DNA of 64,000 nt from Acidobacteriota bacterium (GCA_965217775.1 CBDCJH010000002.1:2784001-2848000); one strand, 5' to 3'; shown: positions 1 to 64,000, numbered from the stretch's first letter. The notes: generated from the letters alone by a model not told the origin. Program-made: numbers and translations.

Positions 1-1410
1 GTAGTCCTGCAACCACTGCTCCAGGGTCATATCGGCAATGCCACCCAGAATTGGCTTCATTCGAGTATCAGTCAAGAGAGCACGAATTCGTATGATTAGC
101 GTCTCTACATACTCAGACACATTGAGCATTTCCGCCGTTGCCTCAACATTACGAAGCATCGACGCTCCATCAAAAGGAAGAGGAGCATCGATGTCCGGCG
201 GGATAACGTCAGATGCCGCAGCGCCAAAAGCAGTATGAGCGTCACTGGCTCTATGGAGGAGGTCCTGAACTTCCTGGCGAGTGAAATCGTAGTGTGGATA
301 CTGACCTCGACGTGATTGGCAAAGTCCCTCAATCGTGTCGATGAAATCTTGTAGCTTGTCTCTTCGGTTTCCCTCAAAATCCCCCAAATCATGCTCCAGA
401 CCTGTCTTCCATTTCTCAAGTTTTTCGTAGAATGACTTGGGCCTCGGAAACGCTCCCCACGGACTCCCTCTATTCTGCTCAATTATGATGGTAGATACGA
501 CCGTGCGGAGAAATCGACGCATGCCGTGACTAGTGTCGTTCGTTGGGCACGTCTGGCCATCACGAGCAAATCGAAGAGCTTGTAGCAGCGTTGGTCGCTG
601 AGTTCTTGTGCTAGCCTGGGTGAACGAGCACCACTCCGCACTGTTCCAGAACCAAAGAGGCACCTTAAGCTGGACCTCACCTTCATCGGGTTCGACCTTG
701 AATATCCTCGCACTCACCGTGCCGTCATCGTCGAAGGCCCGTGAATATTCGCCATTTGGATCAAGGATGATAAACCGGGCATTAGGACGGTCACCACGCT
801 CCTGTTCGGATTGTTCAAGGCTCCAACGGACCAACCCGGCGACGGAGCAGGACTTCCCGCTACCGGTGTTGCCAAGTACCGCAAGATGCCGTCCGAACAA
901 TCTGTCTGGGTCAATGCAGACTTCCGCATCGCCAGCCAGAGGACTCGACCCAATTGTGACACGGCGATGCTCGCCCGATTCGACGATGGATCGGAGTTGA
1001 TGCTCCGTCGGCAACATGACCGCCGCGCCGACTGAGGGCAAGATATCCGCACCACGCTGGAATACATTCGGCCCGTCCACTGATTGTCTTCGGAGCATTC
1101 CCAAGGGGTTAAGGCGAAGCCTCCGAAGTGGATATGGAAGATCCACAAGCCCGAAGTCCTGCATTCCCCGTCGCTTCGGAAACGGCGAATGTTCCACAGT
1201 GATCCATTCGACTTGGCCGACCAAGAAGCCCTCGTCAACAGGAATCAAAAGGTAACTATTGACTCTTGGAAATGGTCGAGGCGCTCCTGTATTGAGGGCA
1301 ATGGACTCAGGCGCCTCAATATCAAGGACTACCTTGATGTCATTTGGAGATACGAAATCGACCGTACCTATCCTTAAACTGCCAGCCTGCTCGAATGGAG
1401 GTTGACTCAT
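1..1410 (-). CDS. HerA/DUF87-family ATPase (helicase partner of SIR2), 3' part outside window
   Basis: Missing from the ORF track, presumably because it runs off the edge. Manual translation from ATG at 1410 gives MSQPPFEQAGSLRIGTVDFVSP...LFGRHLAVLGNTGSGKSCSVAG...FIILDPNGEY (HerA Walker A and DPxGEY motifs). ATGA overlap with the SIR2 stop. Confidence 0.88.
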   Translation of the reverse strand, partial: MSQPPFEQAGSLRIGTVDFVSPNDIKVVLDIEAPESIALNTGAPRPFPRVNSYLLIPVDEGFLVGQVEWITVEHSPFPKRRGMQDFGLVDLPYPLRRLRLNPLGMLRRQSVDGPNVFQRGADILPSVGAAVMLPTEHQLRSIVESGEHRRVTIGSSPLAGDAEVCIDPDRLFGRHLAVLGNTGSGKSCSVAGLVRWSLEQSEQERGDRPNARFIILDPNGEYSRAFDDDGTVSARIFKVEPDEGEVQLKVPLWFWNSAEWCSFTQASTRTQRPTLLQALRFARDGQTCPTNDTSHGMRRFLRTVVSTIIIEQNRGSPWGAFPRPKSFYEKLEKWKTGLEHDLGDFEGNRRDKLQDFIDTIEGLCQSRRGQYPHYDFTRQEVQDLLHRASDAHTAFGAAASDVIPPDIDAPLPFDGASMLRNVEATAEMLNVSEYVETLIIRIRALLTDTRMKPILGGIADMTLEQWLQDY

Positions 1411-2822
1411 GATACTGAGGCTTCCTCGTTGGCTTTGGCCTCTCCATCCGTATCGCTCTCACCCCGGACTGTGCTCCATCGAGCCTTCAGTAGCTTGGCC
1501 ATTCGAAAGGTAGTGTGGTCAATAGCCGACTTTGGCAGATATCGGTCGACGAGAGTACGGAGGTCGCCGAGGTGGTCGCCAACTAACAGAGTGACTTGGG
1601 CGGGCCTCCCCAACTTCTCGTACATGTGCATGACTCTGCCAAGGGGGTCATCGTACGCGATGATCACAAGGTGTGCTGATGGAATCGTCAGCATGTCTTC
1701 AATCACTCGATTAATATGCTCATCGCCAAAACTATAGCCATAACAGATCAGTGTACTGTTCGGTCGACAAATCGTTGTGGCCAAATCCCGGAACAGCTCA
1801 ACATACGGATAATACGCGGTTTCGCGGTCCTTAGCCGCGTTCGGGTAGATCATGAGTTGCCGTGCATCTATGTTCATAAGCCCTGATGCAGCCAGAAACG
1901 GTGTTATATCCTGTGCCCCAAACGGAAGCCCAATGCGACGAATCGCTCCATCGTGATCAACCCAATCCACAGAGCCATGTAGTTTCGTAAATCGGGCAAC
2001 ACCTTCTAGGTATCGAGGCTCGCCACGAATGCCGGGTGGGTTGTAATGTAGGTCAATATCGAGCCTTGATGCGCGGAATACAGGAGCCAACGTACCGACA
2101 AATCGATCGATCGTGCGTAGTCCAGCCACATCGGAACCTGCTTCGATGTAGCGGTCGTAATTTGTCGTGTAGAGGTTAAGACGTTCGCGAGTGCCCGAGC
2201 GACTGGCAAAACTCATCAAAAAGTTGACTAAATAATTGAAAGCTTCCTCGCGCTTCTTAGAAGTTGATGCAGCAAGTTGGCGTTCCCCTTTCAGAATTGA
2301 AGCTGCGAATGATCTGAGCGCATCTGCCAAAGCATCGCGAAGGGCTGAGACTTGCTCATCCTCAGGGGCTTTATCCGACTTTTTGATACAAAGAATCTCC
2401 AGACCACGGAGCAATTCGCTAGCTACACGAATCTGGTCCTCAAAATTTCCCTTCTTTCGTCGCGCGGATTTAGCAACTCGTTTTACTTCGACCGAAATTT
2501 CATCGTCGAAAACGCCAAACGTGATTGAGCCCATTCCCGGTAATGGTTTGCCCGTCGCTATTCCATGGACAGAGTGCGTAAGGCCTGAACCGATCAACAA
2601 GGACAAATGTTCGGATTGAACGAGTGCAGTCAGCCAGGGCTCGATCCTCTTTCGGAGCATTTCCGACCCGAAAATTTCGTTACCCTTCATCCAAGAACAT
2701 TCTACATCGGCTGACAACACGAAAGGCTTGCCAGGATCCGAACCCCTCGTATCGCGCTCTAAGAAAATTGGAGAGTGATCGTCTCGAGTTTTGATGATCT
2801 GATGGCCTTGTTCCATAGTCAT
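1407..2822 (-). CDS. SIR2-family (SIR2_2) NADase-like protein of a SIR2-HerA anti-phage pair
   Basis: 471 aa with motifs LIGSGLT, YTTNYDRYIE, TKLHGSVDW and CYGYSFGDEHIN; coupled to the HerA gene. Confidence 0.88.
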   Translation of the reverse strand: MTMEQGHQIIKTRDDHSPIFLERDTRGSDPGKPFVLSADVECSWMKGNEIFGSEMLRKRIEPWLTALVQSEHLSLLIGSGLTHSVHGIATGKPLPGMGSITFGVFDDEISVEVKRVAKSARRKKGNFEDQIRVASELLRGLEILCIKKSDKAPEDEQVSALRDALADALRSFAASILKGERQLAASTSKKREEAFNYLVNFLMSFASRSGTRERLNLYTTNYDRYIEAGSDVAGLRTIDRFVGTLAPVFRASRLDIDLHYNPPGIRGEPRYLEGVARFTKLHGSVDWVDHDGAIRRIGLPFGAQDITPFLAASGLMNIDARQLMIYPNAAKDRETAYYPYVELFRDLATTICRPNSTLICYGYSFGDEHINRVIEDMLTIPSAHLVIIAYDDPLGRVMHMYEKLGRPAQVTLLVGDHLGDLRTLVDRYLPKSAIDHTTFRMAKLLKARWSTVRGESDTDGEAKANEEASVS

Positions 2823-2905
2823 GTGATGCCTCCGCCGGCTATGTCCGCCAGCAGCCTTTCTGTCTCCTGCTCCAGCGCCACAATGTCTGCTCGAATTTCC
2901 TCTAG
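2819..2905 (-). pseudogene. hsdM: 3' remnant of type I R-M methyltransferase (HsdM), cut by IS1380
   Basis: Translates LEEIRADIVALEQETERLLADIAGGGIT*, the HsdM C-terminal helix also seen at ~13940-14010. Its TGA overlaps the SIR2 ATG. Confidence 0.65.
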
Positions 2906-3492
2906 CCCGAATTTCTCACCAGAAAGATGGATAAAGGCCGCGTTTTCTTCTATAAGTGATGTTTGAGTAATAACTTACAGAGCAGAGGGAATGCAGCCTT
3001 ATGAACACAGAGGGTACCACAACAAAGCTGCTTTTTCAGTGTCTGGACGGACGGGACATCGTGGGCCGGTTCGACGGTGGCAAGATCACCTCCGACGCTG
3101 GCGGCGTCCTCTTGCGAGAGGTGGAGCACCGGACCCGGATCCTGGGTCGTCTGAGCGAGTGCTTCTCCGACCATCGGGATCCCGATCGGATCGAGGATTC
3201 GGTCGAGGCGCTGGTCAAGCAGTGCGTATACGGACTGTGTCTGGGCTACGAGGATCTCAACGACCACGACGAGCTGTGCCGGGACCGGCTGCTGGCCCTG
3301 CTGTGTGACCGGGACGATCTGACGGGGGAGTTCCGGCGCCGGGAGTCGGGTCGAGGGAAGCCGCTGGCCGGCAAGAGCACGCTGCACCGGCTGGAGCGTA
3401 CTTCGACGAAGGATCCGAAGAGACGGTACCGGAAGATCGTGGAGGATCCGGCCCCGATAGACGCGCTGCTGCGCTCGGCGGGTCGGGGGGGC
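2906..3492 (+). mobile_element. Truncated IS1380-family element (left end plus 5' transposase)
   Basis: End CCCGAATTTCTCACCAGA after CTAG. ORF 3001-3519 has FDGGKITSDAGG, LGYEDLNDHD and LAGKSTLHRLE, near-identical to 26343-26975, with an internal deletion. Confidence 0.85.
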
Positions 3493-5654
3493 GCTGCCCG
3501 GATGCAAAGAGACATATAACACTCTTAAATCCCTGGGAAGAGAAGCCGAGGCTCCCTCGTTACGCGATATCCCGTTGTGGATAATCAGAGATTTCCCACA
3601 AACTGAGCCCTGTTGCTAACGCCTCCATCAGGAGTCCCCCACGGAAGAAAAAACGCTCTGTCAATGGCCGCAACCCTGACATTCTCGACGGTCATTGACT
3701 TTGGGCAGGCGGACGCCTCGCTCCCCACCGACAGAAGGGATATTACAATCAAGACCAACATCAACCACACTTATAAACCGTCCACGAAATCGGGACACCT
3801 TCAAGCTACCCCCATGCGGCGTTGTTGAGGACGGTTCTGGCGCAAGTGCAAGCCCTCCCGCTTCGCTGTTAGCGAGAACAAGCCCTTTGGAAGACGCCCG
3901 GTTGGGAGTCCGCGGGACGGACTCTGCCCTGGAGTCGGCTCTTGGGGGAGAAACGTGGCTCATGGGTACTGGTGGGAGGTCAAATGCCCCTGGACATCAC
4001 CCGATTTCGGCTTTCGTCAGCGCATTCGAGTCGGCAGGACGGCTCTCGAATTCATATGAATAAGAAAACCACTGAAATGCTGTTACACCGACCGATTATC
4101 GTGTCGGTGATGAGAGATGGGGGTTAGTACCGATTTCCGACGTCTTGGTCGATCTGTCCGGCCCGGCCCAGTTTGGTTCTTGCTCTTGGGGTGTGGGAGA
4201 ATAGATTGGAAGGAAGCACGGGCGGAGAGCAAATCTCGATCGGGACGGCGAGTGTACCGTTAGTAGGGTTGGTCCTCACGAGTTTACGCCGGACTGAGCC
4301 GCAGCAGGCCAGAAAGGTCGGCCGAAGGAGACTGAATGCAGAAGATCAAGTTATGGTCAGTGGAGTCGTGGGACAACACACTTAAGGCCACTGCTGTTGC
4401 GGACATCGATACCACAAAAACAGAACAACAACTAGAGGATCTACTGGTCAACTCGCCCGACCTCCTAATGGACAATCTCACTCTCGTTGGGCGTCAATTG
4501 CCAACCGAGGGCGGCTCACTAGATCTTCTGGGCGTAGACGCCGACGGGCGTCTGGTTGTGTTTGAGTTGAAGCGCGGAACGCTCACGCGTGATGCAGTCG
4601 CCCAAGCGCTCGATTACGCTTCTCATCTTGCCGTGCTTAGAGAGGACAAGTTTGCGCGATTAATCGATGAGTATTCTGGACAGAATGGCATTGAGGCGCG
4701 AGAAGACTTCGCGGATTGGTATCAGCAAGAATTTCCAAACGAGACTGGTTTTCTGATCAATCCGCCGAAGATCGTGCTTGTCGGCTTGGGAGCGGATGAA
4801 CGCGCTCATCGCATCGTGGACTTCCTGGCCCAAAGGGGGGTCGAAATCCAGCTTCTAACGTTCCATGGTTTCACGCACGAAGGGAAGCTTCTCTTAGCAC
4901 GCCAGACTGATAGTATTGCGCCCACCCCCACTAAAAACCGCTCGACGAAAGAGAGCAATCAGGCGATTCTACACGAAGCGGCCGAGCGTCTCGAGGTCAA
5001 AGCATTTCTTGAGGAGACGGCAAACTTCATAGAGGCTCGAATGCCCAGCTACCGGTGGCCCGGTAAGACATCCTACTCCTTTAGCCTACAGGAGAAGACG
5101 AGTGAGGGAAGGCCCACACTACGTTCTTACGCCACCCTCTACCTCGACACACAACAGCCCGGCTCCCTGCTCCTCACTCTGAGCCCGAGGGCGGAAAAAG
5201 TTGCCGGCGATGCTGTAAACCAGTTCTGCGCAGAAGTTCCAGCGGCTGTCAGGAACCAGAAAAGCTACAGCGCCTTAGATGTCGGTATGTCCAGAAACGG
5301 ATGGACTACGATGTCGGCGGCTCTTGAGCATTTGCTTTCAGCGATAGTCGATGGTTGGAAGCGAAGTGCGAACGACGACGAGAAGAATTCATCCCCTGAT
5401 CAGGACGTTACGACAGACTAACGCATCTCGAGCTCGCCCATGGCACACTTGACCTTGCCAGTCCGGACGCCACCAAGAGTCACAAACTTGCTGCCCTGGT
5501 CACCCGCCACGCCGTCCTCCCGAACCCTCTTTAATCGGTCTGGAGCGTGGGGCTCCGCCCTTACTGACGGGAGCGCGGACCTCTCTTTCTAGAGATTTAA
5601 GAGTAGTATGCTTCTCTTCGCATCCAGGGGGTCTCAGGTATAGGCAGCGCCCCC
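3486..5654. repeat. Pair of diverged ~70-85-bp inverted repeats (3486-3556 and 5570-5654)
   Basis: Left: GGGGGCGCTGCC..GGATGCAAAGAGA..ACTCTTAAATCCCTGGGAAGAGA..GCTCCC. Reverse complement of right: GGGGGCGCTGCC..GGATGCGAAGAGA..ACTCTTAAATCTCTAGAAAGAGA..GCTCCC. Confidence 0.6.
4336..5421 (+). CDS. NucS/EndoMS-like (DUF91) PD-(D/E)xK endonuclease domain protein
   Basis: 361 aa; GRQLPTEGGSLDLLGVDADGRLVVFELKRG...AVAQALDYA motif. Confidence 0.8.
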   Translation: MQKIKLWSVESWDNTLKATAVADIDTTKTEQQLEDLLVNSPDLLMDNLTLVGRQLPTEGGSLDLLGVDADGRLVVFELKRGTLTRDAVAQALDYASHLAVLREDKFARLIDEYSGQNGIEAREDFADWYQQEFPNETGFLINPPKIVLVGLGADERAHRIVDFLAQRGVEIQLLTFHGFTHEGKLLLARQTDSIAPTPTKNRSTKESNQAILHEAAERLEVKAFLEETANFIEARMPSYRWPGKTSYSFSLQEKTSEGRPTLRSYATLYLDTQQPGSLLLTLSPRAEKVAGDAVNQFCAEVPAAVRNQKSYSALDVGMSRNGWTTMSAALEHLLSAIVDGWKRSANDDEKNSSPDQDVTTD

Positions 5655-5850
5655 ATGAGCAGCACAAGTGGCGACAGAATGTGCTGTGCGCTGGGGGGAG
5701 CTAAGTAATGGACTGGATACGCGGGCGGTGGAGTTTCCCGACAGCCCGATACCAGAAAGACCAACCTTTCTCAGAGAATATCCGTTAACTTCAGTTAACG
5801 AGCGTCGACCAAAAAACACCAAGACTTCTTACAAGCAATTAAGAGTAAGT

Positions 5851-7477
5851 AGTTCTCATCCGGAAAGCCGTAAGTAATTGAGAAATAAGGAGTAATCAGG
5901 CATTTTCAAACCCCGGTTTTGTCATAGCCATTTGCTAGTCTGTTGGTCCCAAACAATAGATAACAAATGACTTACACAAAACCGAGGGCTTGAACAATGC
6001 GTCGAAACCGGGAACATCAGCGTCCGCTCTCCGGCCTCTGGCCCGATCACCGACTCGCCCAGGAACTGAGAGCCGTTTCCAAGATCTTGGATGACAACCC
6101 CTCGATCCTGGAGCTGGTTCTACACGATCTGTGTGACACCGCCGCTTCAGGACAAGGGGCTCCAGGTCTCTCCGCGGAGCAAGTCCTGCGCGCGGCCATC
6201 CTCAAGAATTGGAAACAGTTGGCCTACACCCAGTTGGCATTCCTCCTGAACGACTCTCAGTGCTATCGTCGCTTCGCCCGGCTGTCCTTTTACTGGACCC
6301 CCAGCGCCTCCTGCCTCCAGGAGAACATCAGCCGCATCCAGGCCGCTACCTGGCAGCAGATCAACCGGCTCCTGGTGCAATGGGCGGCCCGCCAGGGACT
6401 GGAACGGGGACGCAAGATTCGAGTCGATGCCACGGCCGTGCAAAGCCCCATCCGCTATCCCCTCGATTCCCAGTTGCTGGTCGATTCGATTCGAGTCCTC
6501 ACCCGGCTGCTTCGCCGCTTGGCCCGGCATCACAAGATCGTCTTTCGGGATCACCAGCGCCGAGCCAAGCGACGCGGCAAGCGTCGCCGGCAAGCCTATC
6601 GGGATCTGCTGAAGGTCGCTCGCAAGACCGCTCACTACGCCGAGAGGGCCCTGCAGCAAGCGGACCGGTTCACGGACCCTCCCAGTCCGCTCATCGTCGC
6701 CAAACTGCGCCACTATCAGGACTTGACGACGAAGATCATCGATCAGACCGAGCGTCGCATCCTGCAGGGGGAGAAGGTTCCGGCCGACGAGAAGGTCCTC
6801 TCCTTGTTTGAGGAGCACACCGACATCATCAAGAAGGGGGGCAGGGAAACCGTCTTTGGGCACAAGCTGTTTCTGACCGGCGGCGTCTCCGGCCTGATGC
6901 TGGATGGTGAGGTGGTGCGGGGGAACCCCGCCGATGCCGGTCAGTTCCAGCCCTGGATGCGGCGCCAGTATGATCTGTACGGCCGTTGGCCTCGACAGGT
7001 CAGTTGTGACGGATGCTTTGCCAGCCGCTCCAATCTGGAGTGGGCCAAAAAGCAAGGCGTCCAGGATGTCGCCTTTGCCAAGAAACGCGGACTGAAGGTC
7101 CCTGAGATGGTGCGCTCCAGTTGGGTCTACCGGCAACTGCGACGCTTCCGGGCCGGCATCGAAGGGTGCATCTCGTGGCTCAAGCGAGTGTTCGGACTCG
7201 GACGCTGCACCTGGAAGGGCTGGCCCCACTTCCAGCAATATGTGTACCTCTCGATCGTCAGCTTCAACCTGCTGGTTCTGGCCCGCCTGCTGCTGTAAGC
7301 GCAGCTTGAATCCATTGCCGATGCCCCGTCAGGGACTCGTGTCTTCAAAATCCGGGATCGGCTCTCAACGGACTTGAATTTCCTGCTTTCGGCCCCCATC
7401 GAGCCGGTTTATTGCAGTTTCTCCGGCCTTCCTCGGGCTACCCAATCCCCCAAAACCCGACTTTCTGGATGAGAACT
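5851..7477 (+). mobile_element. ISNCY/IS5-like insertion sequence
   Basis: Terminal IRs AGTTCTCATCCGGAAAG / AGTTCTCATCCAGAAAG (rc) enclose a DDE transposase. Confidence 0.85.
5997..7298 (+). CDS. ISNCY-family DDE transposase
   Basis: 433 aa; KIRVDATAV, VSCDGCFAS and RRFRAGIEGCISWLKR. Lacks an 8-aa stretch (CLKIKNRR) present in the copy at 15.5-17.1 kb. Confidence 0.85.
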   Translation: MRRNREHQRPLSGLWPDHRLAQELRAVSKILDDNPSILELVLHDLCDTAASGQGAPGLSAEQVLRAAILKNWKQLAYTQLAFLLNDSQCYRRFARLSFYWTPSASCLQENISRIQAATWQQINRLLVQWAARQGLERGRKIRVDATAVQSPIRYPLDSQLLVDSIRVLTRLLRRLARHHKIVFRDHQRRAKRRGKRRRQAYRDLLKVARKTAHYAERALQQADRFTDPPSPLIVAKLRHYQDLTTKIIDQTERRILQGEKVPADEKVLSLFEEHTDIIKKGGRETVFGHKLFLTGGVSGLMLDGEVVRGNPADAGQFQPWMRRQYDLYGRWPRQVSCDGCFASRSNLEWAKKQGVQDVAFAKKRGLKVPEMVRSSWVYRQLRRFRAGIEGCISWLKRVFGLGRCTWKGWPHFQQYVYLSIVSFNLLVLARLLL

Positions 7478-7575
7478 AGCTAGATACAAATAACCGAAGC
7501 GAGTACACTGTGGTATCCATCGGAGGAGGGGCCCCAGGGGGAAGCGGAACAGACCACGAAGGCGATAAAAACATC

Positions 7576-8445
7576 ATGAATCAACTGACCTACATACAGC
7601 ACCAATCCGTATCGCTGAAGAATCATCCCGAGTTCAACGAGAAGTGGCTCCAAGACCGGATCGCAGAAGACCCCACAATTCTCGGGCTGGGTGAAGTTGT
7701 TCTAATAGACCGGGAACGGCCTCAAGAGCGGGCCGGCCGACTCGATCTCCTGCTGTCCAGCCCAGAGCAGGACCGGCGCTACGAGGTCGAGCTGATGCTT
7801 GGAGCGACGGACGAGTCTCACATTATTCGATGCATCGAGTACTGGGATATTGAGCGGCGGTGATATCCAGGATACGAGCACTGTGCGGTGCTTATCGCCG
7901 AGGATATTACAAGTCGGTTTTTGAACGTCATTGGACTTCTGGCGGGCACCGTGCCGCTGGTTTCCATCCAACTTAACGCACTTCGCATCGGCGACCACAT
8001 CATCCTCCACTTCGTCCGTGTGCTGGACCAGCGACTGCTCAGACGTGATGACACTTCCATCATAAAGCTCCAAGCCGTTGATCGATCCTACTGGATCAAC
8101 AAGTCCACACAACGGATCATCAAACTCGCTGATGAGGTTTTGGAAGTCATCAATGAAAAGGCAAAGACGCCACAGCAACTAAACTACAATAAGCACTACA
8201 TCGGCCTGTCTGACGGAATCCGATCAAGAAATTTCATCTACTTCCTTCCCCGGAAGAAGCACCTACGAGTGGTCATTCCTCGTGGCTGGAGCGAAGAACG
8301 GTCAGAGCGATTCGATGACGCAGGGCTTGCAGTTGAGCAGAAGGACGACGGTATCGTGTTCAATCTCTATCCCGCCGATCTGAAGAAGCATCGCGACCTG
8401 GTCAACTCCGTAGTTCACGAAGTAGTCGAAGAATTTAGCTCATGA
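7576..8445 (+). pseudogene. NucS-like endonuclease domain protein with a single internal TGA (7861-7863)
   Basis: ORFs 7510-7863 and 7888-8445 are in frame: ...AGRLDLLL...YEVELMLGATDESHIIRCIEYWDIERR*YPGYEHCAVLIAEDITSRFLNVI. Probably a CGA>TGA change. Confidence 0.75.
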
Positions 8446-8894
8446 GAGGCGATACTTATAAGATCGATTGGTTGAGTACAAGAAAGCAAATTAATCTACT
8501 CTGAGTGGCCGTCTCATACTCATTTACTGACCATTTCGTCACATTATCAAGTGGTTGAAACGGACTCGCTGCCTCTCAATAAATCAACTTTAGAGAAGGC
8601 CTGGTTTCGGTTCTCTCAAGATCGAATCGGGGTCCCACCAAAGCCATTAAAAGTCAGTCCTTATTCTCCGATAATTAATGACCAAAAGCCGGCTTCCGGC
8701 CATTAGAGTCCTTAGCGTCCAGTGGGGGTCCAGCTCACCCGTACGGGAGATAGTGGAGCGGAGCAATAGACTTTTCCAAGCAACGCTACGGGCGCACCCA
8801 TCGCTGCTACAAGAGTCGGTCCCAACGGGTAGTCGCTTCGACAGATGCCACCGCGTCCGCGTTCCGCGAACCTAGCGCCGGAACCTCAGGCGCG

Positions 8895-10565
8895 TCAGGA
8901 ACCCTCAGCGTAGCTGATCTCCAAAAAGATCTGATGGACCACGACCGGATCCTGGTCGGGCTGGATGACGTTCTTGACGCGGCCGAAGGCCTGCTTCAGG
9001 ATCTCGGCAGGATCGGCATTGGGGGGACCGATCAAACCCGCGAAGGGGCCAGCGGCAAGAACATTTGAAATCAGGCCCACCTCATTCATGCCGTTGCGCG
9101 CCACACCCGCGGGAACCTGAAAGTGAAACCAGTCCCCGTCCCTCTCTGGCTCGGGCAACAGAGTGTGATTTAGACGAGCCCAGAGAATAGTCCCCTTCCC
9201 GGCCTTGGCCGTGAATATGCTCAGACGCAGGCTGGCCTTCGGGTCTTCGGCAGCCGGACCCAGATGCAACCGCAGCTTCCGCTCAACCCGGTCCAGAATG
9301 ATGGGCAACAGCGCCGGCTCGGAACCGTGATAGAACGGCCCCCCGCTATGCGCCGTGGCGTTGATGGCGTAGACCTTGTCCTTGCCGGCCATGGTCTCGG
9401 TCGCTCCCAACTCACTCAGCACGCCCTCGAACTCCTCGTCGGTCAGCCGTTGCGTCGGCTCATGCCGGAAGTTGAAGAGGTAGATGCCGTCGGCGCCCTG
9501 GTCCAGGTAGTAGTCGGCATACGCCCGCATTCCCTGGCGGAACAGAGGCTCGCCCCGCAGAGTCTCCCAAGCGCCCGCCCGCATGGTGTTGGGATTGATG
9601 GACGGATAGACCTGCACCCCCGTCTCTCCGGCCAAGCGCACCCATTGGCCAATGGCCAACTGGTCGGGCATGTATCCCAGGCCCACCAGCAGCACGTCCA
9701 CCAGCCCCTCCCGGGCCCAGGCCTCCACGTCCAGACCGATCTCCAGGTTGGTCTCCAGGGAATCCATCACGTGGACCGCCAGGGTGTAGGGCCGCCCCCG
9801 CTCCTCTCCGATGGCGTTCAGCCGCTCCCGGATCTGCCGCATCAGGTCCGTAATCAGATGGGCTTTTTGCCGTCCCTGCCCCATGGGGAAGTGGATCCCC
9901 ATGCGGTTGAAGTCCAGCTCGTAGCCGTCGAAGTCGTGTCTCGCGGCAGTCTTCGCGATGTAGTCGAGACGATGCTGCCGAACCTCCGGGTGGGTGTAGT
10001 CCAACGACACCCAGAGACGCTGCTCGGTCAGCTCGGAAGGGAGCTGGCGGTCCGTCATCGGCGCCATCAGGTACTCGGGGTGTTGCGTCTTGAAGACGTC
10101 GTCCAATTCCTCCAGGGTCCGGGACCGGAAGGCCGCGTGAAGATCGCTCATGCGCACCGACGCCCAGACCTCCAACCCCTGTTCATGGCAGGCCCGGATG
10201 ACGATGTCGTTCACCTGCTCGTAGGAATCGAAACAGGACCAGAGCAGATCCGTTGGAATATTCCACGGAGGCTCGGCCCCGTTTCCGATGTGCCACAGGT
10301 AGATGTCCACCTGGGTTCCCTTGACCATGCGCACGCTGGCGTCCAGGAAGTCGTCGTGGGTTTGGATGTCGTAGATGAGGCTCATGTACGGTTCCACCTT
10401 GCCCCGGTCCAGGTAGCTGTGCGACTGGACGGCGGCGGAGTCGTAGTAGAGGATCCGGCGCTCCTTCTTCGGCTCGCCTTTCGAGGCGACGTCCGGGGTC
10501 TGGGAAGGACTCCCGCAGGAGACGGCAACCAGCAGGAGCGCCAGGAGGAACCCGTGTCTCTTCAT
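8895..10565 (-). CDS. Putative lipoprotein with a GHL10/DUF187-like glycoside-hydrolase TIM barrel (copy 1)
   Basis: Lipobox LVAVSC; LDYTHPEVRQHRLDYI...DFDGYELDFNR; GADGIYLFNF. Highly similar to 54063-55730. Confidence 0.7.
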   Translation of the reverse strand: MKRHGFLLALLLVAVSCGSPSQTPDVASKGEPKKERRILYYDSAAVQSHSYLDRGKVEPYMSLIYDIQTHDDFLDASVRMVKGTQVDIYLWHIGNGAEPPWNIPTDLLWSCFDSYEQVNDIVIRACHEQGLEVWASVRMSDLHAAFRSRTLEELDDVFKTQHPEYLMAPMTDRQLPSELTEQRLWVSLDYTHPEVRQHRLDYIAKTAARHDFDGYELDFNRMGIHFPMGQGRQKAHLITDLMRQIRERLNAIGEERGRPYTLAVHVMDSLETNLEIGLDVEAWAREGLVDVLLVGLGYMPDQLAIGQWVRLAGETGVQVYPSINPNTMRAGAWETLRGEPLFRQGMRAYADYYLDQGADGIYLFNFRHEPTQRLTDEEFEGVLSELGATETMAGKDKVYAINATAHSGGPFYHGSEPALLPIILDRVERKLRLHLGPAAEDPKASLRLSIFTAKAGKGTILWARLNHTLLPEPERDGDWFHFQVPAGVARNGMNEVGLISNVLAAGPFAGLIGPPNADPAEILKQAFGRVKNVIQPDQDPVVVHQIFLEISYAEGS

Positions 10566-10584
10566 ATCGGGTACCTTCACCACA

Positions 10585-11930
10585 TTAGTGGAAGCGGATG
10601 GAGTAAAGGTCGGCGTCCTTCAGGACCACGCGCATCCGCACCGTCTTGCCGGAGAGCGAGCTCAGGTCGGATCCTCCCTTCCAGGCGACGGTCCGCTCGA
10701 TCTGGTCTCCGATGATCTCGGGACAATCCTCCAGCGTGTATCCGGGAATCGGCTGGCCCTTGGGGTCCTGCATCTCGATCCGGATGCCCCCGGCCGCACT
10801 GGTGGCGTAGTTGATCTCCAGCCGGCTTCCCTTGAAGCGCAACGGTTTAGTGACCATCTCGCCCCCCTGGTAGGGAGCGTTCAGGCTGGCGAAGCCGTCC
10901 AGGCGCAGGGTCATCCGTTCCAGGTACGCCGTGCCTTTCTGCCCATAGTTCCGCTGCACGTAGAAAGACATCTCGCCGTCGCCGGTGGGGACGATGCCGC
11001 AGGCCGGATAGTTGGTCCGGGTCGTCCAGTTGTTGACGCCGATTCCGGGCCGGACGAAGCTCTCCCGGAAGGTGAAGTCGTAGACCGTGGAGCCAGCCCG
11101 GGTGGTGAGCAGGACGCCGTCGGAGTGGTCTCCCGTCCCCGCGGTGCCCATCAGGGGCATGTTCTCCTTGACGAATTCCCGGAGCTCGGGCGAGATGATG
11201 CGTTGGCGGCCGCTCGCCAGCTGCTTGTCGCCGTCGGTCTTGACGTGCCGCGGGTCGGCGAAGATGATCCGCGCCGGCAGCGAGATGTAGATGTGGGGCG
11301 CCCGGAAATAGGGCTGGGTCTGGTTCGTGTAGAGGTGGTGCGAGGGAGTCGTCGTACCCGTGTCGCTGTAGCTCATGAGGACCTGGGGAGTCCAGTTGAT
11401 GAAGTCCTTGGAGGTGGACCGCGCCGTGGCGCGGCGCCCCCCCTCCATGTGCCGGGCGTAGAGCACGTACTGCTCTTCCACCTCCGACCAGAACATGACG
11501 TTCTGCGAATCGAAGTGGTTGATCAGGACCTTGGGCACGATAGGCTCGTCCCGGAGCATCCGCCAGCGGATACCGTCGCCGGAGAGGAAGCCCACCAGGG
11601 CGTTGGGCTCGACGGGTCCCCGCGAAGTTCCCTTGTAACGCTCCGAGGCGGGCACGCCGGGCCGTCCGTCGACGAAGGCGACGAACTGGCGCGCCTCGTT
11701 CAGGATCACGTGGTTTTGAGAGGAGCCGTCGACGGAGACCAGGCCCAGGTCGAGCTTGGTCCAATGGATCCCGTCGCGGCTCTCGGCGTAGCAGGTGGTC
11801 TTCCTCTCGAAGAGCGCACCCCGGTAGTACATGCGGTAGAGGTCGCCGTCCTTGAAGATGGTGGTGTAAAAGGCCGTGTCGTCTTCCGCGAGATTGTTGT
11901 AGCGGATGGCCACCCCGCCCGGCAACGGCG
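10585..11930 (-). pseudogene. 5'-truncated copy of the beta-propeller glycoside-hydrolase-like gene at 55750-57255
   Basis: Near-identical to the intact gene from LPGGVA onward, but the signal peptide and N-terminus are missing. Homology stops at ~11928. Confidence 0.75.
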
Positions 11931-11941
11931 AGCAGGAACCT

Positions 11942-11962
11942 AAAAAGGGACTGTCCCTTTTT
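11942..11962. repeat. Perfect 21-bp palindrome AAAAAGGGAC-T-GTCCCTTTTT
   Basis: 10-bp arms with a 1-nt centre, seen directly, ~12 bp from the duplication breakpoint. Confidence 0.7.
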
Positions 11963-12162
11963 CGTTCTGCCGGCTCATTGCATCCCGAAGTGCAACACCG
12001 CTACGGATTGGGGGAGTGCATTCAGCAGCCTACACTCCAGAATATTCAGAAAACAGCCTGTGCCCAAATACCAGTTTACGCCCTTCCTTTTAGGCACCAC
12101 CTGTACGGGAGAAGTAGTCTGTCTCTTTTTCAGTCCGGCCTGATGAAGTTGGGTCCCTTTAG

Positions 12163-12391
12163 CAGCCCGTGGCAAGAGTCCTGATTTCTCCGACTATTGT
12201 TCTTTCCGCAATCTGACGTGGAGATGGTTTTTTGATGAGTCCGAGAAGCCCCAAACAGCGGACCGAGCCCGATCGACGCCCAGAAGAGCTCCCAGAGCCG
12301 ACCCTGCGGCTGCTCCCGACCCGACCGCCTCCACTTCCTCCTGCGCCATCCGGAGGGTTTCCCCCAGGGTCTTGGTATCGAGTTCCTCACG
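12163..12391 (-). mobile_element. IS1182/IS5-like end remnant
   Basis: TTAG|CAGCCCGTGGCAAGAGTCCTGAT... matches the end at 19309; short deleted transposase piece TLGETLRMAQEEVEAVGSG. Confidence 0.7.
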
Positions 12392-12634
12392 GTCCTCGCC
12401 GATGCAGAGGGCGGCGGACTCTGGCTGCGTGGCGTGGAGGAAGGTGCGGAGTTGGCAGAGGTCGACGCAGTACTTGCGGTCGTAGTCGTGACCGTTGCCG
12501 GGGGACCAGCCGCCACCGCCGTATCCGGGGGACGGCTCGCCGACCGTGCCCCCCGATGGCGGCTCGCACGGATCGCCGGTGAGCGCCTCGCAGATCAGGC
12601 GTTCAAGGCCTGCTTCGGCGAGGTCGGTCGTCAC
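12392..12634 (-). pseudogene. hsdR: 5' remnant of type I restriction subunit HsdR
   Basis: TTDLAEAGLERLICEALTG...DYDRKYCVDLCQLRTFLHATQP resembles an HsdR N-terminus; truncated by the IS. Confidence 0.6.
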
Positions 12635-12635
12635 G

Positions 12636-12966
12636 TCACTCGGGCCGGATGCGCACTTCGAAGGCTTGGCCGGGGCGCACCGCCTCGATGGCCCGGGCGA
12701 TCTCTCCGGTGCAGAGCCGAACCCCGGACCAATCCGTCGACAGCAGCACGACGACACCGACTCGCCACCGGGCCAGATTCTGTTGGTGGGGCAGGCTCTG
12801 GTCGGTTGTCACCAGAACGTCGTACCCCTCGCCCTCCGCGAGATCGAGCAACTCGCCGTTGCCGTTCTGGGACCAGCCCTTCTCCGCCAGCGTGTCCACG
12901 GAGTGCCCGTGCAGGTGTCTGTCTCCGCAACGGTGCCGGCGTGCCCTGATCGAAGAGCAGCTTCAA
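12636..12966 (-). pseudogene. DUF5615/PIN-like toxin, frameshifted
   Basis: KLLFDQGTPAPLR, then a 4-nt AGAC duplication, then in another frame DTLAEKGW..NGELLDLAE...DVLVTTDQSLPHQQNL. Confidence 0.7.
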
Positions 12967-13190
12967 CGCGCCACCGCTGCTCTCAGCGCCTTCGCCTCGT
13001 GTTCGAGCACCGCACGGACTTGCCACTCATCGACGCCCGGAAACCATTCGATGAACTCGTCGATCGTCGCGCCGCCGGCAAGATTCTCGTAGAGCGCGAA
13101 CAGTGGAATCCGTGTGCCCGAAAAGACCCAGGCCCCGCTCACCCTTCCCGGGATCCGCTCGACGGCCGGGCAGGTGTTCCAGTTCGTCAT
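12963..13190 (-). CDS. DUF433 antitoxin-like protein
   Basis: 75 aa; VERIPGRVSGAWVFSGTRIPLFALYENLAGGATIDEFIEWFPGV. Confidence 0.8.
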   Translation of the reverse strand: MTNWNTCPAVERIPGRVSGAWVFSGTRIPLFALYENLAGGATIDEFIEWFPGVDEWQVRAVLEHEAKALRAAVAR

Positions 13191-13224
13191 GGGATGGCCT
13201 CCTTCGCTATGCCGTGTTCGGTCG

Positions 13225-13423
13225 CATAATGCACGTTCTGACTTCTCAGAAACGGAACGCCTCTCGGTACGTAGACGGTTGCTCCACCACGGGGTGTGAT
13301 TCCTGAACCGAACTTCGTGGCGAGATGAGGCAACGCCGCCACCTCCCAATGCCCCGGCTCCTCCCCCAACCACTCAACGCCGGAGTCCCTGCAGGCCGGA
13401 CTGGGCGTGAGGTTGGCGATCAT
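13225..13423 (-). pseudogene. hsdS: 5' remnant of type I specificity subunit HsdS
   Basis: RDSGVEWLGEEPGHWEV...GSGITPRGGATVY...GVPFLRSQNVH, a typical HsdS start. Confidence 0.7.
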
Positions 13424-13510
13424 GACCTCACCTCGCCCAGGATCTCGCCGAGCAGCGCTTTGGTCACCCTCTCCACTGGCAGGATGTTACCGCGAATCTC
13501 CTCCAGTGGT
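13420..13510 (-). pseudogene. hsdM: 3' remnant of HsdM
   Basis: PLEEIRGNILPVERVTKALLGEILGEVRS*, with an ATGA overlap onto the hsdS start. Confidence 0.55.
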
Positions 13511-13636
13511 GGCGGAACCCGAAGTTGTCCAAGGTAGGGCTGATACCACGTGAGTTGCCAAAGCGGCAATCAGAGATCAGGTGACTATCCGAACGGCTGC
13601 TCGCTCGCGGACTTCATGTCTCGACACTATGCAGCT

Positions 13637-13840
13637 TCACACCACGGTGGCCTCTTCCGTGACGAGATGGAGCCGAATCACCCTGGATGCACTGCCTCCC
13701 TCGAAGTAACAGCGCACCGCATCTCGAGCCATGGCCTTCAGGTCGTCCCAATCGTCCCCCTGCGTGAATATGTCATAGCCAAGCGCCCTGGCATCGTATC
13801 CACCTTCGACCGCCTCGGTCACCTCGAATATGATCTCCAT
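13637..13840 (-). CDS. HicB-like small antitoxin; partner HicA reduced to a few codons
   Basis: 67 aa MEIIFEVTEAVEGGYDARALGYDIFTQGDDWDDLKAMARDAVRCYF; the overlapping GTG AAG CTG frame stops after 8 codons. Confidence 0.65.
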   Translation of the reverse strand: MEIIFEVTEAVEGGYDARALGYDIFTQGDDWDDLKAMARDAVRCYFEGGSASRVIRLHLVTEEATVV

Positions 13841-13862
13841 TGGCCTGATCGTTTTCCTTCCG

Positions 13863-14230
13863 TCAGTTCCGTGACTCCCTGTTGCAAATGGTTTCCGCTC
13901 CTGAGCCCGGAGCGGCCTGATTGATCGGTTGACGGCCAAGAATCTCGTCAAGCAACCCGTCCGTTTCTTTCTCCAGCGCCAGGATATCCGCTCGAATCTC
14001 CTCCAGCGTCCGCATCGGCTCAGGCTTGTATGCGCGGTTGGGATCGATGCCTTCGATGCGCAACGGCCTTTCCACCGTCACCTTCCAGTAGTCGAAGGCG
14101 GCATTGTCGAAGATCTTGCTGTACTCGTTCTCCTTGAACGCGAGGAATGTCTCGCAGATCCAAGCGATGTCCTCCTCGCCGAGCTCGCAGTTCTTCTTCC
14201 CCAAGTTCTTCCCGTCAAGAAGCTGATCAC
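13863..14230 (-). pseudogene. hsdM: Internally deleted 3' fragment of HsdM
   Basis: KNLGKKNCEL...SKIFDNAAFDYWKVTVERPLR...PEPMRTLEEIRADILALEKETDGLL. Confidence 0.7.
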
Positions 14231-15093
14231 CGAAAACACGTCTCCATCCGCTCGTCAGATGCATTTGTTGCTAGTTCCCACCACTTCTTCGTGTATGTGA
14301 TGTAGCTCACGGGGGTCCCGCAAGCCTTGCAGACCGCCCCCCGTTTCCTGACATTTCGTTTGACGGCCCAGCCGCACGTGACGCACCGCGCAATATAGCG
14401 AGGCGGGGCAAATTCCACTTTGTGGCAACGGTCGCCGGCGCATCCGATCGAACGCGCGACTGCCTTCCAGGCGGCATCATGATTATGCTTCGGGCCGACC
14501 AGGGCGTGAGCGATCTCGTGGAGAATCGTGTCCCTTACTTGCGGGTCGGTTGCGTGAAGGCAATAGAGGCGGGAGAGTCCAATGACCTGGAGGCCGAAAA
14601 CGCAGACTCCCGCCTGCTTGGAGGCATCCTAGAACTGAAAGCTCCATCCCGTGAGTCCGTGCCGGCTCATCAGCCGCTCAGCCTCCGCCGCAACTTCGGC
14701 CAATCGGCGGCCATCGTCGCGATCAGGATTCGGTCCGGCTCGAGTCAGCAGACCATACGGAACGTAGTAGCTTCCGTGCTCCGTGGCGACCAGGGCGCGT
14801 TTGGGCCCGAGACGCGCGAGGATGCCCTCGATCCTGCCCTGACCGTGCGGGATCAAGACCTCGTCATCCGGGCGGAATTGGGCTTTGAGCTGGTCTAGCC
14901 TCAGAGTCACTCGCTTTCTACTTTCGGCTTCGTTTTGAGCGAGGAGGTCCCATGGCACTCGGTACTCGCCGCCGTCAGTTCCCACGATATCGGCTTTCCG
15001 AGGAGTCTTGCGGGCGATGTGCCCGCTGATCCAGACACCCCGGTACCTGAACTTCACGGGATCATGAATGCAGAACTGCGCGGCGCGAGACAC
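14227..15093 (-). pseudogene. SprT-like zinc metalloprotease with an in-frame TAG at 14629-14631
   Basis: Reading through the TAG gives ...GWSFQF*DASKQAGVC...RDTILHEIAHALVGPKHNHDAAWK...CVTCG...CKACG (HExxH plus a C-terminal Zn ribbon). Confidence 0.75.
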
Positions 15094-15469
15094 TGTCCGA
15101 ACTCAAGAAATTACTTGGCGTGCCCTGTCCGAAAACCGAATCACCAGAGTGGACGAAGGATCGGCGTTCCTCTGAGAGCCGGGACCTTGAGCAGGATCAG
15201 CTTCGATCGTCTACGGCCCACCGCTCCTGTTGCTTCCCCCATTCCCGATCGTTCCAGAGGGGGAGCTTATCATTCCCATGCGTCAGCGGGGTCGGACTTG
15301 CAGAACCGAACTCGCTTGCCCCGCCTTGTCGCCGAGTCAGAATGACTGGCGCCGGGACTCCATCAGATCGACCATCAACAACCCGCCCCTGACGTCTTCC
15401 TGTCCAAGAGGAGCAGGTGCCGCAGACGATTTCGGGGACGTTGGATTCAAAAACTCAAGTTACGAGATT

Positions 15470-17116
15470 AGTTCTCACCCATAAAGTCGGTTTTTTCGTG
15501 ATCCGGTAGCCGAAGGAGCGCGGAGAAACTGCAATAAACCGGCACGACCGGGGCCGACAGCAGGACTTCATGTCCATTGAGAGCGGATCACGGATTTTGA
15601 AGAGACGGGTCCCTGGCCGGACATCGCAGATCGATCCCAAGCCGCGATTGCAACAGTAGCCGGGCCAGGACCAACAAGTTGAAGCTGGTGATCGAGAGGT
15701 AGACATACTGCTGGAAGTGGGCCCAGCCTTTCCAGGTGCAGCGTCCGAGACCGAAGACTCGTTTGATCATTGAGATGCAACCTTCGATGCCGGCCCGGAA
15801 ACGTCGCAGTTGCCGGTAGACCCAACTGGAGCGCACCATCTCAGGGACCTTCAGTCCGCGTTTCTTGGCAAAAGCGACGTCTTGGATCCCTTGCTCCTTG
15901 GCCCAGTCCAGATTGGGACGGCTGGCAAAGCAACCGTCGCAACTGACCTGTCGAGGCCAACGGCCGTACAGATCATGCTGGCGCTGGATCCAAGGTTGGA
16001 ACTGAGCGGCATCGTTGGGATTCCCCCGCACCACCTCACCATCCAGCATCAGGCCGGAGGCGCCTCCGGTCAGAAACAGTTTGTGCCCCAAGACCGTTTC
16101 CCGGCGCTTCTTCTTGATGATGTCGGTGTGCGCCTCAAACAGGGAGAGGACCTTCTGGTGGGCCGGAACCTTCTCCCCCCGCAGAACCCGACGCTCGGTC
16201 TGAGAGATGATCTTGGCCGTCAACTCCAAGTAATGGCGTAACTTTCCCGCAATGACCTGACTGGGAGGGTCCGTCCACTGGTCCGCTTGCTGCAGAGTCA
16301 TCGTGGCGTAGTGAGTCGTCTTGCGAGCGACCTTCAGCAGATCGCGATAGGCTCGGTGCCAACGCTTTCCTCGACGGTTCTTGATCTTCAGACACCGCCG
16401 CTTGGTCCGGCGCCGGGGATCATGCACGACGATCTTGTGATGGCGCGCCAACCGGCGAAGCAGCCGGCTGAGGACTCGAACCGAGTCGCACAACAACTGG
16501 GAATCGGTCGGATAGGGGATGGGACTCTCCACGGCCGTGGCATCGACTCGAATCTTGCGGCCCCGTTCCAGCCCTTGGAGGTTGCCCATTGTACCAGCAG
16601 CCGGTTGATCTGCTGCCAGGTGCCGGCTTGGATGCGGCTGATGTTGTCCTGAAGGCAGGAGGCACTGGGAGTCCAGCAAAAGGAAAGACGAGCGAAACGG
16701 CGATAGCACTGAAAGTCGTTCAGGAGGAACGCCAACTGGGTGTAGGACAGTTGCTGCCATTGTTTGAGGATGGCCGCGCGCAGAACCTGCTCCGCGGAGA
16801 GCCCGGGAGCTCCCTGGCCGGAGTTGTCGGTGTCACACAGATCGTGTAGAACCAGATCCAGGATTGAGGGATTGTCGTCCAAGATCTTGGAAACGGCTCT
16901 CAGTTCCTGGGCGAGTCGGTGATCGGGCCAGAGCCCGGAAAGAGGACGCTGAGCTTCCCGTTTTCGACGCATTGTTCAAGCCCTCGGTTTTGCGTAAGTC
17001 ATTTGGTTGGTTTATGTTAGCACCAACAGACTACCAAACGACTATGACAAAAGCGGGGCTTGAAAATGCCCCTTAGTCCTTATTTCCCAACTGCTTACGG
17101 ATTTCCGGGTGAAACT
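15470..17116 (-). mobile_element. ISNCY-like IS, transposase frameshifted
   Basis: Ends AGTTCTCACCC.. / ..GGGTGAAACT. Transposase 16972-15588 is split by a 1-nt deletion near 16580; homologous to 5997-7298. Confidence 0.85.
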
Positions 17117-17173
17117 AGGAAAAATTCCGGTTGTTTTTCTCTCATGTAGTCGTTCCAGGTTCTTCTCTGGTTC

Positions 17174-19243
17174 TTAATGAACGGTAAGCGCGTGCGTAAT
17201 AGTCTCAGAACTAAATTGTAGCCGCTTAATGATATCGACGAATACCTGATGCCCTGGAACTAAATTGGACAGTTCTAAAATGACCACACCGGTTCGAAGG
17301 ACCTTAAACACGTCACCGTTATGCTCAATAATCGCGTTCTCTTGGCTTCGCGAAGTATTCACGGCGGCGTCCCTGATTTTTAGAAAAAACGTTCCGGCAT
17401 CCCTATTCTGGCCGTTGTCCGTCACGAAGAGTTGAATCCGCCCATTCCCTTGTTTGTCTGATTTAATGGTTGACTGATGGACCCTTACGCTGAGATTTCT
17501 CCGTTTAGTATGTGATGCTGAATTCTCAATCTTGTAGATGTTATGATATTCTGTGTACAGACATATTTTCTTATACTTATAATCCAGGCGAATTTTCTCT
17601 GGATCAAATTCCACGGGAACCGGCGGAAAAGACAGTAATATCGCCTTGCGATCCTTGTCGACATCAATAGATGTAGGCAAGACCACCGTCTTACCAAATT
17701 TATTCGGATTCTCCTCCCCCGGTTTGGGAATAGAGTCATCCGATTCAGTCGAGTTCTTCAGAATCAACGTGGCGGATATCCCGGTTATAGGGAGATTCTT
17801 ACCGCCTCTGATGGTAGCCGACCAACCGAGTTTACCCTGGGCAAGCGTGACAAGTTGGTTTGTCGGTTTCGGCAATGTAGGCTTTTTCTCCTTCGACAGT
17901 TCGAATGGAGCGTAGCTAAATGAATCACCGGAAAAAAACTCTGCGATTTCCACCCACAAGGCTTCAGGATACTTAGTTTTATCGTTAACATCCTCGAAAA
18001 ATTTGCCCGCCCGATTACAACGAATATGTTCGGCTAGTTCAATAACCTTATCCGTATTGAACTCTACGCCTTTTTTGATCCCAGGGGGGGCCCAACGTCG
18101 AATGGCCTCATCCAACTCTTTACGCGATCGTTGTTGGAGTAACTTCCCCGTGTTAGCATCACGAAACAATGTTTTAGAAATATAATTCATAGTCCGGTTG
18201 CCATCAGAATATTGATTCGGAACCATTAGGAGGAAGGTCAGATCATGCTTTTGGGGTACCGTAGCATACTTACTAGTTCCCGCATGCAGTGCCCCAAGTC
18301 GTATCATATAGGTGTTGAGGGTCAGACGCCCATCCGTAGTCAGACTATTATAATCATGGCTCTGTAATTTATTAAGGTGTTGTGAGAATGAATCCCAACT
18401 TGCCCCCAGTCCGATGACGTTGATTAAAGCACCCAAAGATAGTGTCGTTGATCGGATTCGATCAACCGTTCGGTCCTGGGAGGCCAATTCCATATGGTCA
18501 GTCACCAACAGAGGGACGACGAAGGGAGTATACGTTTTTTTATTATGCGACGAATCCGGTTCGGAATTCTGACACATCCTGCTGTGACCGGAGAAAAATG
18601 ACACGATTGTATAGGCATCGTAAGGCATATTACGAACATACGCCATTAATGTGATTTGAAGTGTTACAACATAGGTTGTGTATTCATTCCACTCCGGTGC
18701 GTCTTCCAAAGTGCGATTGAGAAGTTGGATATTTTGGTAAAGTGAATAGGCATCTCGGTACTCCAGTCGCGAATTCTTTTCGACGATGCCGATCAACGGT
18801 GCTAACGCGGTGAGCTTGTCTGCGTTGATTTCGGTATCGCGTTGCGTGGTCGTCGGGGAAATTCCACCTTGGACCTGTAGGTTCGCGGATATCCCTCGAT
18901 ATTGGGTTTCGTAATCTTGTTCTTGCAACGTTACCGGAATCGATTTCTTCAGCGCGAGTTCGGGTGACATTTCGAACGTCGGCGACAGGTCGTTAATGAT
19001 TTCGGTCAGTGGAATTGCCCGAGTAATCGAAGTCAACACCGCTACCTCTGGTCGGTTATCGACGTATAGCATTGTGTTCGGCTTACGAAACGCATGACAG
19101 CCAGTTAGTATAAAGCCGCTGGACACCAATACTGTGGTTAGAAATGCGAGTGTTGTACGAACACTGTGAAACGAATGAAGATAGCCAGTTAACGGATTCA
19201 TAATAATAAAGTGTCGTTTCTGGTAGTGTAACATATTCATCAT
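17174..19243 (-). CDS. Hypothetical low-GC protein, possible lipoprotein
   Basis: 689-aa ORF, AT-rich relative to its flanks; hydrophobic stretch ending in a lipobox-like FILTGC; no recognised domain. Confidence 0.65.
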   Translation of the reverse strand: MMNMLHYQKRHFIIMNPLTGYLHSFHSVRTTLAFLTTVLVSSGFILTGCHAFRKPNTMLYVDNRPEVAVLTSITRAIPLTEIINDLSPTFEMSPELALKKSIPVTLQEQDYETQYRGISANLQVQGGISPTTTQRDTEINADKLTALAPLIGIVEKNSRLEYRDAYSLYQNIQLLNRTLEDAPEWNEYTTYVVTLQITLMAYVRNMPYDAYTIVSFFSGHSRMCQNSEPDSSHNKKTYTPFVVPLLVTDHMELASQDRTVDRIRSTTLSLGALINVIGLGASWDSFSQHLNKLQSHDYNSLTTDGRLTLNTYMIRLGALHAGTSKYATVPQKHDLTFLLMVPNQYSDGNRTMNYISKTLFRDANTGKLLQQRSRKELDEAIRRWAPPGIKKGVEFNTDKVIELAEHIRCNRAGKFFEDVNDKTKYPEALWVEIAEFFSGDSFSYAPFELSKEKKPTLPKPTNQLVTLAQGKLGWSATIRGGKNLPITGISATLILKNSTESDDSIPKPGEENPNKFGKTVVLPTSIDVDKDRKAILLSFPPVPVEFDPEKIRLDYKYKKICLYTEYHNIYKIENSASHTKRRNLSVRVHQSTIKSDKQGNGRIQLFVTDNGQNRDAGTFFLKIRDAAVNTSRSQENAIIEHNGDVFKVLRTGVVILELSNLVPGHQVFVDIIKRLQFSSETITHALTVH

Positions 19244-19308
19244 TATGCTTTCAATAATTTCGTGATTCTACCGCCACATTTTGGGTGCACTAGATATGTG
19301 GGAATTAG

Positions 19309-20600
19309 CAGCCCGTGGCAAAAGTCCTGATTCCTCGGACTATCGTTCTTTCCACAATCTGACGTGGAAATGGTTTATTGATGCGTCCGGGAAGCCCAAG
19401 ACCTAAAATCGAGCCGGATCGACGCCCAGAAGCGCTTCCAGAGCCGATTCCAGCCGATCAAACGGCCCTTTTTCGCCCAAAAAGGCGCAAAATGACGCGC
19501 CAGGACTCGGCCCTGCAGACTCCGGGGCGTGCCGACCCCCGTCAGGTGGCGCATCAGCAGTCCCAGGTTGAATCCGCACACGTGGATCAGCAATCGCTTG
19601 CGCACGTTGGCGTGGCCCCGGACGAAGATCCGACGCAGCCCGCCCGTGGTGAACTGATGCACGAACGGCCGCTCCACCAACTCGCTCCGTTGCCGCTGCA
19701 ACCGTCGTCCCCGCCGGCCCCGGATCCGTCTACGATTGGCGTAGACTGGCGCCTGGTATTTCCGGTTCTTCCCCTTCCAGTTGCGCCGACCCCGATCCGG
19801 TTCCGACAGGTACCCCCGCAATCCCAATTCCTTCAATTCCAGAATGGTCTCGTTGCTGTGGTATCCCTGGTCCGTTACTACCTCCCGAACCTGGGCTCCT
19901 GACCCGACCGCCTTCACTTCCTCCCGCGCCACCCGGAGGGTGTCCCCCATCGTCTGGGGGTCCCCCAACTCCTCCGGCGCCGTCACCACCGCGCCCGTCT
20001 CCAGGTCCACCGCCTCTTCCACCTTGTGCCCCAGACGGGTCCGCCCGTCCTTGAGCTTCGTGATCTTCGCCTACGGGTCGTGTGGATTCACCCATTCCCG
20101 GTTGCTCGTCTTCTTCTTGCGCTTGCGGTCGAACCGAACCAGTTCCTTCCGCGTCGGCGTCGGGACTCCCGAGCTTCTTGCCAGTCCCTTCACGAAGGTC
20201 TCATAGTCTTCTCCCGTGTCCCGGCGCACCAGGCTGCGCATCGCCGCGTTCGCCTCCAACGTCGTCGCGTCGATCCCGATCGTCTTCCCCCGCACCAGTC
20301 CCGCTTCCGCCAAACGCGCCAGCACCCAGGTGAACACCTCACGGTGCGTCTCCACGTCGATGCCGTCGCCGCGTGCGCGACAAGGTCGAGTGATTCGGCG
20401 GCGTCTCCTCCGGGTCCGAGTCCAGAAAAGCGCGCAGGCTCATCGAATCCGCCACCCGCCAGGCGATGGCCCGTTCCGAGTTCAGTCCCTCGAAGTACCC
20501 GACCAACAGCATCCGGAAGTACCGTCCGGGCCGCAGACTCGGCCGCCCGATCCCGGCGGCGTAAAACCGGGCGCATAGCCCTTCCACGAAGGCGTCGAAA
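19309..20600 (-). mobile_element. Degenerate IS1182/IS5-like transposase (DUF772 + DDE)
   Basis: Fragments GRPSLRPGRYFRMLLVGYFEGLNSERAIAWR, GIDATTLEANAAMRS, VVTDQGYHS and RSELVERPF, split by frameshifts and a stop; IR at 19309. Confidence 0.8.
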
Positions 20601-20870
20601 AATGACTATGATCCCTTCATCGTCACATATGTCACCGTACTTGATCTCGAACGATGAGTCTGATGCCGGAATCTGAAATGAAATCCGATTTCGGAATACG
20701 CGTCGAAATCCCCAAACAACACAAACGATCCAAAAGACACAAAACCATATGAGCCCTTCAGGTTTTAGAGATGGCACGAAGAATCCTAACGTCACAACGG
20801 GTAAAAAGAGAACGCCACCCGCCGCTCTGCACCCAAGAAAGAACGAGCAAATCTGACGCTTGTTCACCAT
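20601..20870 (-). pseudogene. N-terminal remnant of a 2-TM + macro-like (DUF6430/ThsA-type) protein truncated by IS
   Basis: Two hydrophobic segments followed by NRISFQIPASDSSFEIKYGDICDDEGIIVI, resembling the start of a macro-like domain. Confidence 0.45.
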
Positions 20871-20972
20871 ATCGGAGAAGTATAGCCTGGTCGGGTGAGG
20901 ATAGCACACGAGGTATAATTAGGGAAGGACGGAGGTGTGAGTGTGTAACACTTCGGATGCAAGGAGAAATCT

Positions 20973-21491
20973 ATGATGCGAGCGACTATCATTGGGCTAC
21001 TGGCTTTGTTCCTTTCCCATCAGGCGGCCGGACAGACTGTTGGGGAACAGAGAAAGGCTGAATGTCTGGAACGGTTGGAGGTGGTTCGGGCTATTGCTGA
21101 ACACACCTTGTGTTGGGCGGAAGGGATGAACACCGCAGTCCGCAGCCAGAAAATAAGCAGAGTCAGAGGTTATCCGAGTCTTGCGAGAATTCAGCTCAAC
21201 ATCCGTAGCATGGTGGGATCATTGAGGCGTACTGCAAGGGCTATGGTTGAGTCGGCGGAGGGCGCGCTGGAAGATGCGAAGGAGACGCGTCTAGAGCAGT
21301 ACGCGGATGATCGCTCCTACCGGAAGATGATGAACGATCTGCAAGACACCGAAGAGTTGCTAGAGGACGTGGATGAGGAAATGGCGCAGTTCATCCACCA
21401 GTTGAAGTCAGGCCCTTCGATGGGGATCGACGTCAAAGCCTTGAGGAAGGAATGCGATGAGGAAGAGGGGCATGGTGAAGCTGAAAATTAA
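20973..21491 (+). CDS. Hypothetical secreted alpha-helical protein
   Basis: 172 aa; AGGAGA Shine-Dalgarno; signal-peptide-like MMRATIIGLLALFLSHQAAG. Confidence 0.6.
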   Translation: MMRATIIGLLALFLSHQAAGQTVGEQRKAECLERLEVVRAIAEHTLCWAEGMNTAVRSQKISRVRGYPSLARIQLNIRSMVGSLRRTARAMVESAEGALEDAKETRLEQYADDRSYRKMMNDLQDTEELLEDVDEEMAQFIHQLKSGPSMGIDVKALRKECDEEEGHGEAEN

Positions 21492-23010
21492 CAGAGAACA
21501 GAACAGCCATAACAGGATTTTTCGTTTGTTGAACATGCCAGATCTCCTTTTTTTTGAGGAGATTGGAACACATTCAGATACCCCTCGGAAGATCGTCCAT
21601 GCCCTCATTTCGGGTCATGCCACACTGTTGGATTGCGGGGTTGTGCCGCGAAAGGGCCACTGGGGCGGTAGCCCAGCGCGTCTGCCAGTTCCGCCACGCC
21701 AGCATCTCCCTAATTCTACCAGCACCGTCAGCGGGTCCCACTGTGGCGAGCGGCATGAGGACATGCCGAGGTCCAGGAATCAATCCTTCCAGCAGCCAAT
21801 CTCTTGGGTAAAATGAGCAGTATTGTTCCCTTTCCTAACCCGCATTTCTCACCAGATAGAACAATAATCGGAAAATGAACCGCTGTTTGGATGATTCTTT
21901 ATCCACATGCACTCAAGGGACATCTTTCGTGGCTGAACCCGGCGACCGACGGCCCAATCCAGTGTTTTCCGGAGCCATTGGACGCCCCACAGGCCCTCTG
22001 GAGCGAGGCCTCTCTCCCAAGGGACCGATTCCGGGACGCAGTCCATCCTGGGGACTTCCTACTTGCCCGTTTCCGACGGTTCGCTTCCCTGCGTCGCTAA
22101 CACCGAAGCGGGATCGCTTGCAGTCGGGTCAGGACCGTCCTCAACAACGCCGCATACGGGTAGCCCTCGGAAAAGGACAACCAGACCTTGCGGGTGGTGA
22201 CCCGGACCTGAGCCCCGATCTTCAGCAGTTTCAGTCGCAGGGTCCAGCTCTGCGCCCGCGCCAGCTTCGTCCCGGCCAGCCCCACCCACCGCAACGTGTG
22301 CACCATCAGGTATGCAAACGCCGAAAAATACAAACGCAGTTGATTGGCCGCGATCAGTTTCGACGAGGTCCGGTCCGCAAACAGACCCAACTGCTGCTCC
22401 TTGATCCGGTTTTCCATGTCTCCCCGGGCGCAGTAGACTTCCTCGTACAACGTGTGCCCATCGCATTCTTCCAGCGGCACCGAAGTCACGATGAACCTCG
22501 GGTTCTCTCGCCCTGGCAAGTGCTCCACCTTCGCCACCACCCGCCGCTCCCAGGTCCAACTCTTGCGGGTCTGGTAGCGGAGTTCCTGGAACTGCCTCAT
22601 GGCTTTCCCCATGGCCTGCTGCAACTGCCGGACCACTTCCATCTCGGGCACGATCCACTTCTTCAGCCGATCGTTCTTCGCCAGCCCCAAGACGTAGTCA
22701 ACGCCTTCCTTCTCGCACCAGACCATCAACTCGTCGTTGCAGAATCCGCTGTCTCCCCGAACCGTGATCCGCACCTGGGGCCAAGCCTCACGCAGCCGCG
22801 TCACGATCCGTTGCAGCTCCGCCACCACCCCGTGGGCCGCCCCCCGATCCGCCGAGCGCAGCCGCGCACACAAGCCCGTGCTCCCCACAGAAGACGTACA
22901 GCGGCAGGTAGTATGTTGCGGACCTGATTATGTTGCGAACCGGATCCAAGTGCTCGCGGACATGGCGATTGGTCTCTTGGATGCCAACATAACGCGCGCT
23001 GCCCGGGAGA

Positions 23011-24027
23011 TTACAGGGAATCGAGGAACACCATCAGTGTCGAGTCGCTGTGCCAAGTGGGAGTGGCGGGTGGTGACAGGTCTGGCACGTTGTCCGTACA
23101 GGTTTCGAGGGCCTTCGCCTTCCGGGCCAGATCGACTTCAGCGTATCGATTCGTCGTTTCGAGGGATACATGACCCAGCCACGCGCGGATCGTATTGATG
23201 TCGACCCCGGCGCGGAGCAGGTGCACGGCGGTGGTGTGCCGCAGAGTGTGGGGGCTCACTCGCTTGGCGAGCAGGGAGGGAGTGGCGAGCGCCGCTACCA
23301 GGGCGGTGCGCTTGACGAGCGCGTAGACGCCGTGGCGGGTGAGTGTCCGGCCTTGCTTGTTGAGGAACACCGGGGCCTCGGGGGAACCGTCGAGGCGTGC
23401 GCCGAGCAAGTCGCGCAAGGTGTCCGCAGTGCGTGGCCAGAGAGGGCAGACGCGCTGCTTGCGGCCCTTGCCGACGAAGCGCGCCGCGAGGGTCGCCGCG
23501 AGGCTGAGATCCGTGATCCGCAAGCCGGCTGCCTCGCTGGCCCGGGCTCCTGTGTTGTACAGCAGGAGCAGGAGAGCGTAGTCCCGGCGGCCCTGCCAGC
23601 GACGGCGATCCGGCACGGCGAGCAGGGCCTCGACCTCGGCCTTTTCCAAGTAGGGCATGACGGGAAGCACGGCGCGGCAGTTCGGAATGGCTTGGATCTG
23701 CGCGGCGTGGTCCACCAGTTCCGGCACCAGCCGTCCGGTGAAGCGGAACAGTGAGCGCAGGGCCGTGAGGCGCTGGTTGCGGGTGGCCGCGGAGCTTCCG
23801 CGGTGGTCTTTGAGGTCGCGCAGGAACTCGCGTAGCAGGGTCGCGTCGACCTGCTCGACTGTCACGCGGGTCGGGTCGGTCCCGTACCGCTCGGCGAGGA
23901 AGCGGAAGAGCAGTCGGATCGTGTCGCGGTAGCTCTTTTGCGTGTTCGGGCTGAGGCCCCGGTCGGCAGCAACTTCCTCGACCAGGAAGCGGCGGACGAA
24001 CGGGCCGATCGGGTGTGTGGGATTCAT
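23011..24027 (-). CDS. Tyrosine recombinase RitC
   Basis: 338 aa; YNTGARASE, GKGRKQR and SPHTLRH...LGH...TNRY. Confidence 0.9.
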   Translation of the reverse strand: MNPTHPIGPFVRRFLVEEVAADRGLSPNTQKSYRDTIRLLFRFLAERYGTDPTRVTVEQVDATLLREFLRDLKDHRGSSAATRNQRLTALRSLFRFTGRLVPELVDHAAQIQAIPNCRAVLPVMPYLEKAEVEALLAVPDRRRWQGRRDYALLLLLYNTGARASEAAGLRITDLSLAATLAARFVGKGRKQRVCPLWPRTADTLRDLLGARLDGSPEAPVFLNKQGRTLTRHGVYALVKRTALVAALATPSLLAKRVSPHTLRHTTAVHLLRAGVDINTIRAWLGHVSLETTNRYAEVDLARKAKALETCTDNVPDLSPPATPTWHSDSTLMVFLDSL

Positions 24028-24974
24028 TGTGGGTCTCCAGGCTCGCCGAGCGCGGCGTAGCGCTGGAAGCGCAACGAAGCCTCGGCCAGCAGTTCAGGGG
24101 TCATGGTGAGATAGGCCTGTGTGCCGGCCAGGCCGGCATGGCCGAGGTAGGTCGCCAGCCAGGGGAGGCGGGCTTGCACGTCCACGCCTTCGCGGTACCA
24201 GGCGACGAGGCGGTGAACGGCGAAGGTGTGCCGCAGATCGTGGAGGCGCGGCTGCCAGCGAGCGTCCGGTGGATGGACGATGCCGACGTGCTCCCGGAGT
24301 CGGACGAACGCCCTGCGGAGCTGGGCATACGAGAGCGCGCCGCCGCCCCCGGACGGGAACAGGTACGAGCGGTCGCCGTCGCTGCTGGGCAGGTGCAGGC
24401 GGGCCTGCCGGTAGGCTCGGAGCGCCTCACCCAGGGAGGTTCCAATCGGCACGAGGCGGGACTTGGAGAACTTCGTGTTCCAGATCGTCAGGACACGGCC
24501 CACAAGGTCCGTGTCGCAGAGACGCAGCCGCAAGCCCTCGCCCGGTCGCAAGCCGGCCGCGTAAAGCAGCAGTAGTAGCGTGCGGAATGTCTCCGGCCGC
24601 AACGGGCGGCGGTTGTCCGTGAGGATCTCCGTGGCATCCAGCAGTTGCTGGAGTTCCGCCAGCGAGTAGATGTGGGGCTGGAACGAGCTGCGGATGCGCG
24701 GCGCCGGCTCCGGCAGGGGAGACCCGGCCAGGTGGCCGCGGGCCACCAAGTGTCGGAAGAAGCCTTGGAGCACGCGGTGCTTGGCCGGCCACCAGCGGGT
24801 CGGCGGGCCGGAGCCGCGGCAGAAGTCACGGGCGGTGCTGGCCTCGATCACTTGGACAGCAATGTCGCCTGCGGCGCGCGCGAACGATTGCAAGATGCGC
24901 AACTCGGTGTCGTAGACCGCCCCGAGCGAGCGCTTGAGGGTGACATAGGAGTGGACCGCTGCGGAAAGCTTCAT
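24024..24974 (-). CDS. Tyrosine recombinase RitB
   Basis: 316 aa; YAAGLRPGE, TKFSKSRLVP and RLHDLRH...LATYLGH...TQAYL. Confidence 0.9.
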   Translation of the reverse strand: MKLSAAVHSYVTLKRSLGAVYDTELRILQSFARAAGDIAVQVIEASTARDFCRGSGPPTRWWPAKHRVLQGFFRHLVARGHLAGSPLPEPAPRIRSSFQPHIYSLAELQQLLDATEILTDNRRPLRPETFRTLLLLLYAAGLRPGEGLRLRLCDTDLVGRVLTIWNTKFSKSRLVPIGTSLGEALRAYRQARLHLPSSDGDRSYLFPSGGGGALSYAQLRRAFVRLREHVGIVHPPDARWQPRLHDLRHTFAVHRLVAWYREGVDVQARLPWLATYLGHAGLAGTQAYLTMTPELLAEASLRFQRYAALGEPGDPQ

Positions 24975-26221
24975 GCGAGGTCCCCGAGATCTTCAAGCGC
25001 GACCAAGCGCAGCGAGCGCAGGGCGACCTTCGCATACGTGCGGGTGCTCTCGGGGCTGCGGTGGCCGAGATGGTCGCCCACTTCCTTGAAGCTGTATCCC
25101 GCCTCGACGAGATGGCGGGCGCAAGCATGTCGGAGACCCTGCGGACCGCGGCCCTTGCAACGGGCGGCCGACGCCGGCAGATACCTTTCGACCACCTTGT
25201 AAAGCCCGCTGGCGGACAGCGGCGCGTACGGTGCCTGCAAGCCGAGGAACACGGTCCTGCGAGCCGTCCTGGGCCGGGCTTGCGATAGGTAGCGGGCGAT
25301 GGACTCGCCGACCTGCGGATGCAGCGGGGCCACGTCCTGCCCTCCGCCCTTGGACCGCTCGAAGCGGATCCGGTCCTCAGCCCAGTCCATGTCGTCGAGG
25401 CGCAACCGCCGGGCCTCGCCCGAGCGCACGCCGTACACGGTGAGCAGCAGCAGGATCGCGCGGTCCCGAGTCGACTGCGGATCGTCGCCCGCTGTCGAGG
25501 CGAGCATGCGACCGACGGCTTCCCAGGTCGGGCCCAGCGGCAGCCCCTCGTGCCGATACAGACGCGGTCGCAAGACGGCGCCCGCCAAGCCGGCACGCAT
25601 CCAGCCGCGCTGGCCGCCGTACTCGAACCACTTGCGCAGCGACGTGACGGTGATGGCCAGGGAGCGCTTGCTCCAGCGCTGCCCCATGCGTTGGAAATAA
25701 CTGTCGATATCGTCCGCGGAGACTGCGCTCAGAGCGACTCCGCGCCGGTGCAAATCGTCGAGAAAGCGCTCGATCTGCCAGCGCCCCGTCCGGCAAGTCG
25801 CCTCCGACCGCCACTGCAGTTCGTGCTGGGCGCTGATGAATTCATCGAGCTTGCCGGAGTGCTCGCCGAGCGTGCGGGCCGGAGCCGGAAGCAGTCGCCC
25901 GAGACTGTCCAGGAATCCGGTCGCCACTCGATGGAAATACCACTGCGGATAGCGGGGGCCGGCCGCCTTCCCGGACGCGGTGCGCTCGATGGCCCATTGT
26001 GCGGCCCATCCCGCGACCTCCTCACGCGTGAAGCAGCGCTCGGGTGGCCAGCGGTGCAGCATGCGAGCGACACGCAAGCAGTACGCCGCGTGGCACACTA
26101 GCGTCCCGCGCGCCAGCCCCGTTGACGCCAGCTGGCTCAGGTATGCGGCCCGCCCCTCTGCGAGAGGGCCGTTGCGATGTCGGCTCAGAGCGGCCGAACT
26201 GGTAAACAATGTCTCGAACAT
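24971..26221 (-). CDS. Tyrosine recombinase RitA
   Basis: 416 aa; VYGVRSGE, RSKGG and GPQGLRH...LGHRS...TRTYAK. Confidence 0.88.
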   Translation of the reverse strand: MFETLFTSSAALSRHRNGPLAEGRAAYLSQLASTGLARGTLVCHAAYCLRVARMLHRWPPERCFTREEVAGWAAQWAIERTASGKAAGPRYPQWYFHRVATGFLDSLGRLLPAPARTLGEHSGKLDEFISAQHELQWRSEATCRTGRWQIERFLDDLHRRGVALSAVSADDIDSYFQRMGQRWSKRSLAITVTSLRKWFEYGGQRGWMRAGLAGAVLRPRLYRHEGLPLGPTWEAVGRMLASTAGDDPQSTRDRAILLLLTVYGVRSGEARRLRLDDMDWAEDRIRFERSKGGGQDVAPLHPQVGESIARYLSQARPRTARRTVFLGLQAPYAPLSASGLYKVVERYLPASAARCKGRGPQGLRHACARHLVEAGYSFKEVGDHLGHRSPESTRTYAKVALRSLRLVALEDLGDLA

Positions 26222-26342
26222 GGTGAGAACCTCCCGAAAAGAGGCTCTACCAAGTTAAGAACTATGTTGCCAATCCTCGTACGAACCTGTTTGTTCTCAA
26301 TATGTTGGATGCGTTCCGCAACATAACCGGGTCCGCAACATA

Positions 26343-26376
26343 CTACCTCTTATGTTGTTGACAACATAAGAGGTAG
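26343..26376. repeat. 34-bp palindrome abutting the RIT end
   Basis: CTACCTCTTATGTTGT-TG-ACAACATAAGAGGTAG (perfect 16-bp arms, 2-nt spacer). Confidence 0.9.
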
Positions 26377-27073
26377 CAGTAACGCTTGTAGTACCCGTGG
26401 AAGAATCGACCCTCCTGCTTGCCGTGCAACGGATCGTCCGTGGCGTCCACGTCCAGGATCACCTCCTTCGGAGGCTCCGCATGCGCCTCCACGAACACGT
26501 CCAGCAGCAGCGCGTCCATCGCGGCCGGATCCTCCACGATTTTCCGGTACCGTCCCTGCGGACCCTTGCTCGGAGTCCGCTCCAGCCGGTGCAGCGTGCT
26601 CTTGCCTGCCAGCGGCTTCCCTCGGTCCGACTCCCGGCGCCGGAACTCTCCCGTCAGGTCGTCCCGGTCACACAGCAACGCCAGCAGCCGGTCCCGGCAC
26701 AACTCGTCGTGGTCGTTGAGATCCTCGTAGCCCAGACACAGTCCGTACACTCGCTGCTTGACCAGCGCCTCGACCGAATGCTCGATCCGATCGGGATCCC
26801 GACGGTCGGTGAAGCACTCGCTCAGACGACCCAGGATCCGGGTCCGGTGCTCCACCTCTCGCAAGAGGACGCCACCGGCGTCGGAGGTGATCTCGCCGCC
26901 GTCGAACCGGCCCACGACGTCTCTTCCGTCCAAGCCCTGAAAAAGCAACTTAGTTCTGGTACAATCTGCGTTCATAAGGTCGCGTTCCTTCTGCTCTGTA
27001 AGTTATTGATGTCACAACACTTATAGCAGAAAACGCGGCCTTTATCAATCTTTCTGGTGAGAAATCCGGGCTA

Positions 27074-27500
27074 GCGTTCCAATGGGCGTGCTCGGGACTC
27101 ATCTTGTCGTAGGTCCCGACGTAGCCGCGCTTGAGCATGGACCACAGGCTCTCACTGCCGTTAGTGTGGACTTGATATCTGACATACTCTTGGCCGGAGT
27201 GATTCGCGGAGTCATGAGCGTATTGCTTCAATCCGATGTAGGCCGGTGAATCGACCGTGTAGACTTCCGCTTCGGGAAGGACCGCATCCCGGACGAACTT
27301 CAACGGGGTCTTGCGTCTGGTGTCCTCGACAACCCTGGCCGCGACACGCTTGGTCTTGCGGTCCTTGGCTCCCACGACAGCCGTCTCTCCCACGGCTCCC
27401 CGTCCCCCCCGTCTTGGAACGCTTCGACTTCGGCATGTTCCGGCGACGGCCACCGAGGAAGGTCTCATCGACCTCAACCGGTCCGGTCATCATCGTGGCG
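27074..27500 (-). pseudogene. IS1595-family transposase remnant
   Basis: GPVEVDETFLGG, AVVGAKDRKT and VHTNGSESLWSMLKRGYVGTY; frameshifted and cut by IS1380. Confidence 0.75.
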
Positions 27501-27736
27501 TCTCCGAAAGAAATTGACAGTAAAGCATCGGTCCGGTTCGATGAGCGGGGAGAGGCAATGTGGTCACGGTGGAGATTGAGGCACCGGCATGATGGCGAAA
27601 GCCGCCGGCAACAGCGACTCCCAACCACCTACCGCCGTCGCGCCTCTCCTCGACTCTACACAGATAGAGAAAGGCCGAATTCTGTGGTATAAGTGGTTTG
27701 CCCAAAACAACTTAAAGAACCACGGGAACACTACCA

Positions 27737-29191
27737 TTATCTATCTATCTGGTGATCTATCCCGGTTAGCAGTTCGAGCTGCTGTACGGCTTCACGGAAA
27801 CCGATTTGCCCCTGTCCGCTCCGGATGGCCTGCTTGACTCTGTCGAAGATGCGTTCCGCGTGTTTACCTTCCGAAACGCGCTCCTGAATTGCGACGTCAC
27901 CGCCTCTTTCTCTAAGCTCACGGTCAGTTTGTTGCCGAGTTATGTAGTAGCCCAACAGACGGGTGCGGATGGGATCAGGCGAAAACAGCGTGGAGCCGTC
28001 GATCTCGGGCAACGACATATTGGGGATCTTATCCTCCAGAGCGGCAAGAACGATTGTACTTTCAAACTCGGCACCCCACTCTTCGTGTTGCAGGTTTTTC
28101 AGGCCCGGGTGACCGAAGATGGTTTTGACGACATCCAGATCGGTGGCCTCGCTACGGCAGAACCGATGATAAAGATCGGAGTCTATCGTCCGGAGAATCA
28201 ACGCGACCGTCGTCGCCAACTCGTAGTCATGTTGGTCACTGCGCAGTAACGCGTACAATAGTCCCAGGCGGCAGATGGCCTGACCGACGGTCCGAAGACT
28301 GAGATCGGAAGCACCGAAAAATTTCTGCAGCATCGTGCGAAGCTTCTCGCCCAACGGTGTCTTATCGAAGTAGTCGGCGATTTCTGTAGCCCGGATCTGC
28401 TCGCAAATAAACGCATCGCGGTCCGGCTCAGGCAGATAGAAGTCCACGTCAACGAATCGGCGCAAATATCCCTTAGCGTCGAAGTCACTGCCATACAGGG
28501 CTTTGACCGAGTGCGCGAGCTGGTCGAGATTGACCGCCAGCACGAAGACGATATGGTCCACGAAAAACAAGTGCTTGGCCACTTCCAGGAGTTCGACGGC
28601 ATAGGATGGACGGCACCGGTCCAGCTCATCGATGGCCACAATCAGAGGACGATTCCCGTTGGCCTCGAACAACTTCGCCGCCGTGTCCTGAAGAACGCGT
28701 TTGAACTTCGCGACCGATTTCCGGGCTTCGCGGTGTCCGGACAGCCTTTCTTCTACGTAAGACGCGGCTTTTTCGCCCAGCTTCTGGCTGGCGCCCGGAA
28801 CGGACGATGCCGCGATTCGAATAGCGATTGGAACCACCCAACAAAGGACCTTCTCTGAGGCTTCCTGGAGCTGTGTCGTTTCCCCCGATCTAATCCCATC
28901 TATCAGCTCGGTAGAGAGAGTGAAAAACGGCTCCGAGGAGAAATCGGTCTCCCAGGCGTTGATCTCAACCACTGGGAACTCCTTGTTGCGCAGGTGCTGT
29001 GTCCACATTCTGAGGAACGTGGTCTTGCCAGCACCCCACGCGGCATCGACCGCCAGGACGCAGGGACCCTCGTCGAGATTAACAACGAGGCGAGTGAGCA
29101 CCTCCGCAGGCTTCTTGCGACCGAGCAGATCGTACTTGAAGGGATCGTCCTTGGGAACTTCGACATCGCGGGGTTTTATGGGTATGCCCAT
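27737..29191 (-). CDS. KAP-family P-loop NTPase
   Basis: 484 aa; Walker A DAAWGAGKTT, Walker B IVAIDELDRCRP, and GYLRRFVD. Confidence 0.88.
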   Translation of the reverse strand: MGIPIKPRDVEVPKDDPFKYDLLGRKKPAEVLTRLVVNLDEGPCVLAVDAAWGAGKTTFLRMWTQHLRNKEFPVVEINAWETDFSSEPFFTLSTELIDGIRSGETTQLQEASEKVLCWVVPIAIRIAASSVPGASQKLGEKAASYVEERLSGHREARKSVAKFKRVLQDTAAKLFEANGNRPLIVAIDELDRCRPSYAVELLEVAKHLFFVDHIVFVLAVNLDQLAHSVKALYGSDFDAKGYLRRFVDVDFYLPEPDRDAFICEQIRATEIADYFDKTPLGEKLRTMLQKFFGASDLSLRTVGQAICRLGLLYALLRSDQHDYELATTVALILRTIDSDLYHRFCRSEATDLDVVKTIFGHPGLKNLQHEEWGAEFESTIVLAALEDKIPNMSLPEIDGSTLFSPDPIRTRLLGYYITRQQTDRELRERGGDVAIQERVSEGKHAERIFDRVKQAIRSGQGQIGFREAVQQLELLTGIDHQIDR

Positions 29192-29673
29192 GTTCGGTCC
29201 TTGTCAGCGGGCCACTGTATTGAGGAAATCCTAAATCTGCAAATGTTGAATCTGTGAATGGCCGCGCTGCACGTAGGAGGAGTTCCGCAGGCTCCTCTAA
29301 AAGCTCCAGATCATACCAATGCTAATATAGACGATGGTACCGCTCGTGGGGGCAGTTCAGTTGATGCCCTCTGAGGTACGTATATCGGAGGGCTGGCGAT
29401 TGTCTTTATTTAAAGTGGGGGTTTCCAGAAAATCAGAACAATTGCGAAAGGTGCTCCTGAGTCTGGACAAGTTACTTGCGGATACAAAAGACAGTAAAGA
29501 CCTCGCGAGTTTCGGCAGAAAATACCCGGCACACCTGGACACCATAAAGTCTGATCTCAAGCAAGCTCGCCAGCTCTTGTACAGGGTAGTGGAGAAACTC
29601 AATTTTCCAAAGGATAAGTGGACAGGCGTGCCCGTTTCGCGTGGGCACTCACCTCGGTTGATACATCGGCGTA

Positions 29674-31728
29674 CTACTCAACTCCCAGACTCTTGAACGC
29701 CGCATCCCGGGGATCGGAGTAAAAACTGGTCTGGAACTTAGCAAATAACTCTCCGGGGATGGTTGGAATGTCCCCGACACTGGCCATCGGAAGCAGGATT
29801 CTCTTCGCGCCCGCATCAAACGCGACCTGAAGTGACCCGGCCAGATTTTCAACCGGAATAATGCTGCCGCCGAGGCTCATACTCCCCAGCACGACCATTT
29901 GCGATTGAACCGGCTTACCGAGGACGCCCGAACAAAGAGCTACAAAGGTTGTCAGAGTCATTGCCGTAGTCGGACCCGTGTTCTGAAGTTCGACGACGTG
30001 CAAGTGAAAGTTGTGATCAGCGGGTTTTGCCGAAGCACTGACCGAAGAGGCATTGGCTTTGAAATAGTCGAAGCCGACCTTGTTACTTTCCTTTGCTGTG
30101 GTATTAGACCCTAAGCCGGAAAGTGTGAGCTTTCCATTTCCAGCGGTGACCTGGGTCTCGATCCGGTAGACCCCGAGGCGCCCGCTGCTCCCGTTTGCGA
30201 TGGTGTGAAGCACGCCAGGGTTGAGCGGACCGTCAGGTATGAGGGCACCGCCACCCTGCTCAGGGACGCTAATAAAGTGTTCCTCCATCGTCTCCTGGTC
30301 GATGTAGGAAAAGTTCACATCGTAAAACTCCATCCCGCCGATCTTCTTCAGTTGCTCTTTGACCCTTCGCCGCGTCTCAAGGGCGTATTCCAGGCAGCTC
30401 CGCACGGCTTCCCTGTCGTACTCTTCGTTGGGGTACAGAAGCTTAAGCAGCCCAGAGACGGTGTGCCTGACCGCAATGGTGTCCCGCTGATTCAGGTCCC
30501 GGCCGAGTGTGAAGTATTTGTTGATCGCATCGCCGAAGTTTCGCTTGCGCATCTCGCGGAAAAATGCCGCCAGATAATCGACGATCAGCCCATACTGGTT
30601 CGTGAAAAACTCCGGCCGCATCTTCGGAATCTCCCATCCCGGAATATAGGCATGGAAGCGGTCGAAGAATGCGGCGTCGATCATGGCCTCCGGAAACGGT
30701 GCCAGGAGATGGCTGGTCTTGACCAACGTGTCTACGGGCTGGTTGATGTTGCCGGCAAAGACCATTGACGCATCAGCGTTCACCGGGTCGCGACCCCGCG
30801 CGAATGATCCGGAGGCCATATAGTCCTTCATGATCTGGACGCCGGCATTGTCCTTGAAGCTGATTCCGGCGACCTCGTCGAAGGCCACTACATCATAGAG
30901 CCCGACCAGCCCCACGGTTCGGCGGGCAAGGTTGTAAAACAGGTTTGCAACGGTGGTTTGCCCCCCCGAGACAAGGATACTGTTCGGACTGATTTCTTTG
31001 TAGAGATGGCTCTTTCCGGTTCCCCTCGGACCCAACTCGCAGACGTTGTAGTTGTTCTCCACCAGCGGTACAAGACGGCACAGCAGGTGCCACTTCGCAC
31101 GATCATCGAACTGGGTCGGATCAAATCCGCAGGAACGCAGCAACACATCAATCCATTGCGCCTCGGTAAACTGACGCCTCCCGGTAAACAGCTCTTCCAT
31201 ATCCATGTTCGGCATCTGGATTGGATTGAGCGAATCGATAATGAAAGGCGACCCCTTTTGCCCCTCCTCAAAAAAATAGTGCATCGTAATGATCGACCAG
31301 ATCCCGCCAGCCAGTAACTTCTCATATTTCCTGACCGTCTCCGTACCGATTTCGACGCCCTTCGTTCCCAGGTTCGACAATAGCGCCTCGTAGACATCCC
31401 GCTTTTCATTCAGCTTGACGGTCGCCTTATCAATGACCTTCAAACCGCCTCGCTCACGGATGGTGGATTTCACCTTTTCGGCCTCGTCGGGCCGAACGTA
31501 GTTTTCGGCGAGGATCCGCTTCACTGTTGCCAATCCGTCCTCGATCACGACCGGGTCATTGGAGGCGCAGTAGATACCCAGAAGATACTCGAGGACATAG
31601 ACGGGAACGTTTGCGCCTTCCTTGATCAGCTGGGTCAGGTCCTTACGAACGACTCGGCCAGCGAAATGCGAATTGAGCAGATCGTCGAGGCTAGGATCGG
31701 TTTGGACAGTTTCAAAAGTCGAAGTCAT
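29674..31728 (-). CDS. brxL: BREX Lon-like protease/AAA+ BrxL
   Basis: FAGRVVRKDL, ELGPRGTGKSH, VVAFDEVAG and a C-terminal Lon-like domain; likely start MTSTFE at 31728. Confidence 0.93.
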   Translation of the reverse strand: MTSTFETVQTDPSLDDLLNSHFAGRVVRKDLTQLIKEGANVPVYVLEYLLGIYCASNDPVVIEDGLATVKRILAENYVRPDEAEKVKSTIRERGGLKVIDKATVKLNEKRDVYEALLSNLGTKGVEIGTETVRKYEKLLAGGIWSIITMHYFFEEGQKGSPFIIDSLNPIQMPNMDMEELFTGRRQFTEAQWIDVLLRSCGFDPTQFDDRAKWHLLCRLVPLVENNYNVCELGPRGTGKSHLYKEISPNSILVSGGQTTVANLFYNLARRTVGLVGLYDVVAFDEVAGISFKDNAGVQIMKDYMASGSFARGRDPVNADASMVFAGNINQPVDTLVKTSHLLAPFPEAMIDAAFFDRFHAYIPGWEIPKMRPEFFTNQYGLIVDYLAAFFREMRKRNFGDAINKYFTLGRDLNQRDTIAVRHTVSGLLKLLYPNEEYDREAVRSCLEYALETRRRVKEQLKKIGGMEFYDVNFSYIDQETMEEHFISVPEQGGGALIPDGPLNPGVLHTIANGSSGRLGVYRIETQVTAGNGKLTLSGLGSNTTAKESNKVGFDYFKANASSVSASAKPADHNFHLHVVELQNTGPTTAMTLTTFVALCSGVLGKPVQSQMVVLGSMSLGGSIIPVENLAGSLQVAFDAGAKRILLPMASVGDIPTIPGELFAKFQTSFYSDPRDAAFKSLGVE

Positions 31729-34327
31729 CGATAATAGCTCTGTCGACAATAACGTTGAAGCTCCCCTGCTCGATGCCGGTGCCAGCATCCCGGAGAACCA
31801 GCCGGTATGGCGTATTTTTGTCGTACGGTCTGTCTCGCAAGGTCAGGATCACACGCTTCTGCCGCTCATCGAGGTTTGAGGACGTACTGTCAAATCTCAC
31901 CGATGCGATGGTGGTGACGGGCTCATCGCCTTCGTACACGGCAATTTTGAGTGTCACGGCCTTGACCCTCTCACTCACCGGCTCCATCTGCAACAGGTTG
32001 AAGCGGTGCCGGGGCGTTGTGATCTTGTGTGACGCTCCGAGCACTTGCACCTTGACATGCCTTGACCGGGTTTTCTCGCGGCGGCCCTTGTCCTTGAGGT
32101 GCTTCACCTTGATGACAGGCACCACAATTTCCTGAAGCATTGCCCCGCCATGAACAAAGCGCGCGCCGCCGGTGAAATGGAAGCGGTTATTGCCCTTGGG
32201 AACCCAGAATTGCATCTCGCCTTCAGCCGTGGCGGTCACGATCGTATCGCCCCGCCAAGCCTGCTCGTGAGGCGGCAGATCGTGACCCAGGAGGTATCGT
32301 TTTTTTGCGATGACTGTGCCGTCTGGCTTTTCCTCTAGCTTGCTCTTGTCCGGGTTGCCTGGCGCCGTTTCCGTGAATAGAAAGCCATGGTCCGCGGTGA
32401 TCACCACATTATTGCCGTTGAGATTATTGACAACATAGCGGACGAGATCGGTTAGTTCCCGAATCGCCTTTCTGACGGCTTCGAAGGTGGCCTTCTCGGT
32501 AGCGGCTTTGTCGCCGCGTGCGTCAATCTCGTCATGGTAGATGTAAACGAGACGCTTGCCGGCAATAAACTTCCGGCCTTCTTCTTTCTTCATCGCGAGT
32601 AGCGGGCCGGCTTTCACGGCCATGCCGCCATGAGCGCTCAGGATCTTGTTGCGCTGTTCGAGGGATGCCGTCGGCATCCCGTCGACCAGGATCCCATCCT
32701 TCCCCGTATATTCGAGTTTCGAGTGCGGCAGGATACTCGCCATGCCCAGGGCGGTATAGGAGGGCAAAATGCCCAACTGGGACGACAACTTGGCCTCGAC
32801 CCGGTATGTGCCATTCAGATAACCCGTCAGCTCTTCCGCGGCTTCGTACCGCAGGGCATCACTGATGATGACGAAGGCACGTCGATTATTAGCTTCGTCA
32901 AGCCATGGCCGTACTTGCCGGTCGAAGAACGTGTACTGGTTCTGGATGCCATTGATCGCCCACCTCTCGGGCAGCTCCTCGTCGACGAACTTGCCCCAAG
33001 CGAGCGCAATGTTGGTCAGGTAACCATTGCAGTAACAGGCTTCGATCTCCTCCCGGAGTGGCTTCAGCATATCCCAGCCCTGGGCGGCGGCGATATCGCC
33101 GTTCTCGCAGAAGTGCCGGTATAGCTGGTCAAAGCGAAACAGCCTGGATTCGTAATCCTTATACATCGCTGCCATATCAGGAGAATCGAAGCCCGCCTCA
33201 TGCGTGTTGCGCAAATGCAGAAGCTGCGCAGCGGTCGCTAAGGCTTTGTATACGGCGCGGCGGGCGCGGCGTTGGGCCTCGGGCACCGAGCCCGAAGATA
33301 CCCAGTGCCCGGCCTGCCTCCGGTCGGCGATACTGCCGACCGCCTCAGGGTCAATCACATTGATCGTTGAGGTCACCCGGTTCAGCAACCCTTGCACAAT
33401 CCTTTTCTCCACATGGGGAAAAGTCATCACATCCAGAAGCTCCTCTATTTCACAGCCGTGCAGATGATGCGGCATATCCAGGCGCGCCCCGACCTCGGCC
33501 GCCAACACGTCGTAGCTGCTGCTCTTGCTGCTGCTGTCTCGCCATTGGGCCAGGCAGACCACAGCATTCGTAGTGCCGGAACGTGGCAATTGGAGGTGCT
33601 GCAGCGCACCGGGAGGTTCCTTGGCAAGATGGTGGGCATAATCCGACACCAGTAGCCTGATAAGCAAATTCTGCAGAGTTGGGCTGTCCTCGCCGTACCC
33701 GAAGACGGACTTGACCATCGCCCAGAAAGGTTCGTCAAGTTCGAATTTCTCGATCTGGATCCAGGCCGGCGGGCTGGCTTCGAGATCGGGTACACCATCT
33801 CCGGCCATAGAGTGGAACAGGGTCCGGACGATGTTGAATAGCTCGGGCTGGTCGGCTTTCGAGACGACCGCCAGCATCTTGCGGTCGAGATCGAGTTCCG
33901 AGTCTTCGGGATAGACGAGGCTCGTCAGCTTACGCAGCCGCTCTTTGTTATTAAAAAACTTCCGGCGCTTTGCAAGATGCTGGCGAAGATACTGGTGAAC
34001 CAGACCGAGCTCCTGCAGGATGATGGAAGCGCGGTCTGCCCGGAAACTGCGACTGTACAAACGCATGTCCAGTAGCCAGTCGTTTTCGTAGTCCGGCTCC
34101 TCAGCAGGTGAGTACAGCAGATATCGCTCAGCAGGATCGTCCTGTTCAATGCGAACCTTTGCTTCGAGTGCTCCAACCTCGTCGAGCTTGAGGACCTCTA
34201 CGCCTTCGAGAGCGATGTCCTGCAGCGATCCGGCGAACTCGCCGTCCGGATCGTTCCAGAAAACGATACGAGCGTGCTCATCGTCGAACAACTGGCCTAT
34301 GGCAGCGGTGATCTTTGCTACATCCAT
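31712..34327 (-). CDS. pglZ: BREX-1 phosphatase PglZ (BrxZ)
   Basis: 871 aa; FVIISDALRYE, PSYTALGMA, ITADHGF and FVHGGAMLQE. Confidence 0.93.
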   Translation of the reverse strand: MDVAKITAAIGQLFDDEHARIVFWNDPDGEFAGSLQDIALEGVEVLKLDEVGALEAKVRIEQDDPAERYLLYSPAEEPDYENDWLLDMRLYSRSFRADRASIILQELGLVHQYLRQHLAKRRKFFNNKERLRKLTSLVYPEDSELDLDRKMLAVVSKADQPELFNIVRTLFHSMAGDGVPDLEASPPAWIQIEKFELDEPFWAMVKSVFGYGEDSPTLQNLLIRLLVSDYAHHLAKEPPGALQHLQLPRSGTTNAVVCLAQWRDSSSKSSSYDVLAAEVGARLDMPHHLHGCEIEELLDVMTFPHVEKRIVQGLLNRVTSTINVIDPEAVGSIADRRQAGHWVSSGSVPEAQRRARRAVYKALATAAQLLHLRNTHEAGFDSPDMAAMYKDYESRLFRFDQLYRHFCENGDIAAAQGWDMLKPLREEIEACYCNGYLTNIALAWGKFVDEELPERWAINGIQNQYTFFDRQVRPWLDEANNRRAFVIISDALRYEAAEELTGYLNGTYRVEAKLSSQLGILPSYTALGMASILPHSKLEYTGKDGILVDGMPTASLEQRNKILSAHGGMAVKAGPLLAMKKEEGRKFIAGKRLVYIYHDEIDARGDKAATEKATFEAVRKAIRELTDLVRYVVNNLNGNNVVITADHGFLFTETAPGNPDKSKLEEKPDGTVIAKKRYLLGHDLPPHEQAWRGDTIVTATAEGEMQFWVPKGNNRFHFTGGARFVHGGAMLQEIVVPVIKVKHLKDKGRREKTRSRHVKVQVLGASHKITTPRHRFNLLQMEPVSERVKAVTLKIAVYEGDEPVTTIASVRFDSTSSNLDERQKRVILTLRDRPYDKNTPYRLVLRDAGTGIEQGSFNVIVDRAIIDDFDF

Positions 34328-37300
34328 TAGACTGCCTTGGCTCCTGCAATCGCCTTGACTTCAGCCAATAAGTCGCCGAACTTGCCGTAATTAACTTTCA
34401 CTCCATCGTCGAGATCGAGACTGACACGTTGGTCAGCATAATGGCGCAGCTTCTCGTCAAACTCTCGAAGCTCCGATTGTTGCTTAACAAGTTTCGCCCG
34501 CTCCTTCTCCAACCGCTTGCGGTGAACCGTCGAGGCTGCGGCGGCAATATCCCGCCCCAACTGGCGAACACGGGAAGCCACCATGCCTTGCAGCGGGATT
34601 GCGTACTCGGTACGCATCCGGGCCAGTGTGCCTTCGTTGTACCGATGCAGATAGATGAGGCACTGAAATGCCTTCTGCCTACCGCTTGAGAAGAGCCAGT
34701 AGATGGGGCGCTTCTTGTAGGTCTGCAGATGGTCCTTGAAGAAACTGTCGCAGAGATAGCGACGTAGAGTATCGCGGCTCGACTCGTTGTTCCTTGGTGA
34801 GAGGTTGCTGGCCAGGAAGGCGAGGTTGTCTTCAAGGTGAGCCGCATCCCAGGCCACCGAGATGAACTCAATGAGGCGATGGGCGGCGGCGTCTTCAAAC
34901 CAATCGGAGTCGGTGAGTGGCACGATGCCGTCTGAGTCGGCAGGAAACGCGGTGTAGCGCCTGGGATCAAAGCCGGCACCTCTGTTGAAGGCGTAGATAA
35001 GGCCCGGCGCGTCCAGACTGTAGCGGCCCATCATGCAGCCAATAGCGTAGGAGACCAACTCTTTCATGGTGTCCCGCCGGAAGTAGGCCCACCGGTCTTC
35101 TTCGGTGAATTTGCCACCGGAGCGGTAGGCGGGATTCACCGTGAGGGTGATCTGCTCGATGGGAACACCGGGGATGAGTTCGTCCGTCAGGCCATAGGCA
35201 TCAATGAAGAGGCGGTTGTTCTCTTCTTCGAGGCGCTTCATTTCGGTGATGGTGTCGCGATTCTGGGTGGTCCAGGCGGTGTAGCTGGATTCAAGGTTGG
35301 GAGTGGGCTCGGAGGATGCCGTCAGAAGGGGAAGAGATTGGAAGTCCCAGGAGCGTTCGTAGGCGTTCCAGTCATCGGCAGTGGTATGCACCAACCGATC
35401 CACGTTCTTCGTCACGTCAAAGCGGAGGTTGTTCCCAACGACCTCAATGAATGGGATGTTCACGAAATTGCCGATCTGGAAATGCAGTGTCGGATTCGTT
35501 GCCCTCGCGATGGCTAGCACAATCGGCGTATTGCAAAAGCCTGCCAACAGCATGCGCTCCACGCCACGAAAACTGAACGCTGACATCCCTGATACATCGT
35601 GGATACCACCACTGTCATTCAGACGAAACGAGGGGGGACCAGAGGTAACATCTGACCACGTCAAAGACTCCTGAAAGTAGAACTCGGTGTTCTGCGCTCG
35701 CGATCTTGCCCGCCCTCCGTTCTCGGTACCGAAAGCACGAATCGCCCGGCCATCATGTTCCCAGTTGACCAAGTATTCCTGATTTCCGTACCACTTCCGG
35801 AACTCTCCCCCCTTGTTGTAAGGAAACCATTTGTTGCCCGACCGGGCCGCAGCGTCTCTGCTTTTAGAGTGGTAAGAGCATTTTCCTCGGTCCACCTCAT
35901 GCCAACGCCGCAAAAACTGATTGTTGTTACCAGTTTGCAAGCCCACTCTCGCATCAACAAGCTCTCCTAAAAGCGTCCCTTCGTCAAATGCTGACCGGAC
36001 CCGCTCACTCACCCAATAAGCCACCGGACTGCCGGGAATTTTCTTGAACTCGTCCTGGGCTGTCGTATCGAAACGTTTCTCACCGTTGGCCAGCGCCGTT
36101 CGCTTCTCTGACTCGCCACCTTCCAGCAACCGGAAAAACACTGGCTTGTAGCCCTTCGGTGATCGATTTTGCAGCACACACGCTGTTGTTTGAACCACCT
36201 CGCCCGAGATGCTTCCGAAAGCCCGCGCTCCCAGGTGAGCCATCGTCTTGATGTTTTTCTCCCGCAGCATCCGCTCGCGCATCTTTTCGAACGACGACAG
36301 AAACATCCAACTCTGCATGGTGACCATGGCGTTGTGGCCGGCATCCTTCGCCAGTGTGTAGCCACGCTCGATGAAGCAGGCGAAAAGGTCGCTCTTTGCG
36401 GCGGGAAAGTGATCCTTGACGAACTTTTTCACCAGGGAATTCATTCCCCTGCTTCCCATATACGGTGGATTCGCCACCACGGCGTCATATTGTCCCGCCA
36501 GCAGCTCGGCCTGCCGCACCAACACCCCCAACCGCTTGAGCGCATCCGACACAAATAGGTCTTGACTCGTGGATTCACTCAATTGCTTCAGCGCCGGCAG
36601 TTCCGCAGACAGTCCCTCCGGCACCTGAATCAGCGAGCCAAAGGTTGAGGCATGCTCGAAGAGTTGCTTCAGCTCTGTGAGGTCGCTGTCCACAAGTCCG
36701 TAGTCCACTAACTTCACGCGCTGAGCCATCCGCTCTGCGTCAAAGCCCGTACTGTCGACCAACGCCATCACGTTGAGCTTCACGCCCCGCTCGAAAAACC
36801 GACGATCATCAGCCCGCCCCTTCATCATTAGCGCAAAGCCCGTGAGCTGCGCCGCCCGCCCGTCGATGTCGAGGCCGAAGAGGTTCTTCTCCAGGACCAG
36901 CTGAGCCACACCGCGCTTCTGGTAACCGCGCTCCAGGTAGATGGCCTTGAACAGATCATAAGACTCCACCAGCATGTGTCCGGAACCACTGGCCGGGTCG
37001 ATGAGGGTCAGTGCTTCGGGGTTGAGTGTGCCGGGCGTAGTGGCCGCAAGTTGCGCGGTGACCTCTTCGTTCTGCTCGGCGGGCTCGATGTAGTAGGCCA
37101 TCTGCCCTCTGATTGAGGAGTGCGGATAGGTCGCCAGCCACTGTGCCCCCAGCGAATTCTGGACCAAGTACTTCACAATCCATTTGGGCGTGAAAAGCTG
37201 GGTCGCCGCCGGAATGTCTTCGGAGGCCACAACCTTGCCAATGACCTGGCCTTTCTTCTCCGAGATGTAGAATTGGTAGAGCCAGCCGATGATCTCGATT

Positions 37301-37908
37301 TGCCCCCAGGCGCTCTCGTCAATGCCCTCGACCAGTTGACGGATCAGCGAGTCAGTGTGGAGTAGGTTGGCGGGCAGCAGCAACTCGGTTTCATCCCCGA
37401 TGCGCTCAAAGAGAAAGGGCATTGCCTGGTGCAGGGCGTTGCACTGGGCTTTGAGGAGCAGCCGGTAGAGCTCTTCATCTTTGCTGCCGTCGAGCTTCAA
37501 CTCCACAGCTTTCTGCCGGTCGAGGCCCGGCAGATCGACGTCGGCAGCATGCTCAAGAATCTCTGGCTGGTCCTGTCCCTCAGGATGACTCAGAACGCGG
37601 TAGCCGTGGTCCAGGTAACCGTGCAGCTCCATGTAACGTATGGCTGCGAAGCGGTTGAACCACGTATAGGCCATTTCCTCCATGACCTGCTCGAAGCCGT
37701 CGTGCCGGATCCGTTCTTCCAGGCGCTTGCGCGGTTTCGCCACCTTGCGGGAAAAGGCATGTGCCCCGATCAGGGCTACATCGCCCTGCTCTACAATCGG
37801 TTCAATGCTTTTGGCAGTCACGCCGTAAAACGCCGCTCGCCCAGTTACCGCCGCGATAAAATCGCGCCGCGCCTGTTGGGCATAGGCTTCGAGCTTGTTG
37901 CGATTCAT
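34327..37908 (-). CDS. pglX: BREX-1 adenine methyltransferase PglX (BrxX)
   Basis: 1193 aa; YTWFNR, ATQLFTP, DPASGSGH, VANPPYMG, KKRPIYW and DLDDGVKVNY. Confidence 0.95.
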   Translation of the reverse strand: MNRNKLEAYAQQARRDFIAAVTGRAAFYGVTAKSIEPIVEQGDVALIGAHAFSRKVAKPRKRLEERIRHDGFEQVMEEMAYTWFNRFAAIRYMELHGYLDHGYRVLSHPEGQDQPEILEHAADVDLPGLDRQKAVELKLDGSKDEELYRLLLKAQCNALHQAMPFLFERIGDETELLLPANLLHTDSLIRQLVEGIDESAWGQIEIIGWLYQFYISEKKGQVIGKVVASEDIPAATQLFTPKWIVKYLVQNSLGAQWLATYPHSSIRGQMAYYIEPAEQNEEVTAQLAATTPGTLNPEALTLIDPASGSGHMLVESYDLFKAIYLERGYQKRGVAQLVLEKNLFGLDIDGRAAQLTGFALMMKGRADDRRFFERGVKLNVMALVDSTGFDAERMAQRVKLVDYGLVDSDLTELKQLFEHASTFGSLIQVPEGLSAELPALKQLSESTSQDLFVSDALKRLGVLVRQAELLAGQYDAVVANPPYMGSRGMNSLVKKFVKDHFPAAKSDLFACFIERGYTLAKDAGHNAMVTMQSWMFLSSFEKMRERMLREKNIKTMAHLGARAFGSISGEVVQTTACVLQNRSPKGYKPVFFRLLEGGESEKRTALANGEKRFDTTAQDEFKKIPGSPVAYWVSERVRSAFDEGTLLGELVDARVGLQTGNNNQFLRRWHEVDRGKCSYHSKSRDAAARSGNKWFPYNKGGEFRKWYGNQEYLVNWEHDGRAIRAFGTENGGRARSRAQNTEFYFQESLTWSDVTSGPPSFRLNDSGGIHDVSGMSAFSFRGVERMLLAGFCNTPIVLAIARATNPTLHFQIGNFVNIPFIEVVGNNLRFDVTKNVDRLVHTTADDWNAYERSWDFQSLPLLTASSEPTPNLESSYTAWTTQNRDTITEMKRLEEENNRLFIDAYGLTDELIPGVPIEQITLTVNPAYRSGGKFTEEDRWAYFRRDTMKELVSYAIGCMMGRYSLDAPGLIYAFNRGAGFDPRRYTAFPADSDGIVPLTDSDWFEDAAAHRLIEFISVAWDAAHLEDNLAFLASNLSPRNNESSRDTLRRYLCDSFFKDHLQTYKKRPIYWLFSSGRQKAFQCLIYLHRYNEGTLARMRTEYAIPLQGMVASRVRQLGRDIAAAASTVHRKRLEKERAKLVKQQSELREFDEKLRHYADQRVSLDLDDGVKVNYGKFGDLLAEVKAIAGAKAV

Positions 37909-37925
37909 GCTGTATTGGCTTTGGT

Positions 37926-40900
37926 TTAACGAATTTCTATGCGCTCGTTTCTGGCCAGAGCATCGGTCAGTTCTTTACGAAGATCGTCAAGGAAAGCACT
38001 CACGTCGGCCTGAGATTCAAGGTAGGACGACTTGACAAGCTTGCCAGGAGAGACGACCCGCCGGGCCTTGACTACCGGCTTGTCCGGCACCGCCATTTCT
38101 TCCTCGGCTTTCCGCGCAAGATAGCGCTCGACCTGGTCCAACGCCTCGTCCTTCAAGCGCACGGCTTCGGCCTCAGCTTGGCCGATATGCGCGAGACTCT
38201 CGTGGATCGAAACCTGTTTCGCCAGCTCATCCAGTGGCGTAAGGCACGTGTTTTTTAACGATTTGTCTCCACCCGCTGTCGAGACTTCCGCGTTCACGCT
38301 GGCAGATTGATCGGTTATTTTTGCGAGCGCCCGGTCCCGTCGCTCGTAGAGCAACCCTTCGTTTACCTCGTTTACGGTGCCGATTAGCCCTTCGGCTTCC
38401 TTGAGTAATCCGTAAGGATTCGGTGCAGAGAGGATTTCGCTCATCCGCCGCAGCGCAGGTCCGGCGGAGTCGTCTCGCTCCAGTTCCATCTGGTTGAGTT
38501 TGAATCTGCCCGATGCCGTGCGCAACTTGTCCCACATGGGGCGCTGATGTTTGTAAAAGTGATCAAGGTCATGGAAGCTGTCGGCGAGTTCTCGCAGGTG
38601 GGCTTCGTGCTTATTGACCTGCACCAGGAACCTGCTGCTGTCGTTGGGAGCCACAAGCATCTTCAGAAGGCTGAGGCTGTCGGCTATCTCCGCGGATCCG
38701 GGGTAACTTCCGGTATCCGCCAGGGCACGATACTGGCTCAGCCTCTCACGCCAGCCTTCAAGGCGGCCCTTCAGGAACTCGAATAGGGCGTCTTCGCGAC
38801 CCGGCCCCATCTCCGAGAACACGTCCCGGCCGAGCTCCCTGGCCTTTTGAACGTCCTCAGGCCGGGTCGTGGCCCGCTGGACGATTGTGATGTTTCGCCA
38901 TTGGCGTTTTGACGTGAGCGCTTCGTATAGCTTGTCCTTCGGGATTGCCGCACCACCCGAGACGCATTGCACTTCGCCGGCCATGAGAAGCCGTGCCAGA
39001 AGAAGTATGACCTCGAACTCGGGCCAGCCATAAGGACGCATGGCGTAGCGCTTGGTGATCATGGCAAGTACAACCTGCCGGTTGGTCTTCTTGCAAAGGT
39101 CGATGTAACTACGGAGGTCTTCAGTGGCCTGCGGATTGCTTTCGAGCATATCCATGTTGAGATTGGATTGTCCAATATCATTGGTGCGTAGAACCGCCTG
39201 GATCTCCTTTTTCGGATCGTCGCAAAGCGTCTTGAGATAGCTCATCTTGTTGAAGGTGTTTTGAATAAGGTACTCCATCGCCTCACTCAGGGCCTTCTGA
39301 GGGGCACTGGCGGAGACCTCCAACGGCTGACCTGCCACAAAGTAGCTGGCATCCGCCAGCATCTCGCCGAGCAGGCGGATCAGGTGGTCGCGGCGTTTGC
39401 GATTCTCGTCAGCCAGATCGCGGTGGATCCGTTTCGTGGTGGCCGGTAAAGTACCATCATCCTTCGTCCGAATGTATTTGTCCGTCCGTAACAACGCGCG
39501 CAGTTCCCGCGCCAGATTCTCGTCGTTTCTCAGCCGGATGAGAACTTGCCCGTCTTCCCGGCTGCTTTCCAGCACGCACTTGCCGTCTGCCTGGTAGACC
39601 TCATAGTCATCGGCCATTGGTGTCACAATCGAGACGGCAAGCGCGCCCTCGGTGCGATTGCCGACCGGATGCGCGTCGCACACACGGTTAAAGCTGAAAT
39701 CCATTTTGTTGGCGCTGAAGCGATGCTTGCGAAGACCTTTCAGTACGTCTTCAAAAACAAGCTCCCCGACGAGTTTGGCCTCCTCCGCGCTACCCAGTTC
39801 GACATTCTTGATTTCGCGATTAATGTCGCGCTCTTCGCTAGTCAGGAAAAAGTAGGTGTCACCGCTGCGATTGACGAGCGTCTCCCGCTCCAGTCGCTGA
39901 AGGCTGGCCTCGATGGTTTTTCGCAGGGCGAGGCGGTCTGCGTCGATTTGATCAAGGCACAGGGTGACGAGGTTATCGACATTGCCTTTGACTTCATCGA
40001 CGTAGCGGATGAGAAAAAGTACCTCAAGGAGCCGGGTGTCATAATCCTCCAGACTCGCATTGTCTTTGGCTTGGTCGATGGTGCGTTTGACGGTGGTGTC
40101 GAGGAAGCTCTCAATAGAAGGGTAAAAGCGATACAGCGGAACCAGAATGCCTACTTCCATATGGGAAACGGACTGCCCCGCATGCTGGAAGGCGTCCAGC
40201 AGGGAGCGCTCCCCCTGCGCCAGATGGAGCCCGGTGGCTCCCGCCTTGCGGATCGACTCGAAAATCTTCTGGAGCAGCTTGAACTGGTAGGGTGCGAAAG
40301 GATAATCCCGCACGAAATCATCCGCATTCCTGAACTGCGGGAAGGTCATTCCGGCATCCTTGAAGGACAGTTGATTCTTAAGGATGTCTCCCTGCGTGGC
40401 GTACTCCGACTCTAGCTGGTGCCGTACTCCTTCCCGCTTGGCAAGCAGACGTTCCTGGATAACTTCATCTACGTTGGCGCTGGACAGCGACAGGCGGGTG
40501 CGGAACCGGCCCTGGATCTTGGAAAAGTCGTTGGCTCGGGTTCCCGGCATCTCACCGAGCACCGCATCGATGTCCTCCTGAGAGGTGACGACGACCCAAG
40601 CCCGGCCCTTGCAGACGGTGCCCAGTTCTTCGGTGATGGTTTGCAGATTGAGCATCAGGTGGGTATCGGTGCCGATGAACTGCCCGACCTCATCAACGAG
40701 AAAGATGATGCGGTGGTCTTCCCCCCTGCCATCGAGATAGTCCTGGACCCATTGGCAGAAGTTCTCGATGGTCAGGGCAAAATTGCCCTCGGCGCCATCC
40801 ATCCATTTCTCGCAGGATTTTTCACTCTGGCGGAGGGAAGGGACCAGTGCCTTGATGACCTCGTCCCGATTGAACGCGTAGGCGTCGCGTTCGTCGGTCC

Positions 40901-41498
40901 AATTGGTGCCGGTCAGTGCCCGATAGGCATCGTGAAAGACCCCAAGCCTGCCCTTGCCTTCGAGATAACGCTCCATGTGGGCGATATGCGGGTGATCGCC
41001 ACTGTAGCCTGCTAACTCGTTCAGTACTTTGAGGAACACCGCCAGGATGGCATCGCGCCCGGCCCGATTGTCCGCCTTGCTGTCGATATTGAATAAAATG
41101 ACATCGGTATGGGATGCGACCGCGCGCTTGATGTCTCCGAGCAGCATCGCGTCCTTGATTTTTAGATTGAAGAACTCGACGGCCTGCCGGGTTTGACCAC
41201 CATGTGTATGTTTCTTGTTATTGAGCAGGTAGGACAGCACTTTGATGAAGTGGGATTTGCCGGATCCAAAAAAACCCGAAACCCAGACCCCGATCTTCCC
41301 CGCAACATCCGGGTCCCCGGTCCTCTCCATCGCTTCGCAGTAGCTGGAGAAAAAGCGCCGAAGATGTTGGTCCAGTTCCTTCGTGACAACGAACTCCTCC
41401 AGCTCCTGCCAGACCGATGATTCGTCCAGCTGGTCGGCTTTTACGACGCCATTGATGGGCCGGGAGATGTCCTTCTGAAATAGATTCTCAATACGCAT
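37926..41498 (-). CDS. brxC: BREX P-loop ATPase BrxC
   Basis: RPINGVVKADQ, GVWVSGFFGSGKSHF, FLVDEVGQ and YPFAPYQF. Confidence 0.93.
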   Translation of the reverse strand: MRIENLFQKDISRPINGVVKADQLDESSVWQELEEFVVTKELDQHLRRFFSSYCEAMERTGDPDVAGKIGVWVSGFFGSGKSHFIKVLSYLLNNKKHTHGGQTRQAVEFFNLKIKDAMLLGDIKRAVASHTDVILFNIDSKADNRAGRDAILAVFLKVLNELAGYSGDHPHIAHMERYLEGKGRLGVFHDAYRALTGTNWTDERDAYAFNRDEVIKALVPSLRQSEKSCEKWMDGAEGNFALTIENFCQWVQDYLDGRGEDHRIIFLVDEVGQFIGTDTHLMLNLQTITEELGTVCKGRAWVVVTSQEDIDAVLGEMPGTRANDFSKIQGRFRTRLSLSSANVDEVIQERLLAKREGVRHQLESEYATQGDILKNQLSFKDAGMTFPQFRNADDFVRDYPFAPYQFKLLQKIFESIRKAGATGLHLAQGERSLLDAFQHAGQSVSHMEVGILVPLYRFYPSIESFLDTTVKRTIDQAKDNASLEDYDTRLLEVLFLIRYVDEVKGNVDNLVTLCLDQIDADRLALRKTIEASLQRLERETLVNRSGDTYFFLTSEERDINREIKNVELGSAEEAKLVGELVFEDVLKGLRKHRFSANKMDFSFNRVCDAHPVGNRTEGALAVSIVTPMADDYEVYQADGKCVLESSREDGQVLIRLRNDENLARELRALLRTDKYIRTKDDGTLPATTKRIHRDLADENRKRRDHLIRLLGEMLADASYFVAGQPLEVSASAPQKALSEAMEYLIQNTFNKMSYLKTLCDDPKKEIQAVLRTNDIGQSNLNMDMLESNPQATEDLRSYIDLCKKTNRQVVLAMITKRYAMRPYGWPEFEVILLLARLLMAGEVQCVSGGAAIPKDKLYEALTSKRQWRNITIVQRATTRPEDVQKARELGRDVFSEMGPGREDALFEFLKGRLEGWRERLSQYRALADTGSYPGSAEIADSLSLLKMLVAPNDSSRFLVQVNKHEAHLRELADSFHDLDHFYKHQRPMWDKLRTASGRFKLNQMELERDDSAGPALRRMSEILSAPNPYGLLKEAEGLIGTVNEVNEGLLYERRDRALAKITDQSASVNAEVSTAGGDKSLKNTCLTPLDELAKQVSIHESLAHIGQAEAEAVRLKDEALDQVERYLARKAEEEMAVPDKPVVKARRVVSPGKLVKSSYLESQADVSAFLDDLRKELTDALARNERIEIR

Positions 41499-41511
41499 TG
41501 TTGTTCTCGCG

Positions 41512-42120
41512 TTAATCAATCAGTCTAAAGGCCCGATAGTAGTTGGTTTCCTTCTTGCCTTCCCCGGCGGAACCACCGGTCAGGCCGGTCTTGTCAAAGA
41601 GCCGTAATGTCTGCGTGTCATATCTGCCGGGATAAAACATAACCAGGGGCGTCTGTCCCATGATGGCGTGCAGGTTGCTGAGCAAGGTATGCGATCGGAG
41701 TAATGGATAAACACTGCCGATCCCGGATATCAACACGAGGTCATGCTCCCCCGGCTTTACGGTGTCAGCAAAACGCCGGGCGATCTTTTCCTCATGCAGG
41801 ACGCCCTTTAATGCCTTTAAAAGCGCGTCGTTGCCCTTCTCGCGCTGCATCCTGAACGACTTCTCCAACAGGTTGCGCTCCTTAAGGTAATGGATCAGGA
41901 CGTCAAAGAGGTTGACGTGGGCCACTCGAAGGTTGGGCCTGTTCTTCGGCAGGTGTTCCAGAAGGAACCGGATGTGTTTTCGGATGCGCAGCTCATCCTC
42001 TGGCGCATAATCGAAGATGTAAAAGGCTATCTCATTACCAATGCCACGGGTGCTGAGGAAATCGTCCGATGTGAGCTTCGGAAGAATCTGGTTGAGCCGA
42101 TGGGTCAGTGGGTCACTCAT
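41512..42120 (-). CDS. brxB: BREX protein BrxB (DUF1788)
   Basis: 202 aa; GIGNEIAFYIFDY, VYPLLRSHTLL, MFYPGRY and NYYRAF. Confidence 0.92.
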   Translation of the reverse strand: MSDPLTHRLNQILPKLTSDDFLSTRGIGNEIAFYIFDYAPEDELRIRKHIRFLLEHLPKNRPNLRVAHVNLFDVLIHYLKERNLLEKSFRMQREKGNDALLKALKGVLHEEKIARRFADTVKPGEHDLVLISGIGSVYPLLRSHTLLSNLHAIMGQTPLVMFYPGRYDTQTLRLFDKTGLTGGSAGEGKKETNYYRAFRLID

Positions 42121-42740
42121 GGTCGAACTTCGATGCAGCGGAGCACGTACCTTTCGTCCTGCTCGTGCAGGTAATTCAGCACTTCCCTGGCGACATGGAC
42201 CGTTTGCAGCTTGAGGGTGCGTGTGTTCTCGATGTAGCCGGCCTGCGCGAGGATCAAAAAGACAGTCGAACGCAAGCGCGCTACTGTCGATTCAGTCCAG
42301 TCCGGCATCCCCGGGTCACGGTTACGACAATCCTCGATGAAATGCTCCCAAATGTGCTTGGAGAGGGATGGACGGAACAGCCGGTACTGCTCACGCACCA
42401 CTATATCCAGAAAGTCGCCGAGCAGAAGACTATGTTTCACGGCAGCGGCGAGGCAGGCGTGCGTTGCAAGCGGGACCGAACCATCACGGACCATTTCCCA
42501 AAGCGCGGGCTGCATTAATTCGAGGCGAGCACGGAGGAGTTGGCCCCACCGCGTAGCGGTCTCCCGACTCTGGATCTGGAGAATGTTTTTCTCCACCAGT
42601 TCAGTGCGCCAGTCGTGGCCGTTAACACCCCGTAACAATAGGTCTGCGATGATTCGGCTCTCGGTGACTTTCAGGGAACTCGCCGCGATGGTTGATCGAT
42701 AGCGTACGGATTCGTGTGAGTTCCTGTTCGTGCGTCGAAT
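42117..42740 (-). CDS. brxA: BREX protein BrxA (DUF1819); probable non-canonical ATT start
   Basis: Frame is open from ATT at 42740 after GAGGAG: ..YRSTIAASSLKVTESRIIADLLL..EKNILQ..WTESTVARLRS..LAQAGYI. First gene of the operon. Confidence 0.8.
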   Translation of the reverse strand: MRRTNRNSHESVRYRSTIAASSLKVTESRIIADLLLRGVNGHDWRTELVEKNILQIQSRETATRWGQLLRARLELMQPALWEMVRDGSVPLATHACLAAAVKHSLLLGDFLDIVVREQYRLFRPSLSKHIWEHFIEDCRNRDPGMPDWTESTVARLRSTVFLILAQAGYIENTRTLKLQTVHVAREVLNYLHEQDERYVLRCIEVRP

Positions 42741-42950
42741 ATTTGTCTCCTCTCCGCAAGGTTATCAAGATCCAACTCGTTGCGTTCCCCGGGTCATTTC
42801 AATTCTCGGTGCCTTTGCATGGAGTATCACCATCGCAGCATATCGCTTCCATAGTCCGTTCAGCATGCACGGCGAACATGCGTTTGTCGCCCAAGGGCGA
42901 ACGGTCCAGTCCAGCATAGAACAGGATGGCGCGCAGATGTTGCCGGTGCC

Positions 42951-43300
42951 ATTGCGGCGCTACGAGCGGGCCTCGACGGTGTTGACCTCAAACAAGAGAT
43001 TCGAAGAATGGGGCTAGATCCTGGAGGACGAAGTGACGGCAGCGGCGCTGCTGGACCGGGTCGTGCACCGGTGCCACATCGTCAACATCCGGGGCAACAG
43101 CTATCGGCTGCGCCGGCACGCCGAACTCTCCAACGCGATCCATCCGACGGCCGCCCGAGCGGTCAGTGCCCAGGAATCGGGCTCGGGAAGGAGGGGGGCA
43201 TGAGGGGACCAGGTCCGGCGGCGGGGGCCCCCGTTGCGGTCGTTATACTCTCTCCACGAGGGCTCCCGCGATGTGTGCAGTATTCAATATCCATCTACAG
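42951..43300 (+). pseudogene. istB: IS21-family IstB 3' remnant and end
   Basis: RRYERASTVLTSNKRFEEWG*ILEDEVTAAALLDRVVHRCHIVNIRGNSYRLR. Confidence 0.75.
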
Positions 43301-43503
43301 ACCAGACAGGTGATCGCCGCCTTTGTCGAACGCTACAATCGTGGCCAGCTTCTGGAGCGCCATGAGTATCAGACCACAGTCCAAGGAGCGCCAAGAACTC
43401 ACCCGAAAGAGGGCATGATTAAGGTACACTATTGTTCAAAAATATCGAGACCGTTTCAGTCATGCGGATCCAATTGCCGCGTGCCAGAGAGGGAATAAGC
43501 ACA

Positions 43504-44331
43504 ATGAAGGTCGGCAAACAATCGATATCTGCGCTGGGTTCAGTGATCACGGGGAATACCAATCTGTCGCCATATCGATCTGGCCCAGATCTAGTAGCCT
43601 TCTTCAACCAGTTCTGTGATGTTCAAGATAAGTACGGCAAGGGCTTTCCTTCTCGGTGGGTGTATGCTGAGGAGAAGCTTCAGGAACTCAACGACTCGCG
43701 GCAGTTCACCGATGCACTATTGGCTGCGGTCGATCCGCGTCACTTCTTGGACACGGATTTGGATTGTGAGGCAGTAGTAGAGCGCCTCAATCGGTTCCTA
43801 GAGTACGACGGTTACGCGATTCGTCGACGGGGTCTGCGTTGGGAGGTCATAGCGGTTGCTGGCGACACTGTGGAGGTCCTCAATCCGTTTGACGGCTCCG
43901 GCGATCTGACTCACGAGTTCATCGCCCAACAACTGGATAAGTCAAAGGAGCGGTTGGAAAGAGGTGATTACGACGGTGCCATCACTAGCGCGCGCTCGCT
44001 GCTTGAAGCGGTGTTGTCTGCGCTCGAACGAAAATACGATCCGAAGCGACCGGACTATGACGGGAACTTGGTGAGACTCTATCGACGAGTGCAACAGCAT
44101 CTGAACCTAACACCCGGTCAGGAGGGCCTTGCCGGCTGTCTACGACAGATTCTTTCGGGATTGGCAAGTGTGGTTCACGGTCTCTCAACGCTCAGAAACA
44201 GAATGAGCGACTCCCACGCTGTTACCTATCGGGCCGAAAAACACCACGCGCGTCTTGCAGTCAACTGCGCGCGAACGATGGCTCAGTTTCTGTTCGACAC
44301 GAGTGAATACCAGCAAGAAAGGGAAAGATAA
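43504..44331 (+). CDS. Abortive-infection family protein (AbiJ-like N-terminus + Abi_C/HEPN-like domain)
   Basis: YRSGPDLVAFFNQF..GFPSRWVY; GDYDGAITSARSLLEAV; LSTLRNRMSDSH (RNxxxxxH); HHARLAVN. Confidence 0.8.
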   Translation: MKVGKQSISALGSVITGNTNLSPYRSGPDLVAFFNQFCDVQDKYGKGFPSRWVYAEEKLQELNDSRQFTDALLAAVDPRHFLDTDLDCEAVVERLNRFLEYDGYAIRRRGLRWEVIAVAGDTVEVLNPFDGSGDLTHEFIAQQLDKSKERLERGDYDGAITSARSLLEAVLSALERKYDPKRPDYDGNLVRLYRRVQQHLNLTPGQEGLAGCLRQILSGLASVVHGLSTLRNRMSDSHAVTYRAEKHHARLAVNCARTMAQFLFDTSEYQQERER

Positions 44332-44391
44332 CAGGTCACTGCCTACCAAGAAGCCGCGCTAGACGTTAGTCTTGCCTGCCTTGATCTCTAA

Positions 44392-44750
44392 CCCGGATCT
44401 TTCGGCAGAATGGGTGATAAAGTCCGCGTTCTCGTCTGGAAGAGCCTTGAATCTATGACTCAAAGAGTAGAAGGAACGCGACCTTATGAACACAGAGTAT
44501 ACAAGAACAAAGCTCAAATTTAAGGGCCTGACCGGACGGGTATCGTGGGTTGATTCGACGGCAGTGAGATCACCTTCGATGCCGGTGTCGTCCTCGTCCA
44601 CGAAGTGGACTATCGGGCTCGGCTTCCGTGCCGACTGAGCCAGTGCTTCACCAACCATCGCGATCCGGATCGAATCGAGCATTCCGTCGAGGGGATGATC
44701 ATGCAGCGGATCCTAGTCTGTGCCTGGGAGACGAGGATCTCAACTGCGAT
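44392..44750 (+). mobile_element. Degenerate IS1380 remnant
   Basis: CTAA|CCCGGATCT end, then a decayed ATGAACACAGAG.. / FDGSEITFDAG.. / RDPDRIEHSVE. Confidence 0.65.
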
Positions 44751-45029
44751 GCGCTAGTTGTAGTTGGCGATCCAGTTTAGGTTGAGGGTGGTCGAGGTCA
44801 TGCGACGGTGATAGGTGGGTATGCTCAGACCGTCCAGTCCGGACCGTTGACGTGCCAATATCAAGAGAGGGGGTTGTCCGCGGCGTTGAAGAGACCAGTC
44901 GCGGCGAGCAGGACCTCTGACCTGATCCTGCATCCCCATTGCGGCAATCTTTTTTCGCCGTTTCGGGCCATTCTGGCGAACCATTGGGCCTAGGGGTCGA
45001 GATTATCCTCTGTTATGGTGTGATGCCCT

Positions 45030-45434
45030 TCAGTGCTCATCACCTCCGGTGAGCACATACTCGTAACGATCCCCCTCGGTAGCCAGAAGCTTCAGGTAGA
45101 TCTCAAGCTCCACCGGGTCCAAGTGATCGGCCGGATGACGTATTTCGGCCACCAGCCGGCCTACTCTGTCGAACATGAAGTTCACCAATTCGGTCTCGGC
45201 ATTGCGGATCCACGCCCGGATAGCTAAGCGCCGTCTTTGCGTGCGGTTGCGATTAGCGGAGGGGGGTGCGAAAACGACGGTCGAGAACACATATTGATTG
45301 TCTTCGCGGACAACGTGGATTCGCTGCCGCCGCCCGCGAGTCGATAGGCCCACCAAGATTTCATCGCCCTCAACCACCCACTCAACTCCCTTCTTCAAGT
45401 CCAGCCGCTTCAGCAATTGACGAAGCTCACGCAT
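45030..45434 (-). CDS. Small hypothetical protein, YbjN/type-III-chaperone-like fold (inferred)
   Basis: 134 aa; GRRQRIHV..YVFSTVV..RN..GRLVAE..GDRYEYVLTGGD. Overlaps the helicase stop by 8 nt. Confidence 0.6.
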   Translation of the reverse strand: MRELRQLLKRLDLKKGVEWVVEGDEILVGLSTRGRRQRIHVVREDNQYVFSTVVFAPPSANRNRTQRRRLAIRAWIRNAETELVNFMFDRVGRLVAEIRHPADHLDPVELEIYLKLLATEGDRYEYVLTGGDEH

Positions 45435-48400
45435 AATCGGAACTCTGTTCCCGCCGGGTCGGTTCTGCGTCGACGCCCAAGAGTTCCTCCTCCAGCCGGT
45501 CAGCCTGTTGCGCCGTGCGGCTAACCAACTCCTTGAACTCTTCGTACTGCGTACTTTCGGGGTCGAAAGGCAAGCTGGCCTCCACGCTGAGCGCGTGTTT
45601 CCGGTGTCGGGTTTCGAATCGGGCGCAAAGGCGCGGGTGGCCGAGTTCGGACTGTAGCCGCTGCAAGAAGTCCACGTTCGCAGGCTGTGTCAAGTCGATC
45701 AAGCCGATCTCGCTGGAACACTGAAGGAAGGTCGCACCATCAATTCCGGCCGAACGCAACTCGACACGGACGAGCTGCCTTCTACTTTCCCCGCGGCCAC
45801 TGCGATCCGAGGAATTCGCAGTTGTGGCGCCATCGCCTCCCTCTCGTGACACCTGCAAGACCCCTTCACGATGCAGTAACCGCTCTCGACCCGATTGTTC
45901 GATACATAAGTCCTGCACCAAGCGGTCCCAGTGGTCCTTCAACAGCGTTGCGAGTGCGCGGACATCAACCCGATGTAAACGGCTTCCGCCGACCGATCCC
46001 TCCAGCCATTCATCCTTAACGGGGAATGCCGACTCCAATCGGCCCTCAACGGGCGGAGGCAACTCGATCGACGCCAGAATCTCCTGGTTCTTATCGATTC
46101 GACGACTATGTGCCCGCCGTTTTGCCGACTCGTGTACGAGTCTCATAAATCTATCGAGCCGCTGCAGAACCCGCCGGACTTGCAGACGCTCCACAGTATC
46201 TTCGAGATGAGGGTAGTGGACTTGAATCTTCTCTTCGGGATCGGGTGCGCTATCCCTGCCATCGAGGCGGCGTTGGAGCAAGCTGCCGATCCGGTCCACC
46301 CTTCCTGTACGCTGCTCCATGGCAGAAGGGGTCCACGTGATGCCGTAGTGGACAACCTTGCGGCAGAACGTATGCAGATCTTCACCCTCCTGCAGCACAT
46401 CGGTACTGACGAGGACCAGAGGGAAACCCGGCATACGAAACTGTTGCACGGTGCGACCCGAAACCCTTCCCGACATGCGACCAACGGGATCCTGGTGTTG
46501 TAGGCCGCGACCGAAGATCTCGGCTACTGTCGACAGTTTGCCGTCCGGCACATTGGGAAAGTTGACCCCGATCAGGGTATCGAACGCCTCTGCCGCGCCC
46601 CTCAATTCGGAGAACGCGTGAAAGCCGGAATGTTCGCGCTGTTTGGCGAGCAGAGCCACGAATCGCTGGGCCAGGCTGCGGCTAGCACGACCGCCAGCCG
46701 GAGCAGGCTTTAGCTCGAATGAGCCGACCTCCTCAATGGCAAGCATATAGAGGTCTATGTACGCCGCGCCAAGCCGTGACATAGCGCTGAGAAGTTCGCG
46801 TCGCTGTTCCCGACGTCGGAAACGCTCGGCGAAGGTCCCTGCTTCTTCATCTGGCCACAGTTCTCTTCGAAGTTCAGGATGACGCACGAGCTCCGTAAAG
46901 AATGTGGTAGTGCCGATCGAGGACTCCGGCTGCGGAAACCCCCTTGGAGGATCAATGCGCTCTCCGTGAAAGTCGGGAAACCGACGTTTTAGCACCTCGC
47001 TTACCTGGCTGGCCCTATCTCCGCCCGCCTGCGCCAGGAGATGGAGGGCAGCCGATTGATACGCCTCGAAGACGTAGTAGCGTGGGTATCCCTCCGCCTG
47101 TTTCGTGCGATGCAGGAAATATGCCCAAGCGAATTTACGCAGGCGCGTTCGTAGTTCTCCTGGCGAAAACCTGAGAAGATCCGCCAAGCGTTTCAACGGT
47201 TCATCCGGCCGACCGAGCAGCCAGGAAACAAGGTCGTCCTCAAAGAGGGTGCTGTACACGGCTGCAGTAGCACTCAGGCGGTTCCTCTGGAAGGCTGCCC
47301 CCGACAGGACACCCTTGGGCCCCGCCCCTCGAAAGAACCAGCAGAAGAAATTCTCGCGGCCACCCGGGTCGTCGTCAGCGCCGTATAGAGGCGTATCACT
47401 CTCCGTTCCCGTTACTATGGGGTTGGCAAGACCGGATGTCGCCTCTGTGACCCCAGTGTCACCCTTTGTCTCGCTTGCAAAGCGCCGGAACAGCTCGTCG
47501 ATCTGGTTTCGAAGCTCTGGAAGCGCTTCTTCCATTCTTCGCCGAATCCAGCTGTCGAACTCCCAATCGAGGCGATGGGCTAACTCGTCCACCGTCGCAA
47601 CGCGCCGGACGAAGACAAGGGCCTTTTCTCCAGTCTTGAATGCGGAAGCCAGCGATCGGACCGCCGCGTCGAGCTTAGGGTGCGGCAGTCCCCTCTGAAA
47701 TCGTTGCCGATACGATTCGACGAGGGCGCTGAGTACCCGCGTGTCGGCACCACGCCGTTCCTCTTCGTTCCGGGTCTGTCGTCCATCGAAAGCGGCTTGG
47801 TCCTCTTCTCCTTCGGTCCGCTCTCGGTCGGTCTCCTCAGCCGCCAACTGCCTTTTCCGGACGCGGCTGACAGTTTCGAGGAAGCTCTCGAAAGAGGAAA
47901 GCATGCCGATCTGGAAATGATTCCCGAATCGCTCGTCGCCCAGCACTTCGGCCACCTTCTTCTGGACCAGACCGACGATGAGCCGTTGGCGCTGATCTTC
48001 GAACCGGATAGGTTTGTCGAACCGCCGGAATCCGCCGTAACGCCATTCCCGACGGTACATATTCTTGGTGTACTTCTCGTCCCCGATCTCCAGATAGGTC
48101 ACCCGCCGGATCAGCAGATTGGACGCAATCTCCCGTTTCGAGCTCTCCTTAAGATCGCCATTGGCCAGGCCGCTCACCAAGAACACCCGCCTCTTCCCAG
48201 CATCGCCCACTTGGACCTTGCCCACACCGAGCACGTCGAGTTGGCGCCAAATATCCCCGTAGTCATCTTCGAACGGAGTGGCCGAGAGGCAAAGGACGTG
48301 CTTGACCCGCGGTCGGTACCATGAGCAGTTGCGGACAACTCCGGAAGGATGTCCCAACGTGAGTCCCAGGATGCGATTGCGATTCGAGACGTGCCTTTCG

Positions 48401-49080
48401 CCCTGCGAGCCGAAGCCCTTCTTGAGGTTGTGGGCCTCGTCGACCACTAAGATGTCGATGTCCGGAACGAGCGCGTTAAGGGCACGCCCGTACTGCTCCC
48501 GGAACTCGTGCTCGGTAGTTGATGACAGGGCCGACCTGGGTAGCCAGGAAAGGTGTTTCCGGAGCTCCGCGCGGTATTTTTTCCGCGCCTCCGGTTGCCT
48601 CAGCGCCAAACTGAAACTCGTCATCCGAAGAAAGAAGTCGCGACCGTCATTGATCGTCAGCTCGCGCGCGAACGAGGCTAACGAGTGACACACCGTTGGT
48701 CGGTTTGCCGGGGTGCCCTGGACCGACTTCACCCGGTTGTCGGTTACGCGCCAATTGTTCCGTACGAAATTGCCCAGTTCCTTCACCCATTTGCGTTGGA
48801 TATTCTCTCGCGGGGCGACGACGAGCATTCGCGCGTCGGGGCGAAAATGGCGTACCAAACCCATTACCCCGAGAGCGACGTAGGTCTTGCCCATGCCGAC
48901 CTCGTCGGCGATGTAGGCGACGCGGTTTTCGGCAAGCATGTTGTGGGCGGCGACAGTTCCTTCCAGCTGCGACTTGGCAAACGCGGGGTCGATGAGGTGG
49001 CGACGGTGTCCGTTCCTGCCGTTAGACGAACCGCTGAAGTCGATGAGTTCGCGCGCGAAATCGACACCTATCCGTTTCAT
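45427..49080 (-). CDS. SF2/SNF2-like helicase with a C-terminal chaperone-like domain
   Basis: 1217 aa; YIADEVGMGKT, LVVDEAHN, LSATP, STDVLQEGEDL and EQRTGRVDR. Confidence 0.88.
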   Translation of the reverse strand: MKRIGVDFARELIDFSGSSNGRNGHRRHLIDPAFAKSQLEGTVAAHNMLAENRVAYIADEVGMGKTYVALGVMGLVRHFRPDARMLVVAPRENIQRKWVKELGNFVRNNWRVTDNRVKSVQGTPANRPTVCHSLASFARELTINDGRDFFLRMTSFSLALRQPEARKKYRAELRKHLSWLPRSALSSTTEHEFREQYGRALNALVPDIDILVVDEAHNLKKGFGSQGERHVSNRNRILGLTLGHPSGVVRNCSWYRPRVKHVLCLSATPFEDDYGDIWRQLDVLGVGKVQVGDAGKRRVFLVSGLANGDLKESSKREIASNLLIRRVTYLEIGDEKYTKNMYRREWRYGGFRRFDKPIRFEDQRQRLIVGLVQKKVAEVLGDERFGNHFQIGMLSSFESFLETVSRVRKRQLAAEETDRERTEGEEDQAAFDGRQTRNEEERRGADTRVLSALVESYRQRFQRGLPHPKLDAAVRSLASAFKTGEKALVFVRRVATVDELAHRLDWEFDSWIRRRMEEALPELRNQIDELFRRFASETKGDTGVTEATSGLANPIVTGTESDTPLYGADDDPGGRENFFCWFFRGAGPKGVLSGAAFQRNRLSATAAVYSTLFEDDLVSWLLGRPDEPLKRLADLLRFSPGELRTRLRKFAWAYFLHRTKQAEGYPRYYVFEAYQSAALHLLAQAGGDRASQVSEVLKRRFPDFHGERIDPPRGFPQPESSIGTTTFFTELVRHPELRRELWPDEEAGTFAERFRRREQRRELLSAMSRLGAAYIDLYMLAIEEVGSFELKPAPAGGRASRSLAQRFVALLAKQREHSGFHAFSELRGAAEAFDTLIGVNFPNVPDGKLSTVAEIFGRGLQHQDPVGRMSGRVSGRTVQQFRMPGFPLVLVSTDVLQEGEDLHTFCRKVVHYGITWTPSAMEQRTGRVDRIGSLLQRRLDGRDSAPDPEEKIQVHYPHLEDTVERLQVRRVLQRLDRFMRLVHESAKRRAHSRRIDKNQEILASIELPPPVEGRLESAFPVKDEWLEGSVGGSRLHRVDVRALATLLKDHWDRLVQDLCIEQSGRERLLHREGVLQVSREGGDGATTANSSDRSGRGESRRQLVRVELRSAGIDGATFLQCSSEIGLIDLTQPANVDFLQRLQSELGHPRLCARFETRHRKHALSVEASLPFDPESTQYEEFKELVSRTAQQADRLEEELLGVDAEPTRREQSSDYA

Positions 49081-51146
49081 GGAGTTCCGTCACCCTTCGC
49101 TTCCAACTTCGCCGCGTCAGTCACAAACATCTCCTCGAACCACGTCAGGAACTCCTCGCGATCCGGATCCGCCAGTTTGAGCTCCGATCGAATGTTCTCG
49201 ACCTCGCTAAGAAGGCATTCCAGCTTGCGGCCATCGTCGCGGTGCGCCGCCCAGTAGTTGGGCCATTCACGCTTTACCCGGACGGCAACCTGCTTAGCGT
49301 TAAGCAAGGTCACGTAGGCAACAACGGCATCCCGGGTTGTTCGCTCCAGTATTTTCCGCAAAAGCACAGGCAAAGAATCGTACTTCTCCCCGAAGAGACG
49401 GGCGGTGACCTCCGTTTCTCTCTGCTCGTCGAGCCTCTTGTTGATCCAGCGGCGGAGCCGTTCGAATGCGTGGAATACGCCTGCGAAACGGTCGAATACG
49501 GTCTCGACCCTCCCCACGGGTGACGTTGCCGGAGAAGGGCGAAGTCCTAGCAGGGCTTCGTCGGTTTCCAGACGATCGGCGAGGAACGCTTGCCTCTGCG
49601 ACTCAGAGAGGAGTGACCAGTACTGGAGAATCTCCTCTGGCGTCAACTGAGTCAGCAGGGACGGCTTGTGGGACATTCCTTCCTCCCGGATGAGGATGCG
49701 CCATTCGCACTTACCGCCAGTCGTCTGCGTCCGCGCAACCACGAAGCTGCTGGATTCCAAAAGCTCCTTCACCGAGTCGGCCGCCTCAGAACCGCAGTTC
49801 TCCCATTCGCCCGGCAGAGGCCGGTGAATGATGCACACATGCCCACCCGCGATCGATTGAAGGTGCACTTCTTCATTGTGGTTGGCGTCTGCCCGATACT
49901 CGAACGTGTGACGTGCCCAATCGTACCTCAGGGAGAGAGCCAGCCCGACCCTCTCGGAATTTCGGTCTTCGCTTGTCAACTGTTCCGCAAATTGTTCGGG
50001 AGGATCGTCTAGTGGCTCAAGCCACCAATCAGCGCGGTCGCTGCCGTCAGTGGTGTTGACCAGAAACGCGGCTTCAAGATTCCCCGCACTTGCCAGACTA
50101 TGCGCCGCCTGTGTCAGGTTCACAGATCCGACTAGCACCACGTCGCCCTCCCCACGACGCCAAAACCGGTAGACCTTGGCGTGAACCCGCCGGGCGGCGG
50201 TCCCCTCCGAGGACGATCGGTTCCCGGAACGTGTGACGGATGCGGGGAGGCGACTCCACTTGGCATTCGAGCCCACCGCTTCGTACTGCTCGGACGTTAC
50301 GGTAGGCGTTCCGTCGGCATCGGTCGGCAAGAATACACGCACCTCGCGGGGTCGCGTTGCTCGAACTAAGTTCTTGAGCGCTCCCGCACCGTGCGCGTCG
50401 AAGAAGGGAGAGACGATTTCGAGATTCCAATTGCGTTGGGAAATCCGGAGGCCTGCAAGCCAATCGGAAAGGGATGCCTGTCCCGTGAATAACCGCGTGT
50501 AGTAGCGTCCTCGCCAGCTTGCGTTTCGAGTGCTCAACCGCGGAGTGTCGTTTTGCACGAAGCGGCGAACCGTTTCAATGGCCCCGCCTTGGTCCTCTGT
50601 GCGGGCAGCGCTGGCTACAGCGCGGAGCGCGTCGAGCAGATCCTGGCGGAAGGTGCATCGTATATTGGTAGCCGACACCGTGTTGATTACCTCAACGTGT
50701 CCCGCCTCTACGCTTTCCCACCACCCAGCCCGCGTGAGGTTCGCCGAGAGCGTCGCCGCTATCAGACTCTGTGTCGGCGCGCTGCCCTCACTCGCTGGGT
50801 TCTCCACCAGCACCAGGACGAGCTTGGTATGGAAGATCCCGGTTCGGCCAACATCTACGCGGCGGAAATCGAGCCTCGCGGAGCGAGCGTTGTCCACGAG
50901 ACCGCTTCGATCGTAGTACACCGCAACATCGGACATCTCGCGTAAGCACTCTTCGAGCTGAACGAGCCGAACTTTTTCGACATGGCTGAATCCGCCCCTG
51001 AATCGACCCTCGAACAGAATTGGCAGAATCTCCAACTCGAAGAACTCGGGGTCGAATGTGTAGGTCGTGAAAACAGCCGCTGTGACCCGCCGTCCGGCAA
51101 TTGCTTTCGATATCTCGTCCGAAAGGACTCGTTTGGGAGCATTCAT
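49077..51146 (-). CDS. Phospholipase D-family (double HxK) putative nuclease
   Basis: 689 aa; FTTYTFD, GIFHTKLVLV..SANLTRAGW, IVSPFFD and RVHAKVY..GSVNLT. Confidence 0.82.
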   Translation of the reverse strand: MNAPKRVLSDEISKAIAGRRVTAAVFTTYTFDPEFFELEILPILFEGRFRGGFSHVEKVRLVQLEECLREMSDVAVYYDRSGLVDNARSARLDFRRVDVGRTGIFHTKLVLVLVENPASEGSAPTQSLIAATLSANLTRAGWWESVEAGHVEVINTVSATNIRCTFRQDLLDALRAVASAARTEDQGGAIETVRRFVQNDTPRLSTRNASWRGRYYTRLFTGQASLSDWLAGLRISQRNWNLEIVSPFFDAHGAGALKNLVRATRPREVRVFLPTDADGTPTVTSEQYEAVGSNAKWSRLPASVTRSGNRSSSEGTAARRVHAKVYRFWRRGEGDVVLVGSVNLTQAAHSLASAGNLEAAFLVNTTDGSDRADWWLEPLDDPPEQFAEQLTSEDRNSERVGLALSLRYDWARHTFEYRADANHNEEVHLQSIAGGHVCIIHRPLPGEWENCGSEAADSVKELLESSSFVVARTQTTGGKCEWRILIREEGMSHKPSLLTQLTPEEILQYWSLLSESQRQAFLADRLETDEALLGLRPSPATSPVGRVETVFDRFAGVFHAFERLRRWINKRLDEQRETEVTARLFGEKYDSLPVLLRKILERTTRDAVVAYVTLLNAKQVAVRVKREWPNYWAAHRDDGRKLECLLSEVENIRSELKLADPDREEFLTWFEEMFVTDAAKLEAKGDGTP

Positions 51147-52450
51147 GAGGCGTGCCGAGGTGCAGCGGTGGCAGTCTGGGCCACCAACGCCTTAAGTGAA
51201 TCGATGAAGTACGAGTTACGCCATAGCGATGACATGCCTTCCGCCGCAGGGAGTTCCCGTTCGATGCCTCGGTACCGGACATCAAGTGCGCCACGGTCAT
51301 CCAGCCGCACCCACGGGGCAGCCCTTCGTCCAGTCATCACTAGCCTATTCCATTCCAGCAGCCCCTCTATCGCCACCTGGTAATTTCCGTGCGAGAGACC
51401 ACCATGCGTCTCCGCCATGCGCGCGGTTACTTCCGTGCCCACCAAGCTGGCTATTTCGTCTCGGATCTCGGCGAACTCGGCGGCGTCGAGATGAGGGATC
51501 CGCTCGCCCCAGCGCTCACGTAACGATTCTGCAATTCTGGCGGGGACCTGGCCATGCCGAGTTTGCAGGAATCCGAAGATTGCATCACAGGGCGCCAGTA
51601 GCGTCTCGAGGGCGAGAATTCGGCCGATCCGTCGCGCCAATTCAGCGTCGATCCTACGAGCGGATCGCATGATTGATACAAGCTCCGCTCGGTTGATGCT
51701 ATTCCGTAGCGAAGTGCGTTTTTCAAGCAGACGCCAGAGGGTTGCCTGTCGGCCCGACTTCATGTGATCGCAGTATTGTGCGTCGCACAGATAGGCTCGG
51801 TAGAACTTCCGTTCTGCTGCGGACAGTTCGCCACCGAGGATGCCGCGGAGCGCGGACACAATTGGGTCGGGTGGCTTTACTGCCAGTGTTCCCCCGCTCA
51901 TAACAAGGGTCTCAAGTCGTTTAAGCACCGGAGACAGACGCGGCATATATTGGCCCTCAATAAAATCACGCGCCTTGCAAGTAACGCCGACCGGCCCTTC
52001 GCGCAGAAGCTTCGAGACTCTGGCGGATACCGAAAACAGACCCCAAAGGCCGTAGGTCTTCTGGTCCGATAGAATCGTCGCGTCTGGCGTAGTCCCGATC
52101 TTTACCGTGGATCCACCTTCGGAGATGCGCCTTCTAACACGCTCGATTCCGAGAATGCGTCCCTCTGACCCGGCATCATCTCCGAGAGCGAGACAACGCA
52201 CATATCCGCACACCTGCTCAGTTCGGAGAAATACGTCAACGACATCTTCTTCGGAGATCTTGCCCTCTCTGAGCAACCGCTCACCCAAGTAGCGGCCGAG
52301 AAGGAGGACGGTGAACCCACGGAGCGAATCGGTCACCGTGGTGAGATTAGCGACGATGTGCCTTCCGAAAGCTGACCAGATGGGCTGAACGCCGAGTGGG
52401 TCGCGGGAACCCTTAACGCGGGCACGAGGATCTTCGAGGGTCAGGAACAC
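51143..52450 (-). CDS. Hypothetical protein, first gene of the PLD-helicase operon
   Basis: 435 aa, GTG start; GSRDPLGVQPIW..NLTTVT..RG and YGLWGLF..S; ATGA overlap with the PLD gene. Confidence 0.75.
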   Translation of the reverse strand: MFLTLEDPRARVKGSRDPLGVQPIWSAFGRHIVANLTTVTDSLRGFTVLLLGRYLGERLLREGKISEEDVVDVFLRTEQVCGYVRCLALGDDAGSEGRILGIERVRRRISEGGSTVKIGTTPDATILSDQKTYGLWGLFSVSARVSKLLREGPVGVTCKARDFIEGQYMPRLSPVLKRLETLVMSGGTLAVKPPDPIVSALRGILGGELSAAERKFYRAYLCDAQYCDHMKSGRQATLWRLLEKRTSLRNSINRAELVSIMRSARRIDAELARRIGRILALETLLAPCDAIFGFLQTRHGQVPARIAESLRERWGERIPHLDAAEFAEIRDEIASLVGTEVTARMAETHGGLSHGNYQVAIEGLLEWNRLVMTGRRAAPWVRLDDRGALDVRYRGIERELPAAEGMSSLWRNSYFIDSLKALVAQTATAAPRHAS

Positions 52451-52491
52451 GGTAGAAAACGTTAGGCTACCGGTGCGAGCATCACCACCGG

Positions 52492-53409
52492 TCAGCTCGC
52501 ATCATAGCTCTTCTGGAGTAGGGGTTTCGCACGTTCCAGGTCGTCCGATGTCTGAATCCTCACTTCAAGGTCCCCCGTTCCGAAGTGTCCTATATCTCGG
52601 ACATCGCGCGTGAAGTTCGGTGTCAGCATGACCGTGTCGGGGTCCACTTTCAGGTACACAAGGACAGTCGACTTATTAGGACGCACCTCGACGCACGCAA
52701 AGTTCCGTAGCTTCTTGAAAGCGACGTAGTACTTGAGTTTCTTCTCCTGAATATCATCACCGAGCGCCAGTACGTGGTCCCGAAGTGCTTCATAGAGGTC
52801 CAGAAGGGGCCCATCGAGGGAACTCAGGACTTCCGAAATCGTCTTATAGGTCGTGGTAGTCGGCTTCGTCCCTTTTCTTCCGGTAGGAGAATCGCTCGTA
52901 GCAGAGATAGCGTTGACCATCTCAAGCATCAGAAGTGTCTTTCCAAATCGCCGGTAGCGGATCAGCTCAATGTTACGATTCATCTGTTCCACAGCGTGTT
53001 CATCGTAACGCGTGAACGCGCCAGCGATACACAGCAACCGGGGGGCAGACCAGTCGATGGCATCAGCAGTGGCCGCCCCCAGCTTCCGCAGAACCAGGAG
53101 TTCGAATTCCGCACGGTGATCAAGGAGCCAATCCATATAGTAGAGACCTTGGTTGATGACGTTCTGGTTAGTGGCTCGCTTATATTCGATGATTACCGGG
53201 CAGTTGTTCTCGTCGATGCCCAGCGTATCGATTCGCCCCTTTTGCTTCGGGCCGGTGGAATACTCGCTTCCGAGTAGGCGGATCCCTAGCATCACGTCCA
53301 GGTTCCGCTCCATGAGGTCGTGAAGTGACTTCTCAACAGCTGCGGCTTCTCCAGGAATCTCTGTCGCGGACTGCTGAGTCAAGTCGAACAGTTTGATATC
53401 GGTGGTCAC
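52492..53409 (-). CDS. NucS-like endonuclease + DUF5655 domain protein
   Basis: 305 aa; GRIDTLGIDENNCPVIIEYKR..NQGLYYMDWL; C-terminal KYYVAFKK..RDVRDIGHFGTGDLEVRI. Confidence 0.82.
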   Translation of the reverse strand: MTTDIKLFDLTQQSATEIPGEAAAVEKSLHDLMERNLDVMLGIRLLGSEYSTGPKQKGRIDTLGIDENNCPVIIEYKRATNQNVINQGLYYMDWLLDHRAEFELLVLRKLGAATADAIDWSAPRLLCIAGAFTRYDEHAVEQMNRNIELIRYRRFGKTLLMLEMVNAISATSDSPTGRKGTKPTTTTYKTISEVLSSLDGPLLDLYEALRDHVLALGDDIQEKKLKYYVAFKKLRNFACVEVRPNKSTVLVYLKVDPDTVMLTPNFTRDVRDIGHFGTGDLEVRIQTSDDLERAKPLLQKSYDAS

Positions 53410-53450
53410 ATCGATTCTCCCGAGTCAATGATAGTTGGACCCCCCGTCAC

Positions 53451-53588
53451 TCACGACGCTTTCGGGTAACTGATCTCCAAAAAGATCTGGGGGACCACAA
53501 CAGGGTCCTGGTCGGGCTGGATGACGTTCTTAACGCGGCCGAAGGCCTGCTCCAGGAACTCGGCCGGATCCGCATTGGGCAGACCGAT
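53451..53588 (-). pseudogene. Third, isolated copy of the 3' end of the GHL lipoprotein gene
   Basis: IGLPNADPAEFLEQAFGRVKNVIQPDQDPVVVPQIFLEISYPKAS*, matching the ends at ~8895-9030 and ~54063-54200. Confidence 0.8.
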
Positions 53589-53766
53589 GGTACCGTATGC
53601 TCTGGTCCGTGGTTACGATGACCTTGGACCCTTCCTCCTCGGCCTTGCGGATCAACTCTCCGTTTTCCAGCAATTCCCACCCCTTCTCCGCCGATCTGTC
53701 CACTGAATGTTCCCGGAGATGGTTTCGAAGGGGCGCCGGCGTTCCATGGTCGAACAGGATCTTCAT
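53588..53766 (-). pseudogene. Truncated DUF5615/PIN toxin
   Basis: MKILFDHGTPAPLR..AEKGWELLENGELI..VTTDQSIRYH, then fused to the GHL fragment. Confidence 0.7.
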
Positions 53767-53768
53767 GG

Positions 53769-53987
53769 TCAGGCCGGCGTTTTGAAGAATTCCACTTCAT
53801 GCTTGAGAACAGCCGCCACTTGCCACTGCTTTACCTCCGGGTACCACTCCAGGAACTGCTTCACGGTGGCGCCGCCCTCCAGGTTTTCGAACAGGGCGTA
53901 TACCGGCACTCTTGTCCCGGTGAAGGCCCAGGCTCCGCTGATCTTGTGGGGATTGCGTTCCACTGCAGAACAGGCCTCCCAGTTCAT
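53769..53987 (-). CDS. DUF433 antitoxin-like protein
   Basis: 72 aa; SGAWAFTGTRVPVYALFENLEGGATVKQFLEWYP. Confidence 0.8.
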   Translation of the reverse strand: MNWEACSAVERNPHKISGAWAFTGTRVPVYALFENLEGGATVKQFLEWYPEVKQWQVAAVLKHEVEFFKTPA

Positions 53988-54062
53988 TGTCGGTTCACCT
54001 CCTTTCCATTTGGGATGCTCGTGTTCCGGCTGTCCATTGTTGCTCCTGTTGACGACGAGTGA

Positions 54063-55730
54063 CTACTTCCCAGGATAGCTGATCTCCAAAAAAATCTGGT
54101 GGACCACGACCGGGTCCTGGCCGGGCTTGATGACGTTCTTGACTCGGCCGAAAGCCTGCTTCAGGAACTCGGCAGGATCGGCATTGGGGGGACCGATCAG
54201 ACCCGCGAAGGGGCCGGCGGCGGGGATGTTCGAGATCAGGCCCACCTCGTTCATCCCGTTCCTCGCCACACCCGCGGGAACCTGAAAGTGGAACCAGTCC
54301 CCTTCCCTTTCTGCCTCGGGCAGCAGCGTGTGATTCAGACGAGCCCAGAGAATGGTCCCCTTTCCGGCCTTGGCCGTGTACACGCTCAAACGCAGGCTGG
54401 CCTTCTGGTCTTCCGCGGCGGGTCCCAGATGCAGCCGCAACTTCCGCTCGACCCGGTCCAGCACGATCGGCAGAAGCGCCGGATCAGAGCCGTGGTAGAA
54501 GGGTCCTCCGCTATGCGCCGTCGGGTTGATGGCGTAGACCTTGTCCTTCCCGGCCATCGTCTCCGGCTCCCCCAACTCGCTCAGCACCCCCTCGAACTCC
54601 TCGTCGGTCAGCCGTTGCGTCGGTTCATGCCTGAAATTGAACAGGTAGATGCCGTCGGCGCCCTGGTCCAGGTAGTAGTCGGCATACGCCCGCATTCCCT
54701 CGCGAAACAGAGGCTTACTCCGCAGAGTCTCCCAGGCGCCCGCCCGCATGGTGTTGGGATTGATGGACGGATAGACCTGCACCCCCGTCTCCCCGGCCAG
54801 GCGCAACCAATGCCCGATGGCCAACTGGTCGGGCATGTATCCCAGGCCCACCAGCAGCACGTCCACCAGATCCTCCCGCGCCCAGGTCTCCACGTCCAGA
54901 CCGATCTCCAGGTTGGTCTCCAGGGAATCCATCACGTGGACCGCCAGGGTGTAGGGTCGCCCCCGCTCGTCTCCGATGGCGTTCAGCCGCTCCCGGATCT
55001 GCCGCATCAGGTCCGTCATCAGGTGGGCCTTTTGCCGTCCCTGTCCCATGGGGAAGTGGATCCCCATGCGGTTGAAATCCAATTCGTAGCCGTCGAAGTC
55101 GTGTCTGGCAGCGGTCTTCGCGATGTAGTCGAGACGATGCTGCCGAACCTCCGGGTGGGTGTAGTCGAGCGACACCCAGAGACGCTGCTCCGTCAGCTCG
55201 GAAGGGAGCTGGCGGTCCGTCATCGGCGCCATCAGGTACTCGGGGTGTTGCGTCTTGAAGACGTCGTCCAATTCCTCCAGGGTCCGGGACCGGAAGGCCG
55301 CGTGAAGATCGCTCATGCGCACCGACCCCCAGACCTCCAACCCCTGTTCATGGCAGGCCCGGATGACGACGTCGTTCACCTGCTCGTAGGAATCGAAACA
55401 GTCCCAGAGCAGATCCGTTGGAATATTCCACGGCGGCTCGGCCCCGTTTCCGATGTGCCACAGGTAGGTGTCCACCTGGGTGCCCTTGACCATGCGCACG
55501 CTGGCGTCCAGGAAATCTTCGTGGGTCCGGATGTCGTAGATGAGGCTCATGTACGGCTCCACCTTCCCCCGGTCCAGGTAGCTGTGCGACTGGACGGCGG
55601 CGGAGTCGTAGTAGAGGATCCGCCGCTCCTTCTTCGATTCGCCTTTCGAAGCGACGTCCGGGGTCTCGGAAGGGCTGCCGCAGGAGAGGACGCCCCACAG
55701 GAGCGCCAGGAGGAAACCGTGTCTCTTCAT
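54063..55730 (-). CDS. Putative lipoprotein, GHL10/DUF187-like glycoside hydrolase (copy 2)
   Basis: Lipobox GVLSC; same motifs as copy 1; operonic with the upstream gene. Confidence 0.72.
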   Translation of the reverse strand: MKRHGFLLALLWGVLSCGSPSETPDVASKGESKKERRILYYDSAAVQSHSYLDRGKVEPYMSLIYDIRTHEDFLDASVRMVKGTQVDTYLWHIGNGAEPPWNIPTDLLWDCFDSYEQVNDVVIRACHEQGLEVWGSVRMSDLHAAFRSRTLEELDDVFKTQHPEYLMAPMTDRQLPSELTEQRLWVSLDYTHPEVRQHRLDYIAKTAARHDFDGYELDFNRMGIHFPMGQGRQKAHLMTDLMRQIRERLNAIGDERGRPYTLAVHVMDSLETNLEIGLDVETWAREDLVDVLLVGLGYMPDQLAIGHWLRLAGETGVQVYPSINPNTMRAGAWETLRSKPLFREGMRAYADYYLDQGADGIYLFNFRHEPTQRLTDEEFEGVLSELGEPETMAGKDKVYAINPTAHSGGPFYHGSDPALLPIVLDRVERKLRLHLGPAAEDQKASLRLSVYTAKAGKGTILWARLNHTLLPEAEREGDWFHFQVPAGVARNGMNEVGLISNIPAAGPFAGLIGPPNADPAEFLKQAFGRVKNVIKPGQDPVVVHQIFLEISYPGK

Positions 55731-55749
55731 TGCGGGCACCTTCACCGTG

Positions 55750-57255
55750 TCAGTGGAAGCGGACGGAGTAGAGGTCGGCGTCCTTCAGGACCACGCGCAT
55801 CCGCACCGTCTTGCCGGAGAGCGAGCTCAGGTCGGAGCCACCCTTCCAGGCGACGTTCCGTTCGATCTGGTCGCCGATGATCTCGGGGCATTCCTCCAGC
55901 GTGAATCCGGGAATCGGCTGGCCCTTGGGGTCCTGCATCTCGATCCGGATGCCGCCGGCCGCGCTGGTGGCGTAGTTGATCTCCAGCCGGCTTCCCTTGA
56001 AGCGCAACGGTTTGGTGACCATCTCGCCCCCCTGGTAGGGCGCGTTCAGGCTGGCGAAGCCGTCCAGGCGTAGGGTCATCCGTTCCAGGTACGCCGTGCC
56101 TTTCTGCCCATAGTTCCGCTGCACGTAGAAAGACATCTCGCCGTCGCCGGTGGGGACGATGCCGCAGGCCGGATAGTTGGTCCGGGTCGTCCAGTTGTTG
56201 ACGCCGATGCCGGGCCGGACGAAGCTCTCCCGGAAGGTGAAGTCGTAGACCGTGGAGCCGGCCCGGGTGGTGAGCAGGACGCCGTCGGAGTGGTCCCCCG
56301 TCCCCGCCGTTCCCATCAGGGGCATGTTCTCCTTGACGAAGTCCCGGAGCTCGGGCGTGATGAGGCGTTGGCGCCGGCTCGCCAACTGCTTGTCGCCGTC
56401 CGACTTGACGTGCCGCGGGTCGGCGAAGATGATCCGGGCCGGCAGCGAGATGTAGATGTGGGGCGCCCGGAAATAGGGCTGGGTCTGGTTTGTGTAGAGG
56501 TGGTGCGAGGGAGTCGTCGTGCCGGTGTCGCTGTAGCTCATGAGGACCTGGGGAGTCCAGTTGGTGAAGTCCTTGGAGGTGGACCGCGCCGTGGCGCGGC
56601 GCCCCCCCTCCATGTGCCGGGCGTAGAGCACGTACTGCTCTTCCACCTCCGACCAGAACATGACGTTCTGCGAATCGAAGTGGTTGATCAGGACCTTGGG
56701 CACGATAGGCTCGTCCCGGAGCATCCGCCAGCGGATACCGTCGCCGGAGAGGAAGCCCACCAGGGCGTTGGGCTCGACGGGTCCCCGCGAAGTCCCCTTG
56801 TAACGCTCCGAGGCGGGCACGCCGGGCCGCCCGTCGATGAAGGCGACGAACTGGCGCGCCTCGTTCAGGATCACGTGGTTTTGAGAGGAGCCGTCGATGG
56901 AGACCAGTCCCAGGTCGGGCTTGGTCCAATTGATCCCGTCGCGGCTCTCGGCGTAGCAGGTGGTCTTCCTCTCGAAGAGCGCACCCCGGTAGTACATGCG
57001 GTAGAGGTCGCCGTCCTTGAAGATGGTGGTGTAGAAGGCCGTGTCGTCTTCCACGGGATCGTTGAAGCGGACGGCCACCCCGCCCGGCAACGGTGTGCCC
57101 AGGCGCAGGCTGGCTCCCACGAGCCGGTCGATCAGCAGATGATCCACGAACAGCTCGCGGCGCGAGCCGATGTCGACCACGTCGCCGGCCAGGGCCGCGG
57201 GTGCCGACAAGAGGGCGGCCAGCGCCAGGATTGCGGGATAACGGATGAGTCTCAT
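55750..57255 (-). CDS. Secreted beta-propeller glycoside-hydrolase-like protein (GH32/43/130-like)
   Basis: Signal peptide MRLIRYPAILALAALLSAPAALA; GSRRELFVD, YAESRDGINW, SGDGIRW, FDSQN, SKDFTNW and LRLDGFASL. Confidence 0.7.
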   Translation of the reverse strand: MRLIRYPAILALAALLSAPAALAGDVVDIGSRRELFVDHLLIDRLVGASLRLGTPLPGGVAVRFNDPVEDDTAFYTTIFKDGDLYRMYYRGALFERKTTCYAESRDGINWTKPDLGLVSIDGSSQNHVILNEARQFVAFIDGRPGVPASERYKGTSRGPVEPNALVGFLSGDGIRWRMLRDEPIVPKVLINHFDSQNVMFWSEVEEQYVLYARHMEGGRRATARSTSKDFTNWTPQVLMSYSDTGTTTPSHHLYTNQTQPYFRAPHIYISLPARIIFADPRHVKSDGDKQLASRRQRLITPELRDFVKENMPLMGTAGTGDHSDGVLLTTRAGSTVYDFTFRESFVRPGIGVNNWTTRTNYPACGIVPTGDGEMSFYVQRNYGQKGTAYLERMTLRLDGFASLNAPYQGGEMVTKPLRFKGSRLEINYATSAAGGIRIEMQDPKGQPIPGFTLEECPEIIGDQIERNVAWKGGSDLSSLSGKTVRMRVVLKDADLYSVRFH

Positions 57256-57341
57256 GACGATGTTCCTCCAGGAGGCGTTTGGGAACGCCTGGGTCGCCGA
57301 CGGCGGGCCGATTGGCCCGATCGGCCTGTTTTGACGGCTTT

Positions 57342-58427
57342 CTACAAGGCCTCGGCCACCAGGTCTCCGACCTCGCTCGTGGTGTAGCCCATCCGGCCGG
57401 CGGACATGCTCTTCATCTTGGGAGTGGTCCGGCCGATGGCGGTGTCCACCCTCGTTCCGGCGCGAACCAGGTTGGGAAGGTCCTTCTGGTCTCCCAGTAC
57501 ACTCAACAACATGCCCATGGCTCCGATGGCGGCGATGGGATTGATGACGTTCCGGCCCGTGTATTTGGGCGCGGAACCTCCCATGCATTCGAACATGCTG
57601 CAGCCGCCCGGCTCCGGGTTGATGTTGCCTCCGGAGGCCACGCCCAGACCCCCCTGAATCATGGCGCCCAGGTCGGTGATGATGTCCCCGAACATGTTGG
57701 GGACCACGATGGTGTCGTAGTACTCGGGGTTCTTGACGAACCACATGCAGGCGGCGTCGATGTGGTTGTAGTCGCGGTTGACCTGGGGGAATTCGGCTTC
57801 ACCCATGGCGTGGAAGGCCCGCTCCCACAGGTCGGCGGCGTAGGTCAGGACGTTGGTCTTTTGGACCAGGGTCAGGCGGAGGCGGTCCTGCCGGCTGATG
57901 CAGTGCTGAAAGGCCCAGCGCAGGCAGCGGTCGATGCCGAACCGGGTGGCGATCATTTCCTGCGTGGCCACCTCTTGGGGGGTGTTCTTGCGCAGGAATC
58001 CGCCGGCGCCGCAGTAGAGGTCTTCGGTGTTCTCACGGACGACATCGAAGCGGATGTGCTCGGGTCCCTTGTCTTTTAGGGGGCAATCCACGCCGGGGTA
58101 GAGGCGGACGGGACGGAAGTTGATGTACTGGTCGAGTTGGAAGCGGATGGAGAGGAGGAGGCCCTTTTCCAGCAGGCCGGGGGTGACGCCCGGGTGTCCG
58201 ATGGCGCCGAGGTAGATGGCGTCGAACTGTCCGAGCTCGTCAATCTGAGCTTCCGTGATCATCTCGCCGGTGGTCAGGTAGCGGTCGCCGCCGTAGTCGA
58301 AGTCGGTTCGGTCGTAGCTGACATCCTCCAGAGGGGCGACGGCTTCCAGGACTTTGAGAGCTTCGTTGGTGACTTCGGGGCCGGTTCCGTCGCCGGGGAT
58401 CACCGCGAGCTTTAATGTGTCGGTCAT
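57342..58427 (-). CDS. leuB: 3-isopropylmalate dehydrogenase
   Basis: 361 aa; AVIPGDGTGPEV, VVRENTEDLY, NMFGDIITD and GGSAPKYTG..INPIAAI. Confidence 0.88.
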   Translation of the reverse strand: MTDTLKLAVIPGDGTGPEVTNEALKVLEAVAPLEDVSYDRTDFDYGGDRYLTTGEMITEAQIDELGQFDAIYLGAIGHPGVTPGLLEKGLLLSIRFQLDQYINFRPVRLYPGVDCPLKDKGPEHIRFDVVRENTEDLYCGAGGFLRKNTPQEVATQEMIATRFGIDRCLRWAFQHCISRQDRLRLTLVQKTNVLTYAADLWERAFHAMGEAEFPQVNRDYNHIDAACMWFVKNPEYYDTIVVPNMFGDIITDLGAMIQGGLGVASGGNINPEPGGCSMFECMGGSAPKYTGRNVINPIAAIGAMGMLLSVLGDQKDLPNLVRAGTRVDTAIGRTTPKMKSMSAGRMGYTTSEVGDLVAEAL

Positions 58428-58602
58428 GGGTTCAAACCTGTTTGAGTCATGAGTGGATTAATGGTCCCGGGTCGTCCGGGGCCATGGACGCCGGGATTAT
58501 ACTGGCGGGGCTCCGTTGGCTGCAAAGTGGGGGGATGGGGGCGTGAAGATAATGGTGGGTTTTTGGTACGAGGTCGGCGGTTGGTACGTTGCGGTGCACA
58601 CT

Positions 58603-58653
58603 GGGCGGCTGGAAACCGCCCTTCCCGTTCGGCGATTGGAAATCGCCGCTCCT
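58603..58653. repeat. Two tandem REP-like hairpins
   Basis: GGGCGG-CTGGAAA-CCGCCC-TTCC and CGGCGATT-GGA-AATCGCCG-CTCC, just downstream of the GNAT stop. Confidence 0.5.
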
Positions 58654-58656
58654 GGC

Positions 58657-59118
58657 TCACTTGGTTGGGGTCGGGTCGTCTCGTTCCAGCGAGTAGCGGT
58701 AGAGGTTGGTCTGCCGCAATGAGAAACCGAGGCGGCGGTAGAGGCGGTTGGCGGCTTTGCGTGCGGACCGCGAGGTGAGGTCGACATTGCGTGCACCGGC
58801 GGACCGGGCCCGTTCGATGGCGGCGCGGCAGAGGAGTTCGCCGACTCCGTGCCTTCGAGCAGACTTGTCCACCACCACGTCCTCGATCCAGGCCCGGACA
58901 CCGGTGGGGATTCGGAACAGGACCAGGGTCAGGGTGCCGACGATCCGGTTTTCCTGGTTCGGGTCTCGGGCGATTAGCAGTTGGGCGGCGCCGCCGGAGA
59001 CGAGCTTCTGGAGTTCACTCGCGGTTGGGATCGCCGCTGAGGTGGAGAGTTGCGGGATCAGCCGGCCGATGGACTCGACGATCTCTGGAGTGACGGCGGT
59101 GACCTCGACGATTCTCAT
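58657..59118 (-). CDS. GNAT-family N-acetyltransferase
   Basis: AWIEDVVVDKSARRHGVGELL..VDLTSR..ANRLYRRLGF. Confidence 0.88.
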   Translation of the reverse strand: MRIVEVTAVTPEIVESIGRLIPQLSTSAAIPTASELQKLVSGGAAQLLIARDPNQENRIVGTLTLVLFRIPTGVRAWIEDVVVDKSARRHGVGELLCRAAIERARSAGARNVDLTSRSARKAANRLYRRLGFSLRQTNLYRYSLERDDPTPTK

Positions 59119-59179
59119 CCTGATGCTTGCGCAGAGAGGGGCGGGAGCGCGACTCCACCGTTCGGGCGCCAAGACGACC

Positions 59180-59947
59180 TCAATTGGAGTTTTTTCCGAA
59201 ACCCCGGATCACGTAGGTGCCGCTTCGGGCGTCTTCGCCCAGAACCACCAGGTTGAACTTGGAGGCCTCTTCCAGGAGGGCGGAAAAGGTCCGGTAGCCG
59301 AACCGGGATTCGTTGAAGGCGGGCTGTTTCCGCTTCATGGTCTGCTTGACCATGGAGGAGTAGATCACGTCCTTGTTCTCGCGCATCAGCGCCAGGATCG
59401 ACTCGATCAGGAGTTGGAAGGCGGGGCGTTTGTCCTTGGCGATCCGGGTGTTCAGGCGCGGTGGCCGCGTGGCGACCTCGTCCAGCTCCTCGTAGAAGAT
59501 GAACTCGTCGCAGTTCTCCACCAGCATCTGGGAGGTGCTGCCCTGGGTTCCCAGTCCAATGACGTGCTTGCCGTTCTCCTTCAGCTTGGAAGCCAGGGGG
59601 GAGAAGTCGCTGTCCCCGGACAGGATGACGAAGGTGTCGATGTGTTCCTTGGAGTAGCACAGGTCCATGGCGTCCACGCAGAGCCGGATGTCGGCCGAAT
59701 TCTTTCCCGTCCGGCTCCGCTTGGGGATGTCGATGAGCTCGAAGGCGGATTCGTGCAACTCCTGCTTGTATTCGGAGAAGCGCGACCAGTCGGCATACGC
59801 TTCCTTGACCAGGATCTTCCCCTTCTCCACCAGTCGCTCCAAGACCTTGTCGATGCGGAACCGGGCTCGTTTCCGGCCTTTCTCCATACCCAGAGCCAGA
59901 TTCTCCAGATCCAGGAAGAGGGCCAGTCGGCGTTCTCTTTCGTCCAT
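59180..59947 (-). CDS. NYN-domain protein with a C-terminal OST-HTH/LOTUS domain
   Basis: LALFLDLEN, GKNSADIRLCVDAMD, SGDSDFSPL and FNESRFGYRTFSALLE. Confidence 0.9.
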   Translation of the reverse strand: MDERERRLALFLDLENLALGMEKGRKRARFRIDKVLERLVEKGKILVKEAYADWSRFSEYKQELHESAFELIDIPKRSRTGKNSADIRLCVDAMDLCYSKEHIDTFVILSGDSDFSPLASKLKENGKHVIGLGTQGSTSQMLVENCDEFIFYEELDEVATRPPRLNTRIAKDKRPAFQLLIESILALMRENKDVIYSSMVKQTMKRKQPAFNESRFGYRTFSALLEEASKFNLVVLGEDARSGTYVIRGFGKNSN

Positions 59948-60075
59948 GGGGCTAAACTATCACAAGGAACTGTCTTAGCCCGTAATTCCCCGCAGGAGAC
60001 GGACAGCGACACCGGAGTAGACGGGGCCGAAGAAATACGGGATATTAGCCGTCCGGGCCCGAGCGGCCCGTCGGC

Positions 60076-60152
<77 letters not shown>

Positions 60153-60316
60153 TTTCTCACCTTACGAATGATCCCAAGCACACGCTGCACTGCTGTGTTG
60201 AAGCAGTCGAACGCTTCGGAGGTCCTTGCCGCGGGCGGTTGCCGATGTCGAGCGATACCAGTCCGATGCCGACCCAAATTTCGCTCCACGGGAGCGCTGG
60301 CCCAGGATAAAACGAC

Positions 60317-63300
60317 TTATCTTGACCGTGTGCGTTCCCGAAGGGCATCATCCAGAGTCCGTAGAGCGTCTGGAAACACCTCTGGGCGGGAATTCCTCTG
60401 TCCGGCTTTATCCAGGTCTCGCAGGCCTTCTTCGAGTCGACGAACGTGCCGGGGCCACATGTCCCATAATAGGATCGTCCCATGCGATGACCCGGATGCG
60501 AGCATCGAGTCACCCGGTGAGAATGCCACAGAATGTACCGGATCCGTATGTCCTTCGAGGGTGGCAAGATTTTCGCCGGTCCCGACATCCCACAGCTTGA
60601 CCATTCTATCAACAGAACCGGAAGCGAGTAACGTTCCATCGGCTGTGAATGCCAACGAACTGACGGAAAACCTATGACCCTCAAGCGTGAAGATATTGCG
60701 TCCTGTCGAAACCTCCCAGAGCCTGATTGTATTGTCAAAAGATCCCGACGCAAGAGTCGTTCGATCAGGGGAAAACGTTGCGGAAGTAACCCATCCAGTA
60801 TGTCCTTCAAGGGTGAAGATACTTTCGCCCGTCGCAAAATCCCAAAGCCTCACTTTCCCATCCGGTGACCCGGATACAAGCATATTTCCATCAAGGGAAA
60901 ACTCCAATGGACGACCTTGCCCGCCATGTCCCTTGTGGGAAACGACGTTCTCACCAGTTGCGACAATCCATTGCTTGATTGTCCCATCCCCCGACCCGGA
61001 TACAAGCATTTTCCCATCGCGGGAAAAAACGACGGAGTAGACATATTCATTATGGTATAATGTGGCGATATTTTGGCCGGTCGAAATGTTCCACAGCTTC
61101 ACTGTCCGATCCCGCGATCCAGACGCAAGTGTAGTTCCATCAGGCGAAATTGCCGCCGACAAGACCGAATGCTCATGCCGGTCAAAGGTAACGAAGTTTT
61201 CACCGGTCCTGAGATCCCATAGCTTGATCCTCCGGTCCCATAGCCCAGAAGCGAGCATCGTCCCGTCACGGGAGAACTCGACGGAGAATACGGGACCCGT
61301 ATGTCCGTCGATGATGGCGACAACCTGTCCCGTCGCAACGTCCCACAGCCTGACCGTTTCATCAGTTGAGGCAGAAGCCACGATCGTCCCATCATGGGAA
61401 AACGCCACCGATTCGATCCCGATTGCATGCCCTCTGAGAGTGGCGACATCTTCACCGGTCACTATGTCCCACAGCTTGACCGTCTCATCATCCGACCCGG
61501 AAGCGAGGATAGTCCCATCTGGGGAAAATGCCACTGCCTTGACCCCACCAGTATGTCCCTCATAGGTGGCGATATTCTCACCGGTGGCAATCTCCCATAG
61601 CTTAACTGTACCGTCCCAAGACGCTGAAGCGAGACTGGCGCCGTCGGGGGAGAATGCGATAGATGGGATTCCCTTCCGATGCCTATGAGTAGCGATATTC
61701 TCACCGGTCGCAACTTCCCATAGCTTGACCTGACCGTCCCCTCCCGCGGATGCCAGTATCGTGCCATCCGGGGAAAATACGACTGAATCAACAAAAGACG
61801 TATGTCCCTCATAGGTGGCGATGTACTCGCGGGTCGCAACCTCCCACAGCTTGACCGTGTAGTCTCGCGATGTGAACGCCAGCATCATGCCGTCTGGTGA
61901 AAACGCCACAGAATTGACCCATGTCCCTTGCCATTCGAGGTTGGCGACGTCTTGTCCAGTTGCAAGCTCGTGCAGATTGACGCCCCCATTCCTTGACCCG
62001 GAAACCAACCTCGTCCCATCTGGTGAGAACGCCAACGATTGGACCCATTCTTCGGTAGCCAGCAGTTCGAGTGGCCGAGCCATTGGCAGATCGTAAAACC
62101 AGATGCCAAGACTACTTGTCACAGCGAGGCGCTGACCATCAGGCGAAAACGCTATCGCTTTGTCGCTCCTACCGACCCGACCTTTTCCTAGGCGTGCAAT
62201 TGTCCCTTCAGGTAGATTCCATGCCCGATAACCACTATTGACCCTCAGGACAGGTGGTGTGCCTGCGCCAACGGCAACAAAACTGGCAAGCTCGCGCTCG
62301 CCGATCGACACCTCAACTATGTTTTCTCCCGGACTAGGACCGAGCGTAAACGTCATCTCCGCCCGACCGTTGCTATCGGTCATCGCGTTAGCCACAGTGA
62401 ACTTCTCCGCGAGGCGGCCTCCCCCTTTGGTGACCGTAAACGTGACTTGAGTGCCCGGCACAGGCGTATTGCTTACGTTTTTCACTTCGACGACCAACGG
62501 GTGCTCCAATTCTACACCGGGCATGTCCTCCTGGTTGTCGCCCGAAACCTTCACTACCTTATCGGGCCTCAGTATGGTCCAAGTAGACGCATCCCACAGT
62601 TCGGCAGTAGTGTCCTCCGAGCCGGAGGCGAGCATCTTGCCATCGAATGAGAAGGCTACGGACGTAACCGATTCCCCCCGCCCAACAACATCGAAACTAT
62701 TTCCTGTCGAGACATCCCAGAGAATGACCGTCCCATCAGTAGACCCGGACACTAGTGTCGCCCCATTGGGGGAGAATGCCACCGATTCGACCCAACCCCG
62801 ATGTCCTTCCAAGACATGAATCCGACTTCTTGTTGCGACGTCCCAAAGGACGATCGTCTTTTCCAGAGAACCCGACGCAATCGTTGTCCCATCTCGTGAA
62901 AATGCCACAGATCGGACCCAACCCGCGGGCTCGAGCGTGCCGACATTGTGTTGCGTGGCAATATCCCAGAGACGCACAGTCCCATCAGCAGACCCGCTTG
63001 CAAGTATCGCTCCATCCGGTGAAAAAGCGACGGAGTCGACACGGCTGTCATGTCCATCGAGACCGCCATTGGTAAGGCCGGTTTCCAGATCCCATAGGAG
63101 AATCTCTCCAGCAAACGACGCGGAGGCAAGCACTGTTCCATTTGGTGAAAAAGCCACGGAATTGACCCATCCCCAATGCCCTGTCAGAGACCGGACATTG
63201 CGACGCGTCGCGACATCCCAGAGAATAATCGTGTTATCAAGAGATCCAGACGCGAGCATCGTTCCATCCGGTGAAAAAGCCACGGAAGCAACTCCATCCG

Positions 63301-64000
63301 TATGGCCCTCAAGACTTTCGATGGCACTACGTGTCGCAATATCCCATAGGATGATCGTGTTATCACGCGACCCGGTCGCGAGCATCGTTCCATCCGGTGA
63401 AAAAGCTACGGAGCTGATTCCATCCGTGTGTTCTGCAAGGATCGCGATATGATATGGTGATATTTCGGAAAGCGCTAAACGCTCATATTGAACGTTTCCA
63501 TCAGTATCCAAGGCTTCGAACCATAAAAGATGTCTGGCCGGATTGGAAAGACTCGAAACACCAGATGGGGTCCGTCCATCATAGTCAAATTCAACGATGT
63601 TCTTTTCCTCACCGGTTGATATGCGACATGCCTTTACTTCAGGAAATCCGGACGCACGATGCCGCCGCCCGGTTTGAACAAATAAGACTACTTGATGAAG
63701 CCCGTCGGAATCACTGACTTCGAGTTGAACCGGGACGCTTTCTGAACCAGATTGATATTTTCTTCCGGAAATGAATTTGACTGTTGGTGGCGAAGCCGGT
63801 TTCGTTCCAACTTCAGAATCGAAGTAGGGGTGTACAGCTAAATAGTGTGCATTGCACACAGACAAACGATCCCTCATGGAACCGTACGCCATGACGTACG
63901 CTCTATCATTGAAATCGTGCTTCAACCCAAATGCATGTCCAAGTTCATGTGCCATCGTATCCTGTTCGAAACGGGCGGTAACAAACGCGATTCCACCAAC
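60317..64000 (-). CDS. Large metzincin-motif + WD40-repeat + Ig-like protein (5' end outside window)
   Basis: Frame is open to 64000; HELGHAFGLKHD; 7 WD40 repeats, a Big-1-like segment (KVSGDNQ..PLVVEV), then 14 WD40 repeats. Confidence 0.9.
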   Translation of the reverse strand, partial: VGGIAFVTARFEQDTMAHELGHAFGLKHDFNDRAYVMAYGSMRDRLSVCNAHYLAVHPYFDSEVGTKPASPPTVKFISGRKYQSGSESVPVQLEVSDSDGLHQVVLFVQTGRRHRASGFPEVKACRISTGEEKNIVEFDYDGRTPSGVSSLSNPARHLLWFEALDTDGNVQYERLALSEISPYHIAILAEHTDGISSVAFSPDGTMLATGSRDNTIILWDIATRSAIESLEGHTDGVASVAFSPDGTMLASGSLDNTIILWDVATRRNVRSLTGHWGWVNSVAFSPNGTVLASASFAGEILLWDLETGLTNGGLDGHDSRVDSVAFSPDGAILASGSADGTVRLWDIATQHNVGTLEPAGWVRSVAFSRDGTTIASGSLEKTIVLWDVATRSRIHVLEGHRGWVESVAFSPNGATLVSGSTDGTVILWDVSTGNSFDVVGRGESVTSVAFSFDGKMLASGSEDTTAELWDASTWTILRPDKVVKVSGDNQEDMPGVELEHPLVVEVKNVSNTPVPGTQVTFTVTKGGGRLAEKFTVANAMTDSNGRAEMTFTLGPSPGENIVEVSIGERELASFVAVGAGTPPVLRVNSGYRAWNLPEGTIARLGKGRVGRSDKAIAFSPDGQRLAVTSSLGIWFYDLPMARPLELLATEEWVQSLAFSPDGTRLVSGSRNGGVNLHELATGQDVANLEWQGTWVNSVAFSPDGMMLAFTSRDYTVKLWEVATREYIATYEGHTSFVDSVVFSPDGTILASAGGDGQVKLWEVATGENIATHRHRKGIPSIAFSPDGASLASASWDGTVKLWEIATGENIATYEGHTGGVKAVAFSPDGTILASGSDDETVKLWDIVTGEDVATLRGHAIGIESVAFSHDGTIVASASTDETVRLWDVATGQVVAIIDGHTGPVFSVEFSRDGTMLASGLWDRRIKLWDLRTGENFVTFDRHEHSVLSAAISPDGTTLASGSRDRTVKLWNISTGQNIATLYHNEYVYSVVFSRDGKMLVSGSGDGTIKQWIVATGENVVSHKGHGGQGRPLEFSLDGNMLVSGSPDGKVRLWDFATGESIFTLEGHTGWVTSATFSPDRTTLASGSFDNTIRLWEVSTGRNIFTLEGHRFSVSSLAFTADGTLLASGSVDRMVKLWDVGTGENLATLEGHTDPVHSVAFSPGDSMLASGSSHGTILLWDMWPRHVRRLEEGLRDLDKAGQRNSRPEVFPDALRTLDDALRERTRSR

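Follow-up and report, generated by a model that had tools for sequence, protein, structure and literature searches.

A four-gene operon beside BREX in an Acidobacteriota genome matches the candidate defence system PDC-M27 and is predicted to pair a chaperone-fold protein with its helicase

Introduction

In the 64,000-nt stretch of Acidobacteriota DNA analysed here (the window), a predicted PLD-family nuclease and a predicted helicase are encoded together with an all-alpha protein and a small protein of chaperone-like fold. Is this a new or variant defence system, as a preliminary description proposed, and what would the smallest of its genes contribute? The reading that we favour, and hold to be rather probable, is that the operon encodes a four-component, Azaca-like nuclease-helicase system that would degrade DNA in defence, that it belongs to the system listed as candidate PDC-M27, and that its fourth protein may form a heterodimer with the tail of the helicase.

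A conserved four-gene unit in a defence island

Four uninterrupted reading frames lie on the minus strand: gene 1 (51143..52450, 435 aa, GTG start), which encodes the all-alpha protein, gene 2 (49077..51146, 689 aa), gene 3 (45427..49080, 1217 aa), and gene 4 (45030..45434, 134 aa). Read directly, the junction of genes 1 and 2 is ...ctcATGAat and that of genes 2 and 3 is ...tccATGAaa, each with an ATGA overlap of 4 nt, while genes 3 and 4 meet at ...ttATGcgTGAgc and share ATGCGTGA, an overlap of 8 nt; the sizes, frames, and coupling given in the preliminary description can thus all be read from the sequence. The four genes are collinear in one Gemmatimonadota and one Bryobacterales genome, at 57-70% identity per protein, and also in four genomes of the same phylum as the window, where gene 1 identity is 34-53%. 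A chance arrangement is excluded by the collinear homologs that each of the four proteins has in two genomes from other phyla (57-70% identity), and because start and stop codons overlap and the order recurs in other genomes, the four genes are one conserved unit. Five flanking genes of the window have no match in 108 fetched loci.

A type I BREX system and AbiJ (43432-44331, plus strand) lie on one flank, and on the other, 41 nt upstream of the operon and on the same strand, is a NucS_C-DUF5655 gene (52492-53409, minus strand) that PADLOC lists as PDC-S18. BrxA and BrxB are present, and BrxC, PglX, PglZ, and BrxL each match a PADLOC model nearly end to end. The operon lies between AbiJ/BREX and the NucS-DUF5655 gene, as first described. 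The further impression of an intact operon amid decayed neighbours does not hold for the nearest neighbours: the operon is intact, but the six BREX genes, AbiJ, and PDC-S18 also look full length, and the one clearly truncated gene noticed is a transposase at 26343-26975. The island also contains transposases and an integrase.

The predicted nuclease and helicase

Gene 2 carries both of the HxK motifs previously attributed to it, H106-T-K108 (50823..50831, minus strand) with a downstream partner S134-A-N136 (50739-50747), and H322-A-K324 (50175..50183, minus strand) with a partner G340-S-V-N343 (50118-50129). This is the pattern of the PLD (HKD) superfamily, two HxK motifs each followed by S/G-x-N, and H106, K108, S134, A135, and N136 in the first set, as well as H322, K324, G340, S341, and N343 in the second, are invariant in an alignment of 19 relatives. 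Pfam PLDc_2 matches above its cut-off (1.4e-6). We assign gene 2, on its motifs, as a single-chain, two-HxK predicted nuclease of the PLD family.

Gene 3 matches Helicase_C, ResIII, and SNF2-rel_dom in Pfam, all above cut-off. SF2 motifs I, II, III, V, and VI had been claimed for it, and the assignment stands, with motif I (Walker A, DEVGMGKT, residues 59-66, 48883..48906), motif II (DEAH, residues 214-217, 48430..48441), the SATP motif (residues 266-269), and motif VI (QRTGRVDR, residues 923-930, 46291..46314) located, the three coordinate ranges being on the minus strand. Invariant among 19 helicase relatives are D59-G62, G64-T66, D214, E215, H217, 266-269, Q923, R924, G926, R927, D929, and R930; positions 63 (M), 216 (A), 925 (T), and 928 (V) vary. 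Gene 3 is by these features an SF2 (DExH, SNF2-like) predicted ATPase/translocase, whose sequence includes a long insertion and ends in a C-terminal domain, and with these motifs and neighbours the operon retains its description as a PLD nuclease and SF2 helicase pair within a defence island.

Relation to PDC-M27, Azaca, and DISARM

Searches against PADLOC, one of the checks suggested for the operon, matched genes 1-3 in order to the A, B, and C components of PDC-M27, at 1.1e-21, 3e-12, and 5.1e-76 (raw hmmscan scores), so the system is not unlisted, contrary to the novelty first suggested. The match of gene 1 to PDC-M27A (PDLC04552) falls in 2 stretches, with both ends matched in the genome search; that of gene 2 to PDC-M27B (PDLC04553) places residues 23-497 on model positions 19-464 of 635; and gene 3 reaches its best score with PDLC04556, followed by PDLC04554 (9.2e-73), both models of PDC-M27C. 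For gene 4, PADLOC gave no match at E ≤ 1. In Payne et al., the PDC systems are 145 "guilt-by-embedding" candidates, described as untested and defined by their embedding in BREX, DISARM, or type I RM loci (bioRxiv 10.1101/2024.01.29.577857), and the window operon, adjoining BREX, sits in the kind of context from which they came. The name PDC-M27 was found in no paper text. Because the A and B matches are modest, we regard the window operon as a diverged branch of PDC-M27; a three-gene relative from the same genus (L014) scores higher than the window operon on the B and C models.

The nearest named relatives are ZacB and ZacC of Azaca, whose name and three-gene layout reportedly go back to Millman et al. 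in 2022. According to the Azaca preprint, T4 DNA is cut only when ZacA, ZacB, and ZacC are all present, and neither the PLD site nor the Walker A motif of the helicase is dispensable (bioRxiv 10.1101/2025.07.10.664194). The two systems match in gene order and protein size, with a first protein of unknown kind (~400-435 aa) followed by a PLD protein with two HKD motifs (~630-690 aa) and an SF2 helicase (~1070-1220 aa). The ZacB model covers gene 2 over almost its whole length, at 3.8e-18, and aligns residues 17-571 with model positions 18-556 of 586. The ZacC match to gene 3 (1.2e-17) has its best stretch in generic Helicase_C motifs, at residues 881-937, and that of DrmD, which scores at the same level (1.1e-17), is likewise best over the Helicase_C region. 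Azaca differs in that the window helicase has an extra C-terminal domain and a gene 4, and in that gene 1, which holds the position of ZacA, is not DUF6361.

Gene 1 has no Pfam match at E ≤ 1, and a genome-wide search with the PADLOC ZacA model is empty at E ≤ 10. An hhalign comparison with ZacA/DUF6361 gave E 0.2 (8 versus 5 sequences) and a larger one E 0.015 at a probability of 3% (79 versus 123 sequences), an ESM Atlas score of 0.85 is a lead only, and what resemblance there is lies in a short N-terminal motif. Without detectable ZacA likeness in gene 1, the operon falls outside Azaca strictly defined, and the analogy rests on genes 2 and 3 and the gene order; of the Azaca-like layout proposed in the preliminary description, the order and the ZacB and ZacC matches held and a likeness of gene 1 to ZacA did not. 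If the analogy extends to function, the operon probably works like Azaca, as a complex-dependent, ATPase-dependent PLD nuclease, and gene 1 is possibly its DNA-recognition part, although the lead is weak.

DISARM also combines a PLD nuclease and an SNF2-like helicase, DrmC and DrmD, in a defence locus, and both models match weakly here. Against a reduced DISARM or Mokosh variant, the operon has no DrmA, no DrmB (DUF1998), and no methyltransferase, and neither Pfam nor PADLOC finds a DUF1998 or methyltransferase domain in the four proteins; the NCBIfam scores are far below cut-off (DrmC 19.9 against 133, DrmD 76.4 against 610) and limited to generic HKD and Helicase_C motifs; and no PADLOC Mokosh model matches any of the four. 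Membership in DISARM was rejected on these grounds, and because the family cut-offs fail, the evidence contradicts a variant of either system, which we consider hardly credible.

Gene 4 as a constant part of its family

The AF2 model of gene 4 (pLDDT 74.7) is a beta-sheet meander flanked by helices. It has 29 Foldseek matches in the PDB at E ≤ 0.001, and those listed are all T3SS chaperones or YbjN-family proteins, among them 1xkp_C, from the SycN-YscB entry (4.3e-5), and YbjN 6vu7; TM-scores to 1xkp_C and ExsC are 0.65-0.72, with ExsC at 0.72. In Pfam, the window protein matches CesT alone and weakly (E 0.12), with nothing at E ≤ 0.01, and within its family YbjN matches 21 of 88 members (best 5.3e-11) and TY-Chap1 10 of 88. 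The YbjN-like, chaperone-type fold first suggested is thus borne out, and on the model we assign gene 4 the fold of YbjN and T3SS class I chaperones, two groups joined as the "TY-chaperone" superfamily (PMC9503650).

Is gene 4 part of the system or a neighbour of it? Gene 1 served as query to fetch 80 metagenome loci, of which 33 stop before the helicase and 17 cut it. Among the 30 flagged as judgeable, gene 4 is a separate frame in 24 and fused in frame to the helicase in 5; the last (L086) was left out as not judgeable because ~51 nt remain after its helicase. Gene 4 therefore follows the helicase in 29/29 judgeable related loci, with fusion in 5/29. Of 20 listed profile matches above 160 aa, 16 carry a helicase C-terminal domain and then gene 4 in one chain, and 8 of 10 long matches scanned against PADLOC are PDC-M27C helicases. 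A helicase tree of 33 rows requires 4 changes to account for the fused state, and well-supported branches make at least 3 of these unavoidable. A gene 4-like domain forms the last ~120 residues of the helicase in the L014-type variant (HMM 5e-10, hhalign probability 90.5%), whereas in the window it is encoded separately.

These data bear on the simplest alternative, an ordinary three-gene Azaca system followed by an unrelated passenger gene, for which the ZacABC-like gene order and sizes and the ZacB and ZacC matches would speak. Such an account has to contend with a gene 1 that is not ZacA/DUF6361 and with a gene 4 that stays with the helicase in every judgeable locus and is repeatedly fused to it. 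Moreover, the gene 4 HMM has no match at E ≤ 10 in five loci around DUF6361 genes, four of them with a full ZacABC array, and neither gene 4 nor the helicase tail is significantly similar to ZacC tails. Synteny and fusion thus contradict the passenger, which we rate as very improbable. Gene 4 had been described as an "extra" module; its presence as a separate gene or helicase fusion throughout the judgeable loci makes it instead, from the gene arrangements, an integral fourth subunit and a constant part of its family.

Predicted pairing of gene 4 with the helicase C-terminus

The predicted docking site of gene 4 is the C-terminal domain of gene 3 (residues 1060-1217, 45430..45903, minus strand). 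An ESM Atlas search with residues 1040-1217 has members of the TY-Chap1/YbjN/CesT clan as all ten of its best named clusters; with scores of 0.84-0.89 this counts as a lead and no more. In hhalign the domain aligns weakly with the gene 4 family (E 0.005), the final strand and helix falling in register, and the gene 4 HMM matches residues 1175-1205 weakly (iE 0.0047). The helicase tail is, on these weak signals, probably a second YbjN/T3SS-chaperone-like domain.

In joint models of the helicase tail and gene 4 the score was 0.82/0.82/0.83, whereas none of 3 controls exceeded 0.00. The score is model confidence; in calibration, 58 of 80 solved complexes attained this mark, as did 2 of 110 mismatched pairs, a comparison that holds only roughly because our own alignments were used. 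The partners reach a pLDDT of 71 or more, at least 75% of contacts are shared between the runs, and the predicted interface joins helicase residues 1109-1184 to gene 4 residues 64-116. T3SS-type chaperones dimerise through the central helix and adjoining strands. Chaperone dimers of the TY-type fold have already been solved, so the high score may reflect likeness of fold. Gene 4 most likely pairs, as modelled, with a similar domain at the helicase C-terminus, and would dock on it by its own central helix and adjoining strands, the two making a chaperone-like pseudo-dimer that in some relatives would be built as a tandem in one polypeptide. Unlike the TY-chaperones, whose fold it shares, gene 4 has no secretion system at its operon and a helicase domain as its predicted partner, and its acidic C-terminal motif, strongly conserved and outside the predicted interface, is a further difference.

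The same binding would suit a protein that acts mainly as an inhibitor, an antitoxin-like or immunity subunit that silences the nuclease-helicase for as long as infection has not removed or titrated the subunit. In favour are gene 4's small size, its place at the end of the operon, its translational coupling, and its predicted binding to the helicase tail, as well as a fold known to clasp partner peptides (PMC9503650). This inhibitor model overlaps our preferred reading, with identical binding and the opposite sign of effect, but in-frame fusion to the helicase in several lineages suits a fixed subunit better than a releasable inhibitor, and we judge inhibition as the main role to be unlikely.

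Distribution and function

PDC-M27A occurs in 6 of 401 genomes of the operon's own phylum and DUF6361 in 8 of the same 401; the operon is also present in other phyla. Ten large neighbours hand-picked from 8 homologous loci include 4 of defence type (MkoA-like, type I REase, PLD, and PD-T4-6/mad6 kinase), 1 generic UvrD-like helicase, and 5 that match nothing, while PADLOC matches just 1 of the 10 immediate neighbours taken from 5 further loci, a generic methyltransferase, and 7 of these 10 have no Pfam family. The defence neighbours of homologous loci are thus mixed.

If the operon served DNA repair or recombination, or competition among mobile elements such as plasmid exclusion, these largely unannotated immediate neighbours would fit, as would the transposases and integrase in the window island, and PLD nucleases and SNF2-like helicases are also found outside immunity. 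Its position between BREX/AbiJ and PDC-S18, its patchy distribution within the phylum, and its presence in other phyla argue the other way, as do the type I REase, MkoA-like gene, or kinase system adjoining some homologous loci and its kinship with ZacB and ZacC, which come from a system shown experimentally to be defensive (bioRxiv 10.1101/2025.07.10.664194). We consider a role outside anti-phage defence improbable.

By analogy with Azaca we infer an anti-phage function for the operon, and DNA degradation and the identity of the heterodimer's ligand are conjectured in the same spirit, with physical binding taken from the model. In the four-component reading that we prefer, the complex, once assembled, would seek out invading phage DNA, possibly modified, by ATP-driven translocation and degrade it, and the heterodimer of helicase tail and gene 4 would be an assembly or regulatory platform that may bind a peptide in extended form, from either a partner or a phage protein.

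The sensor or regulatory role first proposed for gene 4 could take a more specific form, in which the pair is a chaperone-fold infection sensor that licenses DNA degradation by the PLD nuclease and helicase. It might capture an extended segment of a phage protein, much as a T3SS chaperone dimer clasps its effector, or alternatively release a bound segment of its own nuclease. We regard this proposal as speculative and rather unlikely. If true, it would represent a new mode of triggering nuclease-helicase defence and would account for the additional module being constant in this branch, in contrast to canonical Azaca.

Gene content and relationship to Azaca

The four genes of the candidate operon lie on the minus strand as uninterrupted reading frames: gene 1 (51143..52450, 435 aa, GTG start), the PLD nuclease gene 2 (49077..51146, 689 aa), the SF2 helicase gene 3 (45427..49080, 1217 aa), and the small gene 4 (45030..45434, 134 aa). 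Read directly from the DNA, the three successive junctions are ATGA, ATGA, and ATGCGTGA, with stop and start codons overlapping at every one, as the preliminary description of four overlapping frames had it. The motifs it reported are also present: H106-T-K108 with S134-A-N136 and H322-A-K324 with G340-S-V-N343 in the translation of gene 2, and DEVGMGKT, DEAH, SATP, and QRTGRVDR in that of gene 3. In alignments of 19 relatives, variation at these positions is confined to T107, A323, and V342 in the nuclease and M63, A216, T925, and V928 in the helicase, the rest being invariant. A scan of 44000-54200 returned 0 promoter-like sites against 2.6 expected and 11 terminator-like sites against 8.7 expected and is therefore uninformative.

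PADLOC would already flag three of the four genes as the untested candidate PDC-M27, so the operon does not represent a novel type of system. The A, B, and C models of that candidate match genes 1, 2, and 3 in that order (1.1e-21, 3e-12, and 5.1e-76). The novelty lies in the fourth component, which matches no PADLOC model and whose predicted partner is a similar domain that ends the helicase. The PDCs are described in a preprint as 145 untested candidates, identified because they lie embedded in systems of the BREX, DISARM, or type I RM kind (bioRxiv 10.1101/2024.01.29.577857). The name "PDC-M27" is absent from the literature texts searched, among which there are few subscription journals, and the PDC-M names that do occur there denote other PDCs.

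The operon shares the layout of Azaca, which consists of ZacA (DUF6361), ZacB (PLD), and ZacC (SF2 helicase), and its second and third genes are Azaca-like. In PADLOC searches, ZacB matches gene 2 almost end to end (3.8e-18) and ZacC matches gene 3 (1.2e-17) with its best stretch across the generic Helicase_C motifs, where the matches of DrmD, DpdE, and BrxH to gene 3 are likewise best. DISARM was rejected as an assignment, its NCBIfam models scoring far under their own cut-offs. It is at gene 1 that the match to Azaca fails. No Pfam family matches it at E<=1, and the PADLOC ZacA model finds nothing across the whole genome at E<=10. Profile comparison (hhalign) with DUF6361 gave an E value of 0.2 for a set of five genes from same-phylum genomes and of 0.015, at a probability of 3%, after 120 more had been fetched. 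With no significant homology by Pfam, PADLOC, the two hhalign runs, or ESM Atlas, and with an alignable part limited to a short N-terminal motif, gene 1 is not recognizable as a ZacA. Because gene 1 lacks a ZacA/DUF6361 match, the operon is Azaca-like in layout but has no recognizable ZacA, and the likeness to Azaca suggested earlier extends to genes 2 and 3 but not to gene 1. By sequence comparison, then, the operon belongs to a sister family of Azaca, the candidate PDC-M27 of PADLOC. In a locus fetched around a DUF6361 gene (L109), a second large helicase-like ORF of 1210 aa (8812-12444, minus strand) lies beside the canonical Azaca array on the opposite strand and has a Helicase_C motif in common with gene 3.

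Gene 4 as a constant component

Genes 1-4 are collinear in Gemmatimonadota and Bryobacterales genomes at 57-70% identity and also in four same-phylum genomes, in which gene 1 is just 34-53% identical. To these can be added 80 metagenome loci fetched with gene 1 as the query, a choice that was blind to gene 4 for that reason. The assembled sequence stops before the helicase in 33 of them and cuts the helicase in 17, and 30 were flagged as judgeable. Gene 4 follows the helicase directly in a separate frame in 24 of these 30 and is fused in the helicase frame in 5; the last, L086, extends only ~51 nt past the helicase and cannot be judged. Since none of five flanking window genes has a match in 108 fetched loci, the conserved block is exactly genes 1-4.

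Fusion to the helicase recurs in several forms. One complete genome (L013) encodes the helicase and gene 4 as a single 1444-residue frame, and in a three-gene variant from a same-genus genome (L014) the last ~120 helicase residues match the gene 4 HMM (5e-10; hhalign probability 90.5%). In 16 of the 20 listed profile matches longer than 160 aa, a single chain contains the C-terminal domain of the helicase and then gene 4, and 8 of the 10 long matches scanned are PDC-M27C helicases. The gene 4 profile also matches a 1055-aa tandem-repeat protein (P0110) in 19 short stretches, which we discount as an artifact of the repeats. In a FastTree phylogeny of 33 helicase cores, which leaves out the near-identical or frameshifted L018, L019, L020, L028, L060, L061, L083, and L096 and all truncated helicases, the fused state requires 4 changes, at least 3 of them forced by well-supported branches, and the sister clade of the window's own helicase is fused.

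The preliminary description had cast gene 4 as an extra module. It is instead a constant component of the PDC-M27-like family, separate from the helicase or repeatedly fused to it, and it is present in 29 of 29 judgeable loci, or ~21 distinct loci once near-copies are collapsed (L017-19, L030/31, L042/44, L047/49, L060/61, and L093/95/96, with identical scores and zero-length tree branches). Azaca differs in this respect: the gene 4 HMM has no match at E<=10 in five DUF6361 loci, four of which are full three-gene arrays, and comparisons of ZacC tails with the C-terminal domain of the helicase (E 0.02) and with gene 4 (E 0.16) are not significant.

Predicted fold and pairing of gene 4 with the helicase tail

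Gene 4 has 28 close homologs among 62 candidates, and its profile retrieves 389 cluster representatives at E<=0.001. The AF2 model (pLDDT 74.7) matches class I chaperones of the T3SS, among them 1xkp_C of the SycN-YscB entry (4.3e-5), ExsC (TM 0.72), SycE, and CesT, and it also matches a YbjN structure. While the window's own gene 4 has no Pfam model at E<=0.01, YbjN matches occur in 21 of 88 diverse family members (best 5.3e-11) and TY-Chap1 matches in 10 of 88. Given these structural matches and the YbjN matches of its relatives, the earlier label "YbjN-like" was right, and the predicted fold of gene 4 is that of YbjN and the T3SS chaperones. Nothing was found for gene 4 among viral structures at E<=0.001 or for its family profile among PDB sequences at E<0.1.

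The tail of the helicase (residues ~1060-1217) is a conserved domain with a predicted secondary structure resembling that of gene 4. It aligns with the gene 4 family by hhalign (E 0.005), the final strand and helix being in register, and the two HMMs cross-match (iE 0.0047 on helicase residues 1175-1205). For residues 1040-1217, the ten best named ESM Atlas clusters all belong to the TY-Chap1/YbjN/CesT clan (0.84-0.89), which we take as a lead only. These comparisons amount to weak, consistent evidence for a gene 4-like helicase tail. A direct BLASTP comparison of the gene 4 and gene 3 proteins found nothing.

Complex prediction with helicase residues 985-1217 and gene 4 gave scores of 0.82, 0.82, and 0.83, whereas the highest-scoring of three controls had 0.00. 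Among solved complexes 58 of 80 score as high as this pair, as do 2 of 110 mismatched pairs; the high score may partly reflect fold likeness, since dimers of the chaperone fold exist in the PDB. Partner pLDDT was at least 71, and the runs shared at least 75% of contacts. In the predicted interface, residues 1109-1184 of the helicase face residues 64-116 of gene 4, which comprise its central helix and the strands after it. The model supports binding of gene 4 to the helicase tail. The simplest reading of this model, and of the tandem order of tail domain and gene 4 in the fused proteins, is that the two would form a chaperone-like pseudo-dimer, split over two genes in the window. TY-chaperones are described as peptide-binding, with two copies per chain in one family (Iyer et al., PMC9503650).

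Conservation in the gene 4 family is highest in an acidic C-terminal motif at residues 117-132 (window 45039-45086; consensus LAxECDRFEYxLTGxD, with G at the consensus C in the window's copy). This motif falls outside the predicted helicase interface and may contact another partner. Part of it is modeled with low confidence (residues 125-134, pLDDT <50). The helicase tail terminates in a similar motif.

Genomic context and proposed function

The flanks are those of the preliminary description, as PADLOC and Pfam matches bear out, with BREX and AbiJ on one side and a NucS_C+DUF5655 gene on the other. The type I BREX operon (brxA, brxB, brxC, pglX, pglZ, brxL; 29674-42638, minus strand) is complete, with near end-to-end PADLOC matches for BrxC, PglX, PglZ, and BrxL (4 of the 6 proteins) and matches of BrxA and BrxB to their own Pfam models; a KAP-family P-loop NTPase gene (27737-29191) lies directly downstream. 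AbiJ flanks the four-gene operon on the opposite strand. The NucS_C+DUF5655 gene (52492-53409, minus strand) is PADLOC's candidate PDC-S18 (1.7e-144) and may be co-transcribed with gene 1, which has the same orientation and begins 41 nt after its end; the NucS_C+DUF5655 gene is not conserved beside homologous systems in the fetched loci.

The decay ascribed to neighboring genes was not found among the nearest ones, and the sole clearly truncated gene seen is a DDE transposase at 26343-26975 (210 aa, positions 4-170 of a 435-position model). This gene and three consecutive overlapping ORFs of 338, 316, and 416 aa occupy 23011-26975 on the minus strand, the 416-aa ORF being a tyrosine recombinase (Phage_integrase, 1.5e-25). 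The integrase and the DDE transposases, including those at 5997-7298 and 15588-16760, mark the region as a mobile island, and an isocitrate/isopropylmalate dehydrogenase gene (57342-58427) suggests that it ends before ~57 kb. Elsewhere in the window are a 471-aa protein (1407-2822, minus strand) with a SIR2_2 domain (6.1e-7), which is common among defense systems, a second NucS_C gene with that domain only (4336-5421, plus strand), and a 689-aa ORF (17174-19243, minus strand) that has no Pfam or PADLOC match and equals gene 2 in length by coincidence. A 1212-aa HEAT-ARM_XIII protein (60317-63955, minus strand; PADLOC 5.3e-52, 7 stretches) is encoded next to a tRNA-Arg(TCG) gene (60076-60152, plus strand).

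Beyond the window, the defense context is mixed. Ten hand-picked large neighbors from 8 loci comprise 4 of defense type (an MkoA-like protein, a type I REase, a PLD protein, and a PD-T4-6/mad6-type kinase), 1 UvrD-like helicase, and 5 without a match, and among 10 immediate neighbors in 5 other loci, a generic methyltransferase is the only one with a PADLOC match and 7 lack a Pfam family. The idea of a helicase-nuclease anti-phage system is favored by the Azaca-like operon and its BREX, AbiJ, and PDC-S18 flanks. One copy of the system is decayed (L060 2721-4054; L061 10386-11719), its helicase reduced to three short pieces that match residues 1-102, 269-341, and 1106-1204; gene 4 is still intact there, and a PD-T4-6/mad6-type kinase gene lies directly upstream in L061.

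Azaca is reported to protect strongly against T4, to cleave T4 DNA preferentially in vitro, and to need ZacA, ZacB, and ZacC together with the PLD site and the Walker A motif of ZacC (bioRxiv 10.1101/2025.07.10.664194). By analogy with Azaca, the operon would encode a complex of nuclease and helicase that degrades the DNA of phages in an ATP-dependent manner, and the pair of helicase tail and gene 4 would form an assembly or regulatory platform.

Gene 4 was missing from the known components of the candidate PDC-M27 family, and detection models should therefore add it as a fourth gene. It also sets the PDC-M27 branch apart from canonical Azaca and offers a concrete, testable entry point to the possible assembly or activation of a nuclease-helicase system. 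In the literature searched, which includes few subscription journals, YbjN appears in an anti-phage or defense-helicase setting only with ADP-ribose systems. Gene 4 would widen the role of the chaperone fold in immunity beyond those systems, where it was noted earlier (PMC9503650).
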